From an uncultured virus (IMG/VR IMGVR_UViG_3300024507_000487) (taxonomy: Duplodnaviria > Heunggongvirae > Uroviricota > Caudoviricetes), in IMG/VR virus record IMGVR_UViG_3300024507_000487: a stretch of 64,000 nt of DNA, one strand, 5' to 3'. Of the stretch, positions 1 through 64,000 are shown piece after piece. Position 1 is the first letter of the stretch. Each line of letters starts with the position of its first letter. The notes under the pieces are model-generated. The model was given only the letters and a program-made list of their open reading frames with translations. It had not been told where the DNA came from and searched no databases. Position numbers and translations under genes: made by a program.

Positions 1-84
1 AATACTTTAACTTCTTTTGAGGACTCTTTTAGTTATACTACTGGTAGATATTCAGCTACAGCAAAATACATAGTAGCAACATAG
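1..84 (+). CDS. 3' end of an upstream gene (partial), probably structural
   Basis: Frame 1 is open (NTLTSFEDSFSYTTGRYSATAKYIVAT) to TAG at 82-84; the stop overlaps the AGGAG SD of the next gene. Confidence 0.6.
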   Translation, partial: NTLTSFEDSFSYTTGRYSATAKYIVAT

Positions 85-94
85 GAGTATTAAA

Positions 95-3000
95 TTGTCT
101 GGATCTATTCAATTTGGTGGTTATTCAGTAACTAGCATAAAATCTGATTGTGGTTGGGGATCTCAAGAATCTTCAATGACATTTGGACTTGTCGCAGATC
201 CAGGCAACATACCTTTAGGTATTACTCCAGATGCAGCGCCTAATTTAAGTAATATACTTGGAACGCCAGGTGTGTTTGCATTAGATACTGGATTTTCTTT
301 TCAAGGTATTTTAGAAAGCTTTTCAGAAAATGGCAGTCAAAGTGGTTTTCCACTATTTGATGCAAAAATAGTAGATCCAAGATTTTTGTTAGCAAACTAT
401 ACAATTATTTGCAAAGATTATCCTGGCCCTGTTAGTGCGCCAAATGTTTTAAATGCTTATGGCGGTTTAGGATTTACAGATTCTAAAATGACAGCTAATG
501 GAATGTATTTTGATGTCGTTAGATTAGCCATTGAAAGATTTACAAATAATCCAGCTTCTGGGTCATCTATGTATGGTGGCCCTATGACATTTAATGGAAT
601 AAGATATGCGGTTGATTTAAGTCAAATTCCATTTTTTACTGGTATAACTATACCAGATTTTAAAACAGATTTGTTGTCAATGATATCTAGCGTATGTTCA
701 CAGTTAGCGCTAGATTACTTCGTAGAATTAAATGGGTTTGTTATTACAGTCCGTGTTGTATCAACATACAATCAATTTCCAGTAACTGCACTACAAGACT
801 TGGTAGCAAATGGACTTGGTAATAATGTTTCAAGTTATAACAGAGGTGTTAGTTTAGCAAAAGAAAACACAACATCAAGTATGTTAGTTGGACCTAATAT
901 AGAACAAATATATTTAACTAATAATGGTTCTAGATATTACGGAAAAGATTTTAATGGCAATCCTATATTTGGACAGCCAGCATTAGTAACCTTAGTAAAA
1001 AGATCGTTGAATGGCGCATCATTACCAAGCAATGAAGAAGAAGACGCTGCTGGATGGCAAGGTGACGATCAATTTAAATACTATAAAGTATATACTGACA
1101 TTGTTCCTGTTTTAATCAAGAATAATAAATTGGCATATCTATTAGGAACTACTGTATTAGTTTCAATGCTTTTTGAATTAGAATTAGCTCATGAGTGTAA
1201 AATTGGAGGAGATGGAGGAAATGATGAAAGTTTTCAAGATTATTTAAAAAGATTTAGATATGATTTGCATTTAGCTTTAGGTGGTCCGGCTGGAACAAGT
1301 AAGCCAAATTTGTTTAGAGATAGTGGTTTTGGAGAAACATTACAAGATGAAAGGGCTGGCATACAAGGAATAGATGAATATAGTGAAAATGTTCAATTAT
1401 TAATGGATGCCTTAAATGAAACATATTCAGATATGGGTTTTGCATTTTCTATTGGTGATCAAATCTATGTTCGTAATGAAGGTGATAAATATCAATTTAG
1501 TCGTGAATTAACTCAATCGGCTTGGTTTAAAGAATTTGAAGATGGCCAAGTACAATTCGGAGATGGTTATAATATAACAAAATTAATAAATGCTAGCGAT
1601 TTAAGATTTAAGCCATTTTTAATATCAGAAAAAGAAGTTACTGGCTCTATATCGTCAAATTTGGGCGGATATGTAGTTCCTGTTGAAAGCTCCGCCGAAA
1701 TGGTTCTTGCAGTACCAGGAAATCAAGGTAATCAAGGGATACCATATACTAACTCTCCGGCTTTTGTAACTAATGATTTAGCAATTTATTCATACGGAAT
1801 GCAATTTGATAAATATCCATATCCAATATGGAATACTTTAATGGCTGTTTTAAAATCTGAAACAATGGATGCTGGACTAAAAACGGTTAGAATAAAAACA
1901 GGAACAGGGCAGAAAAAAACAGGCGGAAGATTTATTGATGTTCCAAATAATCCAATAGCTGCTGGAATACCAGTAAGAGATAAGCTTTTAAGTTATGGTC
2001 CTTGGGGTGTAATTGGTCGTGCCGGAAAAACAGAAGTTGAATTAGAACCTAGTTTAACACCTTGGAATTGGGGCAGCACCGCATTAATGGATGCTTATGG
2101 CAAACAAAAAGTAGCAAGCAATTTAAGTTTTCTACAATATAACGAAGAAGGTGATTTAACTGTAACTGGATTACCGAATACTGAGTTTGGAAATATAATG
2201 CAAATGGTTGGCGTTTCTTTAAGTTCTATCAATATAAATATTGATTCTAAGTCAGGATTTCAAACCACATATCGTTTTAGAAGATTTTCGCCAAAGTTTG
2301 GTACATTAAATCAAACAAGAATTAATCAGTTAAAAACATTTAGCGATGGGTTAAAAGATGTTAGATCAAGAGTTATAGAAACAGCGTCATCTACAGACTA
2401 CTCTCTTGCAGAACTTGGTTTATCAGCTAGGGCTGGTCGTGATGCTTTAGTAAGAGCGAAAAAAAGAGTTAAAAGTGGAAAATTAGGTAAAAACAAAAAC
2501 AGTCCTCATATTTATTTTATGTCTACTACTGATGCTTCGATAACAGATAATGATAACCAAGTTATAGCTAATAATATATATACTGGAGATCAAGAAGACA
2601 TAGCAAGATTTTGTACTGGTTTTTTAACAACAGATGTTCAAAATATGGCAGCTATGTCTTTAGATGGTCTTATTAGGCCATTTTTAAATTTCTATGGAGC
2701 TTATGGAGAAGTTCCTGGTCCGCTTGAAAATTTAAAAGTTTATTTACCAGTTCTTACAAACCCAGAAAATGAAACAGCTTTATTAAATTCGGTAAATCTT
2801 AATCCATTTAATGTTTTTAATGATGTTCAAAGTATATACGCAGCATCATTTTTGACTGGTCAAAATCAATTGGCAGAAACAACGGATGTTGAAAATGTAA
2901 AACCATTTGCTTTGCGTGGCCCATTAATGGTTTCTGGATGGGGTTTTGATAGATATACTTTACAAGCAGTACCAAAAGTTGGTGAAGATAGAATAAGTGA

Positions 3001-3547
3001 ACCTTATCCAGATAGTAATGATAATAAAGAATCTACTGTTCAACAAAATAATTCATTTAAAACTGGTCCAGTAGATTTAGTTTGGGATGAAGCTAGAGGT
3101 GTTTGGACTAATAATAGTATAGCCACATTTTATATAGATCCAGAAGATGATCCTATTAAAGCTGGGGAGTTTGGGTCTGGATATATTTATATAAATGACT
3201 TGCAAAGTTTAGTAACTAAAGGAAACGAGTATGTTAAAGTAAGAATATTTAATGGATCTGGAAGAGAATGGAATGACAGAACTGATAATTCAATTAATAA
3301 TGTTATAGGATTATTTGACGCTAATTTAAATACATGGTTTGGTTTACCTATAGATATAGATCCTAGCGGTAAAACAGAAGATGTTCCTTATGTGCATAGT
3401 GTATCTTGTAGTGGAAATAGTTTAGTTATAGAGAAAAAAGTTATGAAATTTAAAAATGGAATTTTAAAAGAAGTTGTAGATAGTGGAAGCGGGGCAGGAA
3501 CAAGCACGACTACTTTATCTCCAACTACTACAACGCCGAGTTTTTAA
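95..3547 (+). CDS. Large putative virion/tail protein (1150 aa)
   Basis: TTG start after AGGAG; Gly/Ser/Asn-rich beta-type composition; Thr-rich C-terminus (STTTLSPTTTTP); no enzyme motifs; co-oriented with other structural-looking genes. Confidence 0.55.
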   Translation: MSGSIQFGGYSVTSIKSDCGWGSQESSMTFGLVADPGNIPLGITPDAAPNLSNILGTPGVFALDTGFSFQGILESFSENGSQSGFPLFDAKIVDPRFLLANYTIICKDYPGPVSAPNVLNAYGGLGFTDSKMTANGMYFDVVRLAIERFTNNPASGSSMYGGPMTFNGIRYAVDLSQIPFFTGITIPDFKTDLLSMISSVCSQLALDYFVELNGFVITVRVVSTYNQFPVTALQDLVANGLGNNVSSYNRGVSLAKENTTSSMLVGPNIEQIYLTNNGSRYYGKDFNGNPIFGQPALVTLVKRSLNGASLPSNEEEDAAGWQGDDQFKYYKVYTDIVPVLIKNNKLAYLLGTTVLVSMLFELELAHECKIGGDGGNDESFQDYLKRFRYDLHLALGGPAGTSKPNLFRDSGFGETLQDERAGIQGIDEYSENVQLLMDALNETYSDMGFAFSIGDQIYVRNEGDKYQFSRELTQSAWFKEFEDGQVQFGDGYNITKLINASDLRFKPFLISEKEVTGSISSNLGGYVVPVESSAEMVLAVPGNQGNQGIPYTNSPAFVTNDLAIYSYGMQFDKYPYPIWNTLMAVLKSETMDAGLKTVRIKTGTGQKKTGGRFIDVPNNPIAAGIPVRDKLLSYGPWGVIGRAGKTEVELEPSLTPWNWGSTALMDAYGKQKVASNLSFLQYNEEGDLTVTGLPNTEFGNIMQMVGVSLSSININIDSKSGFQTTYRFRRFSPKFGTLNQTRINQLKTFSDGLKDVRSRVIETASSTDYSLAELGLSARAGRDALVRAKKRVKSGKLGKNKNSPHIYFMSTTDASITDNDNQVIANNIYTGDQEDIARFCTGFLTTDVQNMAAMSLDGLIRPFLNFYGAYGEVPGPLENLKVYLPVLTNPENETALLNSVNLNPFNVFNDVQSIYAASFLTGQNQLAETTDVENVKPFALRGPLMVSGWGFDRYTLQAVPKVGEDRISEPYPDSNDNKESTVQQNNSFKTGPVDLVWDEARGVWTNNSIATFYIDPEDDPIKAGEFGSGYIYINDLQSLVTKGNEYVKVRIFNGSGREWNDRTDNSINNVIGLFDANLNTWFGLPIDIDPSGKTEDVPYVHSVSCSGNSLVIEKKVMKFKNGILKEVVDSGSGAGTSTTTLSPTTTTPSF

Positions 3548-3549
3548 TA

Positions 3550-4704
3550 ATGTCAATAGAAATAATTGACGGATGTGGTTGTTGCGGTCCTACTACAGCA
3601 AGAATTACATTTTGTGATTTAAAATTACTTTTTTTAAATTTATATAATAAATCTGTTACAGTAGCAACAAACAGAAATCTTATAGCAAAAAATTTAAAAT
3701 TAGAAATAATTATTATAATAGATAACACAGGAAGTATTAGTTATTCTCAATGGCAACCAAATGCTATAAATTTATTTAAAGGTTTTATTTACAATTTAAA
3801 TCTTTTAAGTAATGTAAAAGTTGTACAAATAAATAATTATGTAAATAATATGGAAGATTGGATTTATGATTCATATAGAGAAATACAAAATTCTAATAAC
3901 GAAATTATTATAGTAATAAATACTATGGATAGTTCTGTTCATTATAATTCACTATATAACTATTCAATACCAATTATTGGAACAGATAGAGAATTGCCAA
4001 GTGGAATAACAAGCAAAAGTCATTTGCAATTATATGAATATGATGTTGGATTATTCAATCAATTGGTTCAAAGTTCAAGCTTAACTAAAATAATAGAAAT
4101 TGGAGATATAATTGGAAAAGGTGGAAGTTATCAACAAAATCCATATTTTAAACAAGTAAAAAATGAAATTTCTAATTTATTTCCGATTAATTCGGATGGA
4201 AGTGAAGCCCCAATTGTTTTAGGAGGAATAACTAATTGCGAAAATCCAAGTTCTCTTATTGCAATAGGAAAATCTGTAGGTAAAGGTCTTAGTTGTCTTT
4301 GTGGTCCTCCATCTAAAACATTTTATAAGAGTTTTCCATATTTAATTTCTCAAACATTTAGAATAAAAATTGATTTTACAACTTGGGATAATTTATTTCA
4401 TAAAAATGCATATTATGAAGCAAATTTTGGATTTAGTGAAAACATAGCATTAGATTGGCAAGTATCATATAGTGGAACTCAAGGAAATCCTTGGTTAATA
4501 ACTAATAACGGAAAAACTATTAAATTTACAATAGAAGATTCATATAATTGTGGTGGAACTAATAATTTAGTTCAATCAGGAAAAGCAGAATGTATAGTGT
4601 CATTAAATAATGCTGTTACAATGACATTTGATTTTGATGGCATAGTAGAACATCAAGCAGATGGTTATGAACAGATAAAATTTTATTTAGATGAGTTTAT
4701 ATAA
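3550..4704 (+). CDS. Putative virion/tail-associated protein with a vWA-like DxxGS motif
   Basis: N-terminal GCGCCG; IIIIIDNTGSIS resembles the start of a vWA MIDAS motif; starts 2 nt after the upstream stop. Confidence 0.45.
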   Translation: MSIEIIDGCGCCGPTTARITFCDLKLLFLNLYNKSVTVATNRNLIAKNLKLEIIIIIDNTGSISYSQWQPNAINLFKGFIYNLNLLSNVKVVQINNYVNNMEDWIYDSYREIQNSNNEIIIVINTMDSSVHYNSLYNYSIPIIGTDRELPSGITSKSHLQLYEYDVGLFNQLVQSSSLTKIIEIGDIIGKGGSYQQNPYFKQVKNEISNLFPINSDGSEAPIVLGGITNCENPSSLIAIGKSVGKGLSCLCGPPSKTFYKSFPYLISQTFRIKIDFTTWDNLFHKNAYYEANFGFSENIALDWQVSYSGTQGNPWLITNNGKTIKFTIEDSYNCGGTNNLVQSGKAECIVSLNNAVTMTFDFDGIVEHQADGYEQIKFYLDEFI

Positions 4705-5518
4705 AATGTTAACTATCGGTCTTCCTACATATAAAGACTTTGATGGCTGTTACTTCACGACACAGGCGCTGCGTCTATATCATGATATGGATAATTGCGA
4801 AATACTTGTAATAGATACAGAAGAAAAAGGTTGTAAAGATTTAAAAACATTATGCGAAAATACAGGAAGTAAATATTTTCATGAGCCATCAGCTGCTCAT
4901 ACTCCATCAGAAGCTAAAAATTTTGTTTTTGAAAGAGCGACTAAAGATTATGTACTATGTATAGATTCTCATATATTGCTTCCACAGAATGTTATTAGAA
5001 ATTTAAAAGACTATATAGCAATACATAATCCAGAAAAGGATTTATTACAAGGGCCTTTACTCTACGATGATCTACAAAATATAGCCACACATTTTAAACC
5101 AGAGTGGTCTGGACATATGTATGGTGTTTGGGGAACAGATCCAAAAGTATATGCCGGATATCCATTTGACATACCAATGCAAGGAATGGGTCTTTTTTGC
5201 ATGAAAAAGGCTAATTGGCCTTGGTTTAATAGGAAGTTTAAAGGGTTTGGTGGCGAAGAGGGTTATATACAGGAAAAAGTTCGTCAAAAAGGTGGAAAAA
5301 CGCTTTGTTTGCCATTTTTAAAATGGGTACATAGATTTGCTCGCCCAAATGGAGTACCATATAAATTAAGTATAATTGATAGAATAGCTAACTATTTAAT
5401 AGGTTGGCATGAGCTAGGATTAAATTATAATGAAGTAACAGAACATTTTTCAAAACATGTACAAACTCATGAGCTTTTAGAGGCTATTCATAGGTTTGAA
5501 GTATCAAAAATGGTGTAA
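4691..5518 (+). CDS. Glycosyltransferase family 2 (GT-A fold)
   Basis: LTIGLPTY, EILVID, AKNFVFERA, VLCIDSH (DxD-like) and FKGFGGEE motifs. Confidence 0.85.
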   Translation: MSLYKMLTIGLPTYKDFDGCYFTTQALRLYHDMDNCEILVIDTEEKGCKDLKTLCENTGSKYFHEPSAAHTPSEAKNFVFERATKDYVLCIDSHILLPQNVIRNLKDYIAIHNPEKDLLQGPLLYDDLQNIATHFKPEWSGHMYGVWGTDPKVYAGYPFDIPMQGMGLFCMKKANWPWFNRKFKGFGGEEGYIQEKVRQKGGKTLCLPFLKWVHRFARPNGVPYKLSIIDRIANYLIGWHELGLNYNEVTEHFSKHVQTHELLEAIHRFEVSKMV

Positions 5519-5547
5519 TTATTATTGAATAATAGGAGAAAATACAA

Positions 5548-6207
5548 ATGTCTACCCCAAGTATAGCGTTCTATATTAATCCAAACACAATAGTAAATGG
5601 CGAATTTTCTATTAATGCTGTTTCTGGAAGCGGTCTTGGTTTTTATGGCAACGGATTTGGAACATCTGTACAAGTAAACAATTTTCAAGAAAGAACATTT
5701 TTAACTAATAGTTCTGGTGTTTCGCAAGGACCAGAAGCGAGAAATGTAAAATATATCGCTGCTGCTTCTGCCATACTAGGTCAAGAAACTCCAGGTAGTT
5801 CAACTCCAATAAATGTGACTGGAATACCAAACTACTTATCAACTTTAAATATTAGGTTTACTCATCCAACAACTCAAGTTAGAACTCAAAATGCTAAAAT
5901 GATTATTTATGATCGTAGTAGCATAGCTAATAAAGCTAGCGGTGTTAGTACATATGCTTATGAAGTTATTCATCCAGATCCATCACAGTCTGTTGCTGGC
6001 TCTGGTTCTGGATCTTGGACAAATGTTACGGAAACAGGAACATTTCTAACACTAAGAAATAGTCCTGGTACAAGCGGATTAAATGCCGTTGGAAATACTA
6101 CTGGATCTGGATTAAGACATGATTGGTATGTTGCTCTTAGCGCATCGCCAACAGGAATTGGATCTAAGACTCAGTACGGGCTTTATGTAAGCCTTGAGTA
6201 TCTCTAA
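5548..6207 (+). CDS. Putative virion structural protein
   Basis: AGGAG SD; Gly/Ser/Thr-rich; C-terminal HDWYVALSASP...LYVSLEYL beta strands. Confidence 0.5.
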   Translation: MSTPSIAFYINPNTIVNGEFSINAVSGSGLGFYGNGFGTSVQVNNFQERTFLTNSSGVSQGPEARNVKYIAAASAILGQETPGSSTPINVTGIPNYLSTLNIRFTHPTTQVRTQNAKMIIYDRSSIANKASGVSTYAYEVIHPDPSQSVAGSGSGSWTNVTETGTFLTLRNSPGTSGLNAVGNTTGSGLRHDWYVALSASPTGIGSKTQYGLYVSLEYL

Positions 6208-6368
6208 TACGACTCTTTAGTTCTTCTTCAAAAAGCATTTTCATATCAGATGAGAAGGGGAGATCGGTTTTATTAAACCATTCAATCTCCCCTCTTAAAT
6301 CATCTACAGTCATAGCCTTTAGCTTTTCTGCTATGTAGCTATTTGTAAGCAAAATAGTTGATATAAAA

Positions 6369-6740
6369 TCAGTCTTCTTTTGCTTCGCCACGATATTTCG
6401 ACCATCCATTGTGTGGTCCATATTGTCCATTTTCACGATCTGGTTTTCCGTTTTCATCAAGCCTTCTAACAGGAAATAGTCCGCCACCATCTTGTCGCTG
6501 TCCAAAGCTTAATCTAGCCCTACACTTTGGATTATTACATACAAATTCAAAATATTCGTATGTCTTTTTATTCTTTTCAACATTCCTTGTACTTGGTCTA
6601 ATATCAGTTCCGCCACAACAACCACATTTTGACTCATTGAAAATTTCATGGACATTTGCCATTTCTCGGAAGATATCTTTTACGCTATCTCCGTCAATTT
6701 CAATTGTGCCAAAATGCACTTTTACATTAGCCTTCATCAT
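6369..6740 (-). CDS. Zn-finger hypothetical protein
   Basis: CGCCG...CNNPKC; coupled to the upstream SSAP-like gene. Confidence 0.6.
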   Translation of the reverse strand: MMKANVKVHFGTIEIDGDSVKDIFREMANVHEIFNESKCGCCGGTDIRPSTRNVEKNKKTYEYFEFVCNNPKCRARLSFGQRQDGGGLFPVRRLDENGKPDRENGQYGPHNGWSKYRGEAKED

Positions 6741-7399
6741 TTTCTCCAGTCTTGTTCAAAACCCTTGAACTTGGGGGAGATAGAAGCATTATTCCTTTGC
6801 ATTTCGCTTAAGTGTGCAATAACAGTAACTGCACTCTTATAAGGAATGTCTTCTAATCGTCCAGTAAATTTAAAGTCTTTTGCAGCAGAAAGATACTTAG
6901 TAATATTAATATCATTCCTCTGACAAAGTACCTCAATAAATTTTATCTGAGTTTGAGTTATTTTTCCATCAGAAAGTGCATCTTCATGTGGAACGGCGAC
7001 AGCTTCTTCAGCAGCAATAACTTTTCTCAATCTCAATGCTTTTCTTAGCACACGACCTTCAGCCCTTGTTTCTGCAACAGCTGTAGCAAATACTGCAAAC
7101 CTAGCATCACAATTACTTGCGCTACAATCAGCAGCAGCTTCATAAGACAGAATGTCTTGCTCTGGGTCATTATCTGGAAGAATGTCTATCCTATACTTTA
7201 GAACACAACAATAACCATTAGACATAGTTGGACATTGAACAATATCAACATGAGTCTTATTTATCTTGCCAAGAACTAACTCTGTAACACGCCTTAGTCC
7301 ATCTACAGTAGGATTGCCATCTACCAATTCTTCATTAGTGAACAAAGAAAGCACATAGTCATTCCATTCGGGCGAATTAAAACTTGGTTTATCAGACAT
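6737..7399 (-). CDS. Rad52/Sak-like single-strand annealing protein
   Basis: AAADC...AVAETRAEGRVLRKALRL resembles the Rad52/22-type SSAP signature helix. Confidence 0.55.
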   Translation of the reverse strand: MSDKPSFNSPEWNDYVLSLFTNEELVDGNPTVDGLRRVTELVLGKINKTHVDIVQCPTMSNGYCCVLKYRIDILPDNDPEQDILSYEAAADCSASNCDARFAVFATAVAETRAEGRVLRKALRLRKVIAAEEAVAVPHEDALSDGKITQTQIKFIEVLCQRNDINITKYLSAAKDFKFTGRLEDIPYKSAVTVIAHLSEMQRNNASISPKFKGFEQDWRK

Positions 7400-8166
7400 T
7401 AAAACTCCTCAGTATAAATTTCAAAATAATTTTCTTTGCTGTCTTTTAAAGATTGTATCGTCTGATCTATCTTGGTCAAGGTTTTTTTCATGCGAATATC
7501 AGAATCATCACCTTTAGTAATAACTCTAATCAAAGCAAAACCATTAGATAATAATAAACCTGTTTTTTTATTATCGCTTTTCTGTCTCTTTGCAAGACTG
7601 TCTTTTCCCCATATTGGCTTAAAGTGTGTTGGGCCATCAACTTCAATAGCTATGCCTTTTAGATTTTTTGTTGACAATGATATAAATAAATCAATATGTT
7701 GTTTTTCGGCAAATAAATAGTGCATAGATACTGAATATCCCATGCCCATTAACCCATTCATTAAATATTTTTCCAGACGACTTCCTTCTATACTAGCTCT
7801 TCTTAAAGCTAAAGCGCTTTCATATCTTAACTCTTCAATCTTAGAATCTGACATTGCTTCCCAATTTTTTCTTGATACATCAGATCGTCTTTTTCTTTCT
7901 TTGGAGGGCATATTTTTCCAATTGTTTAACATAGACTCGCCTATTTTATCTTTAGTTTCTTGCTTAACCTTTTTACCTTTTGTTGGATGTTTAGCTACTC
8001 CAGTTTCTAAAGCTTTTGACTGAGCTTCAGAATGATCTCTTATTTCAATTCCGTTTTTAATTAATTCACGCCTTATCTTATTTGGATAAGTTTTAAACTT
8101 TTTAGCTATTTCATATGTAGACATGTTTTCATTTAAATAACAATTAATTACTTTTTGTATGTCCAT
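7399..8166 (-). CDS. Putative homing endonuclease (HTH + NUMOD3-like repeats + Vsr/DUF559 PD-(D/E)XK domain)
   Basis: MSTYEIAKKFKTYPNKIRREL HTH; KGKKVKQETKDKIGES; HIDL...IAIEVDGPTHF...DNKKT. Confidence 0.7.
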   Translation of the reverse strand: MDIQKVINCYLNENMSTYEIAKKFKTYPNKIRRELIKNGIEIRDHSEAQSKALETGVAKHPTKGKKVKQETKDKIGESMLNNWKNMPSKERKRRSDVSRKNWEAMSDSKIEELRYESALALRRASIEGSRLEKYLMNGLMGMGYSVSMHYLFAEKQHIDLFISLSTKNLKGIAIEVDGPTHFKPIWGKDSLAKRQKSDNKKTGLLLSNGFALIRVITKGDDSDIRMKKTLTKIDQTIQSLKDSKENYFEIYTEEF

Positions 8167-8611
8167 AGTACAACCTGTAAATCTTGTTAAGGTCTATTTC
8201 TGGTATTACTGCACACGGTTCTCTGTTCCAACATTTTTTAAAAATATCTGCGTGTTCATCATTTTCTACAATTATTTTTAATTGTTCATTTCTATATATT
8301 TTTTCAAAATCGTTATACTTAAAGTCATTTTTAAAATACCATTCTAAATCGTATAAATATAAATATTTTTCTGATTTTGAACCATTTTTTAAAATACTTT
8401 CAGCTGTTTTTATATTTGTAGAAACCAATGGAGAACTAACAAAATAAAATGAATCTTCAATAGAAAATGTTGGCATATTGTAATTTAGTAAAGATTTGCC
8501 TTTGTTTTCGCAGAAAAGCAGTACATCTCCTATAAAATATCGAGTATTTTCAAATATGGTATGTATTAGTTGCGAGTTACAATCGCTATTAACAGCAAAT
8601 CCGATTCTCAT
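8144..8611 (-). CDS. Hypothetical protein, possible GT-B N-terminal-like domain
   Basis: STNIKTAE...YLYDLEW pattern; lies in the glycosylation cluster. Confidence 0.45.
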   Translation of the reverse strand: MRIGFAVNSDCNSQLIHTIFENTRYFIGDVLLFCENKGKSLLNYNMPTFSIEDSFYFVSSPLVSTNIKTAESILKNGSKSEKYLYLYDLEWYFKNDFKYNDFEKIYRNEQLKIIVENDEHADIFKKCWNREPCAVIPEIDLNKIYRLYYGHTKSN

Positions 8612-9498
8612 AAAATTATTTGGCTCCCATTAAAATCAAATTTAAAATTTATAGCTTCAAAATCTTTTAGTAATTTTAAGTTTGTATTTTCTGCATCTTC
8701 TTTTGAATATATAATTCCATAACATAAGTTATCACTTAAATCAAATGATTCAAGTTTAGAAAACATGCATTTATTAATAAACTCGATTGAGTTTTGACCA
8801 GTACATTTTAAATGTTTTATCTTAAAATTGTTTTTTACAATGTTTAAAAATCTATCAATATTAAATGACAAAAGGCTTTCTAAACCATCTTCTGCATATC
8901 TTAATATTGTCCATTTTTCTTTTTCGTTTAGTTCTATATTGTCTTGATTGTTTTCAGTTAACAAATAAATAAATATTCTTTTTTGTAAAAAATGTATTTG
9001 TTCATTTGTTATTTTTAAAGGACTGTATGAAATATCATTGTTTTTATTTAATTTTGCAAAAGAAATTCCGCCGAAACAAGAAGCATATATTTTTGAATAT
9101 GAACACTTATCTTTAAAAAGAGTCATTGCTATTTCTTGCGAAAAACTAATTAATTTAACATTGCTGCAATATATAGACTTTAAACTAAAAATGCTTTTAA
9201 CTAAACCAAAAATCAAAGCATATTTATGTTCGTTGTTATCAGGAAGATCAGAAAAGAAATCTATTTTTATATCAGAACAATTTATTTTATTTTTTTCAAA
9301 GTGCTTAAATACTAATTCAACAATTTCATTATCTACAGTTTCTTTTTTTTCAAATTTATTTTTTATTCTAGCTATTACATAAACATATTTATTTATACAA
9401 AAATTTAATATTAAACCATAGTTTTGTGAGAACCATGATACTAAATCAGTTCCGTTTCCAAGCAACGAAAATGAAATAGGCGTTTTAGTTATTATCAT
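8608..9498 (-). CDS. GHMP sugar-kinase (HddA-like) homologue, probably inactive
   Basis: N-terminus MIITKTPISFSLLGNGTDL...INKYVYV and C-terminus FKFDFNGSQI match the HddA family; PxGxGLGSS and GAGGGG motifs are absent. Confidence 0.7.
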   Translation of the reverse strand: MIITKTPISFSLLGNGTDLVSWFSQNYGLILNFCINKYVYVIARIKNKFEKKETVDNEIVELVFKHFEKNKINCSDIKIDFFSDLPDNNEHKYALIFGLVKSIFSLKSIYCSNVKLISFSQEIAMTLFKDKCSYSKIYASCFGGISFAKLNKNNDISYSPLKITNEQIHFLQKRIFIYLLTENNQDNIELNEKEKWTILRYAEDGLESLLSFNIDRFLNIVKNNFKIKHLKCTGQNSIEFINKCMFSKLESFDLSDNLCYGIIYSKEDAENTNLKLLKDFEAINFKFDFNGSQIIL

Positions 9499-10180
9499 AA
9501 ATATTACTTGATATTTCTATTTTTTCTTTTAATGTTTCAAATTTTTCTTTGTGAATAGTAGGTTCCTCATCGCAGACTTTATCTAATGAACAAAATGCAT
9601 AATTATCGCTTACAAAGCTATAATCATTAGTCCAATAGTTGTCTTTTTTTACAGATCCAAAAATAGGTCTTTTGTATTTAAGATAGTCTTTTGTTTGTAT
9701 GGGATTAGATTTATATGTATCTAATATTTCTTTTGGAAAGAATATTCCATGTAAATCAATTTTATCTTCTAAGGCAGGATCAATTCCATAAACATCAATC
9801 AAATTCCATTTAGACGATTGATTTTCATATAAAATTTCTAATGTATTTTGTATTGGTATAGTAGATCCAGATATTTTTATTATTTTATCAAAAACACAAT
9901 TTTCAAAACCTATTTTTTCTGAATAAGAATGAAAATTATATAGTTTATTAAAATTGTTTTTTTCTAAAGATTGATAGTGCGGTCTTACTATCTTCCAGAA
10001 ATAATTAATTCTAAAAGCTTGAACTTCTTCAAAAATATCACATGTATTATCGTCTACTATTACAACTTCAAAGCTCTCATTTTTTTCTAAAAGTTTTTTA
10101 GTAAATCTGGCTATGTGATAAAGAGATCTTTTTAAATTTTTTTTACTATTGTCTGGTATTAGCAAAAAAGAAGTTGTCAT
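9485..10180 (-). CDS. Divergent GT2-like protein
   Basis: FEVVIVDDN motif; remainder degenerate. Confidence 0.45.
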   Translation of the reverse strand: MTTSFLLIPDNSKKNLKRSLYHIARFTKKLLEKNESFEVVIVDDNTCDIFEEVQAFRINYFWKIVRPHYQSLEKNNFNKLYNFHSYSEKIGFENCVFDKIIKISGSTIPIQNTLEILYENQSSKWNLIDVYGIDPALEDKIDLHGIFFPKEILDTYKSNPIQTKDYLKYKRPIFGSVKKDNYWTNDYSFVSDNYAFCSLDKVCDEEPTIHKEKFETLKEKIEISSNIYDNN

Positions 10181-11193
10181 TAAAGAACTCCTTTGCTTAA
10201 TAAATTTTCATTTATTTTATTTTCATAGTTTTCAAAATTTATATTTTTTAAAACACGAATTAATCTATGGTGATATGTATGATTGTTATAAATATGTTTC
10301 TTTATTGCGTTACAACTATCTTTATATTGATCAATATTTTTTAAAACCTCTAAGACTTTATTTAAATAATTTTCTTGATTATCTGCATATATACCAATGT
10401 CATTAAAAATAAAATCAGTATCTGTATTTTTTTGCATGACGGTTATTCCATTGCAAGAAAACACATCAAATAAAAATTGAGGTATTCCAAAACCATATTC
10501 ATAATTGTGTTTTTGATAAATTGTTGGACATACCTTTGCAGAGGCAATAACATCTTTTATTTCTTTGTTATCGACAAAGCCAAGATAATTAAATAATTGA
10601 CATTTATTTTTTCCAAAAATCTTTATTGATAGTTCTTTATTTTTGAGCAAATTAAAAAATACGCTTTCAAATTCTTTAGATTTATAATTTGTGTAATTAC
10701 CTACATATGATAAATCTGATATGAATTTTTCTTGTATAATAGGATTAAAACAAAGATAAATATCGCAAGCAGATGCAAAATCAAGGGTGTTAATTCCTAA
10801 ATCTAGCCATTTACTCGAACATAAACTTAATGTTTTTTCTGTACAGTTTTGTAATAGTACATCTGGCTTGCCAGTTTGTTCCATCAACTCTTTAATATTT
10901 GTGTATTCTTCTTCTGTACAAAAATTTTTATTACTAATCCCATCCAATGTATAAGAACCGAGCAATATAACTTTTGTATTATTATATTTTTTTAAACATT
11001 TTATAATTGATTTATTAATACTTGAAGTGCAACTTATAAATAAATCAGGTTCTCTTTCATAAAATGCATCAAATGCCGATTTTTGATTGTTATCCCAAAA
11101 AACAAATTCATCTCCTATATCAGAAAATATTTTTCCAATAGCTGAGAGTTTTCTATATTGCTTTCCGTTTTCTTGCTTACAAAGTATTTTCAT
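10180..11193 (-). CDS. CgeB-like glycosyltransferase (GT-B)
   Basis: SDLSYVGN, IKIFG, LFDVFSCNG and C-terminal HTYHHRL motifs. Confidence 0.7.
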   Translation of the reverse strand: MKILCKQENGKQYRKLSAIGKIFSDIGDEFVFWDNNQKSAFDAFYEREPDLFISCTSSINKSIIKCLKKYNNTKVILLGSYTLDGISNKNFCTEEEYTNIKELMEQTGKPDVLLQNCTEKTLSLCSSKWLDLGINTLDFASACDIYLCFNPIIQEKFISDLSYVGNYTNYKSKEFESVFFNLLKNKELSIKIFGKNKCQLFNYLGFVDNKEIKDVIASAKVCPTIYQKHNYEYGFGIPQFLFDVFSCNGITVMQKNTDTDFIFNDIGIYADNQENYLNKVLEVLKNIDQYKDSCNAIKKHIYNNHTYHHRLIRVLKNINFENYENKINENLLSKGVL

Positions 11194-11857
11194 TTTTTTT
11201 CACAAACTTCTTTGCTTTTGTTATGTCTAAATATGTATCTATTTCTACTATTTCTTCAATAAACTTTACTTTTAACTTAACTCCAAAATCTATCATTCTA
11301 TTCAATATTTCAAAACCAAACCACTTGTCAGTTTTTACATCGCTAGAGATTCTTAAAAAAATGTTTTTATCTTTTTCTTTTAAAAAAACTATGTGCGCCC
11401 ACTTTGGACATATTCCATAACTAAAATGTTCAGCATATCCATCTATAACATTAACTCCTACTTCAGAAGTTCTTTTGCTGTTCTTTTCAACAAGAATAAA
11501 GCTTTCCGAAAAATCAAAATTACTAAAAATAGATTTATTAAAAACAATATCGCCATAAATAATTAAACAGTCTTTGCTTACAGAATTTGATATTCCAATA
11601 TTTATTGATTTGGAAACATTTGTATTTTGAAAATCTTTATTAACTATAACTTTTGGATCGTTATTTTGAAATAATAACTTTTCTTTTTGAAATCCTAAAA
11701 CTACAATTGTTTCTGTTTTTCCAAAACTTTTTTTAATTATTGATAATATTCTTGTGATTACAGTATTTTTTTCATCTATTTTAATATTTGCTTTTGGCCC
11801 ATGAGACTTCATGCGCTTTCCAATTCCGGCAGCTGGAATGATAATGCACATATCCAT
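11177..11857 (-). CDS. Sugar/phosphocholine nucleotidyltransferase (LicC-like NTP transferase)
   Basis: IIIPAAGIGKRMKSHGPKA, IIYGDIVF and EIDTYLD motifs. Confidence 0.8.
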   Translation of the reverse strand: MDMCIIIPAAGIGKRMKSHGPKANIKIDEKNTVITRILSIIKKSFGKTETIVVLGFQKEKLLFQNNDPKVIVNKDFQNTNVSKSINIGISNSVSKDCLIIYGDIVFNKSIFSNFDFSESFILVEKNSKRTSEVGVNVIDGYAEHFSYGICPKWAHIVFLKEKDKNIFLRISSDVKTDKWFGFEILNRMIDFGVKLKVKFIEEIVEIDTYLDITKAKKFVKKNENTL

Positions 11858-12507
11858 TATTGCTTCACCAAATAAAGTTTTTCTGTAAATCTATGGCAAA
11901 GAAAGTTATCTCCTATAATTGATAACGGAGTTCTTTCTTTTTGAAAAAGATTATAAGGTTTAATGCTTTCTATAACTAAACGATTTGTAAAAAAATTGCA
12001 TTCATTTGATTCTTCATCTGAAGAAAATGATTTTTTATAATTAGTAAATTTATAACCATTTTTTGATAATTCTTCATTGTTTGAATAACACGATCCAACT
12101 ATATAACTGCCATTATTTAAAATGGACGATGCCTTTTTTAAAAAATCTGGATAAAAAATAACATTTGGTTCAAAAAAACCACAAATATCATATTTATTTA
12201 AATATGTATACATAATATAATTTTTAACAGCATTTTTTTTATTGTCACACATTTTAATAAGTATTAGTTTAATATTATTAAAAATACCTTTTGTTAGAAC
12301 AAACCCTTCTTCAGTTTCTTCTATTTCAATATTTCCCATTAGATCAATAATGTTATCATCAACATCAGATGAAATATCTGTATCTATTAAATATAGATCT
12401 GTTTTTTTATTAGATGCCAATGATAAACTTTGTATAAAATCTTTTATAAAAGCATATCGTTGTTCTAAACAGACAAGTATTCCTATGCTTGTTTCATCGA
12501 AGGACAT
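11857..12507 (-). CDS. Divergent GT2-like protein
   Basis: LYLIDTD, GFFEPNVIFYPDFL, GSCYSN; GT-A-like order of elements but no DxD. Confidence 0.4.
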   Translation of the reverse strand: MSFDETSIGILVCLEQRYAFIKDFIQSLSLASNKKTDLYLIDTDISSDVDDNIIDLMGNIEIEETEEGFVLTKGIFNNIKLILIKMCDNKKNAVKNYIMYTYLNKYDICGFFEPNVIFYPDFLKKASSILNNGSYIVGSCYSNNEELSKNGYKFTNYKKSFSSDEESNECNFFTNRLVIESIKPYNLFQKERTPLSIIGDNFLCHRFTEKLYLVKQ

Positions 12508-13313
12508 ATATCTTTAATATCCTGCACTAAGTGTGTTAAATTTTGATCTTTAGCAAGGAAATCTATTTTATCTGAAATAAAAGAAAATTTGATATTGTTT
12601 TCTTCGTTTATGGCATCTTTGTTACCGCCAAATATATTAAAGCATTTATTTTGAAATAATGCTCCATTGTCTTTCTCTGCTTTTAAGAATATAAAACGAT
12701 TTAATTTTTCATTAATGCTAAAATCAATAGATTGAACATAATCAATAGGTATTTCAAAACCGCTAAAAAATACAGCAGAGAAAACGGACTTAGATTTTTC
12801 AACTATTTCATCTATGCCATCTTTATATGAAAATTCATCATGTACCATTTGTTTTACAAACCATTTAACATTACATTCAATTGGTTTGATGGCGTTCATT
12901 AATGCCCCTATTTTTATTGGGCATTTCTTTTCTAAAATAAAATGTATACACTCAAATTGAGTGTTTTGATTTAAAGCAGATTTAAATGTTTTAATTACAT
13001 CATCTATGTTATTAGACTCTTCTTTTAAAATGATTAAACATGTAATTCTTGTTGTTATATCTTTTCTAACTTTTTGTATTTTTTGTTCTAATGTTAGATC
13101 TTTTCCCCAAGGATCTCTCCTAATAGCCATGCACAATCTATTCTTAATTACATAAAATTTATCTGTTTCATCTTCAGCTTCAATAATTTCACACCCAGCA
13201 TTTTTAAACTTTTCTAAATTTCCGTATTTGCATCCAGTCTGGGTATTTCCATATTTATCAGAAAATACACAATACTTACAAGCTGTGTCCATAAACTTAT
13301 CATTTTCGCTCAA
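12483..13313 (-). CDS. Hypothetical protein (Cys-rich N-terminus, possible GT-like C-terminus)
   Basis: CKYC...GC...C N-terminus; overlaps neighbours in operon. Confidence 0.5.
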   Translation of the reverse strand: MSENDKFMDTACKYCVFSDKYGNTQTGCKYGNLEKFKNAGCEIIEAEDETDKFYVIKNRLCMAIRRDPWGKDLTLEQKIQKVRKDITTRITCLIILKEESNNIDDVIKTFKSALNQNTQFECIHFILEKKCPIKIGALMNAIKPIECNVKWFVKQMVHDEFSYKDGIDEIVEKSKSVFSAVFFSGFEIPIDYVQSIDFSINEKLNRFIFLKAEKDNGALFQNKCFNIFGGNKDAINEENNIKFSFISDKIDFLAKDQNLTHLVQDIKDICPSMKQA

Positions 13314-13801
13314 GGTCTTTCTCCTTCTATAACAACATAATGCTCAATAAATTTAATGTTTTTAATACTTAATCCAAGATTGTTGAATTTTTCTTTTATA
13401 GAATCAATAGTTAAACAAGCTTTCTTAACATCCCATCCTTCTATACATTTTCCATAAATAATTTCTTGGGCTTTTCCGTATTCGATTTGCCCTGTATATA
13501 TTCTTCTTGCAACAGAAACTATATCTGTAAAGCCAATTTTTAATAATCCTTTGTGAGCAAGTTTAGAAATCCATTGTGTTAATACAGAATCAATTTTATT
13601 ATATGAAACATAGTCAATAACATTCATGGCAATTATTTCTTCTGCTTCATTATCTTCTAAGTGTTGTTCTAAAATAGTTGGATTGCCTTCAACTATTAAT
13701 GGATAGTCTTCTTTTGTTGCGGTAGGATCAATATTTAAATATCCATTTTTAGCTAAATGTTTTTGATTTATCAAAAGATTTACTTTCATATGTTTTCCCA
13801 C
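13310..13801 (-). CDS. Divergent class I SAM-methyltransferase-like protein
   Basis: GYLNID...DNEAEEIIAMNVIDY...LAHKGLLKI resembles Methyltransf_11; glycine-rich motif I is lost. Confidence 0.55.
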   Translation of the reverse strand: MGKHMKVNLLINQKHLAKNGYLNIDPTATKEDYPLIVEGNPTILEQHLEDNEAEEIIAMNVIDYVSYNKIDSVLTQWISKLAHKGLLKIGFTDIVSVARRIYTGQIEYGKAQEIIYGKCIEGWDVKKACLTIDSIKEKFNNLGLSIKNIKFIEHYVVIEGERP

Positions 13802-14619
13802 CAGTTCTTTTTAATTTCATTTTTAAATAAGATATCCCAACTATTTAAATAATTATCAAAAGAAAACTTATTAACAATAGTAGATCTTGCATTATTACAA
13901 ATAGCCATTAAATGTTCTTTAGAAGATATTACTTTTTCACATATAGTTTTCATTTGTTTAAAATCTTCGCATAAAAATCCATTTTCTCCATGAATAATAA
14001 TTTTTTCATTTTCTTTTGTTTTAAACGCAATTGGACAACAAGCCGAAGACATTGCTTCTAACATAGATAATGACATTTTTTCATTTTTAGAAAAATTTAA
14101 ATAAACAATGCCTGTCTTATATATATTTAAAAGATCTTTAAAATTTCTTCTATTTTTATTATCTAGCATAAGAAAATTTAAATTTGATGTTACATAATTG
14201 ATCTCATTATGATTTACTTCTGATTTTCCATTTATATAGAAAAAAAGATTTGTTTTTTTAGAGTCTGGTATAAACAGATTTGTATCTATAGACAAGTCAT
14301 TTAAAAACTTAGTATTTTGTATTCCTAAATAAAAAGATAAATAATCATTCATTCCAGTAAAACTTAAAAATAAATCAAATGCATATTCATTTAAACTATA
14401 AAAACATTCTTCGTAATTTTGTAAAAGGTATATGTTGTCTGGTTTGTTTCTAAAATCTTTGTTCCAAGGTTCTTTGTTTTTTCTTGGTAATACATAAAAA
14501 TTGTGATTCGTTTTTGCTAAATCAAACAATATTCTTTCATCATATAATTCAGTCAATATATTAAGAGTTTGTTTGTTCTCTCTTAATTTCCAAACTATAG
14601 CATTAATTTGATTAGGCAT
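13786..14619 (-). CDS. Glycosyltransferase family 4
   Basis: SMLEAMSSACCPI...IIHGENGFL...NARSTIVNKFS. Confidence 0.8.
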   Translation of the reverse strand: MPNQINAIVWKLRENKQTLNILTELYDERILFDLAKTNHNFYVLPRKNKEPWNKDFRNKPDNIYLLQNYEECFYSLNEYAFDLFLSFTGMNDYLSFYLGIQNTKFLNDLSIDTNLFIPDSKKTNLFFYINGKSEVNHNEINYVTSNLNFLMLDNKNRRNFKDLLNIYKTGIVYLNFSKNEKMSLSMLEAMSSACCPIAFKTKENEKIIIHGENGFLCEDFKQMKTICEKVISSKEHLMAICNNARSTIVNKFSFDNYLNSWDILFKNEIKKNWWENI

Positions 14620-14674
14620 AACATCTCCGCCACAATAGTTTTAATATTGTAGCAAGTGTCTTACCTAAATCAAA

Positions 14675-15409
14675 TCATTCTCCAATTTTTTCTATGATAT
14701 ATCTTACTAAGCCATGTCTTTGAACATCTTCCGATGTTAAAAAAACTTTTGAAATTTCTGGATGATCTAATTTTTTTATTATCCAATCTAAAGGATTTCC
14801 GTCATTGTGTGGCAAATCACTTTGGCTTTTATCGCCACAAACAATCATTTTTGAATTTAAACCCAATCTAGTTAAAAACATCTTTACTTGTTTTTTAGTA
14901 GCATTTTGTGCTTCATCTAATATTATAAAAGAGTTATGGAAAGTTCTTCCTCTCATAGTCTCTAGTGGACAAACTTCTATTGCTCCAGACTCTTTTAATT
15001 TTTTAATTTCGTTTTTACTTATAAAATCAGAAAATGAGTCAAAAATAGGAACCATAAAAGGATCTGTTTTTTGCTCAATATCTCCTGGCAAATAACCTAA
15101 TCCATCGCCACATTCAACTATAGGTCTACTGACAATAATTTTATCTGTTTTACCGTCTAATAAATAACCGATGGCTACACCACAAGACAAATAGCTTTTC
15201 CCAGTTCCAGCTGGGCCTGTACAAATTGTAAGAGTCGATTGATTTATAGCATCAAAAAATATGCTTTGATTTGGTGTTTTAGGCTTTATTCTTTTTTTAT
15301 TTGTTACATCCTTATTTCTTTCTTCTTTCCAATTTTCTTCTTTTTGTTTATCCTTTTCCTCTTGATTTACAAAGTCTTTCCACTTAACGATTTTCTTTCT
15401 ATTGCCCAT
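14675..15409 (-). CDS. phoH: PhoH family ATPase
   Basis: GPAGTGKS, LGYLPG, MRGRTF, ILDEAQN, LTRLG, GDKSQSD. Confidence 0.95.
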   Translation of the reverse strand: MGNRKKIVKWKDFVNQEEKDKQKEENWKEERNKDVTNKKRIKPKTPNQSIFFDAINQSTLTICTGPAGTGKSYLSCGVAIGYLLDGKTDKIIVSRPIVECGDGLGYLPGDIEQKTDPFMVPIFDSFSDFISKNEIKKLKESGAIEVCPLETMRGRTFHNSFIILDEAQNATKKQVKMFLTRLGLNSKMIVCGDKSQSDLPHNDGNPLDWIIKKLDHPEISKVFLTSEDVQRHGLVRYIIEKIGE

Positions 15410-16494
15410 TTTATATTCTCTGCAAGTATTTTGCCGATTTCGGCATGGGAAAATGAAAAAGACTTATTTATACCGTTTTCTGACTTTTTTAGTCTGTCGT
15501 TTTCATTTGTGTAAGCCTCTCTCATAAATTTTCTGGTTTTTGATATATCTAGTTGCCACCAGATTTCATCCCCACGCCATATGTCGTGTCTATCCTTAAT
15601 CATATCAAATACTTGTGATTCAATGACGGGTATCATCCAACCACAACTATCATCCATATAATCTAAATACCCCGAAGAGGCTGGTACAATTGGGGTTTTT
15701 CCAAAACACATAGCTTCAAATGCTGGTATTGACCAAGCTTCACCATGAGATGTTTGTACAAAACAATCTGAGTTATAGTGTATTGAACATATTTCTTCTT
15801 CTGAAAGTCTTGTGTTTATTAAAGCTACTTCTGGTAAATAATTAATTTTTAAAGATGTTGCTATTTTATCGCAAAAAGAGAAGAATTCTTCTTGAGAACA
15901 ATTAGTTTTAACTAATAAGCAAACATTTTCATCTTTAGAAAATTCTAAAAAATAAGACATTAATAAGGAAGCAAAGTTTTTTCTACGATTAAACTCACTT
16001 ATAGTATAAAAAATAAACTTATTATTATTCTTAATTGGTTCCATAAATTTGGGAATTTTATATGAAGTAAAATATTTATCCGTGTTTGTTGCATGAGGTA
16101 CTATTTTTATATCGTTTTTAACACCGCTTTTTATACATGCATCATTCATTTGTTTATTAAAAACAAATACAGAATCCATGCAATTTAAATTGTCTTGCCA
16201 TCCAGAACCTTTAAAATTATCGGTTTCATACGCAAACATACCTATATTACAATAGCTAGAAACATATTGCATATGATTTGGTAGTGTATGCTGAATAATT
16301 ACATCAATATTATTAGGTTCTTTTTTTTCTATGTTTTCTATATCTTCTGGTATTTTTTCTAAGTTTCTTTTATCAAAAATCAATGGTCTACAAAAAGTAT
16401 TTATACCAATAGTATTTAGGCTTCTAATATATTCAATAGCAGCTTTTGCATAACCAGTAGCGGATCTATAATCACTAATATACAGAACATTCAT
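15367..16494 (-). CDS. Glycosyltransferase family 4
   Basis: TGYAKA, RKN, SHGEAWSIPAFEAMCFGKTPI. Confidence 0.85.
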   Translation of the reverse strand: MNVLYISDYRSATGYAKAAIEYIRSLNTIGINTFCRPLIFDKRNLEKIPEDIENIEKKEPNNIDVIIQHTLPNHMQYVSSYCNIGMFAYETDNFKGSGWQDNLNCMDSVFVFNKQMNDACIKSGVKNDIKIVPHATNTDKYFTSYKIPKFMEPIKNNNKFIFYTISEFNRRKNFASLLMSYFLEFSKDENVCLLVKTNCSQEEFFSFCDKIATSLKINYLPEVALINTRLSEEEICSIHYNSDCFVQTSHGEAWSIPAFEAMCFGKTPIVPASSGYLDYMDDSCGWMIPVIESQVFDMIKDRHDIWRGDEIWWQLDISKTRKFMREAYTNENDRLKKSENGINKSFSFSHAEIGKILAENIKWAIERKSLSGKTL

Positions 16495-18050
16495 TTAGAA
16501 ACTCTCATTTCTTCCCAATGATTAATAGATTCTCTTAATTTATTTAAAAAAGCAATTATTGATTCTCTATCTGTTTTCATTCTGTTCTTTTCAAATTTGT
16601 TAAATAATTTTCTTTTAAAATCAAATTTTACTTTTTCAATTTTTTTTGATTTTACTGATAAAATGTTTTCAAATGCTGCGTCAATAAATTCGTTATCTTC
16701 TAATTTAGAGTAATTAAAATTTTTTGCCACTATATTTATCTTTGGCGAATTCCAATTTTTTGCTGGTTTTAACTTTGATATAGTGTTTATCCAAACATTA
16801 GCGGATTTATTATAACTGTAATTATCTCTTGCTGTAGATGCTATCTCAAATCGCTTTCTACTTCTTAAGAACTCTGGCAAAAGAATTAGATCTTTTAGTT
16901 TATTTGCTAAATCTATTTTATCTGGATTAGCTATTCCACGATGTGTTTCACTTTCAACGCTTAAAGAATAGTTTATTGGTGTTGCTAATATAGTTTCTGG
17001 CATATCTTGCATTGCAGAGTAGTTAACGCAAAAAACTGGCACACCACAATATGCAGCTTCTACCTGTGGCATTCCAAAACCTTCGCATATAGAATATTGA
17101 ACTAAGCAATCAAATCCATTGTATATTTTTGCCATAGATTCTTTAGAGATTCCATTTTTTGTTCCTGCTGTAAAACATGACTGATTTTTACAATTTAAAC
17201 AATAAATACAATTACCCTTCCATACAGATGGGAAAAAATAATTACATTCCTCACAAAGATATGTAAAAAATATTCTGTTTGAAACTCCTGACTCTATCAA
17301 CATTCTTGGTATGTTCCAACCAAGGTCTGGATAAGATGTATGTAGATATAAATATGTTTTAGATGCGATCTCTATAGGTAATAGAGATAACAGTCTATTA
17401 AATGCAAAAACCAGATCTGGAAAAAGTTTTCTTTTTTGGTTCCTCATTACAGAACCAATTACAAAAGAATCTTCTGGTAAACCTAATTCAAGCTTTAATT
17501 CTTTTGGATTATCAAAAGGAACAAAACAGTCATCTGCTGAAGGAGATGCTATATCAATAACATTGATTTCTGGATAATTAGATAATAGTTTTTTTGCCCA
17601 TATAGAATATGTAAGTATAGCATCGGCACAAGAATATAAAGATATCCACTCTTTTGTTTGTCCAATGCCATCAACTGGTGGCATATATACCCAATTATAG
17701 TATTCTCGTAATGGAGAATCAGATATAAAAGAATCCATCCACGGATCTCTAAAAGAAATAACCGTGTTTGGTTTAAAGTCTAAAAGAACATTTTCAAAAA
17801 CATATTTACCAAAAACATTTTCTTGATCGGATAAAAATACAGATAATTGTTCATCTGACATATTAGCAGGAACAGCTGGATATATTTTCCAAGGTACAGT
17901 TTCATCTACCTTGTCTGTATAGCTAGATATTTCTGCTATTTCAAATTGATTTGTACTATACAAACGAGTAAGAATCTCCTTGCCATAAACAGAATATCCC
18001 GTGTTTAAAGATGTGCTATCATTGACAAGGAGAATCTTATATTTTGACAT
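16491..18050 (-). CDS. Glycosyltransferase family 4 with Cys-rich insert
   Basis: NTGY, RNQKRK, EGFGMPQVEAAYCGVP; CEEC...CLNC insert. Confidence 0.85.
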   Translation of the reverse strand: MSKYKILLVNDSTSLNTGYSVYGKEILTRLYSTNQFEIAEISSYTDKVDETVPWKIYPAVPANMSDEQLSVFLSDQENVFGKYVFENVLLDFKPNTVISFRDPWMDSFISDSPLREYYNWVYMPPVDGIGQTKEWISLYSCADAILTYSIWAKKLLSNYPEINVIDIASPSADDCFVPFDNPKELKLELGLPEDSFVIGSVMRNQKRKLFPDLVFAFNRLLSLLPIEIASKTYLYLHTSYPDLGWNIPRMLIESGVSNRIFFTYLCEECNYFFPSVWKGNCIYCLNCKNQSCFTAGTKNGISKESMAKIYNGFDCLVQYSICEGFGMPQVEAAYCGVPVFCVNYSAMQDMPETILATPINYSLSVESETHRGIANPDKIDLANKLKDLILLPEFLRSRKRFEIASTARDNYSYNKSANVWINTISKLKPAKNWNSPKINIVAKNFNYSKLEDNEFIDAAFENILSVKSKKIEKVKFDFKRKLFNKFEKNRMKTDRESIIAFLNKLRESINHWEEMRVSK

Positions 18051-18051
18051 T

Positions 18052-18435
18052 TTAGATTGGGTATCCTACTGGATCTTGAAAGAAAGAGTCTTCTTCTTTT
18101 TCGTGCTTATTAGTTGGTGCTGGCCAATGAAACCTAGTTACTACAAATTTAATTCTATTTCTTTTCATGCCAGTAGTTTCATCTTTCCATGAATCACTCT
18201 TGGCAAATGTTTGAACTAGAATTCTAGAACCTTTAGAAAAGTTCTTATTAATTAATTCAGCTGTTTTATCCCAAGCTTCACAATCAATATAGGCAGTTCC
18301 CTTTTTATCGCCTTTTTCTCTTTTGTATGGAGGATTAACCGCCAATGTAAAGTTTACAACTACTTCACCGCTACTTGTTTGCACAAGCTTTGGATCACGA
18401 ACAAAATTGCCAAGAAAAATACACTCGTTCATCAA
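18052..18435 (-). CDS. ssb: Single-stranded DNA-binding protein
   Basis: LGNFVRDP, FTLAVN, IDCEAWDKTAELI, KGSRILV; acidic C-terminal tail. Confidence 0.92.
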   Translation of the reverse strand: MMNECIFLGNFVRDPKLVQTSSGEVVVNFTLAVNPPYKREKGDKKGTAYIDCEAWDKTAELINKNFSKGSRILVQTFAKSDSWKDETTGMKRNRIKFVVTRFHWPAPTNKHEKEEDSFFQDPVGYPI

Positions 18436-18442
18436 AAACTCC

Positions 18443-19570
18443 TTAAAGTTGGTTAATGTCCTTTAAAACCATAGCATCTGTTTTGCGATCACGATCAACA
18501 CGAATCAAAACAGTATTTCCTACAAATACTTTATCTAGATGCATTTCGTAAGCATCTGGAAATATTATAGCATTGTCTATTTTACAAGAAGAATCGGATA
18601 CAGTTAATCTAGCCATTCTTCTACCAGGATCTTTTCCATTTTTTGTAACTATTTCTTTAACATCTAATATTTCAACTGACAATACCATAAATCCAGTTTT
18701 ACCAAAATAAAATTCTTTGCATGTTGTATTAGCAGATTGATTTTCTATTCCATCCGTTAATGAACATGATAGTGCTATGCCAAGATTTTCTCTTTCTGAC
18801 CAAACTTTCCAAGATATTGGATCATTATATTCAGTTGGAGGATTTTCTAACATATTATATAAATCAGATGTTAATGAAATACGATTTTTATTACTGCATC
18901 CACCACCTTCTTTTTTAGGTTTTGATAAAGCTAAAATGCATTCTTTAAGATTTTTTGTTTCTTTGCAATTTTCTTTAATCCATTCTTTTTCTTTTTCTGT
19001 TAATTGATTCCAAGTTTCTAATTCAGATATAAGTTTTTGTCTATACTCGCCACACCAATCAAAACCGCCGACAGCAATAACTTTTGCTACTGATGTAGAA
19101 GAAATAGAGTCTGAACAATAAATTAAAAATTTAATCCAACTATCTATTTTTTCAGATTGAGAATTGAAGCAAGAAATAAGTTTACTTATTTGTGAAGTAC
19201 CTATTCCTTTTATATCGGACAAGCCAAACCAAATAGATTCCCCATCAGTATAAAAGTTTGACTTTAACATTCTGATATCTGGAGGATATACATTTATATT
19301 ATAAAGCTTTGCATTGTCTATTAGATCGGCAACTTCTTGAGAGCTATCAGCTTTATCTTTTGCGTAAAAAAGCCAACTCGTAAAAAATTGTACTGGGAAA
19401 TGACTTTTTAAATAAGCTGTATCATATCCAGTAAAGCCATAGGCGGAACTGTGACTGTTTGATACCGCAATTCCATTCGCATAAAAGATATGTTCTTCAT
19501 TATCAACTTCAATATCTAATGTTTCAATAATTCCTATTTTTTTAATTGACACGATTGATTCAGGCTGCAT
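18443..19570 (-). CDS. dnaE: DNA polymerase III alpha part 3 (C-terminal HhH/OB region) preceded by a 38-aa split-intein IntC
   Basis: IntC ...DIEVDNEEHIFYANGIAVSN followed by extein SHSSAYG...YLKSHFP, FGLSDIKGIG, ERENLG and an OB fold. Confidence 0.92.
   Translation of the reverse strand: MQPESIVSIKKIGIIETLDIEVDNEEHIFYANGIAVSNSHSSAYGFTGYDTAYLKSHFPVQFFTSWLFYAKDKADSSQEVADLIDNAKLYNINVYPPDIRMLKSNFYTDGESIWFGLSDIKGIGTSQISKLISCFNSQSEKIDSWIKFLIYCSDSISSTSVAKVIAVGGFDWCGEYRQKLISELETWNQLTEKEKEWIKENCKETKNLKECILALSKPKKEGGGCSNKNRISLTSDLYNMLENPPTEYNDPISWKVWSERENLGIALSCSLTDGIENQSANTTCKEFYFGKTGFMVLSVEILDVKEIVTKNGKDPGRRMARLTVSDSSCKIDNAIIFPDAYEMHLDKVFVGNTVLIRVDRDRKTDAMVLKDINQL
19457..19570 (-). mobile_element. 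Split intein C-terminal half (IntC, 38 aa)
   Basis: Block F (LDIEV...HIFYANG), terminal Ser-Asn and +1 Ser. Confidence 0.9.
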
Positions 19571-20463
19571 TGTATTTCCTTTATTATAATGCCTTCGTTA
19601 TTTAAAATATCGCTTTCCCAAAATCTAATAAGTTTTAGTTTATTATCAAGACAAAACTTATTTTTTACTTTGTCTCTATAAAAATTAATCTTTTGAGTAT
19701 TCGTTTTTGGCCCATTTGGATAAATCTTTGGATTAACATGAAAATAATCTCCGTCTACTTCAATAAATAAATTATAATCTTTTAACCAAAAATCAAAAAT
19801 CCAACATTCTATAATCTTTTCTTCTTCAAAATTTAATTTTAATTTTTGTAAAATACTTTTCATTAATAAATGAGGCTTGGTTTTTGTATGTTTAAAAGCT
19901 CCTTTTTTAATTCTGTTTAAAGTAGCTATAGACATTAATTTTTTTGAAAACTCTGAATGTTTAATTCCTGTATGACCATGAATCAATCTTTTTTTAGCAG
20001 ATATTGATTGTTTGTTTTTAGATTCTTTTGATGTTTTTTTACCAATCCTATACAAAGACATCTTTTTACCATATTCTGAATTTTTCTTATTCATCCCTAA
20101 GTTCCAAGGTTTTTTGCCAAACATTGGATTGTTTTTACCAATTCTAGAAATTTTTGCATCTTTAGACCATTTTTTTGATCCTTCGTATCTACCACATGCA
20201 TATTCTTTCCAGAAAAAACCGTTTTTATTTTTATTTCTTAAAATTATTTTTGTTTTTTTATTGCATTCTCCGCATTTACAAATAGGTCTTATTATTTTAA
20301 CTATTTTTTCAAAATAGTCTTCTAAAGAGATTTTATGAGAAACTATATGTTGAGCCATGGCTTTAGAAAAATAAACATTAGAGCCTCCATAAAATTTTTT
20401 AATTTCATGTAAGTTTTTATTACATAGAAAACATTTATTCCAAAAATTCTTTTCTATTTTCAT
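19534..20463 (-). CDS. Free-standing homing endonuclease (Zn-finger/NUMOD3 + Vsr/DUF559 domain) between the split-intein halves
   Basis: CKCGEC, GKNNPMFGKKPWN, GIKHSEFSKKLMS, FDF...FIEVDGDYFH...DKVKN...LIRFWE. Confidence 0.85.
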   Translation of the reverse strand: MKIEKNFWNKCFLCNKNLHEIKKFYGGSNVYFSKAMAQHIVSHKISLEDYFEKIVKIIRPICKCGECNKKTKIILRNKNKNGFFWKEYACGRYEGSKKWSKDAKISRIGKNNPMFGKKPWNLGMNKKNSEYGKKMSLYRIGKKTSKESKNKQSISAKKRLIHGHTGIKHSEFSKKLMSIATLNRIKKGAFKHTKTKPHLLMKSILQKLKLNFEEEKIIECWIFDFWLKDYNLFIEVDGDYFHVNPKIYPNGPKTNTQKINFYRDKVKNKFCLDNKLKLIRFWESDILNNEGIIIKEIQCSLNQSCQLKK

Positions 20464-20490
20464 AGTATCACCTATGACTTATTACACCGA

Positions 20491-20781
20491 TTATTCTAGG
20501 TCACACATAATACTATAGTTTTTTTCTAAAATATCATAAAGCGTTCTTTTTTTACCATCAGAACATAATATTTTGTGATTTAATGTGCATTTTAACTTTT
20601 TGCCACTTGATGTTGTTATTTCATAAACTTCTTGTTTTCCATTATTTATTTTATCTTTTACTTTAATAAAAATATTTTTTTTATATTTGATAGATGGAGC
20701 TAAAACATAATCATTAATATTTAATTCTTTAAGTGTTTTAAAGCCTTCTTTTGTTTCTACTACAGAATCTGGAGACAAACA
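20491..20781 (-). mobile_element. Split intein N-terminal half (IntN, 96 aa)
   Basis: Block A CLSPDSVVET; block B KCTLNHKIL (TxxH); stop shortly afterwards. Confidence 0.9.
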
Positions 20782-21393
20782 TTTATTAAATGAATATCTT
20801 TGACTTGCTTGTATCCAACCAAATAACTCTTCTGCTTGTTCGTCAGAAATAATCTTTGCTTTTTTAGCACCGTCAATAAACATCTTTTTGCAGTTAGCCA
20901 TTTCTTGGGTATTTTTTTTACCAATAGCTTTTCTCAAAACATCAGCTTCTTGCAAGTTAAATCCAGCAACAGCTTGTGCTATTTGCATAGCTTGTTCTTG
21001 AAAAACTAAAGCGCCATAAGTTGGTTTTAATATTTCATCAACGGATTCATGATAACTAGGAACTTTTTCTAAGCCATTAACTCTTTTGCAATAATGTTCT
21101 GTCATAGAAATTCCATCTTCGTCTAATGCACGAAGACAACCCGGCCTTAAAAGTGCGCCAAGAGCAGATAAATGCTCCATATTTTTGGGTTTTAATTTCT
21201 TTGACCATTGTTTACCAAGATGAGATTCCAATTGAAAAATGCCCTTGGTATCACCATTTGAAAAAATTTTCCAAGCTAAATCACAATATGGTAAGTTGTG
21301 TAAATTTATTTTAAGCTTTGGTATTTTTCCATTTTTAGATGGTTCTAAAATTGGCCACTTACAACCACAATCAAATTTATAAAAATCTTCCAT
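20491..21393 (-). CDS. dnaE: DNA polymerase III alpha part 2 (fingers) fused to a 96-aa split-intein IntN
   Basis: GIFQLES, ALLRPG, TYGALVFQEQAM, ADVLRKAIGKK, YSFNK then CLSPDSVVET...CTLNHK; start MEDF chosen from the GAGGT SD. Confidence 0.92.
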   Translation of the reverse strand: MEDFYKFDCGCKWPILEPSKNGKIPKLKINLHNLPYCDLAWKIFSNGDTKGIFQLESHLGKQWSKKLKPKNMEHLSALGALLRPGCLRALDEDGISMTEHYCKRVNGLEKVPSYHESVDEILKPTYGALVFQEQAMQIAQAVAGFNLQEADVLRKAIGKKNTQEMANCKKMFIDGAKKAKIISDEQAEELFGWIQASQRYSFNKCLSPDSVVETKEGFKTLKELNINDYVLAPSIKYKKNIFIKVKDKINNGKQEVYEITTSSGKKLKCTLNHKILCSDGKKRTLYDILEKNYSIMCDLE

Positions 21394-21400
21394 TATTACC

Positions 21401-22066
21401 TCAAGATATAAAGCCCTTTGCAGTACCAGAGTTTTCATTTAAAGAGTTTTTAAAGTTAACTCTCGTAGCTACTTTTCTATGTAGTTGAATAAAACTTTTC
21501 AATAGTAAAGCTGTTTGTTTAACATCTACTAATGCATCGTGAGCATTTGCTGTAGAAAGACCGAAAAATTCTCTTAAAGTATCCATTTTATGATCACGGA
21601 GTTCATTAGAATTATCAAACCATTGAAAAATAAAATCATCTAAATCAAAAACGCTTCTTTTATTAAATAAGTTTTGTTTTCCGTTTTTATCACAATCGCC
21701 AAATTCTTTTGCTAAACGATTAATAATAATTAAGTCAAAATGCCTAATGTTTTTTCCAGCTGCTATTGGAGCAAAGAAAGTGTTTCCTGGTTTTGGATTA
21801 TATTTTTTAATAAACGATGTAAAAGATTTCCAAACAATAGAAAGATCTGGAGCCTTTTCTAATTCTTCAATGCTTTTCTTGTTTATTTCAAGAGCTTCTT
21901 TTTCCAATTTTGAAAAATCCCTTGGTTTAATCAAGCTGCTATATTGACCAAGCTCAGTTAAACTTCTTGGATGCAAAGCCATCGCTGCAACTTGTATAAC
22001 TTCACAAGTTTCTGGGTTTACACTACCAGTTTCAAAATCAAAAACAACTATAGTTGAATTATTCAT
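21401..22066 (-). CDS. dnaQ: DEDDh 3'-5' exonuclease (Pol III epsilon-like)
   Basis: VFDFETG, NIRHFD, AHDALVDV. Confidence 0.85.
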   Translation of the reverse strand: MNNSTIVVFDFETGSVNPETCEVIQVAAMALHPRSLTELGQYSSLIKPRDFSKLEKEALEINKKSIEELEKAPDLSIVWKSFTSFIKKYNPKPGNTFFAPIAAGKNIRHFDLIIINRLAKEFGDCDKNGKQNLFNKRSVFDLDDFIFQWFDNSNELRDHKMDTLREFFGLSTANAHDALVDVKQTALLLKSFIQLHRKVATRVNFKNSLNENSGTAKGFIS

Positions 22067-22073
22067 TTTCTTC

Positions 22074-22319
22074 CTATTCTAGATCTAAGGTTTTTTTAAT
22101 TTCAAGTTTCAATGTGCCTTCTTCATCATATTTTAAATCTACATAAAACTCATTGCTTTTTGCAGCTTCTAAAAATTCAGATTTAAGATTAACTTTTCCT
22201 CCTAATTTAAAAACCAAAGCTTTCATTAACATCAATGTTTCTTTTATAACAACATCTTTTGTTTTAATTTTTTCATGCAAAGAAACAAGTTCATCTTGTA
22301 GATCGCCTTTTCGTTTCAT
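22074..22319 (-). CDS. Hypothetical protein
   Basis: 81-aa ORF coupled (ATGA overlap) to dnaE part 1. Confidence 0.6.
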   Translation of the reverse strand: MKRKGDLQDELVSLHEKIKTKDVVIKETLMLMKALVFKLGGKVNLKSEFLEAAKSNEFYVDLKYDEEGTLKLEIKKTLDLE

Positions 22320-24229
22320 AAACTTTCTCCAGCAAGAAGTTTTTGAACGCCCATCATTTTATCCAAAACTGCAACCCCAAGAATATCAAATTTAACAAGC
22401 CCAATAGATTCAAGATCAGACATTTCTAATCCAGCTATATTTTCATGAGATGTTTTATCATAAATCATAGGGCATATATTTTGTAAATTCTCAGAGGCAA
22501 TTACTATTCCAGCAGCATGTTTGCTTTGTGATCTTTTAGTTCCTTCCATCCTTATTGCTTGGGCAAAGTATTTTGCATATTGACCTTCTAATGTTCCGTC
22601 ATCTTTTAGTTTACAATATGGATCTAAATCTTTTTGGCAATTTTCTAAGGCCCATCTAATTATAGAAGGTTCTTGTCCTTCATCTCTCATTTCTTGTAAT
22701 TCTTCGGTTATTTCAGCTTCATCTGGAATATGTTTTGTTATTAGATTGCTTTCTTCAAAGCTACAAGCAGCGTGAATACGCAAAACATCTTTTAAAGCAC
22801 CTCGGCCTTGCATTCTTGTAAAAACAGATATTTGAGAAACTTTATCATTACCATATTTGTTTTTAATATAGTTAATAATCTCTTCTCTTTTTGATATTGG
22901 GAAATCACAATCAATATCTGGCAAACTAATTCTTCCTGGAGCATTACGACCAGAATTATAAAATCTTTCAAACAATAATCCGTTTTCAATTGGATTTATT
23001 TCAGTAATTCCCAATAAATAACTAACCATACATCCAGCGCCAGATCCACGACCTTTGCCAATAAGCCACCCCTGTTCTCTCGCCCAATTGCAATAATCAT
23101 AAACAATTAGGAAATAGTCTTCTAAGCCAGCAGAAGTTATAACTTCTAATTCTTTAGTGACTCTATCTCCATATTGATTAAATTTTGGGTCTTCTTTTTT
23201 AAAAGAAAATCTTTTTTTCCAACCTTCTCTACAGAGTCTTTTTATTTCTGATGACGATGAACTATCTCCAGTTATTTTTGGCAACATAGGAGATTTCAAA
23301 ATACTATAATCTTTGCACCTGTTAAATATTTCAAATGTATTTTCTATCTCTTCATTAGAGTTTAATTTAGAAATTTCTTCAAAAGACGGTATATGATAAT
23401 TATTTGATTTAAAAAAACCAGAAAAACCAAAGTCTTCATCGTTTTGAATATGATTTCTAATATCATTTAATGTCTTTTTCATCGAACAAGCTAACAAAAC
23501 TCTTTGGTCAACAGCATCTTCTTTTCTTGCATAATGAGCATCTGGTGTAGCAACGGTTTTGAAACCGTGCTTTTTTGCTATATGTCTTAAAGCTTTAGCT
23601 ATTATTTTAGTCGCTGGTATGTTTTCAGAATCTATTAACTGTATTTCTAAGTAAAAGTTTTCTTTTCCAAATAAGTCTGCGTATTTATATGCTAGATCAG
23701 TAGCTTTCTTTTCCCAATTAGGATCAATTAATGACTTGGCGTGTTCAAATGTTTCTGCTCTATATGCTTCTGTTAAGTTTGTAAATAAACAATTTCCCAA
23801 GTCAGAACCTGGGTGACCAGAAAAAACAATAAAGGAACCATTTGAAATAGACGCAAGAGTTTTAAGGTCAAGTCTTGGTTTTCTATAAAAGTTTTCTGGA
23901 GAACTAGAAATAGAACTAGCTTTTACTAAGTTCTTCCATCCAATATCTTGTTTTGCAAGAACACATAAATGACTTAGTTTTTTATTATCTTCATTCTTTA
24001 TTGTAGGTTCATTTTCACATATATAAAATTCACAACCAAGTATTGGATCAATAGATTTGGATTTTAACTTTTTATAAAATGAAATAGAACCAGATAAAGA
24101 TCCATGATCTGTTAATGCACAACCTTTTAATCCAAGTTCTGATATCCTATCTGCTATTCTTTCAGCAGAAGGAAGTCCATCAAGCAATGAATATTGCGAG
24201 TGAACATGCAACGGAATCCAATTTGACAT
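22316..24229 (-). CDS. dnaE: DNA polymerase III alpha part 1 (PHP + palm/thumb)
   Basis: LHVHSQYSLLDG, TDHG, GRGSGAG, LLFERF, PDIDCD, KHAAG, GLVKFDILG; stop 19 aa later. Confidence 0.95.
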   Translation of the reverse strand: MSNWIPLHVHSQYSLLDGLPSAERIADRISELGLKGCALTDHGSLSGSISFYKKLKSKSIDPILGCEFYICENEPTIKNEDNKKLSHLCVLAKQDIGWKNLVKASSISSSPENFYRKPRLDLKTLASISNGSFIVFSGHPGSDLGNCLFTNLTEAYRAETFEHAKSLIDPNWEKKATDLAYKYADLFGKENFYLEIQLIDSENIPATKIIAKALRHIAKKHGFKTVATPDAHYARKEDAVDQRVLLACSMKKTLNDIRNHIQNDEDFGFSGFFKSNNYHIPSFEEISKLNSNEEIENTFEIFNRCKDYSILKSPMLPKITGDSSSSSEIKRLCREGWKKRFSFKKEDPKFNQYGDRVTKELEVITSAGLEDYFLIVYDYCNWAREQGWLIGKGRGSGAGCMVSYLLGITEINPIENGLLFERFYNSGRNAPGRISLPDIDCDFPISKREEIINYIKNKYGNDKVSQISVFTRMQGRGALKDVLRIHAACSFEESNLITKHIPDEAEITEELQEMRDEGQEPSIIRWALENCQKDLDPYCKLKDDGTLEGQYAKYFAQAIRMEGTKRSQSKHAAGIVIASENLQNICPMIYDKTSHENIAGLEMSDLESIGLVKFDILGVAVLDKMMGVQKLLAGESL

Positions 24230-24264
24230 TTAATTCTTTCTAAAAAAACTTCCATAAATAAAAA

Positions 24265-24972
24265 TTACTTAGACTTTAATTCGCTCATTAATTCATTGAT
24301 TACAAATACTGACCAATTTTCCCATTGATCAATATCATTTTTCAAATATCCAGTAAATTCCCAACCACCATCAGATAGTTTATTTTCTAACAGACCCATA
24401 CAATCAGTCGTCTTCATCTTAAGGTTATGAACAATTCCAAAATGAACTTTTCCAACATCATCACTATCATCATTAATGATGCCTATAATTTTATTCGATT
24501 TTACCAAACCTTTATTTAGGGCAATTTCTTCGTCTATCTCTCTCCACATAGCACTATTATACAAGTCATCAACATTGTCTAAATCTGATTGCTCAATATG
24601 ACCGCCAATGCCTATAGACTTCATGTTATGTAATCTAGATTCATTGCCCTTTTTATTTCTTCGATAAGAAAATGTTTTATTTGCAGATGTAATAACGCAG
24701 TAAGGAATTACTTGTTTGTACTCAGGACTTTTTTCAGCAATATTTCTCGGAATCCATAATAAATTTTCTGGAATAAGTATTTCTTGTAAATAAAGTTGAC
24801 AATCTTCACCTGTTAAAATTCCTTGAAATTTACCCAAAGAATCAAGCAGAGATGTTTTAAAAACCAAAATATTTTTTGAATTTTCTTCTTTTTGTTCTGG
24901 AATATCTGATTTTTCTTTAAAAGAAAATAAGTTTAAAAGTTCGTTTAAGCTGCTAATTTTTTCTTCGCTCAT
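24265..24972 (-). CDS. NUDIX-family phosphoesterase
   Basis: KQVIPY, ESRLH...SIGIGGHI, REIDEE, VGKVHFG, ENWS. Confidence 0.8.
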   Translation of the reverse strand: MSEEKISSLNELLNLFSFKEKSDIPEQKEENSKNILVFKTSLLDSLGKFQGILTGEDCQLYLQEILIPENLLWIPRNIAEKSPEYKQVIPYCVITSANKTFSYRRNKKGNESRLHNMKSIGIGGHIEQSDLDNVDDLYNSAMWREIDEEIALNKGLVKSNKIIGIINDDSDDVGKVHFGIVHNLKMKTTDCMGLLENKLSDGGWEFTGYLKNDIDQWENWSVFVINELMSELKSK

Positions 24973-25988
24973 GTTGATTCCCTGTTAGTTTTACCGCCAC
25001 CACTACCATACTGTTTAACCGCTGTGAAGTCAGCATATTTAGTATAAACTTTTTCTAATCCCAACTCAACTATTTCCTCATGAATTTTTCTACAAGTTGA
25101 TACTCCATCTTGAAAATCGTCTTTATAAAACTTGCATAATTTACTGCATTTCCATTTATCTCTACCTAAATCCATAATTCTCATTGGAGTTTTGCATTTT
25201 TTTATTGATTCAAACTTCTTTCTTATCATTTCTTCTGTTTCTATAAGATCTTCCTTGTGAAAACATATAGAAAATGGTCCGCCAGCTTTAACAAAAAATA
25301 TTGTAACTATTATATTTTCTTCATTTGGATAGACTTTGCTTAAAGCATAATGATAAAGTCTAAGTTGAAAATCATCAAATAGATCGTCATAACCCTTTTC
25401 TTTTCCAGTAGACCAATTTTTTCTTTCTCCTGTTTTCCAATCTATGTATTCAATTGTTTTTGAATCTATTCTGGTTATAAGATCCATAGTTCCTTTTAAT
25501 CTTAAATTACCAGAAACGGTTTCTCCGTTCATAAGTCTAAAATCGTATTTAGCCCAAGGTTTATCTAGCTCTATATCAAAATATTTTTCTGGCTCAACTA
25601 TTACTCTATTCAATGGGGAAAACATTCCGTCTTTAAATAATAAAGTATCCCATAACCATTTGTCGCATTCCTCAAAATCTTTATCTGTCCACTCAAAAGC
25701 ATTTTCTTTTTTGCTATAAAATTCAAAAGCTGACTTAATAGCTTGCTCTGGACAAATAAGCAAGGTATCAAACTCTTTATCTAATTCATCATCACGAAAA
25801 TTTTTGGTCTTTGTTTGCAAACAAAGCTGTTTATTAGCTAGTAACTCTAGTGCTTTATGAACTATATTTCCTTTTACAGCTTTTTTATTAGAATCATCTT
25901 TAAAACCTAAACAATATGTTAAAAAATATTTATGCTGACACCATTCAAACGAGCCAGCTGAAGAAGACCTTAAATAGGTTATTATCAT
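24969..25988 (-). CDS. PD-(D/E)XK RecB/Cas4-like exonuclease
   Basis: GNIVHKALE, GTMDL, IDWKTG, QLRLY; terminal Cys cluster. Confidence 0.85.
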   Translation of the reverse strand: MIITYLRSSSAGSFEWCQHKYFLTYCLGFKDDSNKKAVKGNIVHKALELLANKQLCLQTKTKNFRDDELDKEFDTLLICPEQAIKSAFEFYSKKENAFEWTDKDFEECDKWLWDTLLFKDGMFSPLNRVIVEPEKYFDIELDKPWAKYDFRLMNGETVSGNLRLKGTMDLITRIDSKTIEYIDWKTGERKNWSTGKEKGYDDLFDDFQLRLYHYALSKVYPNEENIIVTIFFVKAGGPFSICFHKEDLIETEEMIRKKFESIKKCKTPMRIMDLGRDKWKCSKLCKFYKDDFQDGVSTCRKIHEEIVELGLEKVYTKYADFTAVKQYGSGGGKTNREST

Positions 25989-26647
25989 TTAAACCAACCT
26001 TTTTTGGTTAAAAATTTATTTAACAAAGATAATTCTTTATCTACAGATAATTTTGAATTGTCTATTATTAAATCAAAGTTTTTAAAATCGTCCAATTCTT
26101 TTTCTGAAGAGTGTGTATCACTTGAAATACCCCTGTTTAATCTTACTACATATCCACCGTTTTCTTGAATTGATTTAACTTCGTTTACAAATCTTACATC
26201 TGGAATAATAAAAAAATCTCTTTTTAAAGAATTAATTTTTGTAAATGTTGCTTGTATATGTATGTTATCGCTTATTTTTCTACAAATTTCAGTTCCAAAA
26301 AATTGTAAAAATTCTCTACCAGTCATATATGAATCATTTTTTGTAAACAAACCTATATCTTTTGGATCAATGCCAGAAGATTTTATTTTTTCATAAATAC
26401 TTTCAGATACAAAATTAGGCATATCAGACCATTTATAATAAGTTAATTCATTTTTTTGTTCTTCGGTTCCATAAATAGATTTCTTTTTTATACTGAATAA
26501 ATTTTGACATGTATCTTTTAAAGCTAGTGCAAAAGGTATAATTTCTACTTTTTTATTTAAAAAAAATCTACAATGATTAAAAAATGCATTAGCTAGCGTG
26601 TCTTTTCCAGCACTTTTTTTACCACTTATTCCTAATATTTTACACAT
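25985..26647 (-). CDS. Deoxynucleoside monophosphate kinase
   Basis: GISGKKSAGKDT, FALALK, REFLQFFGTE, IPDVRFVNE, HSSE. Confidence 0.88.
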   Translation of the reverse strand: MCKILGISGKKSAGKDTLANAFFNHCRFFLNKKVEIIPFALALKDTCQNLFSIKKKSIYGTEEQKNELTYYKWSDMPNFVSESIYEKIKSSGIDPKDIGLFTKNDSYMTGREFLQFFGTEICRKISDNIHIQATFTKINSLKRDFFIIPDVRFVNEVKSIQENGGYVVRLNRGISSDTHSSEKELDDFKNFDLIIDNSKLSVDKELSLLNKFLTKKGWFK

Positions 26648-27752
26648 TGCATATGTCCTTCAAATTTGAATTGGATGATCCAGGATCTTTACCTTCATAT
26701 TTTGGTACTGCTATGTTAAAAAACCTACATAAAGATGACTTGATTTTTTCTCTTGCTTCAATGCCAGCTTCATCATTGTCTAATAATAAGATTATCTTAT
26801 GTATATCGCAAGTCTCTAATATAATTTGTTGAGAATCAGTTAAAGATGTTCCAAATATAGCAACGGCATTTTCAATACCTTTTTCATATAAAGACCAAAC
26901 ATCAGCTGGACCTTCACATAAAATTATTTTTTTACTGTATTTAGCAGCTTCTATAGCATTGTGTAAGTTATATAAGTATCTTTCTTTTGCAAAACCTTTG
27001 TTATTTACCCATTTTGAATATATATAATTTTTGTTTTTAGATTCACATGATCCTTCGTGATATTGATTGCACTTTAAACATTTTTCATAATTTGATCTTC
27101 CAGTAAAACCGACAACATGAATTCCGTCTTGTGCTATGACTGGAACTATAGACCTATCTCTAAAAATGCCGTCATTTTTCTTTGAAGTGCCAACACAAAA
27201 ATGTTCCAAGGTTTCTCTTTTATAACCTCTATTTAAAAAATATTGTGATGGTATATCCATACTTGAAATAACATTATGTAAATTCCAACCTTTAAAGAAT
27301 TTTTTAGTTTTTGTAAATATTTTAATATCATTACAAAACTTTCTTTTTTCTATATTATTTAACTCTGGAATATTAGATTCATCAATTTTCAGTATTGATT
27401 GACAAAAGTCATATGTTTTTAAAAAACCGTATTTTATATCTTTAAGTTGCCCTGTCCAATTATTGTATTTGTTAGAAAGAACACCTCTAATAAAACCAAA
27501 TGGTGTTGGCCTAAATATTTCTTCACAATGATGTGTATAACAACACCAGTTACCTTTTAAAGTATTCCCATCTAGATACATACAAAAAGCAGTAGGATTA
27601 TCTCCACCATGTATTGGACATGGAGCAGAAATATAATTCTGTACATTTTTATATTTAATGTCAAACATATCTAAGAATATTTGAATATTCTCAAATATTT
27701 TTTCAGACATAAAACTAATCTTCGTCTGATCCAAAGAAGTCAATTGGCTCAT
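26640..27752 (-). CDS. dnaG: DNA primase (Zn-binding + TOPRIM)
   Basis: CPIHGGDN, GFTGR, LYNL, CEGPADV, LLDNDEAG. Confidence 0.9.
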   Translation of the reverse strand: MSQLTSLDQTKISFMSEKIFENIQIFLDMFDIKYKNVQNYISAPCPIHGGDNPTAFCMYLDGNTLKGNWCCYTHHCEEIFRPTPFGFIRGVLSNKYNNWTGQLKDIKYGFLKTYDFCQSILKIDESNIPELNNIEKRKFCNDIKIFTKTKKFFKGWNLHNVISSMDIPSQYFLNRGYKRETLEHFCVGTSKKNDGIFRDRSIVPVIAQDGIHVVGFTGRSNYEKCLKCNQYHEGSCESKNKNYIYSKWVNNKGFAKERYLYNLHNAIEAAKYSKKIILCEGPADVWSLYEKGIENAVAIFGTSLTDSQQIILETCDIHKIILLLDNDEAGIEAREKIKSSLCRFFNIAVPKYEGKDPGSSNSNLKDICNV

Positions 27753-29199
27753 TTCTTGACACCTCTTCTGAAATAGTAAAACCGCTATTAGTATTTCTTA
27801 GTGAGTGAAAATTATTTCTTGTAGGCCCTTCAGAAATCCTACCTATCTCATATTCGCCACAAATGTTGATATAATCACCTTGTGATAAGCCATTTCCATG
27901 CCTACTAATAATTGGTATTAACTTTAAATTATATCTTTTGCCATTAGCTGCTGGAACTTCTTCTGCTAATTCCTCCTCTGATTTTCTTTTATATATAGAA
28001 AAATTACTGCATAACCAAAGAATTCTATCAGAACCAGACGCTACATCTGTATCTTCACGATTTATACCATCACGATTTAATTGAGTGAATGCAAGACATG
28101 GCACTCCGTATTTTACACAAAAATTATGCAAAGAAGTCATCAGAAAGCCTAATGCTTGATATTCAGCCATGTTTTTACTTATAGAATCATCACTCATTAG
28201 CTTAATGTAATCAAATACTATTAAACATGGATTGGCTTGACCGCTTTCATTAAGACCTACTTTTTGCATTATCCATCTTCGCATAATGCCTGATGTTTCT
28301 TCAAAAGGTTGTCCGGCTATTGATTTATAATAATAAGGTATTGATTTAAGCTTTTCTTTAGCGTTGTTTATTTTATTTTTACCATCTGGCAATGATATAT
28401 ATTTACCAGTTTCTATGTCGTTAATTTTAACTCCAGATATTGACGCTAACATTCTATGCCAATGATCTTTGTTAGACATTTCAGTATCTAATACTAAAAC
28501 TGGTATGTTTAGTTTTTCAGAAATGTTTAGTGCTACGGCATCTCCAAAGAATGACTTTCCGGTTTTCATTCTTGCGCCAATGATGTTTACTGTGCCAGGT
28601 CTAAAACCACCGCCAATACATTGATCATAAATAGGAAAACCACTCGGAATACCTATCTGAGTAATAGGATTATTTTCCAAGTGTTGTATATATTCATCTA
28701 TGCCATCGCCAATGAATTTTGGAGCAGAATCTTCACTATTTGATAAATTAAGTGTAAAATCAAATATTCGTTGTTCTGCTATCCCAAGTATATTTGATAG
28801 CGTTTCATCTCCAGTAACTGAGTTTAATTCACCGCTTGCTAGATCTATTTCTTTTTTTAATGAATTTGCAATCTTTAATTTTACAAGTTTTGCAGAAAGC
28901 TTTCGTGTATTTTTTAACTCAACAGGGAGAATGGTTAAGCTATTAAGATATTTTTTTTCATCTTTAGATTCAAAAAATTCTTTATAACCAAGCGAGTTTG
29001 CTATGGATAAAAATGTTGGAATATCTATTTTTTCATTTTCATCTTGATAATAATGTCTTAAACATTTGTAAACTATTTTATTTGAGTCTATAAAAAAACA
29101 ATCTTCATTTAAAATATCTGAAGATTCAATGTATGCATCTTTACCATGTTGAAAGTAAGAAGATAAAACTGCTCTTTCAGCTGCTGGGTCATGCATCAT
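27715..29199 (-). CDS. dnaB: Replicative DNA helicase
   Basis: AERAVL, GARMKTGKS, DTEM, FDYIKL, QLNR, SRHG. Confidence 0.92.
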   Translation of the reverse strand: MMHDPAAERAVLSSYFQHGKDAYIESSDILNEDCFFIDSNKIVYKCLRHYYQDENEKIDIPTFLSIANSLGYKEFFESKDEKKYLNSLTILPVELKNTRKLSAKLVKLKIANSLKKEIDLASGELNSVTGDETLSNILGIAEQRIFDFTLNLSNSEDSAPKFIGDGIDEYIQHLENNPITQIGIPSGFPIYDQCIGGGFRPGTVNIIGARMKTGKSFFGDAVALNISEKLNIPVLVLDTEMSNKDHWHRMLASISGVKINDIETGKYISLPDGKNKINNAKEKLKSIPYYYKSIAGQPFEETSGIMRRWIMQKVGLNESGQANPCLIVFDYIKLMSDDSISKNMAEYQALGFLMTSLHNFCVKYGVPCLAFTQLNRDGINREDTDVASGSDRILWLCSNFSIYKRKSEEELAEEVPAANGKRYNLKLIPIISRHGNGLSQGDYINICGEYEIGRISEGPTRNNFHSLRNTNSGFTISEEVSRNEPIDFFGSDED

Positions 29200-29600
29200 C
29201 TTGATAAATTCCTTTTAATACATTTTGGGCAAGTATATAGATAAGATCCTTCTGATAACCTAGCCAATGAATAAAACTCTTCTTTTTCAACCCTTTCTTT
29301 AGAACCGCACTTTGAACAACTAACATCAATTAAGGATTCGGTATATTCTGGTCTGTAATTTTTTTTAACCTTTTTTATATTTTTTTCAACAAGCTCTGGA
29401 TGTATTGATAAATCATCAACAAAATTATTTACAAAATCAGAGTCTATAGTTTTATTCGCCAGTTCTTTCTTTTTATTTACTCTTTTTTTAGTCGATTTTT
29501 TAGATTCTGGTTTAATACCAGTTAAATTAAATAAAGCTTCTTCTACATAAGAAAAACTTTGTTCTTCTAAAGCCTTGTTAAGCAATTCTACTATTGTCAT
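29196..29600 (-). CDS. Hypothetical protein with C-terminal Zn ribbon
   Basis: CSKCG...CPKC. Confidence 0.6.
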   Translation of the reverse strand: MTIVELLNKALEEQSFSYVEEALFNLTGIKPESKKSTKKRVNKKKELANKTIDSDFVNNFVDDLSIHPELVEKNIKKVKKNYRPEYTESLIDVSCSKCGSKERVEKEEFYSLARLSEGSYLYTCPKCIKRNLSR

Positions 29601-30099
29601 TTCTAACTCTCCTAGCTATTTGTAAACTGTTAAACATATCTGCTACTTTATCTACTTTCATGGGCAAATACTCAACACGATCAATAATATATTGAAGTTT
29701 AACAATGCTAAATTTTAACTTTTTAGCATAATCATCTTGTTCAGCAGCTATAGCAATTCTTTCTTCTGCCGAAAGATATTTTATGTCTGATACATATTTG
29801 CTAATAGTTTTATAAAAACATTCTCTATAATAATTAAGTAATGCTTTTTTAGAACTTATTTCTTTAGTCAGTCTAAATGAAAAATTATGAAGCAACAATG
29901 CTGCTTCGCCACATTGGTCAGAAGTCATTACTTTTAATTGATCATGCGATAAATTTAATAATCGCATACATTCATTTGGATTTTCTGGAGTAAAAGTTAA
30001 GCCTAGATTATTTTCAAATGGGCTATGCAAAGACTCAAAAAAATCTTTATTACAATTTACATTCCAAAATTCTGTTTCTCCACTCATCTTCACTCTCAC
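29578..30099 (-). CDS. Helical protein, possible UvsY-like recombination mediator
   Basis: All-helical character, size and position between recA and dnaB; similarity to UvsY is only suggestive. Confidence 0.35.
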   Translation of the reverse strand: MRVKMSGETEFWNVNCNKDFFESLHSPFENNLGLTFTPENPNECMRLLNLSHDQLKVMTSDQCGEAALLLHNFSFRLTKEISSKKALLNYYRECFYKTISKYVSDIKYLSAEERIAIAAEQDDYAKKLKFSIVKLQYIIDRVEYLPMKVDKVADMFNSLQIARRVRNDNSRIA

Positions 30100-30451
30100 T
30101 ACATGGTAAATCTATATATAATATTCCATTTTTTTCACAAAAAAGCCTTTTGTTTCTATCTCTAGCTTGCGCTTTAGCAAAATTTAATTTATTGCCATGA
30201 AAAAACGGTATGTATTTATAATGCTGTTCTCCATGAACCTCAACAATTATTTTCCTCAAAGGCAAGAAAAAGTCAGCATATAAACTATCACAACCCGGCA
30301 AATAAACTTCTTCCAAAATTCTATCTATTGGAAATAACTTTTTTAACAATGCCCTAGCTTTTAAATGATAAGAAGATTTTTGTTCCGAATCTGAGGATTT
30401 TCCCCAAATAGACCAAGAATATTCTTTGTTGTCTAATCCTGTTACTTTCAT
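30050..30451 (-). CDS. Vsr/DUF559-like endonuclease
   Basis: ADFFLP...IVEVHGEQHY...RDRNKRLFCEKNGI. Confidence 0.75.
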   Translation of the reverse strand: MKVTGLDNKEYSWSIWGKSSDSEQKSSYHLKARALLKKLFPIDRILEEVYLPGCDSLYADFFLPLRKIIVEVHGEQHYKYIPFFHGNKLNFAKAQARDRNKRLFCEKNGILYIDLPCSESEDEWRNRILECKL

Positions 30452-31500
30452 GGTCTTAGTATATCATCTATTTCTTTTTGCAAAAGAGCTATCCATTCTG
30501 GCTTTTCTTTTAATAGTTTATAAAGCTTTTCAGAACCTTGCACTTTTGGTATTTCTGATTCTTCTATGTGCCGTTTTAAATAGTCAAGATTCATCCAAGC
30601 ACCAGATTTTATAATTAAACCTAACTCCATGCCTAGGTTTATGATTTCAAATGTTTTATCAATGCCGACACCGTACCTAATATAACTATCAACTTCCATG
30701 CCTGGAGATCCAAGAGCGCAAGATTCTATAAGCCAATGAACTTGTTGACCGACTTGAACTTCTTTTCCATCTTGATTAGCAGTCCATGCTTTATCATATT
30801 TCACTCTTAGTTGAACATCGGCCTGATATTGTAAAGCCCTTGATCCCTTTTCAATAAAGCCACCATACATGCCTTGGTTTTGAGCCAAGTGCATAATAGA
30901 CCAAACTATAACTTTTTGAATGGGAACTAGATTGGACGCTTGCCTACAAAAACCAGCAAACATCTTGTTGCCAGAACCACGATTTTCATAACCTATACCT
31001 TCATCCATTTCTCTTTCATCACAAAGAGAGCTTACCGAATCAATAATGATTAAAGACCTTGGATGCGTCTGAATAGCTTTCATTGCTAAATTTAAATAAT
31101 CTTTAGCAGTTAATATTTTTTCTGGAACAGATCTATAAATTGTTAGTTTTTTAGGATCTAAACCTTCTATACCATGAATATTCATGGACTTTAAACGACC
31201 TTCAATATTTAAGTAATAAACATGACGGCCTTGTTTTTGACACTCAGCAGCAAATGATAAAGATGTTAATGTTTTTCCTGTTTTGGGATGACCACTACAT
31301 GTTACCCAAGAACCTTCTGGTATCCCTCCATGTAAACCTAAATCTAAAGCAGGGCTAATAGGTATAATTTCTGGTGGATTATCTAATAAATTGTCTGCCG
31401 TAATAGCAACTCCTTCTGCATATTGCTTATTAACTTCAGACATAACTCTTTCTAAATAGTCACTACTTTTAGATTCTGACTTGTCAGATTTCTTGGCCAT
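30448..31500 (-). CDS. recA: RecA/UvsX recombinase
   Basis: LDLGLHGGIPEG, GHPKTGKT, IIIDSVSSL, YIRYGVGID. Confidence 0.9.
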   Translation of the reverse strand: MAKKSDKSESKSSDYLERVMSEVNKQYAEGVAITADNLLDNPPEIIPISPALDLGLHGGIPEGSWVTCSGHPKTGKTLTSLSFAAECQKQGRHVYYLNIEGRLKSMNIHGIEGLDPKKLTIYRSVPEKILTAKDYLNLAMKAIQTHPRSLIIIDSVSSLCDEREMDEGIGYENRGSGNKMFAGFCRQASNLVPIQKVIVWSIMHLAQNQGMYGGFIEKGSRALQYQADVQLRVKYDKAWTANQDGKEVQVGQQVHWLIESCALGSPGMEVDSYIRYGVGIDKTFEIINLGMELGLIIKSGAWMNLDYLKRHIEESEIPKVQGSEKLYKLLKEKPEWIALLQKEIDDILRP

Positions 31501-31924
31501 CTAATTCCTCTAGCTTTCTTTTTAAACTTTTGTTCTGCACAAAATTAGGTCTTTGATCCAAGTTTTCTACTTGTGTGGTTTTTATTTCCTGTTGAGCGCT
31601 TTTCTTTTCTATGATAGCTATTTCTTTTTGAAGAAATGGAGATTTCAAAGAAATAACTTTAACTCCATTTGGAGTTCTCAAAGATTGAAAAATTATGGAC
31701 TGAGAATACTTTTTAAGCAAACTATTTGCAAGCTTTATTTGATAAAGATAATAATCTTTCCAAGGCTTGTGATTCCAAAACTTCGGAGGAAGTTCTGTTT
31801 TATTAAACTTAGCATTTCTAGCACACATTGTTTCTGCTAAATATTGAGCAGCAGAAATCCAACCACCACCAAATCTTGACTCAAATGTTCTCGTTTCAGA
31901 TTTTTTGCTATATTTGTCTTCCAT
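31484..31924 (-). CDS. Hypothetical protein
   Basis: 146-aa ORF packed in operon. Confidence 0.6.
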   Translation of the reverse strand: MEDKYSKKSETRTFESRFGGGWISAAQYLAETMCARNAKFNKTELPPKFWNHKPWKDYYLYQIKLANSLLKKYSQSIIFQSLRTPNGVKVISLKSPFLQKEIAIIEKKSAQQEIKTTQVENLDQRPNFVQNKSLKRKLEELDGQEI

Positions 31925-32339
31925 GATTTAATATTAAAAAGTCATTAATAATGACTGGCCTTTCATCTTGCTTGAGAAGAGTTAAATTTGGAACTAGCCA
32001 TTCTTCAGTTTTTATTATGTCTCCATCTTTATATCCTATTACATAACAACTTCCGCTATGAGAACCAAAAATGGAAAATGCCAGATTGGAAAAAAAATAC
32101 CCCTCTGCATTTTTTGGCAAAGTATCTGCAATATTAGATCTATATCTAATTTTTAATGATACAATGTTCAATCTATTTTGTAATAGATATAACTTTAATC
32201 TAAGCCAAGAAGGGATATTATCTCTTTCTGGATGACCATCATCTTGATAAGCAGTAGTTCCATCGTTTAATTCTGCTATCCATTGAGCAGAAAATACATT
32301 TTGGTGTTGTATATAATCATCTTCTATAAGCGTTATCAT
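31908..32339 (-). CDS. Hypothetical protein
   Basis: 143-aa ORF packed in operon. Confidence 0.6.
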   Translation of the reverse strand: MITLIEDDYIQHQNVFSAQWIAELNDGTTAYQDDGHPERDNIPSWLRLKLYLLQNRLNIVSLKIRYRSNIADTLPKNAEGYFFSNLAFSIFGSHSGSCYVIGYKDGDIIKTEEWLVPNLTLLKQDERPVIINDFLILNHGRQI

Positions 32340-32626
32340 TATTCTGTCCTATGTATGCAATCTTTATATTTTGGAGAATCATAAATATTTTTTTGTTCAT
32401 ATTTTATAGTGTCATCTATCATAGACTGGGCTTGTGTCATAGATACAGATCCGGGTCTTTGATCAAATTTTAATCCTGCTTTTTTATTCGCCATTTCGTA
32501 ATAATTATTTATCAAATCTTTTGAAAGATTTAAAGCTTTACATAATTGATCAATGCTTAATAATTGACAGCATTTATCTATAATTATTTTATGTTCATCT
32601 GTTAAAACCAATTTTTTCTTAGACAT
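32339..32626 (-). CDS. Hypothetical protein, possible HTH
   Basis: LSIDQLCKALNLSKDLINNYY. Confidence 0.5.
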   Translation of the reverse strand: MSKKKLVLTDEHKIIIDKCCQLLSIDQLCKALNLSKDLINNYYEMANKKAGLKFDQRPGSVSMTQAQSMIDDTIKYEQKNIYDSPKYKDCIHRTE

Positions 32627-32969
32627 TTATGCTTATCCTTTCTGCGTTTTTTAACAAACTTGGATTTTTTGTTTCTATAAATTGAAGGTACAAATCATAG
32701 CATTCCTTATTCACCGACTTAAAATCAAACCTTTTTCTTCCTTTAAAAGCATCAAATCTCTTAAGGTCTGATGGTTGATGAACCATAGGATTATAGAAAA
32801 GTCCATTGTCAGGACCATCTGTGCAAACACGAACAAAATATCTTTGTAAATTACTTGGCTCAGTAATAGATGTTTTTGCTATGCAAGACCAATCTTGTGG
32901 ACTGATTTCTTTGTTATTAAAATCAAGACCTTTTACTGTGGTTTTATGATCTATGTATTCATCATTCAT
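32619..32969 (-). CDS. Hypothetical protein
   Basis: 116-aa ORF with GGAG SD. Confidence 0.6.
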   Translation of the reverse strand: MNDEYIDHKTTVKGLDFNNKEISPQDWSCIAKTSITEPSNLQRYFVRVCTDGPDNGLFYNPMVHQPSDLKRFDAFKGRKRFDFKSVNKECYDLYLQFIETKNPSLLKNAERISINV

Positions 32970-33297
32970 TACAATCTCCTTTTTTAGTATAAAATACTAT
33001 TGTATCATTTTCATTTTTAATATTTGCTAACTGAGTGATAAGTTTAGAATCATCTGGATCTGTCTCTGATATTTTCATAATACCACAAGGTCTAAACATT
33101 CCGCTTACTTCAGTTATAAAAGACTTATCGTTACAATAACAACATTTTGCCATCACTTTCCATTTAAGACTTTCATCTTTTTTTACGATAAATAAATCAA
33201 CGAGTTTTTTGTTGCAAGAAGAACAAGAAAGATATATATGACCATTATCTGTTAAAATAGGGTCTTTGCTTATATTTACTGTTTTTCTTTCGAGCAT
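32962..33297 (-). CDS. Zn-ribbon hypothetical protein
   Basis: CSSC...CCYC. Confidence 0.55.
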   Translation of the reverse strand: MLERKTVNISKDPILTDNGHIYLSCSSCNKKLVDLFIVKKDESLKWKVMAKCCYCNDKSFITEVSGMFRPCGIMKISETDPDDSKLITQLANIKNENDTIVFYTKKGDCNE

Positions 33298-33515
33298 ATA
33301 CTACCTACCATTTCTAATAGTTCAAAAACTTTTCTTTCGCATATTGATTTATCATCACCGTCAATATAAAACTCTTTATGTTCATACTCAATCGGATTTC
33401 CATTAGCTCTATTTTGATTATCTTTTTCATGCAATGAATAGTAAACAACAATCATAGCTTTGTGTGGTTTTGTAGGATCGTTTTGCTTTGCTGATTTAAA
33501 AAAATTTTCATTCAT
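33276..33515 (-). CDS. Hypothetical protein
   Basis: 79-aa ORF coupled to the upstream gene. Confidence 0.55.
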   Translation of the reverse strand: MNENFFKSAKQNDPTKPHKAMIVVYYSLHEKDNQNRANGNPIEYEHKEFYIDGDDKSICERKVFELLEMVGSICSKEKQ

Positions 33516-33886
33516 TTTCCTTCCTCCACATATTTCTTAACATTTTTTATTTTATTTAAATTTAAAGGCTTGTCCATTTTTGGCAAATCTTTTACTTCGC
33601 CAGATCTCCACCAAGGAGTATTACTTTCTTTTTTTGAAATTCCTGCGTCTGCGATTTTTTCTCGCATAGATTTTTGGTCTTTTCCTTTGCCTTTTGTTTT
33701 TGCGTTTTTTTCTGCCCATTGTCCTATTGTAGTTACATTATTACAAAATACAAAAGGACTTCCAAAGATTTGATAAAGTTTATTTTGTTTGCATTTTGGG
33801 CATTTTTTAGGGTGGTTTTTATGAATACTTTTTTCTATTTCAAAAGAATACTCACAAGAATCACACTTATATTCAAATGTAGGCAT
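33512..33886 (-). CDS. FmdB-family zinc-ribbon protein
   Basis: MPTFEYKCDSCEYSFE...CPKCK. Confidence 0.8.
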   Translation of the reverse strand: MPTFEYKCDSCEYSFEIEKSIHKNHPKKCPKCKQNKLYQIFGSPFVFCNNVTTIGQWAEKNAKTKGKGKDQKSMREKIADAGISKKESNTPWWRSGEVKDLPKMDKPLNLNKIKNVKKYVEEGK

Positions 33887-33887
33887 A

Positions 33888-34124
33888 TTATTCCCATTCG
33901 TTTTTATCTTCATCAATATCAACGCAAAAACTTATATCCCATCTAGTTTCACTAAGCTCTAAAGATTCTGGCGGAAAACCATCCCTAATAACATTTCCAT
34001 CCAAATCAAAATAGGCTACTAAAACTTCTGGATCTTCTGAATTCTGATTTATTTTTAATACCGTCATTGGAAGACCGCCAGATTTTAAAACAACAATGTC
34101 TCCACTAGAAAATGATTTTTCCAT
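33888..34124 (-). CDS. YodC/DUF2158 family protein
   Basis: FSSGDIVVLKSGGLPMTV...FPPESL. Confidence 0.8.
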   Translation of the reverse strand: MEKSFSSGDIVVLKSGGLPMTVLKINQNSEDPEVLVAYFDLDGNVIRDGFPPESLELSETRWDISFCVDIDEDKNEWE

Positions 34125-34126
34125 GT

Positions 34127-35149
34127 TTACTCCGACCATTCTGACGAAGCACAATTTGTACAGAATTTATTAAATGAATTTTCTATAACATTTACATGGT
34201 TTTCTGAAAACCATATATCTCGCAAAGAAGATTCATTAATATCACCAAATATTGTATCAAAATCATAGTCATGACAACACAAAAATAATTTGCCAGCTGC
34301 ATTTACATGCAAATAACCAAATGGTCTTCCGCCTATTTCTTTGCCATGAGAACAACCGACTACACTTTTCTTTTTTAAATGTTTATTAATTGCTTTTTTA
34401 TTTGATATAATACCTAATTCGTGTAATTTACCAGCCCTATCAATAAGGTGTGGAACTTTAAAACAATTAACTTCTGGAAAAATAGACTTCGCTAACTGAA
34501 GCTGTCTTTCGTTTTCATTTGGGGAAAAATCAGGAGCTTCAAAACCAAGCTCTAACCAGCCATTGTTTTGATATTTGCTTGTTTCATCTATGCCGTTTAT
34601 TTGTATAGAAAAAGCCTTGTTTGATACCATATCTCTTAATGTCATTCTTGCGTAATTTATATTGCTTATAAGTTGTCCAAATTTCTCTTTTTTAATTCCA
34701 GATCTTTTTTCCCATAACTCAGCTTCAAAAGCTGGTATATTTAAACATATTCCGCTTATTATTCTTTGGTGTTTTTTTATTATATCTGTTTTGTCTGGAG
34801 TTAAATTTATTCCATTAGATAATATCATTGTATAAAGGTTATTTTTATTTAATATTTCCAACATTTGCTCAAAGTGTTTATACAATAAAACTTCATTATA
34901 ATGGGCTGTATATAAACCATTAAACTTTTTTGAAACTATGCCATCTTCTTTTGATCTTTCTTCTAAAATATTGTTTATTATCTTCTCAAATAATTCTATG
35001 GGCATCTGAACTTTGCCTTCAGATGGATTTGGAGAATATCTAACAGGACAAAACCAACACTTAGCGTTGCAATAACCAAATGGATCTATTTGAGCTTGTT
35101 CTATTTTCCATTTTTTTAAATTGTTATTAATTAATTCTTTGATTTCCAT
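34127..35149 (-). CDS. Radical SAM protein with SPASM/twitch domain
   Basis: CNAKCWFC (CxxxCxxC); C-terminal C...GKLFLCCHD...GDINESSLRDIW...CTNC. Confidence 0.88.
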   Translation of the reverse strand: MEIKELINNNLKKWKIEQAQIDPFGYCNAKCWFCPVRYSPNPSEGKVQMPIELFEKIINNILEERSKEDGIVSKKFNGLYTAHYNEVLLYKHFEQMLEILNKNNLYTMILSNGINLTPDKTDIIKKHQRIISGICLNIPAFEAELWEKRSGIKKEKFGQLISNINYARMTLRDMVSNKAFSIQINGIDETSKYQNNGWLELGFEAPDFSPNENERQLQLAKSIFPEVNCFKVPHLIDRAGKLHELGIISNKKAINKHLKKKSVVGCSHGKEIGGRPFGYLHVNAAGKLFLCCHDYDFDTIFGDINESSLRDIWFSENHVNVIENSFNKFCTNCASSEWSE

Positions 35150-35161
35150 AAATACATCTTT

Positions 35162-37444
35162 CTAGATAATGCAAGAACCTCCAGCGCAAGCCAGTTCGTT
35201 TTGCACATCAATAGTAGAACTTTCTTCGATCATATCTTTATAATCTATGTTAATATAACTTTCTTTCAACTTATTCCATAATTCAATATTGTACATATCT
35301 TTTAAAGCATATGTAGCTTTTTTAATGTCATTATTAAACATTTTGGAAAAGTTAATAATATGATTTTTATAAATTTTTTGCATATCACTATTAGGTTCAA
35401 AATAACCTAAAGCACAAGAACAGGCACTCCACAAAGAACTAAATTCGTATGATTTATATTTATCAAAAAGTTCTTTTGCTATAACTAAAGATTCTTTTCC
35501 ATAAATTTCTTCTTGCTGTTCAATTGTATAAACAGCGGTAAAAGGTGCTTGTTCATAATCTTTGTCGCCACTAGAAGCAATTAAAGATATTCCAGCCAAA
35601 TAATATCTATTATTATAGATGTAATCGCACACAATAGACCATTCATTTTCATTCACATGTATTGTATTAGAAACATTGTGATTGATTTCTTTGCAAACAC
35701 ATAATTGTTCATTTTTTCCTGGTATTACCCAATTATTATAAGTTGACACAACATTATCTAATAGTTCTGTGGCGCTTAAAGACTCTTTTAGTCTTGTGCC
35801 TTCTTGACTTTCTACACAAAATCTAATGCAATCATCTGTTTTGTTTATTGACCAAACAGATTCTTCACATGCTTGTGGATTTTTAGATTTAAAAAACTTA
35901 TACGGAGCTTCATTAGTATTTGCTTGGACTATACGAAAATATTTTTGGCTATGGTCTGGGTGAATTCCAGATGTTGAACCTAATAAACAAGCAGAATTTC
36001 CTTCTGGTTTAATACATGTTGTTCTGGCAGCTGGATTTATTTTCAATGCTTTTGCATATTTTTCATTTGTTTGTCTTACTATTTTAGCTCCATGCTGTTG
36101 AATTTTTGGATTTAAAAGTATTTCTGGATGATGCTGCATACCATTGATCGAAACACCTAACAAAGCTTCTTTTCTAACTATCTGTTCAGTAATCTTTCCA
36201 AGATAAGAAAAATTAGTAAATGAAGCTTGAAGCGTTCCAATAAATGCAGCAGCTTCACACCTTTCATAAAAATCTTCTGGGCATGTGACCGTTTTTCCAT
36301 TAATTGTAGAAAGGTTACAAAATCCCCAACCAGAAAGACCAACTTCATCTTCTGGCATATCGTCTTTACAGTTTTCCTTTGTAGTAATTGGACCATCATA
36401 ATTTAACAAAGCAAGCTTTAATTCATCGCTATCTTTTTTATAATAAGCTCTTGTTACCCATGATATTTCGCAGCATGGATTGCACAATGCATCATAAAGA
36501 TCAGCCCAGAAAAAACCTGGCTCACCAAATTGTTTAGTAGCTTTAAATAAATTCTCAAATACTTCTTTAGAAGAATCTTTTCTGTGCAAAAGAGCAGATA
36601 TATTAGCTCTGCCTCTTTGTGGATTAGTAAAATACCAATCGCCTGTTTTTGCATTAATCATTAATTCATCATCAGCAGAGAATAAAGCTATAGTAGCCGA
36701 TCTACGAACACCGCCACTAATAACGGCATCGGCAGAATGCATGACTATATCAAAAGCATCAATAGTACGAAGTTTAGATAATCCTTCAGAAACGCATTTA
36801 TCAAGCAATGCTTTAATATTCTTTAAAGCTTTTTCAAGAGGTTCATGACCTGGGGCTGTTCCAATGCCAAAACCTAAAGGTTCGCCCTTCTTTCTAATTG
36901 AAGAATAATCAAAATGAATATTACAATCTTTAAATTCTTTAAACTCTTTTACCGGTTTATCAAAATATGAAGAAAGCAGTATTCCAAGAGCATCAGCCCA
37001 ACCTTCAATAGAGTCATCTATAACATGTATTTTGTGGCTTATAATTTGATTTTTAAGCCTGTTTTCAGAAAAACTGGGCAAAAGTTCGACATGGTGTTTT
37101 TGTACGCTAAAACCAGTTCCTGAACCGCATAAAAGCAAATAAAAACATTCTTGAAAAAACCTAAGTCGATCACAATAGCTAGCTGAACAATTGTATATTC
37201 TTGCATTATGTTTAAGTATTGGCTTGCCACCAAACTGTAATGCTCTTTGAGATCCAAGTATTTTTTGATCTTTAATCATTCCATAATACTTTTCAATGTC
37301 TTCAGAAAGACTTGGATATACTTCTATCATCATGTTTTTAACACGATCTACGCTTTCTTCCCAAGTTTCTCTTCTTTTTTCATTTTCGATCCATCTTGCA
37401 TATTTAGAAATGGCTGTATATTTCTGCAACTCTGTAATAGACAT
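35162..37444 (-). CDS. nrdJ: Adenosylcobalamin-dependent (class II) ribonucleotide reductase
   Basis: RRETWEE, YNCS, GSGTGFSV, GGVRRSA, NPCCEI, GFCNL, TTCIKPEG, terminal CAGGSC; no nrdB gene in the window. Confidence 0.88.
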   Translation of the reverse strand: MSITELQKYTAISKYARWIENEKRRETWEESVDRVKNMMIEVYPSLSEDIEKYYGMIKDQKILGSQRALQFGGKPILKHNARIYNCSASYCDRLRFFQECFYLLLCGSGTGFSVQKHHVELLPSFSENRLKNQIISHKIHVIDDSIEGWADALGILLSSYFDKPVKEFKEFKDCNIHFDYSSIRKKGEPLGFGIGTAPGHEPLEKALKNIKALLDKCVSEGLSKLRTIDAFDIVMHSADAVISGGVRRSATIALFSADDELMINAKTGDWYFTNPQRGRANISALLHRKDSSKEVFENLFKATKQFGEPGFFWADLYDALCNPCCEISWVTRAYYKKDSDELKLALLNYDGPITTKENCKDDMPEDEVGLSGWGFCNLSTINGKTVTCPEDFYERCEAAAFIGTLQASFTNFSYLGKITEQIVRKEALLGVSINGMQHHPEILLNPKIQQHGAKIVRQTNEKYAKALKINPAARTTCIKPEGNSACLLGSTSGIHPDHSQKYFRIVQANTNEAPYKFFKSKNPQACEESVWSINKTDDCIRFCVESQEGTRLKESLSATELLDNVVSTYNNWVIPGKNEQLCVCKEINHNVSNTIHVNENEWSIVCDYIYNNRYYLAGISLIASSGDKDYEQAPFTAVYTIEQQEEIYGKESLVIAKELFDKYKSYEFSSLWSACSCALGYFEPNSDMQKIYKNHIINFSKMFNNDIKKATYALKDMYNIELWNKLKESYINIDYKDMIEESSTIDVQNELACAGGSCII

Positions 37445-37707
37445 GGCAGTTTTTTTCCTTTTAATTTTTTATGATCTTATGTTTGGACTGGAATTTTTAC
37501 ACCATCTTTTGAATGATGGCAATCAAGAAATATGAATTTTTCAAAGATTATTTTTTAGATGTGTTAATTAAATTTGATTTACAATGAGGACAGCTAACAT
37601 CTTCTTTTTTTTCAAAAATTTCTTTTAAAATAAAAAAAGATAATTTACATTTTGAACACTTAACACTTGCATTATTAATTGGCGCATAACGATTAAAAAT
37701 ATAGTAA

Positions 37708-38070
37708 TCACTCATCTTCTTCACCAGAACTTTGATTAAAAACTGTTTCTATTAAATTTTCTAAATCTTCTAATGGCATTGATTGAATTAAATCAATTAT
37801 ATTATGTGACAATATTTTTGCATCTTCTTCTGGGATATTTATTGATAACATTTTTTTATAAATATTTCTTCTAACATACAATTTAACTAAAGGTCCGCCA
37901 GCTTTTATAATTAAAGCTACTCCTTTTGGTGATTGGCAAGCTTTTAAAAGCCTTATAGCGTTTATAACCAAGCTAACTATAGTTAGTATAGTTATAATTC
38001 CAACCGCTTCGTATTTTTTGAATACTTCTGATTTTTTAAATTCGTTTTCTAATTTTTCATGCAACTGCAT
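37708..38070 (-). CDS. Hypothetical membrane protein
   Basis: TM segment VGIITILTIVSLVINAI. Confidence 0.6.
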   Translation of the reverse strand: MQLHEKLENEFKKSEVFKKYEAVGIITILTIVSLVINAIRLLKACQSPKGVALIIKAGGPLVKLYVRRNIYKKMLSINIPEEDAKILSHNIIDLIQSMPLEDLENLIETVFNQSSGEEDE

Positions 38071-38083
38071 GATTTTTTTACCT

Positions 38084-38275
38084 TCATGTAAAACATCTAT
38101 CTCTGAAAATTTTCCATTGATTTTTATTTCTATCGTAAATCCATTCTTTATTTTGAATTATCGGCTGTTCTTTTTTAATAAAAACTTTTTTATCTTCTAT
38201 TAAGTTGAAACACTCTTTATTTATACCGACAACAAGAAATAATATTAACTCATACATGTTGCACCCAGTTGTCAA
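38084..38275 (-). CDS. Small hypothetical protein
   Basis: Short ORF with hydrophobic N-terminus filling the gap between genes. Confidence 0.4.
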   Translation of the reverse strand: MTTGCNMYELILFLVVGINKECFNLIEDKKVFIKKEQPIIQNKEWIYDRNKNQWKIFRDRCFT

Positions 38276-38912
38276 TGTAAGACTTATCTATATTATTATA
38301 CACGGTTAAGTCTGTATGAATTGACATTCCTGGTATACAACTTACTAATTTTTTAGCTTTTTTATTTATATCTAAAAATATTTGATGATCTTCTGGATGA
38401 AAGTTTCTAGTCCACTTAAAAAAACATGAATAGTCATCCTTTAAAGTAGCCACTTTTGTTGCAAAAGTCATTGTTGTTGATATAGTATATTTCCAATGAA
38501 AGTTCTTTCTTAAAACTTTAGTAACCTCTCCAAAATTATACAATTTAGAATATTTATCTGGATGATCATATAAAGTTACATAATCTCCAAAAAGCAATCC
38601 TTCGTTTAAAGCATCTATTACATTTCCATTGTGTAAGTAATCGTCTTCTAAAAAGTATATTACTTTGTCATCATCAAATCTATTAATAGCATCCTCTAAA
38701 CAAGCCATAAAAGAACCGGCATTGCCCAAAGATGTTTTTTGATGTGGTATATTTTTTATTAAAGATAAAGTATCTTCTGACGAAACATTATCAGCTAAAA
38801 AAGTTTTAGAACAATCATTAAATTTAGAAAGAAAATTAGACAAGCATTTATCTTTGCCACACATTTTTGGCTTTTTATAACTATTATCGCTTATCCTATA
38901 ATAAATATGCAT
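38250..38912 (-). CDS. GT-A-fold glycosyltransferase-like protein
   Basis: IYFLEDDYLH, YVTLYDHPDKY, STTMTFA. Confidence 0.65.
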   Translation of the reverse strand: MHIYYRISDNSYKKPKMCGKDKCLSNFLSKFNDCSKTFLADNVSSEDTLSLIKNIPHQKTSLGNAGSFMACLEDAINRFDDDKVIYFLEDDYLHNGNVIDALNEGLLFGDYVTLYDHPDKYSKLYNFGEVTKVLRKNFHWKYTISTTMTFATKVATLKDDYSCFFKWTRNFHPEDHQIFLDINKKAKKLVSCIPGMSIHTDLTVYNNIDKSYIDNWVQHV

Positions 38913-39824
38913 TTACTTTTTTTTGCTTAATGAATTACTTACTCTAATAGCCCATTCAACTCCGCTTGTTCCGCCCCAACCCAACCAAGCAACTACAGCA
39001 GGGATAGTCCAAGGCTTGGTTTTATATTCTGGTTTAGATTTTGCTTTTTCGTAATTACCACGATGACGATTGAACTGGGCCATTCTTTTTACTGTATCGG
39101 CAGAAAGCTTGGCATTACCAGCCAAATCTCTAGCTCTAGCCCAGCCAACAGGAGTCATGCCTTTGCATTCCTTTCCGTACTTACGCTTCCATTCTAAGAC
39201 TTTTTTAGCATTGTTTCTTGCTGATTGAGGAGCATCATATCCTTCGGCAGCTTCAGAAAAATAATTTTCAATATCATTTTTGGCTTTTGACTTTTTATCT
39301 TCAGACATATAATGTTCCTCAACTTGTTTTTTTACAATTGCTAAAACATCTGAAAGTTCAACCTCTTCCCATAAATACCCCGACTTTGACTTTTTTGAAC
39401 TTCGTGGATGACCATTAGGCAAAAGATCATTGTCCTGTTTATAGTTTGGGTTTGATGGACGATTGTTTCTTAATAGATAAAGAAATGCTTTAATTCTATT
39501 TAGACCCCATCTAGTTCTATCCATTCCTGGGGCATGACTTGTGGAATATGCACCAGCACCACGCCTAAATACAGCTTTTAACTGAGCCATATTAGCTTTA
39601 AACTTTGGATTTTTTGCGTTGTGTTCTTGCATTAATTTTCTAATTTTATCTTCAGTTTCTTTAGAAACTTCTATATTCTTATTTGGTTTACTGGCTGAAT
39701 CTTTTGGGTTCTTTTTAGAACCCCTTTTTCTTTCTTCTGGTTTTGCAGGTTTTTTTCTTGGATCGTTTTTATCTGGACGGCCATACTGCAAACCTTCTGT
39801 ATGATCAAACATTATTATCTCCAA
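38913..39824 (-). CDS. Basic two-domain phage protein of unknown function
   Basis: LKAVFRRGAGAYSTSH...RIKAFL and WARARDLA...TVKRM...AWLGWGG modules, recalled from phage head-associated proteins. Confidence 0.5.
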   Translation of the reverse strand: MEIIMFDHTEGLQYGRPDKNDPRKKPAKPEERKRGSKKNPKDSASKPNKNIEVSKETEDKIRKLMQEHNAKNPKFKANMAQLKAVFRRGAGAYSTSHAPGMDRTRWGLNRIKAFLYLLRNNRPSNPNYKQDNDLLPNGHPRSSKKSKSGYLWEEVELSDVLAIVKKQVEEHYMSEDKKSKAKNDIENYFSEAAEGYDAPQSARNNAKKVLEWKRKYGKECKGMTPVGWARARDLAGNAKLSADTVKRMAQFNRHRGNYEKAKSKPEYKTKPWTIPAVVAWLGWGGTSGVEWAIRVSNSLSKKK

Positions 39825-40368
39825 TTTTTTCTAGTACCATTAGTCCATTATTGTTTTTTAAATCTTCAACAACTTTCCAGTTTTTATTTTCATCTAAAAA
39901 TTCATTAATTGCTACCAATATACCTTTTCCATGTCCAGTTTCATTTCTTTTTCCAAAACTTACTGTATCATGAAAAATCATAAACTTATTAACATTTATA
40001 TTATGTTTTGATAATTCTGTTTTTATTTGTTCGTAATTATGAAGAGTGTCTATAAAAAGAAGATCTGTGTTTTCAATGTTTATATCTAATGTATTTCCTT
40101 GTATAAATTTAAAATCTATATTATTTAAATTGCATTCATTGATTAAATTATTAAATTTTTCTTCTGCTCCAAAAGAACTCGGATGTTTTATATCTATGCA
40201 TGTTAACTTTTTTGGTTTTGCAACAACAAATGCCCATGTAGATACTATACCCCTAACTCCCATTTCTGTTATATGCGAGCATTTTTCTCCATACTTTTTA
40301 AGTATTGGGAGATGTTCATTTATATCGCTAGCAGAGTTACAATGATTTTTATATATTTGTTCTATCAT
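39805..40368 (-). CDS. Class I SAM methyltransferase (Methyltransf_24-like)
   Basis: EMGVRGIVST, DLLFIDTLH, IFHDT. Confidence 0.8.
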   Translation of the reverse strand: MIEQIYKNHCNSASDINEHLPILKKYGEKCSHITEMGVRGIVSTWAFVVAKPKKLTCIDIKHPSSFGAEEKFNNLINECNLNNIDFKFIQGNTLDINIENTDLLFIDTLHNYEQIKTELSKHNINVNKFMIFHDTVSFGKRNETGHGKGILVAINEFLDENKNWKVVEDLKNNNGLMVLEKIGDNNV

Positions 40369-40369
40369 T

Positions 40370-41320
40370 TTAAATTAACATAAATAGTTTTTTGTCAATT
40401 AATTGTTCTGGGAATCCATCAAAGTTCGAGTAGGCAAATGTTTCTTCCTGTCGAATATGTTTTTCCATATCTTTCCTGCGAACACGAAGAACACCAGCTG
40501 GCAAGCTATCACCAGTATCAAAATCTTTAAGATTGCCGTGACAATCTCCCCAGCTATTAAGAATAATAGCGTAAGGATCTGAACCATTTTTATACCCATC
40601 ATCAATTCCTATGACACACATTTGATGACCCCAACTATCTGTCTGACGATGAAAGCCATCAGAAGATGGTTCCATGTTATATCCAATGTCGCTAGCTGTA
40701 GTGCATGGATAACCATTTACAATTGCGTCACGAAGATCATCCCAACTCTTAATTAGAGCAGCAGACTTTACAGGATGGAGTTTTGCTTCATTAACGAATT
40801 CAGTAGGTGGGCCTGGCTTATCGCCCCACTTACTGGCTACTCTTCCTGAGTATTTCGGAACATTTGTGAAGTTAGATCGTAATACTCCAAACTTAATAAC
40901 AGCATCTGCCATCCAACTACCGAGTGAACCATCGCTGCCATCAAGTTGTCCACGCCCAATAAATACTCGCCCCGTACCATATAAATATGGAGGAAAGATA
41001 GGATTCCACTCTTCTCTATCGCCCTTCATTAGTTTTTCTGTAGCCATTAAGTATTCAATTGCGTTTTTAGCGCCAAACGAAACGCAATCACCAATTTCTT
41101 GGCCATAATTTTCAGTATCTTTGCCCAATACTTTACGAACTACATCATAAAGCATTAGCTTTTTACCTTTAGTATCTCTGCTGGCACTAAAAATTTTTAG
41201 ATCTTTAAAAGAGCCATCATCTTTTAGTAGATCAAATTCTGATTTGACAAGATCGGGATTATTTTTTCCTGCCCAACCATTAACTGTTCCATCTGTATAT
41301 AACTTTGAAATATCTGACAT
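40370..41320 (-). CDS. Papain-like (C1) cysteine peptidase
   Basis: QEIGDCVSFG (Gln/Cys), WGHQM (His), ILNSWG (Asn). Confidence 0.85.
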   Translation of the reverse strand: MSDISKLYTDGTVNGWAGKNNPDLVKSEFDLLKDDGSFKDLKIFSASRDTKGKKLMLYDVVRKVLGKDTENYGQEIGDCVSFGAKNAIEYLMATEKLMKGDREEWNPIFPPYLYGTGRVFIGRGQLDGSDGSLGSWMADAVIKFGVLRSNFTNVPKYSGRVASKWGDKPGPPTEFVNEAKLHPVKSAALIKSWDDLRDAIVNGYPCTTASDIGYNMEPSSDGFHRQTDSWGHQMCVIGIDDGYKNGSDPYAIILNSWGDCHGNLKDFDTGDSLPAGVLRVRRKDMEKHIRQEETFAYSNFDGFPEQLIDKKLFMLI

Positions 41321-41331
41321 GTTAATTCACC

Positions 41332-42138
41332 TTATTTAAAAGCTTTAAATCCAGCAGCAATTTCACGCCATGCAGAAGCAAAATCTTGTTTAGTTACCAT
41401 CTTATTATCTTTGTAAAGACCATAAAGCTTTTCTTGGATTTCGTTAAAAACAATTTCCCATTTTGACCTATCTCCACCAACAGCAGCAATTGAAGAGCGA
41501 TTAGCTTCTGCTGTCTTTTTCAAAATATCTTCTTGGTCATCAATAGTTCCAGCAGCAATAGCAGCAGCTATTCCTTCAAATGATTTGGCTAAAGCATTAG
41601 CCTGTTTAGCCTTATCAGATTTAGATAAATTGATTTTCGTTTTAGTCAAATTATAAATAAATGGAGAAAGATTATACTTTCCCTCTGGAAAATTTGGTTC
41701 TGGTTCTGGATTAGGATTGGGGTTTGGATTTGGTTCTGGTGCAGGAGGAGCTTCATCGCCGATAAGAACATCGGTAGATAAGAATGCTGTTCTTGCAGCA
41801 GTCTCGGTAATTTTATCCTGTTCTTTAACTGCATAAAGATATGTTACGGCAACAAGAGCTTTTAGTCTTTTCGGCTGAATTCCAGCACCAAAGAAAACAC
41901 CGCCATTATAATCTCTAACTCTTTTTTCGGTATATCCATCAAGAACTTTCCAAGTATAAGTAGTTTCTACTAAATATTGAGGAGGGCTTTTGATCGGGCT
42001 TACAGATAAATCAACAAGTTCTCCAAGAGCAATTGGTGTTTCAGCACCAACAATTTTTTGATCTGGAATTACAAATTTTTCTGCAAAAACATTGAAGGAA
42101 AAAACAAGTGCTAAAGCAAAAGACAAAATAATCTTCAT
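41332..42138 (-). CDS. Secreted protein with Pro/Asn linker
   Basis: Signal peptide MKIILSFALALVFSFNVFA; PAPEPNPNPNPNPEPEP linker; GAGGA SD. Confidence 0.7.
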   Translation of the reverse strand: MKIILSFALALVFSFNVFAEKFVIPDQKIVGAETPIALGELVDLSVSPIKSPPQYLVETTYTWKVLDGYTEKRVRDYNGGVFFGAGIQPKRLKALVAVTYLYAVKEQDKITETAARTAFLSTDVLIGDEAPPAPEPNPNPNPNPEPEPNFPEGKYNLSPFIYNLTKTKINLSKSDKAKQANALAKSFEGIAAAIAAGTIDDQEDILKKTAEANRSSIAAVGGDRSKWEIVFNEIQEKLYGLYKDNKMVTKQDFASAWREIAAGFKAFK

Positions 42139-42284
42139 TTTTTGTTTTCCTCTATCAAACATTTGTCCGTGTGTTTATGTGGTTGAAAATTTTTAGAAAT
42201 ATAAATTAGGGCAGTAATTGCTGCCCCAAATATAACTACAGTTACAATATCAAAAATTACTTCCCAAAATATTTTTTTTATCAA
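42135..42284 (-). CDS. Small single-TM protein (49 aa, not in the ORF track)
   Basis: TTG start overlapping the upstream stop; MIKKIFWEVIFDIVTVVIFGAAITALIYISK...; stop overlaps the next ATG. Confidence 0.5.
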   Translation of the reverse strand: MIKKIFWEVIFDIVTVVIFGAAITALIYISKNFQPHKHTDKCLIEENKK

Positions 42285-42541
42285 TTCTGTCCTTGCGCCT
42301 TCTTTACAGCAAGAATGAAGTCATCGGCAGTAATCTTATTTGTATCGCCATCAAATTTATTAATAAGAAAAGTTAGAGCAGAAATAAACCAAGGTTCTTC
42401 TGTGAGTTTGACTACAGCAGCAACAATTTTGTCATCGCTATCGCCAGGAATGATTGTGGTAATCCACTTCAAAGTGGAAACAATAAGACTAATAGAGCGA
42501 GCTACTTGTTCTGGACTAATTGCAGTTTTTACATCAGACAT
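42281..42541 (-). CDS. Small amphipathic hypothetical protein
   Basis: AGGAG SD; 86 aa. Confidence 0.6.
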   Translation of the reverse strand: MSDVKTAISPEQVARSISLIVSTLKWITTIIPGDSDDKIVAAVVKLTEEPWFISALTFLINKFDGDTNKITADDFILAVKKAQGQN

Positions 42542-42552
42542 GATTACTCCTG

Positions 42553-43119
42553 TTAGTTAAAATGCCAACTACATTTTATAACATATAAATTGTTTTTCAA
42601 CACTTCTTTTTTAACATCTAAATCATTTTTTCCAGTTATTGTTTCTAAGACACCTTTGTTATTTGAACATATAGCCCAAGAAACATCTTTGTTCTTAACG
42701 GCTTTTAATAATGATTTAACAACTAAGTTTTTAGCAGGAAAAGACTTATGACAAAGTTTATTTTCTATTTCTATTTGAACTTTCTCGACATCAAACATAT
42801 TTCCTATGCCAATCCAAAATCTATATCTAGTCCAAACTTTTAATATTTCAACGCCTTTAATTTTTTCAATAGCAGATACAATTTTATCAGTAATGTCAAA
42901 ATTTGTATGGCCAACCCAAAGTTTATAAAGATTGCTGGAAAGACCATGCTCTGCCAAAGGTATTACTCCTTGCGGAGTCGATATAACTCTAACATGTTTA
43001 ATAAAATCATTTTCTTGATCAAAACTATCTTTTTGCTCTTGCTCTTCAAAATTTTTAATATCGTTATTTGTTTTAGGAGTTAATGGGTCTTCCCATTTTA
43101 ACCATTTTATTTTTCGCAT
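42553..43119 (-). CDS. Hypothetical protein
   Basis: 188-aa ORF (WVGHTNFDIT...GVEILKVWTRYRF). Confidence 0.6.
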   Translation of the reverse strand: MRKIKWLKWEDPLTPKTNNDIKNFEEQEQKDSFDQENDFIKHVRVISTPQGVIPLAEHGLSSNLYKLWVGHTNFDITDKIVSAIEKIKGVEILKVWTRYRFWIGIGNMFDVEKVQIEIENKLCHKSFPAKNLVVKSLLKAVKNKDVSWAICSNNKGVLETITGKNDLDVKKEVLKNNLYVIKCSWHFN

Positions 43120-43922
43120 TTTCCATTTTCTTCTTTAAAAAACTTTCTATATTGTTTCCAGCCAGAAAAATTTCCATATGATCTATTTGATTCCGAACAC
43201 GGTGTTGCACAATGTTCAAATGGACTCCAATGACCATCGTTTTTTAATTGGTCGTGTAACGCATAATCTTTTTCATAATCTATTACGCCTTCAAAATTTA
43301 AATAACTAACTCTAGCGCACCTTGCCACGCCAATTTTTAAAAGATTTTTTTCCTCTGGAACATTATTGATGTGTTTATCTGCAAAAGGTATGTGCCAACA
43401 TCCAATGTCAACTTTTTTTGGTATTGATTTATCTATTTCTTTTTTCATTAAAGTAGCTAATTCAAATATTTCTGGTTGAGCATTTTTATTTATTCTAAGT
43501 TTAAAAAAGTTTTCATAATCTGTGGCAGTAACAATTACAGTAGCATTAAACCAAGGTTCTAATAATCTATTTGTTATTTGTTTATGTAAGCCAAGTTCTT
43601 GTAATTTTGAAACACTATCTATCATTTTATCTCTTGCTTCTAACCATATTTTTTTAGCGTTTTCTTTTTTTTCTTCATCCAATTCTAAAAATGCTTGCAT
43701 ACCAGATTGATTTTTTCCCCAATGAACAGGAAAAACAGGATCATTAATAATTTGTTCTAAAAACTTTTTTGTTGGAATAGCACGACTACTAGCAGCATTT
43801 CTAGATAACATTCTGTGCGTATTAAATTCAGACAATATAAATCTAGGAAAAATACAAACAAAACTTGTTATTCTTTGATTGGACGGGCTTATTGAATCGG
43901 CTACTATTTCAGCAGAAATCAT
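43107..43922 (-). CDS. thyX: Flavin-dependent thymidylate synthase
   Basis: EFNTHRMLSRNAASSRAIP, HKQITNRLLEP, AQPEI, ARCARVSY, HWSPFEH. Confidence 0.9.
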   Translation of the reverse strand: MISAEIVADSISPSNQRITSFVCIFPRFILSEFNTHRMLSRNAASSRAIPTKKFLEQIINDPVFPVHWGKNQSGMQAFLELDEEKKENAKKIWLEARDKMIDSVSKLQELGLHKQITNRLLEPWFNATVIVTATDYENFFKLRINKNAQPEIFELATLMKKEIDKSIPKKVDIGCWHIPFADKHINNVPEEKNLLKIGVARCARVSYLNFEGVIDYEKDYALHDQLKNDGHWSPFEHCATPCSESNRSYGNFSGWKQYRKFFKEENGKCEK

Positions 43923-44248
43923 TGTTTTTCCTTTATTAAAAAAGCTTCAGTTGGTAATACTACTGGCCTTTCCCTTGTTTCGTTTTGGTTTGATATTCTT
44001 TTCAAAGATTGTTCAAAGGAAATTAATATATTTTCTGTCATTCTTTTATTGTTTGTTAATATTCCATACTCTGCTAAAGCATGAACTATAACTGGCTTTA
44101 AAGCCCCAACACTTAATAAAGCAAAAAAGTCGCCAGTTCTTTTTATTAAATCAAGCTCGTCCTTATTATTTTCTAGTGTTTCTAGGTTAACTTTACAGTA
44201 AACATCTTCTTTGTCTAAGAAAAAAGTTATAGAAGATAAATCAGACAT
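43919..44248 (-). CDS. Hypothetical protein
   Basis: 109-aa ORF packed in operon. Confidence 0.55.
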   Translation of the reverse strand: MSDLSSITFFLDKEDVYCKVNLETLENNKDELDLIKRTGDFFALLSVGALKPVIVHALAEYGILTNNKRMTENILISFEQSLKRISNQNETRERPVVLPTEAFLIKEKQ

Positions 44249-44657
44249 TTATTTTTCTCCTCATACAATTTCCTTCACAAAAAAATCCGTTCTTTTCATA
44301 AAAAGAAATCATATTTGATTCACAATGTAAACACAATTCATGGCACATGTTATCTTTTGCAAAATTATAACAATGTTCTAATAGTTCATAAGATATATTT
44401 TGTCCTCTGTATTTTTTTTGAACACAAAGATTTGTAATATAGCAACTATTTTTATTTTTTTTAGAAAATAAATCTATAGTTATAGTTCCAGCTACTATGT
44501 TATTAATATAAAAACAAAATATTTTGCTGTTCTTTTTCAACAAATATTGAACAAATCTTTCTAGTTCTATTTTAGCTATAAAAAATACACCTATTTCTTT
44601 AAGGCAATCAGAATAGCCATTGTATATATCATTTAATGACAATTCTTTAATTTCCAT
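44241..44657 (-). CDS. GNAT acetyltransferase (GNA1-like)
   Basis: ITNLCVQKKYRGQNIS...FYEKNGF. Confidence 0.82.
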   Translation of the reverse strand: MEIKELSLNDIYNGYSDCLKEIGVFFIAKIELERFVQYLLKKNSKIFCFYINNIVAGTITIDLFSKKNKNSCYITNLCVQKKYRGQNISYELLEHCYNFAKDNMCHELCLHCESNMISFYEKNGFFCEGNCMRRKINV

Positions 44658-45699
44658 AAATATAATCCGTTATTAACGAAGCTGTTTTTTCCCATGTTAA
44701 TTTTTTCATTTCATCGTATGCCTTTTTATTAAAATTATTTTTAAGGTTTTTCACCTTGATCATTTTACTTGCAAATTGATTTATAAAATTGTCATCAAGA
44801 TTTGGCCAATATCCTTGACCAAAAAACCATTTATTATCATATGCTTTTACTAATTTATCTACATTTACCAATTCACATATTTCATTGTTTATAAATTCTT
44901 TATGAGCAGTAGCATTTGTAGCTATACAATTTTTTCCCATAGAAAGCATTTCTGCTAATTCCATATTCCATCCTTCAGCCCTAGCAGGAAAAACACCACA
45001 ATCTGCATATGACATCAATTCAAATAATTCTTGTTGTGTTTTAAATCTATGGCTAATCTTTATTCTTTTGTCAGAAGAATAATAGCTTTCCCAATTATTT
45101 CTTTCTTCTTCGTTTAAAAACGGATTGTCACAATGCATTATAAGTTCAACATCATTGTCAGATGGGAATGCCTTTTGAAAAGCTTTTATTAAAATGTCAT
45201 GACCTTTTCTTATTTCCCATTTACCAACATTTAAAAATGTAAATTTGTTTTTGTTTAATGCTTGCTTTGGTTTATCAAAAATAGAATGATCAACACCAAA
45301 CGGAGTTTTAAATATTTTTGTTTTAACACCAGAGTTTATAGCTATATCAACAGCCCATTGAGTTGGCAAAAAAATTATATCCATACAATTCATTTGATGA
45401 ACTTCATGTTTTTGTAGTGGCTCTAATTCAAATATTGGTAATGCAGTTCTAATTCCTTTAGATGGATGCATAGATAAATCATTTTGATGCCAAATTTTTA
45501 AACTTGAAGCATCTTTATCATAAAAATCAGACTTTTTATTTAAATCTTCAAAAAATTGATAATCATTTATAGATTTGTCTATTTGTCCTATTGGCCATAA
45601 AAAAACATCGAGCTTTTTAGCAATTTCTTTAACTATGTTCGTAGATACTATTCCATATCCAAGTTGGTTAACTGGACATACTATATTAATCTTTTTCAT
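44647..45699 (-). CDS. Glycosyltransferase family 4
   Basis: LGYG, VGKWEIRKGHD, ARAEGWNMELAEMLSMG. Confidence 0.85.
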   Translation of the reverse strand: MKKINIVCPVNQLGYGIVSTNIVKEIAKKLDVFLWPIGQIDKSINDYQFFEDLNKKSDFYDKDASSLKIWHQNDLSMHPSKGIRTALPIFELEPLQKHEVHQMNCMDIIFLPTQWAVDIAINSGVKTKIFKTPFGVDHSIFDKPKQALNKNKFTFLNVGKWEIRKGHDILIKAFQKAFPSDNDVELIMHCDNPFLNEEERNNWESYYSSDKRIKISHRFKTQQELFELMSYADCGVFPARAEGWNMELAEMLSMGKNCIATNATAHKEFINNEICELVNVDKLVKAYDNKWFFGQGYWPNLDDNFINQFASKMIKVKNLKNNFNKKAYDEMKKLTWEKTASLITDYIYGN

Positions 45700-45859
45700 T
45701 CGTCTTCTTTTCTAGCAAAACAACCCCAGACATTTCCATTTCAATAAGTCTAGCAGCTTTTTTTTCTGCTCTTTGCCATTTATCTTCTTCATAGGTCATT
45801 ATTAAAGACCTTTTCTTTTTGTCTGGGAGAATGCCCCATATTTCATAGTATACGGACAT
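45686..45859 (-). CDS. Small hypothetical protein (57 aa, not in the ORF track)
   Basis: AGGAG SD; MSVYYEIWGILPDKKKRSL...; stop overlaps the GT4 start region. Confidence 0.6.
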   Translation of the reverse strand: MSVYYEIWGILPDKKKRSLIMTYEEDKWQRAEKKAARLIEMEMSGVVLLEKKTNEKD

Positions 45860-45901
45860 AGCAGACTCCTATATTGAGACTGCTATTAAATACACTTTTT
45901 T

Positions 45902-46180
45902 TTATGACAATGTTTTAATGAACTTCTCTAACTTTATGCCAAAAATTTCTTTTAGATAACCTTTTTGACACAAATTGAATATACAAGAGTCTAACTCTTT
46001 TGATCCAAAACGACCAATTGATTCAGATGGTTTTTGCTTAAAGTATAAATTTAACTTTTCTTGTATTTCATTTTTAGTTAATAGGCAATCGTCTGGAAGT
46101 ATTTGATATAAAATGCTTTCGATTGATGTATCAAACTTTTGACCAGTTCTACCATTTCTTTTTGCATAATGTGTCTTCAT
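45902..46180 (-). CDS. Hypothetical protein, possible winged helix
   Basis: GGAGG SD; LTKNEIQEKL...LCQKGYL. Confidence 0.55.
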   Translation of the reverse strand: MKTHYAKRNGRTGQKFDTSIESILYQILPDDCLLTKNEIQEKLNLYFKQKPSESIGRFGSKELDSCIFNLCQKGYLKEIFGIKLEKFIKTLS

Positions 46181-46215
46181 AACATTGCCTCCGTTATGAA
46201 GTCATTATAGAAATT

Positions 46216-46398
46216 TTAAGATGGTTTGTCTATTTCGGTGTTTTGTTTTTTTCTTAAAAAATCAAACTTTGCTTTGTTTAAATCTGTTATAAACTCATAT
46301 AAATCACTTATGTTTAATTTATAAGAATGTTTATTTATAAACAAAGTAATGTCATTATTTTCTTCTGCTGTTTTTACTTTAAAATTAAACATTACCAT
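46216..46398 (-). CDS. Hypothetical protein
   Basis: 60-aa ORF overlapping the def stop. Confidence 0.45.
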   Translation of the reverse strand: MVMFNFKVKTAEENNDITLFINKHSYKLNISDLYEFITDLNKAKFDFLRKKQNTEIDKPS

Positions 46399-46883
46399 TC
46401 TCTAGGACTTGGTGAATTTTCCCATTGAAAATCATGAATTGTTTTACCAAAAAGATGAGCTATTTCATGTTGTATTAAAGCCGATTCAAAAAGATTTGTT
46501 TTGTTTATATCCATGTTTTCAAGTTGACCAAAAAACATTTCTTCTTTTGAATAATCAGATTTTACTTTTATCCAATCATGTCTAAAAACGGTGAGTCTTT
46601 GATCTGGAAAACTTAAACACTCTTCTTCATGAGCAAACTTTGATTTTGAAAAATCTGTAATTACTGGATTTATCAAAATTAGCGGTTTATTTTTTATTAA
46701 AACAACTACTACAGAAGCATTAATTCCAAGCTGATTAGCAGCTATTCCAGCTGCTTTATTCTTATTTTTTTTATTAAAATCTTGTATAAAAACAACAAGT
46801 CTTCTTGCTATTTTTCTACCTTCTTTTATGTTTATAAAATTGCATTTTGTCTTAAGAAGTGGATTTTCCGTTAGAATCCTCAT
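46392..46883 (-). CDS. def: Peptide deformylase
   Basis: AGIAANQLG, LINP, EECLSFP, QHEIAHLFG. Confidence 0.88.
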   Translation of the reverse strand: MRILTENPLLKTKCNFINIKEGRKIARRLVVFIQDFNKKNKNKAAGIAANQLGINASVVVVLIKNKPLILINPVITDFSKSKFAHEEECLSFPDQRLTVFRHDWIKVKSDYSKEEMFFGQLENMDINKTNLFESALIQHEIAHLFGKTIHDFQWENSPSPREW

Positions 46884-47361
46884 TCAAATATTCCTCTATG
46901 TCTTTATTTATCTGTTTAGTTTTAACAAGTCCTGGTGGTATTACAGCAAATCTACATGCTCCGTCCATTTCTATTTCTTGATCTAAAATAGCACATGCAT
47001 TTTCAGATTTATGTAACGCACAATTACCGCATTTTACGCCAATATCTTTTGTTGAGTTAGTAGAAGCGCCCTCATAACCAACCCAAATACCTTCGCCTTT
47101 ATCTAAAGGACCAATTTTTTCAGCAAGAGAAAGCAATGCATTAGCTAATTCCTTTTCATCATCACTTAAACTATCGTAAAGACTTTTTCCAGCCCATTCA
47201 GCAGCTTTTTCACGCATAATTTTTGCAAACTTTTCTGGCCCTTCAATAGCCACGCCTTGTTTAATAGCTTGATTCTTTCCCTCTTTGCCAGTATAGCATT
47301 TGCCTTGATCGCCCCATTTCCAACCGTTTTTACCATTGTCGCTGCATTTTTTTAATGGCAT
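46852..47361 (-). CDS. Hypothetical protein with C-terminal HiPIP-like Cys motif
   Basis: KCGNCALH...ACAIL...DGACRF. Confidence 0.55.
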   Translation of the reverse strand: MPLKKCSDNGKNGWKWGDQGKCYTGKEGKNQAIKQGVAIEGPEKFAKIMREKAAEWAGKSLYDSLSDDEKELANALLSLAEKIGPLDKGEGIWVGYEGASTNSTKDIGVKCGNCALHKSENACAILDQEIEMDGACRFAVIPPGLVKTKQINKDIEEYLNEDSNGKSTS

Positions 47362-47735
47362 AACAATCTCCTAACTATAAGTTTACAAATTTTTAAGAAA
47401 TATTTTTCCTTAAAATTAGATTTCATCGCATTTACATCCTTGTGAACCCATTGAATATTTTCCTTAGTGTATCCTAAATCATTATCTATTCTATCCATAG
47501 AAGCAGTTCCTAAATGATAAATTTCTTTACCGTTTTTTCTGCATAAATATTTTAAATGAGTTATTTTTATTCCTGTGTAAATACATCTTCTATTTTGTTT
47601 TAGGAAAATATCCCAAGCTTCTTCTTTAGTTATATTAAATTCTATATTTCTTTTTTTTGCGTTTTTTTTAGCTAAAGCCCAATATTTACCAGATATTTCT
47701 CCGACTGTTGAATTATTATATGCTTTTCTAGACAT
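47352..47735 (-). CDS. HNH-type (His-Me finger) endonuclease
   Basis: AKKRNIEFNIT, CIYTG, SMDRIDNDLGYTKENIQWVHKDVNAMK. Confidence 0.8.
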   Translation of the reverse strand: MSRKAYNNSTVGEISGKYWALAKKNAKKRNIEFNITKEEAWDIFLKQNRRCIYTGIKITHLKYLCRKNGKEIYHLGTASMDRIDNDLGYTKENIQWVHKDVNAMKSNFKEKYFLKICKLIVRRLLCH

Positions 47736-47782
47736 AATACCCCTAGTATTAAATACACTATACTAGAGGATTATTTGCTTGT

Positions 47783-48148
47783 TTAAGTTGGACCTATTGG
47801 GTTACTAAAATTAACAGCGCTTTTATTGCATCCGCAACCACCTTGTTTTGGTTGTGCTTGATTAACTTGATTAACCTGTCCTGCTATATTTTGTGGAATA
47901 GGAGCATTAAATATATCCCATTTTCCAGCAGGGCATTTTTCAGAAGCCCATGTATTTTTGATATTTAAAAAACAACCACATAGCTTGCATGTTCCTTCTG
48001 GAGTTTTATTTTCGCAAGAGTTACATATATTCATTCTGTCATGAAATACATTTAATGGAACACGCTGAAATCCAGTAGCTGCATGTTTAACAACTGCTTT
48101 TGTAAAATTAACAGCTTTTTGAAATATACCAGGTACTGGTTCGCTCAT
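47783..48148 (-). CDS. Cys-rich protein (DUF6171-like)
   Basis: RMNICNSC...CKLCGCFL..K......CPAGKW. Confidence 0.65.
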   Translation of the reverse strand: MSEPVPGIFQKAVNFTKAVVKHAATGFQRVPLNVFHDRMNICNSCENKTPEGTCKLCGCFLNIKNTWASEKCPAGKWDIFNAPIPQNIAGQVNQVNQAQPKQGGCGCNKSAVNFSNPIGPT

Positions 48149-48450
48149 GGTCGATACTCCACTTTTAACCTATAATCTCTACAGTCTTTTATAACATTTT
48201 TATTATATGATTTCCAGCTTTTCAAATGCCCAAAAACAAAATGACATGTTTCGCATAAAACTACCAAATTAGATTCTTCAAGCTCTAAAGTTTTATCTAT
48301 GCTAAATGGTATTATGTGATGACAAGTAAGTTCCTTTTTTACTCCGCACGACAAGCACTCACCGCTTTCTTTTATAAGTTTATCTCTTAACGATGACCAT
48401 TTTCCTGATCTTGGAGTTCCAAAGAATATTGATTTTAAAAAATTAATCAT
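48145..48450 (-). CDS. HNH endonuclease
   Basis: CLSCG...HHIIP...NLVVLCETCH. Confidence 0.85.
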   Translation of the reverse strand: MINFLKSIFFGTPRSGKWSSLRDKLIKESGECLSCGVKKELTCHHIIPFSIDKTLELEESNLVVLCETCHFVFGHLKSWKSYNKNVIKDCRDYRLKVEYRP

Positions 48451-48640
48451 TGTTTATTTTTAATTCTTTTGTTTCAAATTTTGATAAAACCATATCTCTT
48501 CTTTTGTCTTTACACTTATTGCAAAATCTTATGTTTATTGGATCTATAGAAAAAAACATTTTGTTACACCAACCAAGACAATTAACCATTTTTCCTTTTG
48601 CCAGATTTTGACTTTTTTTCTTCATTTGTTTCTCTTTCAA
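48443..48640 (-). CDS. Small Zn-finger protein (paralogue of 57831..57995)
   Basis: CLGWCNKMF...RFCNKCKD. Confidence 0.6.
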   Translation of the reverse strand: MKEKQMKKKSQNLAKGKMVNCLGWCNKMFFSIDPINIRFCNKCKDKRRDMVLSKFETKELKINND

Positions 48641-49088
48641 AAACTATTGCGTCTTTATCTTTTCCAAAGTAATCAAACTTTAATTTTCCTTTAAAACCTC
48701 TATTTTTAAAGAAAGTTATACTTTCCATATCATTTTCTTTAACATAAGCAATTATTTTTGAAAAGTTTAAATTTTCAACAAAATTAAGTAATGTAGAACC
48801 AAATCCGTTTTTTCTTAAAACTGGATCTATAACTAATTTATTTATTATTAAAAAATCATCTTCTTTTGAAAAAGCAATAAATCCAATTATAGTATTGCTA
48901 ACTTGACAAATATATATAGATGTATTCTTTTTTCTAACATAATCAATAAATTCTTGTTCTTTCCAGCCGTTATTTGTTTTTAAAACCCCAAAATCAGGAT
49001 CTTCTATTAGATTTGAATCTTCTTCTATTCTGACTAAATCAACTATATTTCTTTTTAAGGCGATTTTTGTTTCTGCTATTTTTTTCAT
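48582..49088 (-). CDS. GNAT acetyltransferase (RimI-like)
   Basis: LVIDPVLRKNGFGSTLL...FFKNRGF...YFGKDKDAIVF. Confidence 0.8.
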   Translation of the reverse strand: MKKIAETKIALKRNIVDLVRIEEDSNLIEDPDFGVLKTNNGWKEQEFIDYVRKKNTSIYICQVSNTIIGFIAFSKEDDFLIINKLVIDPVLRKNGFGSTLLNFVENLNFSKIIAYVKENDMESITFFKNRGFKGKLKFDYFGKDKDAIVFERETNEEKKSKSGKRKNG

Positions 49089-49139
49089 GTTGCACCACGC
49101 TTTTTAATGCGTATCATTCTAACATACTTTTATCAGACG

Positions 49140-49430
49140 ATAAGCAAAAGGTAATGGCGTTAAATAAAAACTCAAATGTCCGGTTCTTTCGACCATTCCT
49201 ACACCGGAATAAGCTTATCACCGAAGGGTAAATACCCCAAGGGTTCTGGTTGGTAGCCAAACCAACATGGAGCAGAGAAGTAATAGTAAATCAAAAATTG
49301 AGAATGGACTTACCCCCTGTCCGCTCAAACCTAGATGATTTTACAAATCTATTTACTATTCACCCTGTAGAGGCTTATGGTAAAAGGCTCTGTTTTAATT
49401 AAATCTCTTAGAATATCTAGGAGATAATGG
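49140..49430. ncRNA. Candidate structured non-coding RNA or origin element
   Basis: ORF-free, GC-enriched; several nested inverted repeats including a perfect 10-bp stem 49282-49291/49351-49360. Confidence 0.4.
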
Positions 49431-49435
49431 GGGTT

Positions 49436-49903
49436 TTATGCAAAATAATACCAATTTGGTTGATTTCTATTTTTCCATTCAGCAATATGAGATTTTGCTT
49501 TTATATAATAGTTCTTATATCCATCTATTGGGTTTGTTTGCTTTAATTCATTTGGCATAGCTTGAACAAATTCTGTCATTTCAGTATTTTGAACTTTACA
49601 AGCATATGTTAAACATTCTTTAATTATTGCTTCGCATTTATGTACTTTTTCATACCGATAAGTATATTCTCTACAAAGTTCTAAACCTAATTCACATAAC
49701 CAAACAAAATTACCCATGCTTTCTCCTGCCCAAATAGTGCATGGGTGTTTGACATGAGTTGATTTATAAGGTGTTTTAACTCCATTTTGATTAAGAACTG
49801 TACAAAGCATTTGAGCCGTTTCTAAAGGCATTTTAACAACATGTTTGTTTACATGCCATTCAGCAGCTTGTCTTGGGTTTTTGTCTAACACAAATATGTT
49901 CAT
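49436..49903 (-). CDS. denV: Pyrimidine-dimer DNA glycosylase (DenV/Pyr_excise-like)
   Basis: MNIFVLD...KHVVKMPLETAQMLCT, HPCTIW, EYTYRYEKVH, QAMP. Confidence 0.75.
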   Translation of the reverse strand: MNIFVLDKNPRQAAEWHVNKHVVKMPLETAQMLCTVLNQNGVKTPYKSTHVKHPCTIWAGESMGNFVWLCELGLELCREYTYRYEKVHKCEAIIKECLTYACKVQNTEMTEFVQAMPNELKQTNPIDGYKNYYIKAKSHIAEWKNRNQPNWYYFA

Positions 49904-49952
49904 AACTTACTCCTTTAACATTTTATTCGCTTATTAGGGTGTAGTATTTATT

Positions 49953-50633
49953 ATGAAAATTATATTTGATCATATAAATGGTTTTGGAAAAGTTTCAAAT
50001 CAAGATTTGATTTATACACCTATTTTTGCTTACCCAGATATAAATGATAACTTTGATGATTTGCTTGAGCAAGGATGGTTGCCTTGGGATAATTATTGGT
50101 TTCAATCTCGAAGTGTCAGATACAACCTTTCAAAAATCGAATTCCATAAAAAAACAAAAAAACTTGCAAAAAAAATAGAATATCAAATTGGAAAACCTTC
50201 AAATGAAGATATTTTAAGAATTTCAAATTCATATCAATCTAAAAAAGGTTTTATAAGTGAACATGTTTTTGACAATGAATTAATGTTAGAAAATACTATA
50301 CAATATTTTTATGAATCAAATCTAATAGGATTTGTTTGTTATAAACTATTTAAAAAATCATTCATAGGTGTTCAGTTTGCTTGGGATTATGAAAAACCGT
50401 CTTTATCTTTAGGAAGTATAAGTACACTAATAGAATGCACTTTAGCAAAAAGATCTGGGTGTATTTATTATTATATGATGGGCGGTTATGAAGAATGTTC
50501 TCTTTATAAAAATCAGTTTAATGGCTTTGAATGGTGGACAGGTAAAGAATGGTCAAGCGATAAAGAACTTTATCAAAGTTTATGCAGGAGAGATTCTTTA
50601 ATAGAGATAAAAAATGTCAATTGTAATATATGA
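49953..50633 (+). CDS. Arginyl/leucyl-tRNA-protein transferase-like protein (ATE/Bpt family)
   Basis: LLEQGW...SVRY; WDYEKPSLSLGSISTLIECTLAKRSGCIYYYM.GGY...YK.QF. Confidence 0.65.
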   Translation: MKIIFDHINGFGKVSNQDLIYTPIFAYPDINDNFDDLLEQGWLPWDNYWFQSRSVRYNLSKIEFHKKTKKLAKKIEYQIGKPSNEDILRISNSYQSKKGFISEHVFDNELMLENTIQYFYESNLIGFVCYKLFKKSFIGVQFAWDYEKPSLSLGSISTLIECTLAKRSGCIYYYMMGGYEECSLYKNQFNGFEWWTGKEWSSDKELYQSLCRRDSLIEIKNVNCNI

Positions 50634-50832
50634 GCCAAGACAAGAATTAGAAGTTGAAACACCTAAAGGAAGAGGAAGAATTTGGCTCGTAACTGAATAT
50701 GGTACTGAGATAGAAAAAATATTTACAGTTATATTAAATAATGGCTTAATATGGGAATTTACTAATAAGGATGTTGTTGCAACAAAAAATATAACTATGG
50801 GAAGAACAAATGTCGATTGCAAACCAAATTAA
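50614..50832 (+). CDS. Hypothetical protein
   Basis: 72-aa ORF (VETPKGRG...EYG). Confidence 0.55.
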   Translation: MSIVIYEPRQELEVETPKGRGRIWLVTEYGTEIEKIFTVILNNGLIWEFTNKDVVATKNITMGRTNVDCKPN

Positions 50833-51202
50833 ACAGTTTTTTTCTGTATCTTCTGTTGTTATTGTAGATATAGATAATACCGTTTTAAGAAATGGTATAT
50901 ATCCAATAAAAAAAATGGTTGATTATATAAATGAATTGTCAAAAGATCATAAAATATATATGATTACTGGAAGACCAGAATCTAATAGATCAGAAACTGT
51001 TAAATCATTAAAAAAAGCAGGATTGAAATACAATCGCTTAATGATGAATAACATTGGTGGAAGTCCAAAAGATCAGCTAGAGTCTAAAAGAAAACATGCA
51101 CAATCAATAAAAGATAAAATTATATTAGCTATAGATGATAATCCAAAAGCTAGAAATGTATATAAAAAATTAGGCATTAAAACTAAATCTCCTAAAAAAT
51201 GA
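50810..51202 (+). CDS. HAD-family phosphatase (PNKP 3'-phosphatase-like)
   Basis: VDIDNT, ITGRP, K, IDDNP motifs I-IV. Confidence 0.8.
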   Translation: MSIANQIKQFFSVSSVVIVDIDNTVLRNGIYPIKKMVDYINELSKDHKIYMITGRPESNRSETVKSLKKAGLKYNRLMMNNIGGSPKDQLESKRKHAQSIKDKIILAIDDNPKARNVYKKLGIKTKSPKK

Positions 51203-51699
51203 TTAAATTTATAACAAAAGCAGACTATAATAAAAAGTGTTTAGAAGATAAATATTTTATAAATAGATGGAATTATTATAATGATGCTATAGAACTAGCA
51301 AAGAGTTTAAGTCCTCAGTCTGTTCTTGAATTAGGTTGCTCATCTTTTCCGCTATGTTTAAATTCAACAAGAATAGATTCAAAATATAATAGTGAAATCA
51401 ATCATGTTTTTGATTGCACAAAAACCCCTTGGGATTTTAAAGAAAGATTTGATTTATTAATATGTTTACAAACTTTTGAACATTTTAAAAACAAACAAAC
51501 AGAAGTATTTAATCAAATAAAAAAAATAGTTAACAAAGCTATAATATCAGTTCCATATAAGTGGAATAAACCAAATAACTGTCATCATAATATAGATGAA
51601 AATACATTATTGAAATGGTTTGAAATAAAACCAACTTTTGAAAAAATATCTATTGACTCTAATAGAAAAAGATTAATATGTCTTTATGAATTTTTTTGA
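51199..51699 (+). CDS. Class I SAM methyltransferase-like protein
   Basis: SVLELGC, FDLLICLQTFEH, IISVP. Confidence 0.72.
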   Translation: MIKFITKADYNKKCLEDKYFINRWNYYNDAIELAKSLSPQSVLELGCSSFPLCLNSTRIDSKYNSEINHVFDCTKTPWDFKERFDLLICLQTFEHFKNKQTEVFNQIKKIVNKAIISVPYKWNKPNNCHHNIDENTLLKWFEIKPTFEKISIDSNRKRLICLYEFF

Positions 51700-52342
51700 A
51701 GACATAACTATTTGTTCTGTAGATTGCGTTAATCATAAAAAAGCGATTGCAGCTATGTTGTATAGTATGCAATTCTTTAATTTTAAAGAATCTATTTTTA
51801 TATCTGATGAACAAAAAGTAAAAACAAACAAAATAAAACATATACAAGTCAATAAAATAAAAAGCAAAGAAGAATATAGTAAATTTATTTTAGTAGATTT
51901 GAATAAATTTATTAATACTAAGTATGTTTTAGTGATTCAACACGATGGATTTATAATAAATCCAAACTCATGGGATGATTCATTCTTAGAATATGATTAT
52001 ATAGGCGCACCTTGGAAAAATGATGAATACATAAATAAAGTTGGTAATGGCGGATTTAGTTTAAGATCAAAAAAACTTTTAGAGTTTATATCTAATAAAT
52101 ATAAAGATAAACAAATTATATTCAATGAAGATTTAGAAATATGCAATCAATCATATAATGAATTAGTAGATAATGGTTTTAAATTCCCAGACATTAAAAC
52201 AGCTTTTAAATTTTCTATCGAACATAAAAGACCTGAGTTTTTTGATAAACCATTTGGTTTTCATGGTTTTCCATTTACAAAAATAGGTATGGAATCAAAA
52301 TTAAAAATAATGGAATGGAGCAAGAATGAAAATTTATACTAA
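51686..52342 (+). CDS. DUF5672 glycosyltransferase-like protein
   Basis: IQHDGFI, YDYIGAPW, VGNGGFSLRS, NED, FGFHG. Confidence 0.8.
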   Translation: MNFFEDITICSVDCVNHKKAIAAMLYSMQFFNFKESIFISDEQKVKTNKIKHIQVNKIKSKEEYSKFILVDLNKFINTKYVLVIQHDGFIINPNSWDDSFLEYDYIGAPWKNDEYINKVGNGGFSLRSKKLLEFISNKYKDKQIIFNEDLEICNQSYNELVDNGFKFPDIKTAFKFSIEHKRPEFFDKPFGFHGFPFTKIGMESKLKIMEWSKNENLY

Positions 52343-52838
52343 AACAGGAGATGATGGAACAACCTTTTTGCCTAAAGTTGGGCGTGTTCCAAAAACTGAC
52401 CCACACATTCAATTGTTAGGAAGTGTTGATGAACTTAACGCTTCAATAGGTTTAGTAAATCAAAAATATGTTTTAGAATTAAAAATTCAAAACGCTTATG
52501 ATTTTATTGTAGACATACAAAAACATTTATTTGATATAGGCGCTGAAATAGCTACGGGCGAAGCAAGAATAGATGACAAGCATATTAAAGAAATAGAAGG
52601 CAAAATTGACGACATGACTAAGCTTTTAAAGCCATTGAAAAACTTTATAATACCTTTTAATCATTGTGAAATTCATCTAGCAAGAGCAGTATGTAGAAGG
52701 GTTGAAATTGATTTAGTCAAATTAATGGAAGTTCATCAAAACCTAAAGAAAATAGTTGTATATATAAATAGATTGAGTGATTTTTTGTTTACCTTGGCTA
52801 GACTTTTGGGTCCAGAAGAAAAAATTTGGCATGGATAA
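52326..52838 (+). CDS. pduO: ATP:cob(I)alamin adenosyltransferase (PduO type)
   Basis: MKIYTKTGDDGTT, GSVDELNASIG, IQKHLFDIG, ARAVCRRVE, YINRLSDFLFTLAR. Confidence 0.92.
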   Translation: MKIYTKTGDDGTTFLPKVGRVPKTDPHIQLLGSVDELNASIGLVNQKYVLELKIQNAYDFIVDIQKHLFDIGAEIATGEARIDDKHIKEIEGKIDDMTKLLKPLKNFIIPFNHCEIHLARAVCRRVEIDLVKLMEVHQNLKKIVVYINRLSDFLFTLARLLGPEEKIWHG

Positions 52839-52841
52839 TAT

Positions 52842-53285
52842 ATGATCAATTTACCATTGGCTGATAGACATTGTAGTGATTGTGATGTTTGTTGCACAAT
52901 TTTAATTGTTCAAGAACTAAACAAGCCAGAATATACAAATTGTCATCACCAAAACAAAGGCTGTATGATTTATGATACAAGACCGGAAATATGTAGAAAG
53001 TGGTCTTGTTCTTGGGTTTTAGGTATTTTGCCAGGCGATGAAACCATTAGACCCAATAATCTTGGTTTAATGTTTTATCCAGCACCAAAACAAAATGATC
53101 TTGGTTTTGCCCACATGCTAGGTCAAGAAGTGTGGGAAAATGCATCTGATTCAGAATTAGGAAAATCTGTAATAAATTATATAGCCAAACACATGCTTGT
53201 TTTAATAAGGAAGTATGGATCAAATTCAATTAAATTTGCTGGCCCGAAAGAACAACAAGAAGCATTTTTAAAAATTGCTAAATAG
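52842..53285 (+). CDS. YkgJ-family CxxCxxCC protein
   Basis: CSDCDVCC...CHH...CMIYDTRPEICRKWSC. Confidence 0.8.
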   Translation: MINLPLADRHCSDCDVCCTILIVQELNKPEYTNCHHQNKGCMIYDTRPEICRKWSCSWVLGILPGDETIRPNNLGLMFYPAPKQNDLGFAHMLGQEVWENASDSELGKSVINYIAKHMLVLIRKYGSNSIKFAGPKEQQEAFLKIAK

Positions 53286-54528
53286 ATATTTCTCCTGGTA
53301 TTCTTATATCGTTTGATATTTTTAATAAGTCCGCTTTAACATATAAGATGTTGTGAGTTTTATGCCATTCTGTTGGGAAGAAATTTTTAATTCTATTTAA
53401 TTGAAATCTTACTGGTGTTCCAATATATTTTGCGGTTTCTGCTTTAGTATAATACCAAAAACTATTACTATTCCAAAAACTTATATGAGTTGGATCTTGA
53501 AAAGCTCCTCTTCCGTCAGTTGATGGAGTTTGTGTTAAAAACCATCCCAAAGGAGATAAGCAACGATAAGCTTCTTTCATAACATGGATTGGGTTTTTTA
53601 AATGCTCTAATGCATCGTGCGCCCTTATAACACCAACAGAATTGTCTTCAAAAGGCCAAGGATTATTTAAATCGTGTACGATATTTCCGTTTTCTAGATC
53701 AACAGATTTATATCCAGCAGGACTATTAAAACCGCCACATAGATCTATTTTTAAAAGACCGTTTAAGTCTGACCATTTTTCTGCTAATTGATATATATAT
53801 CTATCGTGTATATTTAGTGTTTCCTCTTGAATAAAAGCGTTTTTCTCTCCATAACATGTATTTCCTTTATGCCTATAATATATATAAAGACATTTATCCA
53901 AGTGTTTTACATTTCCATGTATATATGTTCTGCAAAGAATGTCATGATCATCTAAGACATCCATTTTTTCATTATGTCCACCGATTTTCTCATAAAAAGA
54001 TTTCTTCCAAGCTCTAACATGATTTGGTGCAAACCATATTTTTGAAAAGCAAGCTGCTGAAGGTTCAAAAGAAATCAATTCTAAAAGTTTTTTTCCATTA
54101 TATTCAAATGGTCTATTTCTCCATCCATATACATCAGAATAAACAAATGGTTTTCCATTAAAGTCTATCTCTGCACAATTTGAGTAAACAAAATCTATAG
54201 ATTCAGATTCATTAAAACACTTATGCAACTCTTCTAAACAATCTGGAGTTAATTCATCATCGTGATCAACTTCGACAATAACATGACCTTTCCCAGCCAT
54301 TGACGCTTCTTTTTTAAATAAACCTATTAGTTTTGAATCTGGTTTGGATGAATTTATAATTCTTGGTTTTAAACTTAAAGAATCCAAATCAATAGTAGCA
54401 TTGCCATTTGGTAAAACTACCCATTCAAAATCTTTAAAAGCTTGATTTGCTAAAGACCTAGACAGTCTTGGCAAATATTGTCCATTATTCGTAGGTGTTA
54501 CTATTGAAAAGTATGGCATTAGTTCCAA
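53278..54528 (-). CDS. GT2 glycosyltransferase fused to a SAM-methyltransferase-like domain
   Basis: FSIVTPT, EVDHDDEL, DDHDI; C-terminal IDLCGG...AHDALEH...QDPTH. Confidence 0.85.
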   Translation of the reverse strand: MELMPYFSIVTPTNNGQYLPRLSRSLANQAFKDFEWVVLPNGNATIDLDSLSLKPRIINSSKPDSKLIGLFKKEASMAGKGHVIVEVDHDDELTPDCLEELHKCFNESESIDFVYSNCAEIDFNGKPFVYSDVYGWRNRPFEYNGKKLLELISFEPSAACFSKIWFAPNHVRAWKKSFYEKIGGHNEKMDVLDDHDILCRTYIHGNVKHLDKCLYIYYRHKGNTCYGEKNAFIQEETLNIHDRYIYQLAEKWSDLNGLLKIDLCGGFNSPAGYKSVDLENGNIVHDLNNPWPFEDNSVGVIRAHDALEHLKNPIHVMKEAYRCLSPLGWFLTQTPSTDGRGAFQDPTHISFWNSNSFWYYTKAETAKYIGTPVRFQLNRIKNFFPTEWHKTHNILYVKADLLKISNDIRIPGEISI

Positions 54529-55133
54529 CTCCGTTCATCTAATATGTTTTCTTTTGGTTTTAAGTCGATTACTTTTGCTTCTTTTATTGAATCAAATGGT
54601 ATAAAAATTAATATTTTTCCATATTCATTTGTATCTTTTCCTTCATCTATCTTAAAACAAACCTCAGACAAATTTGAATTTGATTTTAAAAATTTACTTT
54701 TTGTCGGTTTTAATTTAGCCTCTTTGTATATATTAGCAACGCTTTCTATTGTTTTTTCATTAATAGAATTTTTTGCTATTTCTTTAATCTTGCTCGTTTC
54801 TGCAACAATTATCTTTGTCTTAGATGAATTTAAACAAATATAAAAATCCGCTTTTGTCCTTACATCTCTACCAGGAACATTTTCAAATTGATTGTTTTCT
54901 CTTGGTATAAATTTCCAACATTCATAAATTATGTCAGATTGGTTATCACGACATTTAAATTGAGCAGTTTTATTATATTTATCACACCTATAATCAATCA
55001 TTGATTCTTTATCTTCTTGTAATCCCACTTTTTTAAAATTATATCCATATCTATGATTCAGATACTTAGCTACATATTCTGCTAATTCATTTCCTTTTTT
55101 TATTCTATGCATTATTTTTTCTTTGTTAATCAT
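54519..55133 (-). CDS. Hypothetical protein, possible PD-(D/E)XK nuclease
   Basis: GNELAE...IDY...AQFKCR...IIYE. Confidence 0.4.
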   Translation of the reverse strand: MINKEKIMHRIKKGNELAEYVAKYLNHRYGYNFKKVGLQEDKESMIDYRCDKYNKTAQFKCRDNQSDIIYECWKFIPRENNQFENVPGRDVRTKADFYICLNSSKTKIIVAETSKIKEIAKNSINEKTIESVANIYKEAKLKPTKSKFLKSNSNLSEVCFKIDEGKDTNEYGKILIFIPFDSIKEAKVIDLKPKENILDERSWN

Positions 55134-55542
55134 TTATATCCATCTTTTCTAAGTATTCGTTTCTAATATCTGTAAATGACTTAATCATTTCTTCGGTATT
55201 CATTTTTAATTCTTTTTTCTTACGCAAAGAAAATTCTTCTAATGTCTCTTCATCCTTGTTTAAAAGTCTTACAAAGTCTTTAGATTCATTTTTTGGTGCT
55301 ATTTGAATAACCGTATCATTTGTGCCGTCTGCATTTAAAGTAAATCTTTTTCTTACCTCTAAATTTACATATGGATTTATGTTTATAATATCTCCGCCGT
55401 TATCAATTATTTCAGATACAATTTCAAAATCTTCATCGTCTGAAAAACCTATTAGTTCTTGAAATTTTTCTAGAGGTATTAAAACCAAAGAACCGCTGGT
55501 TGTACTAATTTCGCTGTGTAGATCAGATCTTAGAGACTTCAT
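55126..55542 (-). CDS. Hypothetical protein
   Basis: AGGAGAGG SD; 138 aa. Confidence 0.6.
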   Translation of the reverse strand: MKSLRSDLHSEISTTSGSLVLIPLEKFQELIGFSDDEDFEIVSEIIDNGGDIININPYVNLEVRKRFTLNADGTNDTVIQIAPKNESKDFVRLLNKDEETLEEFSLRKKKELKMNTEEMIKSFTDIRNEYLEKMDIND

Positions 55543-55599
55543 ATTCCTCTCCTTAAAAATTTAATCATAAAATAAATAAACACACCAATAGAAATGCCT

Positions 55600-56175
55600 T
55601 TAATAATATTTACAATTAAGAGTATCATTAACTGCATTAATCGTTTCAGAAAGTATTTGCTCCATACTCTTTTCTTCGATTTTCCTACAAATATATTTAC
55701 CGAGACACCATGCTTGATTTACTTTTAAATGATTTGGACTGTGCATTAAAAACGGCTCTATAGTTTTTGATCTGTTTGTCAAAATTATAATCATTTTTAA
55801 GTTATCATTTGAATTTTTAGAATAATCAATTAATTCTTTTGCAACACTAATACATGTTTCATCATCAAAAAAAATATCATAATTATTCAATAATATTGCA
55901 TGATCAAATCCATAATGACACGATTCTTTTATAATAGAAACAATATCTTCTAATGATTTTTCCAAATTCAAACAAGTTTTTTTATTTTCAGTAATTATTA
56001 AATTCTTATTATTCAAAAACTTTTCGCATACATCTAAAAAATATTTTGATATTAAATAGTTATTTGATGTAATAAACAAAATTTTTGATTCAGTAATTTT
56101 TAATTCTGGTTTTAGTTTGCATTCATCGCTTTTGTTTTCTATAAATGTTTTTAATTCATTTAAAAACTGAACCAT
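55600..56175 (-). CDS. Hypothetical protein
   Basis: 191-aa ORF in operon. Confidence 0.55.
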   Translation of the reverse strand: MVQFLNELKTFIENKSDECKLKPELKITESKILFITSNNYLISKYFLDVCEKFLNNKNLIITENKKTCLNLEKSLEDIVSIIKESCHYGFDHAILLNNYDIFFDDETCISVAKELIDYSKNSNDNLKMIIILTNRSKTIEPFLMHSPNHLKVNQAWCLGKYICRKIEEKSMEQILSETINAVNDTLNCKYY

Positions 56176-56584
56176 CGGTATTCTCCATACATGTAGGACA
56201 AAATATTCTTTTTATAAATCTGTAATCATCTACTCCGCTATCCATTAAAAAAGTATGCCCACATTCTAATTCCGCTATCCACTTACCAAATTTTTTTAAT
56301 TTAAACTTTTTAACCTTTTCATTTGCTGTTACGACAAAAATTTTTTTATCTTTATACATAATTGTCATTACAAAAAAAATTAACTCCTCAAAAAATGGTA
56401 TTGTAACAATATGATTATTTTCTGTTTTTTCTGTCACCTTTTTTATATTTGGAAAATTTTCTTTACATAAAACACTAAGCAATGTTTTCCAAGAACACTT
56501 TAATTTTTCTTTTTCTCGTTTAGCTGTATCTCCAGCTATAACATAAAACTTTTCGTTATTTAATTTGAAAAAAACATTTTTCAT
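56156..56584 (-). CDS. Hypothetical protein with C-terminal Zn ribbon
   Basis: WIAELECGH...CPTC. Confidence 0.55.
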   Translation of the reverse strand: MKNVFFKLNNEKFYVIAGDTAKREKEKLKCSWKTLLSVLCKENFPNIKKVTEKTENNHIVTIPFFEELIFFVMTIMYKDKKIFVVTANEKVKKFKLKKFGKWIAELECGHTFLMDSGVDDYRFIKRIFCPTCMENTDGSVFK

Positions 56585-56868
56585 TATTCACACAAAAGAA
56601 AAAACTTATCATTTTCAAACAATGGTTTTAGTCTCATGTCATTTCCAAATGTATCCTCTAATATAACAATGCATTTTGGCATAAAAAGGTATTCTTTTAT
56701 ATACTCGCTTTCTAATAATAATGGTAAACAATCATTATAATCATTAATTTTTTTTAAAAACTTTCTTTTCTTTACATTATCACAACCGATGTATTCTATC
56801 CAAACATTAAAAAAATATGACATGGCTATTTCAGTTTTGGTATTTGTATGATGCTTTCCAAATCCCAC
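56584..56868 (-). CDS. Hypothetical protein
   Basis: ORF in operon; true start probably MSYFF. Confidence 0.45.
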   Translation of the reverse strand: MGFGKHHTNTKTEIAMSYFFNVWIEYIGCDNVKKRKFLKKINDYNDCLPLLLESEYIKEYLFMPKCIVILEDTFGNDMRLKPLFENDKFFLLCE

Positions 56869-57200
56869 CCCATAATATATCTATTCTTAGCAAAGAAGTA
56901 ATCAAGATTATTTTTTTTACAAAATTCAACGAATGTTATTATTTCGTCTTTGTATTCTACCCATATTGTAGTTTCTTTATTAGCTTTGTTTTGTTTAATA
57001 ACAGAGTCTTTTTTGTAACATCCACAACTTACAGTTCTTCCATTCATTATGTTGTTTAAATAAATAATTTTTTCTTTTCCACAATCACATAAAACTTTAA
57101 CCATCTTGCAAATCTGTCCAGATGGCATTTTTTTAGATTCTACTTCTTCTAATATTGTAAGTCTCCCTACCTTCATTAAATTCCTCCGCACAACTGTCAC
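56826..57200 (-). CDS. HNH-endonuclease-derived protein lacking the nuclease core
   Basis: GRLTIL...CDCG...SCGC N-module joined directly to a YKDEIITFVEFC...GWDLE HTH module. Confidence 0.6.
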   Translation of the reverse strand: MTVVRRNLMKVGRLTILEEVESKKMPSGQICKMVKVLCDCGKEKIIYLNNIMNGRTVSCGCYKKDSVIKQNKANKETTIWVEYKDEIITFVEFCKKNNLDYFFAKNRYIMGWDLESIIQIPKLK

Positions 57201-57387
57201 ACATTTCTATCCAACTGTCACCTAATATACTATTCGCCTTATCTATCTTATTTATATTTAAAATTTCATTGCATATTTCACATTTCATATTTTCTTTTAA
57301 AGAACAATCAAAACATTGCCATTCTATGGTACTTTCTTCTAAGTAAATATAGTCTGGAATTTCTTCATTGCATGTTTTGCAGTTCAT
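57133..57387 (-). CDS. Zn-finger hypothetical protein
   Basis: Four CxxC pairs; AGGAG SD. Confidence 0.6.
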   Translation of the reverse strand: MNCKTCNEEIPDYIYLEESTIEWQCFDCSLKENMKCEICNEILNINKIDKANSILGDSWIEMCDSCAEEFNEGRETYNIRRSRI

Positions 57388-57407
57388 TATAGCTCCTTAA
57401 AAGCTTA

Positions 57408-57427
57408 AAGGGGGCTTTCGCCCCCTT
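57408..57427 (-). terminator. Likely intrinsic terminator
   Basis: AAGGGGGC-GAAA-GCCCCCTT hairpin 10 nt after the stop of 57438..57665, followed by TAAGCTTTT. Confidence 0.7.
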
Positions 57428-57437
57428 CTTGCATTTA

Positions 57438-57665
57438 TTAACGACAACGAAGCTTAAAAGCACGATGCCTTGAACTGCATCCGCCAGAACCACAAGAGTT
57501 CTGAACTACTTCCTGCTTTGTTGAAGTTTCAGCCTTCTTTTCTACTACTGGAGCAGCAGCAACACCGCAACTTCCATTAGAGCAAGAAGAACCACCACGA
57601 AGCCTGATACCATCCAAAGTCTCAGAACTCGTAGCAATGGCAATAGCCATAACAAAACTCAACAT
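57438..57665 (-). CDS. Small Cys/Gly-rich secreted peptide (75 aa)
   Basis: AGGAGG SD before MLSFVMAIAIA; two SCxxGxC motifs. Confidence 0.65.
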   Translation of the reverse strand: MLSFVMAIAIATSSETLDGIRLRGGSSCSNGSCGVAAAPVVEKKAETSTKQEVVQNSCGSGGCSSRHRAFKLRCR

Positions 57666-57830
57666 GATACTTCCTCCTAAAGAAAAAACAACGATTAGCA
57701 ACACACTAACCATCTACTCTTTTATTCGACAACCAAGACAAAAAATTAACAGATTTATTTTTTTTATCAATATCAGCTATGACTATTTTAAAAATAAAAA
57801 TATTACACATCTTAACATTTGATAAGATAG

Positions 57831-57995
57831 TTAATCTTTTTCTTTTTTATATTTAGCAACTGATTTAATTTCTGCTGCTTTATTATACCTATCTTTACAC
57901 TTAGGGCAAATTCTATAATAAATTGGATTTTGTGATAAAAATTCTTTATCGCACCACCCTAAACACTTTGTCATCCTTGCATTTTTTTTAAGCAT
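57831..57995 (-). CDS. Small Zn-finger protein (54 aa, not in the ORF track)
   Basis: MLKKNARMTKCLGWCDKEFLSQNPIYYRICPKCKD...; AGGA SD. Confidence 0.65.
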   Translation of the reverse strand: MLKKNARMTKCLGWCDKEFLSQNPIYYRICPKCKDRYNKAAEIKSVAKYKKEKD

Positions 57996-58005
57996 GATTG
58001 TTCCT

Positions 58006-59286
58006 TTAAAAGATATCTAGAGGTTTTCCTTCTGTAATAGCCATGGGTCGTCCAATGTTGTCTCTAATTTGAGCAGATAGATCCATATCTAAAGCTTTAT
58101 AAACAGTAGCATATACATCGCCTATTGAGCATGGCTTATCCTTAATGTCTAAACCATCTTTGCTAGTAGAACCATAAGCTTGTCCACCCTTAATGGAACC
58201 TCCGCCTACTACTATAGACCAACATCTTGCCCAATGATCTCGTCCACCATTTTGATTAATCTTAGGTGTACGACCAAATTCGCCCATCCATAAAACTACA
58301 GTATCTTTCCAAAGACCAATATCGTTTAGTTCTTTTACAAGGTTTCCAAAACCTTTATCAAGCCGAGGGCCATTACCATTCCTAATAGTAGAAAAGATAT
58401 TATTATGATTATCCCATCCGCCGAGATCCACTTGAACACAACTAACTCCCTTCTCAATTAATTTTCTTGCAAGAAGGCATCCCATGCCAAACTGATTCAT
58501 CCTACCGCCATAAGCATCTATAGTCGCTTGGCTTTCGTTCTTTATTTCAAATACAGTTCTAAGTGGCGAAATAGTTAGATCAAATGCTTTACCATATATA
58601 GAAGCATGTGATTGTGCGACATTACCTAAACTTTCTCTGTCTTTTGCACCTTTTACATGAGGCATTATCTTTGCAGCAAACTCATCTTCTATTCCGTAGA
58701 ATAATCTCTGCCTTCTTCTAAGACGCTCTTCTTCATTGCCAATTTCTGATGGTGGCTTTATATTTTCTGGAGGAACGCCAGGATTTTGCACAACAAAAGG
58801 AGTGTACATTGCGCCAAGGAATCCTGGCCCAATGCGTTGTGCAGTTCCACCAATTCCAATAAAATTAGGTAATGGCAACTCTTTAGAGCCAATCATAGAA
58901 GATACAACTGCGCCCATAGCTGGATATTGCACTACTGGGTTTGGTTGCTTGGCCGTATTCATTAAGAATGTGCCACGCTCATGACTGCCTTCATTAGTAA
59001 CCAAAGATCTAATAGCCACCAAGTGTTTGAACTGTTCAGCAACTGTTGGCAATACCTCACTAATCTGCACTCCGTTTGCAGAAGTTTTGATCTGTTTAAA
59101 GTCTCCACCAGTTGATTCTCCTGTCTTCAAATCCCATAAATCCATATGACTTGGGCCACCACTCATCCAAAGCACAATGAGTCTTTTTCCCTTTTTCTTT
59201 ATGGTTTCTTGCTGTGCATATAGATTAGATACTAATGCAAGAGAAGCAAATTCTGTTGTATGCTGTAAAAAGTGTCGCCTGTTCAT
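58006..59286 (-). CDS. DUF1501 family protein with twin-arginine signal
   Basis: MNRRHFL, LWMSGGPSHMDLWDLK, GCLLARKLIEKGV, GGWDNH, GEFGRTPKIN, GRDHW. Confidence 0.92.
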   Translation of the reverse strand: MNRRHFLQHTTEFASLALVSNLYAQQETIKKKGKRLIVLWMSGGPSHMDLWDLKTGESTGGDFKQIKTSANGVQISEVLPTVAEQFKHLVAIRSLVTNEGSHERGTFLMNTAKQPNPVVQYPAMGAVVSSMIGSKELPLPNFIGIGGTAQRIGPGFLGAMYTPFVVQNPGVPPENIKPPSEIGNEEERLRRRQRLFYGIEDEFAAKIMPHVKGAKDRESLGNVAQSHASIYGKAFDLTISPLRTVFEIKNESQATIDAYGGRMNQFGMGCLLARKLIEKGVSCVQVDLGGWDNHNNIFSTIRNGNGPRLDKGFGNLVKELNDIGLWKDTVVLWMGEFGRTPKINQNGGRDHWARCWSIVVGGGSIKGGQAYGSTSKDGLDIKDKPCSIGDVYATVYKALDMDLSAQIRDNIGRPMAITEGKPLDIF

Positions 59287-59477
59287 TTTTTATCCCTCGT
59301 TGTATTGATAATTTCATTTCTCATAATTTTAAAATCTTTTGGAGCATTTATTTTTACTTTTGCTTTATTTATGCTTATCTTATCTGCAAGAAGTGTTATT
59401 ACTATGTTTCCAGATGGAGTGAAAATAGTAAAAGACTCTCCAAAATTTCTTGTAAAAACTAAATTCCCTGTTTCCAT
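59283..59477 (-). CDS. csrA: Carbon storage regulator CsrA-like RNA-binding protein
   Basis: LVFTRNFGESFTI...IVITLL...AKVKINAPKDFKIMRNEI; AGGAG SD before METGN. Confidence 0.8.
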   Translation of the reverse strand: METGNLVFTRNFGESFTIFTPSGNIVITLLADKISINKAKVKINAPKDFKIMRNEIINTTRDKK

Positions 59478-59491
59478 TTTATCTCCTATCT

Positions 59492-59554
59492 TGGTGGGCG
59501 GTTTGATCAACAAGATCACGCAACTTATCCCACCACGGTAAATTGCTACCGCCC
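59492..59554 (-). ncRNA. tRNA-like element copy 1 (63 nt, ACCA end)
   Basis: GGGCGGT...ACCGCCC-ACCA acceptor-type stem enclosing two hairpins, one TGATC-TTGTT-GATCA. Confidence 0.6.
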
Positions 59555-59558
59555 ATAA

Positions 59559-59777
59559 TTATTTGTTAATAGAATCCAATATAATTTTAATTGAATCAAG
59601 CTTAATGTTTAGTTCTTTTATTCTATTAGTAAGTTCCTTATTTTCATCTTTTAAGTTATTATTTACTATTTCAAAATCCTTGTTATCTATTTCTAGATCT
59701 TGCAACTTTGTTTTTAATATAGCTAAATTGATTTGATCTTCAGACTTTACAAATATATTCTTAAGAAACTTGAACAT
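59559..59777 (-). CDS. Coiled-coil hypothetical protein
   Basis: AGGAGG SD; heptad pattern. Confidence 0.6.
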   Translation of the reverse strand: MFKFLKNIFVKSEDQINLAILKTKLQDLEIDNKDFEIVNNNLKDENKELTNRIKELNIKLDSIKIILDSINK

Positions 59778-59937
59778 AAATCCTCCTTGAGTTAGGGTTA
59801 TATTAGTTTATTCGACAATAACTACTTTTCATTTAGAACTTCTTCCATAGAGTACATAATTAAAAAATAAATTATATACCAAATCAACAGTTCTATATAA
59901 GGTCTATATTCCATAGCGTATATAAATACGCCATATA

Positions 59938-60579
59938 TTAAAAGCCATTAGTCCAAATATAAGAACGAAAATCACCATACGCCCAAATAAGTTTAAATCC
60001 TTCTAGTTCTTTTTCGCACAATGGATATTGTACACCGCTGAGAGAAAGTTCTTTGTATACAACTTGTTCAAGAGACTCGCCATTTTCTAATTTATTTCTC
60101 CAAGTAATACGATTTAAGGCAGTACCAAGATAGCCACCATGAGGCATCATTTTTTCTAAAATTAAAAATGCTCCACCATTCTTACATTTGTGTTTAAGTT
60201 TTTCTATAAAGTCAGTTCTTTTACTTGGATGAATAAAGCACAATGCTAAAATACTTGTTGCGAAAGAAAACTCTCTTATACATATATCTAGCATGTCGCC
60301 TATTATTAGACTTTGATAATCACCAATATAGTACGGTTCCATTTCTTGACATTTTTCAATAGCATAAAACTCAATATTTCTTTCTTTTATTTTATCTCTT
60401 AATGCTAATCCAACATTGCCTGTACTTGCCCCAAAATCATATACCACACTATCTGGTTCCATATATACAGATGCAATTTCTGGCAAGAAATGTCTTAAAA
60501 AATCTTCATGCCAAAATAATTGACCTTTAATGTGTTCATTAAAAGTTGGCGCTGCTTTTGCAAAATCAAACATGATCAA
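59938..60579 (-). CDS. cmoA: CmoA-like (carboxy-SAM synthase-like) SAM enzyme
   Basis: FDF...FNEHIKGQLFWH, VYDFGASTG, LCFIHPSKR, GGAFLILEK, K.ENG.S...K..SL.GV. Confidence 0.7.
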   Translation of the reverse strand: MIMFDFAKAAPTFNEHIKGQLFWHEDFLRHFLPEIASVYMEPDSVVYDFGASTGNVGLALRDKIKERNIEFYAIEKCQEMEPYYIGDYQSLIIGDMLDICIREFSFATSILALCFIHPSKRTDFIEKLKHKCKNGGAFLILEKMMPHGGYLGTALNRITWRNKLENGESLEQVVYKELSLSGVQYPLCEKELEGFKLIWAYGDFRSYIWTNGF

Positions 60580-61484
60580 TCCTTAATAGTTTCCTTATGA
60601 TATTTATTTAAGCATTCCGCAATATATTTAACTGAAGGAACATGCATTCCACAATATTTATACTTATCTGTATCTGAGGCATTAGTTAAATGCCAATCAT
60701 CGGGAAAACCCATCAGTCTAAGTCTTTCTGTTGGCGTTACTCTTCGTATATTTCCTTTAGACACTACTAAATCTGTAAAAGATTTATAATCTCTTTTAGT
60801 TAATGTGGAGGATACTCCGCATTCATCAAATTGATCACTTCTTTGGCGAGTAAAGTAGGCAAAGGCTTGTTCCCTTTTTTCGCTCTGCTCAAAATACCAC
60901 TTAAAGCTTTTTTTGACAGACTGTACTTTTCGTTCACATTCTGTTGTACTACGCTCTCCAAGTTGGAAGATATCGGCGTTGGCGGAGATTCCATCACGGA
61001 CTCCGAGAATGTAAACTCTGCGTCTTCTTTGTGGTGTTCCGCAGAATTGTGCATCAATGGTCGTATAAGTCGCATCGTACCCGATTTTGGCAAGGTCTGA
61101 GAGAATTGTGTTAAGCCCTCTTCTAAGGAGCATAAAGACATTTTCAATGACACAATATTTTGGTCTGACTTCTGTGACTGCTCTAAAGAATTCTTTCCAG
61201 AGAATAGATCTTTTTCCATAAATACCGTCCTTTGTTTTACTTGCTATAGAAATGTCTGTGCAAGGAAATCCGCCCACGATCACATCAAACTGATTTGATT
61301 GATATGTTATTTTTGTAACATCGCCAAAGTTTGGTATAGATGGAAAATTCTTTTTTAATACTTCGCTAGGATATTTGTCTATTTCTGCGTTGGCTGTTAT
61401 TTCGTAATTACCAGCTTGTTGAAAAGCCAGAGAAAAACCACCAATACCAGCAAACATATCATAAACTTTTAAAGTTTCTTCCAT
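60576..61484 (-). CDS. dcm: DNA cytosine-C5 methyltransferase
   Basis: FAGIGG, GGFPCTD, IENV, PQRRRRVY, TPTERLRLMGFPDDW. Confidence 0.93.
   Translation of the reverse strand: MEETLKVYDMFAGIGGFSLAFQQAGNYEITANAEIDKYPSEVLKKNFPSIPNFGDVTKITYQSNQFDVIVGGFPCTDISIASKTKDGIYGKRSILWKEFFRAVTEVRPKYCVIENVFMLLRRGLNTILSDLAKIGYDATYTTIDAQFCGTPQRRRRVYILGVRDGISANADIFQLGERSTTECERKVQSVKKSFKWYFEQSEKREQAFAYFTRQRSDQFDECGVSSTLTKRDYKSFTDLVVSKGNIRRVTPTERLRLMGFPDDWHLTNASDTDKYKYCGMHVPSVKYIAECLNKYHKETIKD
60800..61219 (-). CDS. Nested alternative-frame ORF in the C5-MTase gene (beta-subunit-like)
   Basis: 139 aa open inside dcm; TLPKSGTM and LESVV...KYSLSKKALSGILSRAKKGNKPLP motifs. Confidence 0.55.
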   Translation of the reverse strand: MEKDLFSGKNSLEQSQKSDQNIVSLKMSLCSLEEGLTQFSQTLPKSGTMRLIRPLMHNSAEHHKEDAEFTFSESVMESPPTPISSNLESVVQQNVNEKYSLSKKALSGILSRAKKGNKPLPTLLAKEVINLMNAEYPPH

Positions 61485-61497
61485 GATAATCCTTGTT

Positions 61498-61568
61498 TGG
61501 TGGGCGGTTTAGCCAACAAGGCTAATTAGTAGAAGTTTCCCTGCCTAGTGAATCAACTACTACCGCCC
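61498..61568 (-). ncRNA. tRNA-like element copy 2 (71 nt, ACCA end)
   Basis: Same GGGCGGT/ACCGCCC-ACCA stem; TAGCC-TTGTT-GGCTA hairpin covaries with copy 1. Confidence 0.6.
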
Positions 61569-61577
61569 ATATATTTA

Positions 61578-61904
61578 CTATACTTCTTCAGAAAATTTTT
61601 CTAGAGTAACAATCTTTTTTTCACCACTTATAATAACTTTATTCTTTAATACATCCCATGTTAATAATCCATCTACACTATCATAATTTTGAAAATCATA
61701 TTTATATATCGGTTCTACTATGTATGATTTATCACTATAAACATCATCGCCCCAATCAACAACATAACTTTGATCTTGCATGATAATTACATTACTTATT
61801 ATTGATATTTCTTTATTTTCATAAGAAAACATTACATATACTTTTGATATGTGAATGTCATTTAATCTTTTGAATAACTCACTTTTTGTCATCTGTTTTT
61901 CCAC
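61578..61904 (-). CDS. Hypothetical protein
   Basis: 108-aa ORF. Confidence 0.55.
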   Translation of the reverse strand: MEKQMTKSELFKRLNDIHISKVYVMFSYENKEISIISNVIIMQDQSYVVDWGDDVYSDKSYIVEPIYKYDFQNYDSVDGLLTWDVLKNKVIISGEKKIVTLEKFSEEV

Positions 61905-62202
61905 TTAATTTATGACAAAATGCTTCAACAATTTCTTTATACATGTTTTTATCCAAAATAGTCTTTAGCCTATAAACTTCTTTCAAAAGCTTTTGTATAT
62001 CTTCTATAGAATTAACTAAAAATTTTAAGTCTTCTTCCGTAGATACATCTGCAATCCATTCTCCATGATAAAAATATGCTCGCTCCTTACTTTCTGAATA
62101 TATGCTTGTTTTTCCATTTTCAGAATACGAAGAAACCCAAGGACCAGGAGTTGCTCTGTATAATCTATTTTCTATTTCACGCAATTCTTTTTCTGACAAC
62201 AT
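61879..62202 (-). CDS. Ead/Ea22-like phage protein
   Basis: ELREIENRLYRATPGPW...DLKFL...DIQKLLKEVYRL. Confidence 0.6.
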   Translation of the reverse strand: MLSEKELREIENRLYRATPGPWVSSYSENGKTSIYSESKERAYFYHGEWIADVSTEEDLKFLVNSIEDIQKLLKEVYRLKTILDKNMYKEIVEAFCHKLSGKTDDKK

Positions 62203-62333
62203 GGCTTAATAAGCCCTTTCAATCTTCTTATTTCTGCAATAAGCTTGGTAACATTTTCATTAGAAACCCAATTTCCATTATTGGATTGCATGTCTTTTTC
62301 AATCTCTTGAATAAATTCTTCTGTTACTTCCAT
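62172..62333 (-). CDS. Small hypothetical protein (53 aa, not in the ORF track)
   Basis: GAGGAG SD; MEVTEEFIQEIEKD...KLIAEIRRLK. Confidence 0.55.
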   Translation of the reverse strand: MEVTEEFIQEIEKDMQSNNGNWVSNENVTKLIAEIRRLKGLIKPCCQKKNCVK

Positions 62334-62569
62334 AACTTAAACTCCTCATAAATAAGTTGTTGGCACTCATGAATTACTTTTATCTTTATCATTTGTTTTT
62401 CTGAATAAGCAGGAACATCATTAATAGATTCGTCTGGTATAACTCTTTGTTCCATCTCATAAAGGTTATTCATTAATTTTTCACCAATTTCCTTGTGATA
62501 AATATATTGTTTATAATAACTTCCAACCAATGCTAAAATCACTAATAAAAAAACATTAATAGGTTTCAT
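62324..62569 (-). CDS. Small membrane-anchored protein
   Basis: N-terminal TM segment. Confidence 0.55.
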   Translation of the reverse strand: MKPINVFLLVILALVGSYYKQYIYHKEIGEKLMNNLYEMEQRVIPDESINDVPAYSEKQMIKIKVIHECQQLIYEEFKLWK

Positions 62570-62885
62570 TTTTCATCATAAAATATTTAAAAAGCGTTTC
62601 TACTAAATCTTCTGCTGATTGATTTGCCAATATTGCATCTTGATCATTTAATTGCATTAGCTTTCCTGCTGGATCAATAATGGCTATTTCTGCATCACTT
62701 GATTTTAAAAATTTCTTATCTTCTTTGCCTAAATTTTCGCAGTAGTTTCTTACTCCAAATCTTACTGACAAAGTATATCCATTCTTAAAACCAATTTTAA
62801 ATCCATTGCCATCTTTTTTATTGCAGGAAAACATATTTTTCTCCTGCTTGCGTCCAAACATTCGGTGCATAGGATCTGTAGTCAT
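62556..62885 (-). CDS. Hypothetical phage protein
   Basis: GFKIGFKNGYTLSVRFG..NYC...AEIAI. Confidence 0.6.
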   Translation of the reverse strand: MTTDPMHRMFGRKQEKNMFSCNKKDGNGFKIGFKNGYTLSVRFGVRNYCENLGKEDKKFLKSSDAEIAIIDPAGKLMQLNDQDAILANQSAEDLVETLFKYFMMKNETY

Positions 62886-63015
62886 ATGCTTTTGCTTTTT
62901 CCAGTTCTAATCTTAGATTTTTAATCTCATCAACAAGAAGCAAACACAATCTTCTTGGATCTCCAAAAACATCTCTTGTTTCTATAACTAATTTAATTTT
63001 TTCTTCATCTGTCAT
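62818..63015 (-). CDS. Hypothetical protein
   Basis: 65 aa, LVDEIKNLR. Confidence 0.5.
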   Translation of the reverse strand: MTDEEKIKLVIETRDVFGDPRRLCLLLVDEIKNLRLELEKAKAYDYRSYAPNVWTQAGEKYVFLQ

Positions 63016-63197
63016 TTTATTTTCCGTATTTTATTTTCTATTGAACAAATAACTTTTAATATTTCTAAACCGCACTTTTCATCTATAATCTTATTCGCCT
63101 CTTCTTCAAAGATTTTTAGTATTTTTTGATTTTTTCTTATACTTTTTATCGTTAGAAAACTTAAAATTATTAGTAATAGAAAAAGTAAATATGTCAT
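63012..63197 (-). CDS. Small membrane-anchored protein
   Basis: N-terminal TM segment. Confidence 0.5.
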   Translation of the reverse strand: MTYLLFLLLIILSFLTIKSIRKNQKILKIFEEEANKIIDEKCGLEILKVICSIENKIRKIK

Positions 63198-63393
63198 TTA
63201 TGTCACCGAATACATCAGGATTTTTTTTAGATATTTGTTTTAAATGATAATCCCAAGGAAAATGTCTTAAAAGTCTTTTTGCTGAAAGTCTTATGTATTT
63301 TGGAACTTTTGGCGTTTTTTTGGGATTAATTAAATCTATTAAAAAATCTCTAGTTTGTATCACACTCCTTGTTCTTTCTTGTGGCAATGTCAT
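63106..63393 (-). CDS. BPSL0761-like protein
   Basis: MTLPQERTRSVIQTRDFL...TPKVP..IR..AKRLLRHFP. Confidence 0.65.
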   Translation of the reverse strand: MTLPQERTRSVIQTRDFLIDLINPKKTPKVPKYIRLSAKRLLRHFPWDYHLKQISKKNPDVFGDINDIFTFSITNNFKFSNDKKYKKKSKNTKNL

Positions 63394-63574
63394 TTTTTAG
63401 CCTTTCTATTTCTAGTAAAAGAAAATGTATTGCACATCTTGCATTTGCCAAATAGCATTCTCCATAATGCTTATCTACTTTTGGTTTCCATGTTTCTTTT
63501 ATTTTGTTTAACTGCTCATTGTTCATTATGATTTTCCAAAAATATAGGAGTGCCTTCGCCCATGTATGCACCAA
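63350..63574 (-). CDS. Hypothetical protein
   Basis: Probable start MNNEQ; LLLEIERLK. Confidence 0.5.
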   Translation of the reverse strand: MVHTWAKALLYFWKIIMNNEQLNKIKETWKPKVDKHYGECYLANARCAIHFLLLEIERLKNDIATRKNKECDTN

Positions 63575-63782
63575 CCATATTATATTCGTAAAACTCTATA
63601 GCTTCTTCAGTTGTCATGCCTTGTTCTTCTACCATTTTATGTAAAATCTTATTAGTGTCATAGATTATTTTATAATCATGAAATATTCTTCCAACTCCAA
63701 TTATACAATCGTCATAACCATTTGCATACAAAGGGTTTGCTCCAATTTCTTCGCAATAAATTTCAGCTTCTTCTCTTGTCAT
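63516..63782 (-). CDS. Hypothetical phage protein
   Basis: GYDDCIIGV...YDTNKI...GMTTEEAIEFYEYN..GAYMGEGTPIF. Confidence 0.65.
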   Translation of the reverse strand: MTREEAEIYCEEIGANPLYANGYDDCIIGVGRIFHDYKIIYDTNKILHKMVEEQGMTTEEAIEFYEYNMVGAYMGEGTPIFLENHNEQ

Positions 63783-64000
63783 TTTTCTTCATCCTCTTAA
63801 ATTTCTTTACGGCAGCTATTAACTTTTTAGTTCTTTCTTTAATAATAGCTTCATCCTGTTTTAGTTTCTTGTCAAAAGACTGAATATTTTTAATCTCTAT
63901 TTTTTGTTCTAGTTCATAATAATAAGAAAGCTTCGCTTTCTTTTTAAGACATTCATCGCATATATAAATTTCTATTCGTGCATTTTCTTCATATGGATCA
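63763..64000 (-). CDS. 3' part of a hypothetical gene (partial)
   Basis: Frame open from the window edge (DPYEENARIEIYICDEC...) to TGA at 63763. Confidence 0.5.
   Translation of the reverse strand, partial: DPYEENARIEIYICDECLKKKAKLSYYYELEQKIEIKNIQSFDKKLKQDEAIIKERTKKLIAAVKKFKRMKKNDKRRS

Follow-up and report, generated by a model that had tools for sequence, protein, structure and literature searches.

The window analysed here, 64,000 nt of DNA from an uncultured virus (IMG/VR record IMGVR_UViG_3300024507_000487), carries on its minus strand a C5-cytosine DNA transferase gene (60576..61484) followed by a gene for a CmoA homologue (59938..60573). Our preferred reading, which we consider reasonably probable, is a two-chain, CmoY-less cytosine carboxymethyltransferase that is distinct from CmoX, has its own CmoA and a relocated arginine, and ends at 5-carboxymethylcytosine (5cxmC). 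It starts from gene identities, gene linkage, residue conservation and selection on a nested reading frame, all of them observed. The CmoA homologue would turn SAM and host prephenate into carboxy-SAM (Cx-SAM), and a C5 transferase composed of a main chain and a small +1-frame chain would place the carboxymethyl group on C5 of cytosine at a fixed site in the phage DNA, by the usual mechanism through Cys75. With Met at the position of Asn304 in M.HhaI and Arg350 in CmoX, the carboxylate would probably be held by Arg254 of motif IX. As no CmoY ligase was found, the modification would probably end with uncapped 5cxmC, which may protect a limited set of sites.

The idea of a CmoA-dependent carboxymethylation pathway is not new, since it has been published: Yang et al. 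(Nat Commun 2025, December 2025; PMC12783734) describe how phage CmoA and CmoX make 5cxmC. In Synechococcus phage S-B43, by that account, CmoA supplies carboxy-SAM, CmoX modifies the cytosine of GC, and CmoY attaches glycine. The authors define CmoX by SPPC together with Arg350 at the Asn304 position, R350N is inactive, and the survey kept only sequences with both SPPC and Arg350 (PMC12783734). A previous reading of the window, made from the sequence only, had allowed that similar pairs might already have been described, and CmoA-CmoX is such a pair. The pair in the window most likely works like CmoA-CmoX, yet by the published test it is not a member.

The window is AT-rich phage DNA with genes for DNA polymerase III alpha, primase, helicase, RecA and PhoH; over 47.7 kb it is 99.99% identical to IMG/VR contig G002. 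This contig (206 kb, rated 100% complete; L038-L048) probably combines two related phages; its interpretation as one genome with two copies of the pair was rejected, its self-repeats being 70-79% identical over blocks of tens of kb.

The sequence-only reading had paired a CmoA-like gene with a C5 transferase, and both identities stand. The transferase (302 aa) matches PF00145 (E=2e-56), and its predicted model has the C5-MTase fold (pLDDT 84). Motifs I (FAGIGG), IV (GFPC), VI (ENV), VIII (QRRRR), IX (TPTERLRL) and X (YCGMHV) are present, with the Asn of motif X replaced. The downstream product, a putative carboxy-SAM synthase of the KELSLSG subfamily (211 aa from ATG 60573), has E. coli CmoA as its best solved relative by sequence (E=6.6e-10). 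The supposed overlap of the transferase stop with the cmoA start holds only for an alternative TTG start at 60579, the sole start that overlaps the upstream stop; it fails for the ATG at 60573, which lies 2 nt past the transferase TGA and aligns with the starts of the closest CmoA homologues. An AAGGA ribosome-binding-like site (60580..60584, minus strand) precedes this ATG within the last transferase codons, as one precedes the transferase gene, and translational coupling of the two genes is plausible. A promoter scan returned 9 sites against 14.9 expected, and no terminator was found.

In the M.HhaI alignment motif X reads KYCGMHV, as had been noticed before, with Met280 (codon 60645..60647, minus strand) at Asn304 and Cys278 at Phe302; in motif IX, Arg254 (codon 60723..60725, minus strand) falls at Cys279. 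The mechanism formerly proposed for this motif was borrowed from engineered M.MpeI N374K, in which one pocket change switches a C5-MTase to Cx-SAM (cited in PMC12783734). Because the residue in the window is Met, not a basic one, that analogy does not carry over; the family of the window enzyme, here called GM, has an invariant motif-IX Arg instead. Work on other methyltransferases shows that Cx-SAM can be favoured either by a basic residue or by extra space (PMC7496830).

The GM alignment joins the window protein with the best 120 of 1197 homologues, 121 rows in all. Met280 occurs in 120/121 rows, Arg254 likewise in 120/121 (one gap each), the catalytic Cys75 (codon 61260..61262, minus strand) in 121/121 and the Phe of GFPC in 120/121, while position 278 is Asn in 102/121 and Cys in 14/121. 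The catalytic motifs are thus intact in this alignment, which counts for carboxymethylation. Among the best 150 cluster representatives of a profile search, of which 1 read Arg at motif X and 81 were unreadable, the motif-IX Arg co-occurs with motif-X Met in 14/14 and with Asn in 0/54. Loss of the motif-X Asn thus appears to go with gain of the motif-IX Arg, and Arg254 is a candidate replacement carboxylate-binding residue. Judged by these residues, GM is a family separate from CmoX, marked by invariant Met280 and invariant Arg254. Two other candidate residues were ruled out: His281 as a compensating basic residue (Ser/Thr in 101/121 GM rows) and Lys230/Arg231 of the TRD as a GM marker (KRDY/W occurs in Asn-type relatives too and is missing from two GM representatives).

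As in the S-B43 system (PDB 8YF3), a phage CmoA homologue adjoins a C5-MTase homologue without the motif-X Asn, and GM enzymes keep the catalytic Cys, the ENV Glu and the motif VIII Arg of SpCmoX. Unlike SpCmoX, the window enzyme has GFPC rather than SPPC, Met rather than Arg at position 350 and a new motif-IX Arg; it is 20% identical to 8YF3 in a structural alignment and falls in a separate clade. With neither SPPC nor Arg350 it is therefore no CmoX as defined in PMC12783734, and membership of that family was ruled out.

A quick tree of 51 rows (17 GM, 10 Arg-type, and Asn-type rows picked as GM neighbours) recovered GM and Arg-type enzymes as one group each (SH-aLRT 100 and 99), with GM nested among the Asn-type rows. 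An AU test did not reject a single clade of GM and Arg-type enzymes (p-AU 0.54; the constrained tree was 1.3 log units higher). Because of that value and of the choice of Asn-type rows, an origin of GM separate from CmoX is plausible and is not established by the tree. We offer only tentatively, and with less confidence than the preferred reading, the proposal that carboxymethylation arose a second time, in a two-chain family whose carboxylate-binding Arg passed from motif X to motif IX, which uses any available cmoA or the host's and which the CmoX filter missed; more boldly, lid-altered CmoAs might make another SAM derivative and so lead to an undescribed base.

The best NCBIfam match of the CmoA homologue is TIGR00740 (CmoA), at 61.7 bits against a cut-off of 193.3. 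The active phage enzyme SpCmoA is also below this cut-off (115.6 bits), and TIGR00740 is the best family for all four GM neighbours tested. The predicted model resembles E. coli CmoA (4IWN and 4GEK, TM 0.87); CysG entries ranked better by E-value but had lower TM (0.76-0.81). The fold with its helical lid and the SAM-binding residues are present, and the positions of Asp62, Gly64, Ser66, Asp89, Asp117 and Glu164 are kept or conservatively changed. Unlike in E. coli CmoA, the positions of Tyr39 and Asn132 are changed and the gene adjoins that of a DNA enzyme, not cmoB.

A further difference concerns the carboxylate ligand of E. coli CmoA, Arg199 (PMC3663124), whose salt bridge is missing in the window homologue, which has Glu175 there. 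This feature is dispensable in phage enzymes, because active SpCmoA has Glu at that position too, but SpCmoA has an Arg four residues on that the window homologue lacks. The homologue also lacks the QRP Arg present in most relatives, and about half of the GM-partnered CmoAs have Arg at neither place. Arg155, kept in 28/28 rows of the window's CmoA clade, CmoX partners included, may to judge from its conservation stand in for Arg199.

Related CmoA proteins serve GM and CmoX enzymes. The GM partners belong to two starred deep clades, of which one contains SpCmoA and the other Moraxella phage Mcat8, and in the tree 37 rows of GM partners are interleaved with 15 rows of Arg-type CmoX partners (4 label changes, at least 2 of them forced). 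At 49 more distant loci of the KELSLSG subfamily the partner is an Arg-type CmoX in 38, a GM enzyme in 7 and neither in 4; 19 of those 38 Arg-type loci also have CmoY.

GM loci were collected with a family-specific DNA pattern, which gave 55 viral, 2 genome and, among the matches listed, 80 metagenome loci. With three Vibrio phages there were 140, of which 137 had a readable gene (L290, L307 and L313 were dropped). The control set of 76 Asn-type loci is the product of a two-pattern profile scan that was swamped by generic methylases. With the same CmoA profile, CmoA was found beside 54/55 viral GM loci, as it is in the window, and beside 0/76 Asn-type loci. A broader profile that included GM neighbours found it at 121/137 readable loci and in 22/29 clusters at 70% identity; in 118 of the 121 the two genes touch or overlap, with cmoA upstream or downstream. 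Since the GM loci are redundant, include copies of the window itself and come from one DNA pattern, these counts do not represent independent events. The neighbourhood check called for by the sequence-only reading came out in favour of a conserved pairing. Gene linkage and the published CmoA-CmoX system (PMC12783734) lend good support to its idea that cytosine receives a carboxymethyl or other non-methyl group.

CmoA is missing at 16 GM loci, of which 5 reach a contig edge; the other 11 have a long-tailed form of the enzyme (4 of these 11 also have short flanks), with a C-terminal tail of 64-77 residues and conserved F-x-x-x-G-x-Y-R ... S-x-F-S (L030, L031, L032, L248, L271, L283). The tailed form occurs in three Vibrio/Enterovibrio phages (S4-7, 1.052.A and 1.233.A), whose records have no cmoA, and in a Colwellia genome having its own cmoA-cmoB; in the order of Colwellia, CmoA exceeds the cut-off in 56/61 genomes. 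A Clostridia genome has the short form, and its only cmoA copy adjoins the GM gene. The pattern, based on few named hosts, fits a rule by which the GM locus brings cmoA where the host lacks it. P0151, P0152 and L323 are GM enzymes of 593-654 aa, the first two with an intein-like insert at the catalytic PC motif.

Nested within the transferase gene, and missed by the sequence-only reading, is a +1 frame of 139 codons (60800..61219, minus strand), whose ATG has AAGGA 8 nt upstream. In 46/46 readable family representatives (3/49 were unreadable) this frame stays open over 117-140 codons, the +2 frame over 15-84. In synonymous simulations the frame had 7.2 stops on average, and 0/20000 were free of stops. 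Identity at four-fold sites is 63-86% over codons 105-222 and 28-33% elsewhere (44 sequences). The nested frame is under strong selection.

The putative nested chain probably binds the main chain as a second subunit, as the predicted complex suggests. This scored 0.91, against 0.43 for the best of three controls; the runs share at least 90% of contacts, and the partner has pLDDT of at least 73. The score mark, attained by 116/157 solved and 2/215 mismatched pairs, applies roughly here, and passing it may partly reflect likeness to single-chain folds. Predicted contacts to the small chain include residues 252-253 and 256-257 and not 254, which weakly fits Arg254 facing the core. A recoded synthetic transferase gene could give a false negative because recoding destroys the nested frame. 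A nested-chain profile matched 72/76 Asn-type loci, mostly by its N-terminal half, which makes the nested frame not special to GM, though such matches could mirror motifs conserved in the main frame; it had no match at Arg-type loci.

M.EcoHK31I is an alpha/beta C5 methyltransferase whose beta chain is encoded in another frame and carries motif IX (PMC2836561). As the window probably does, it encodes a second polypeptide in another frame that lies wholly within the methyltransferase gene. It differs in that motif IX is on beta only, where the window has it on the main chain, and in being an ordinary methylase, unlike the proposed window enzyme. M.SpyI, considered as another two-chain precedent, was dropped, being supported neither by PMC4260502 nor by the nested-chain profile.

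The window also differs from the S-B43 system in having a nested +1 gene and no CmoY found. Our CmoY profile, which found the S-B43 control, matched none of the window, G002, the complete relative G003 and the three Vibrio phages, and 0/137 GM loci; PF00733, whose ability to detect SpCmoY is not established, matched 0/4 and 0/5 records. The asparagine-synthetase-like ligase of the CmoA-CmoX-CmoY system is accordingly not among the genes seen here.

ACGT, CGCG and GCSGC are absent from both the window and G003, and GCGC is absent from G003; these sites are therefore avoided, not shielded. Anti-restriction cover, which the sequence-only reading had supposed, cannot for this reason be broad. GC or CG is an unlikely target of the window enzyme, GCGC and GCSGC being purged in G003, which would set it apart from SpCmoX. 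A target search by word counts in six sequences gave exclusions only, with no common signal. The whole window (1-64000) lacks ACGT, CGCG, CASTG, GCSGC, CGWCG, GGATCC, ATCGAT and TTCGAA, a strong restriction-site avoidance.

The GFPC motif and the nesting of GM among Asn-type methyltransferases in the free tree would suit an ordinary 5mC methyltransferase with an odd motif X, linked to cmoA for some other reason (SAM draining or tRNA modification), and a non-Asn residue at the motif-X position need not alter the chemistry: DNMT3A has Arg at the M.HhaI Asn304 position, yet methylates. We consider this unlikely. CmoA and a methylase would have to compete for SAM, the Asn-type loci have no CmoA, the CmoA partners of GM are drawn from different clades and stand in both gene orders, and no cmoB-like gene was noted among the 93 ORFs scanned. 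One difficulty for the preferred reading is that Arg350 matters in SpCmoX, since R350N is inactive (PMC12783734), which counts against a GM enzyme that lacks it.

A shade less likely is that the CmoA-like protein of the GM lineage forms not carboxy-SAM but another SAM derivative, from which the GM enzyme transfers a group to give an undescribed base. The window protein and many GM partners lack the lid arginines of E. coli CmoA and SpCmoA, and Met at the pocket position is no carboxylate ligand; against this, the CmoAs of other GM enzymes are nested among those of Arg-type CmoX, Arg155 is shared throughout the CmoA clade with the CmoX partners, and GM forms without cmoA are found where the host has ordinary CmoA. 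The least likely of these alternatives is that 5cxmC serves only as an intermediate and receives its cap from an enzyme unrelated to CmoY, or that the transferase uses both SAM and Cx-SAM. Native S-B43 DNA has the capped base only (PMC12783734), and candidate modifying enzymes are encoded at other places in the genome by GNAT, glycosyltransferase, radical-SAM and 2OG-oxygenase genes; none of these adjoins the pair, however, and the CmoY profile that found its S-B43 control was blank at the GM loci and in the six sequences scanned.

Because entry to the published survey required both SPPC and Arg350, the GM family lies outside it. No description of the family was found among the papers listed on phage carboxymethylcytosine, CmoX and phage CmoA with DNA methyltransferase. 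If GM enzymes carboxymethylate as preferred here, 5cxmC occurs more widely than the survey shows, and some phage enzymes annotated as 5mC methylases, among them those of cultured Vibrio phages, produce a different base. There would then also be a second natural Cx-SAM design, probably with a different target, useful for DNA labelling and footprinting. If they only methylate, the tight cmoA link requires a new explanation.

Other arrangements of these genes were also seen. A second C5-transferase homologue (L217:6162-7181, minus strand; L247:8248-9297, plus strand) has its cmoA in common with a GM enzyme; its motif X, YERCSGIP, is neither GN, GR nor GM, it lies near the Arg-type clade in the tree, and it is possibly a third CmoA-linked lineage. 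In a cultured phage, Staphylococcus phage PhiSepi-HH3 (L035:4666-5673, plus strand), a non-Arg C5-MTase with motif X VVGGVIN and FGSPC adjoins cmoA. In Erwinia phage Y3 (L036:4803-6471), cmoA occurs with a CmoY-like gene, and no C5-transferase lies within 5 kb.

Near the pair, a DUF1501 gene (58006-59286, minus strand) of higher GC with a signal-peptide-like start looks like a host-type gene and may hint at a planctomycete host. Elsewhere in the window (4691-18050, 44647-45699 and 53278-54528) there are at least 7 glycosyltransferase genes, one fused to a methyltransferase domain, together with genes for a cobalamin adenosyltransferase, a B12-type ribonucleotide reductase and an ATE_C protein. 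DNA polymerase III alpha is encoded in three pieces (18443-24229, minus strand), between which lie a Hint/intein domain and a DUF559 nuclease-like ORF; the same region has an exonuclease gene.
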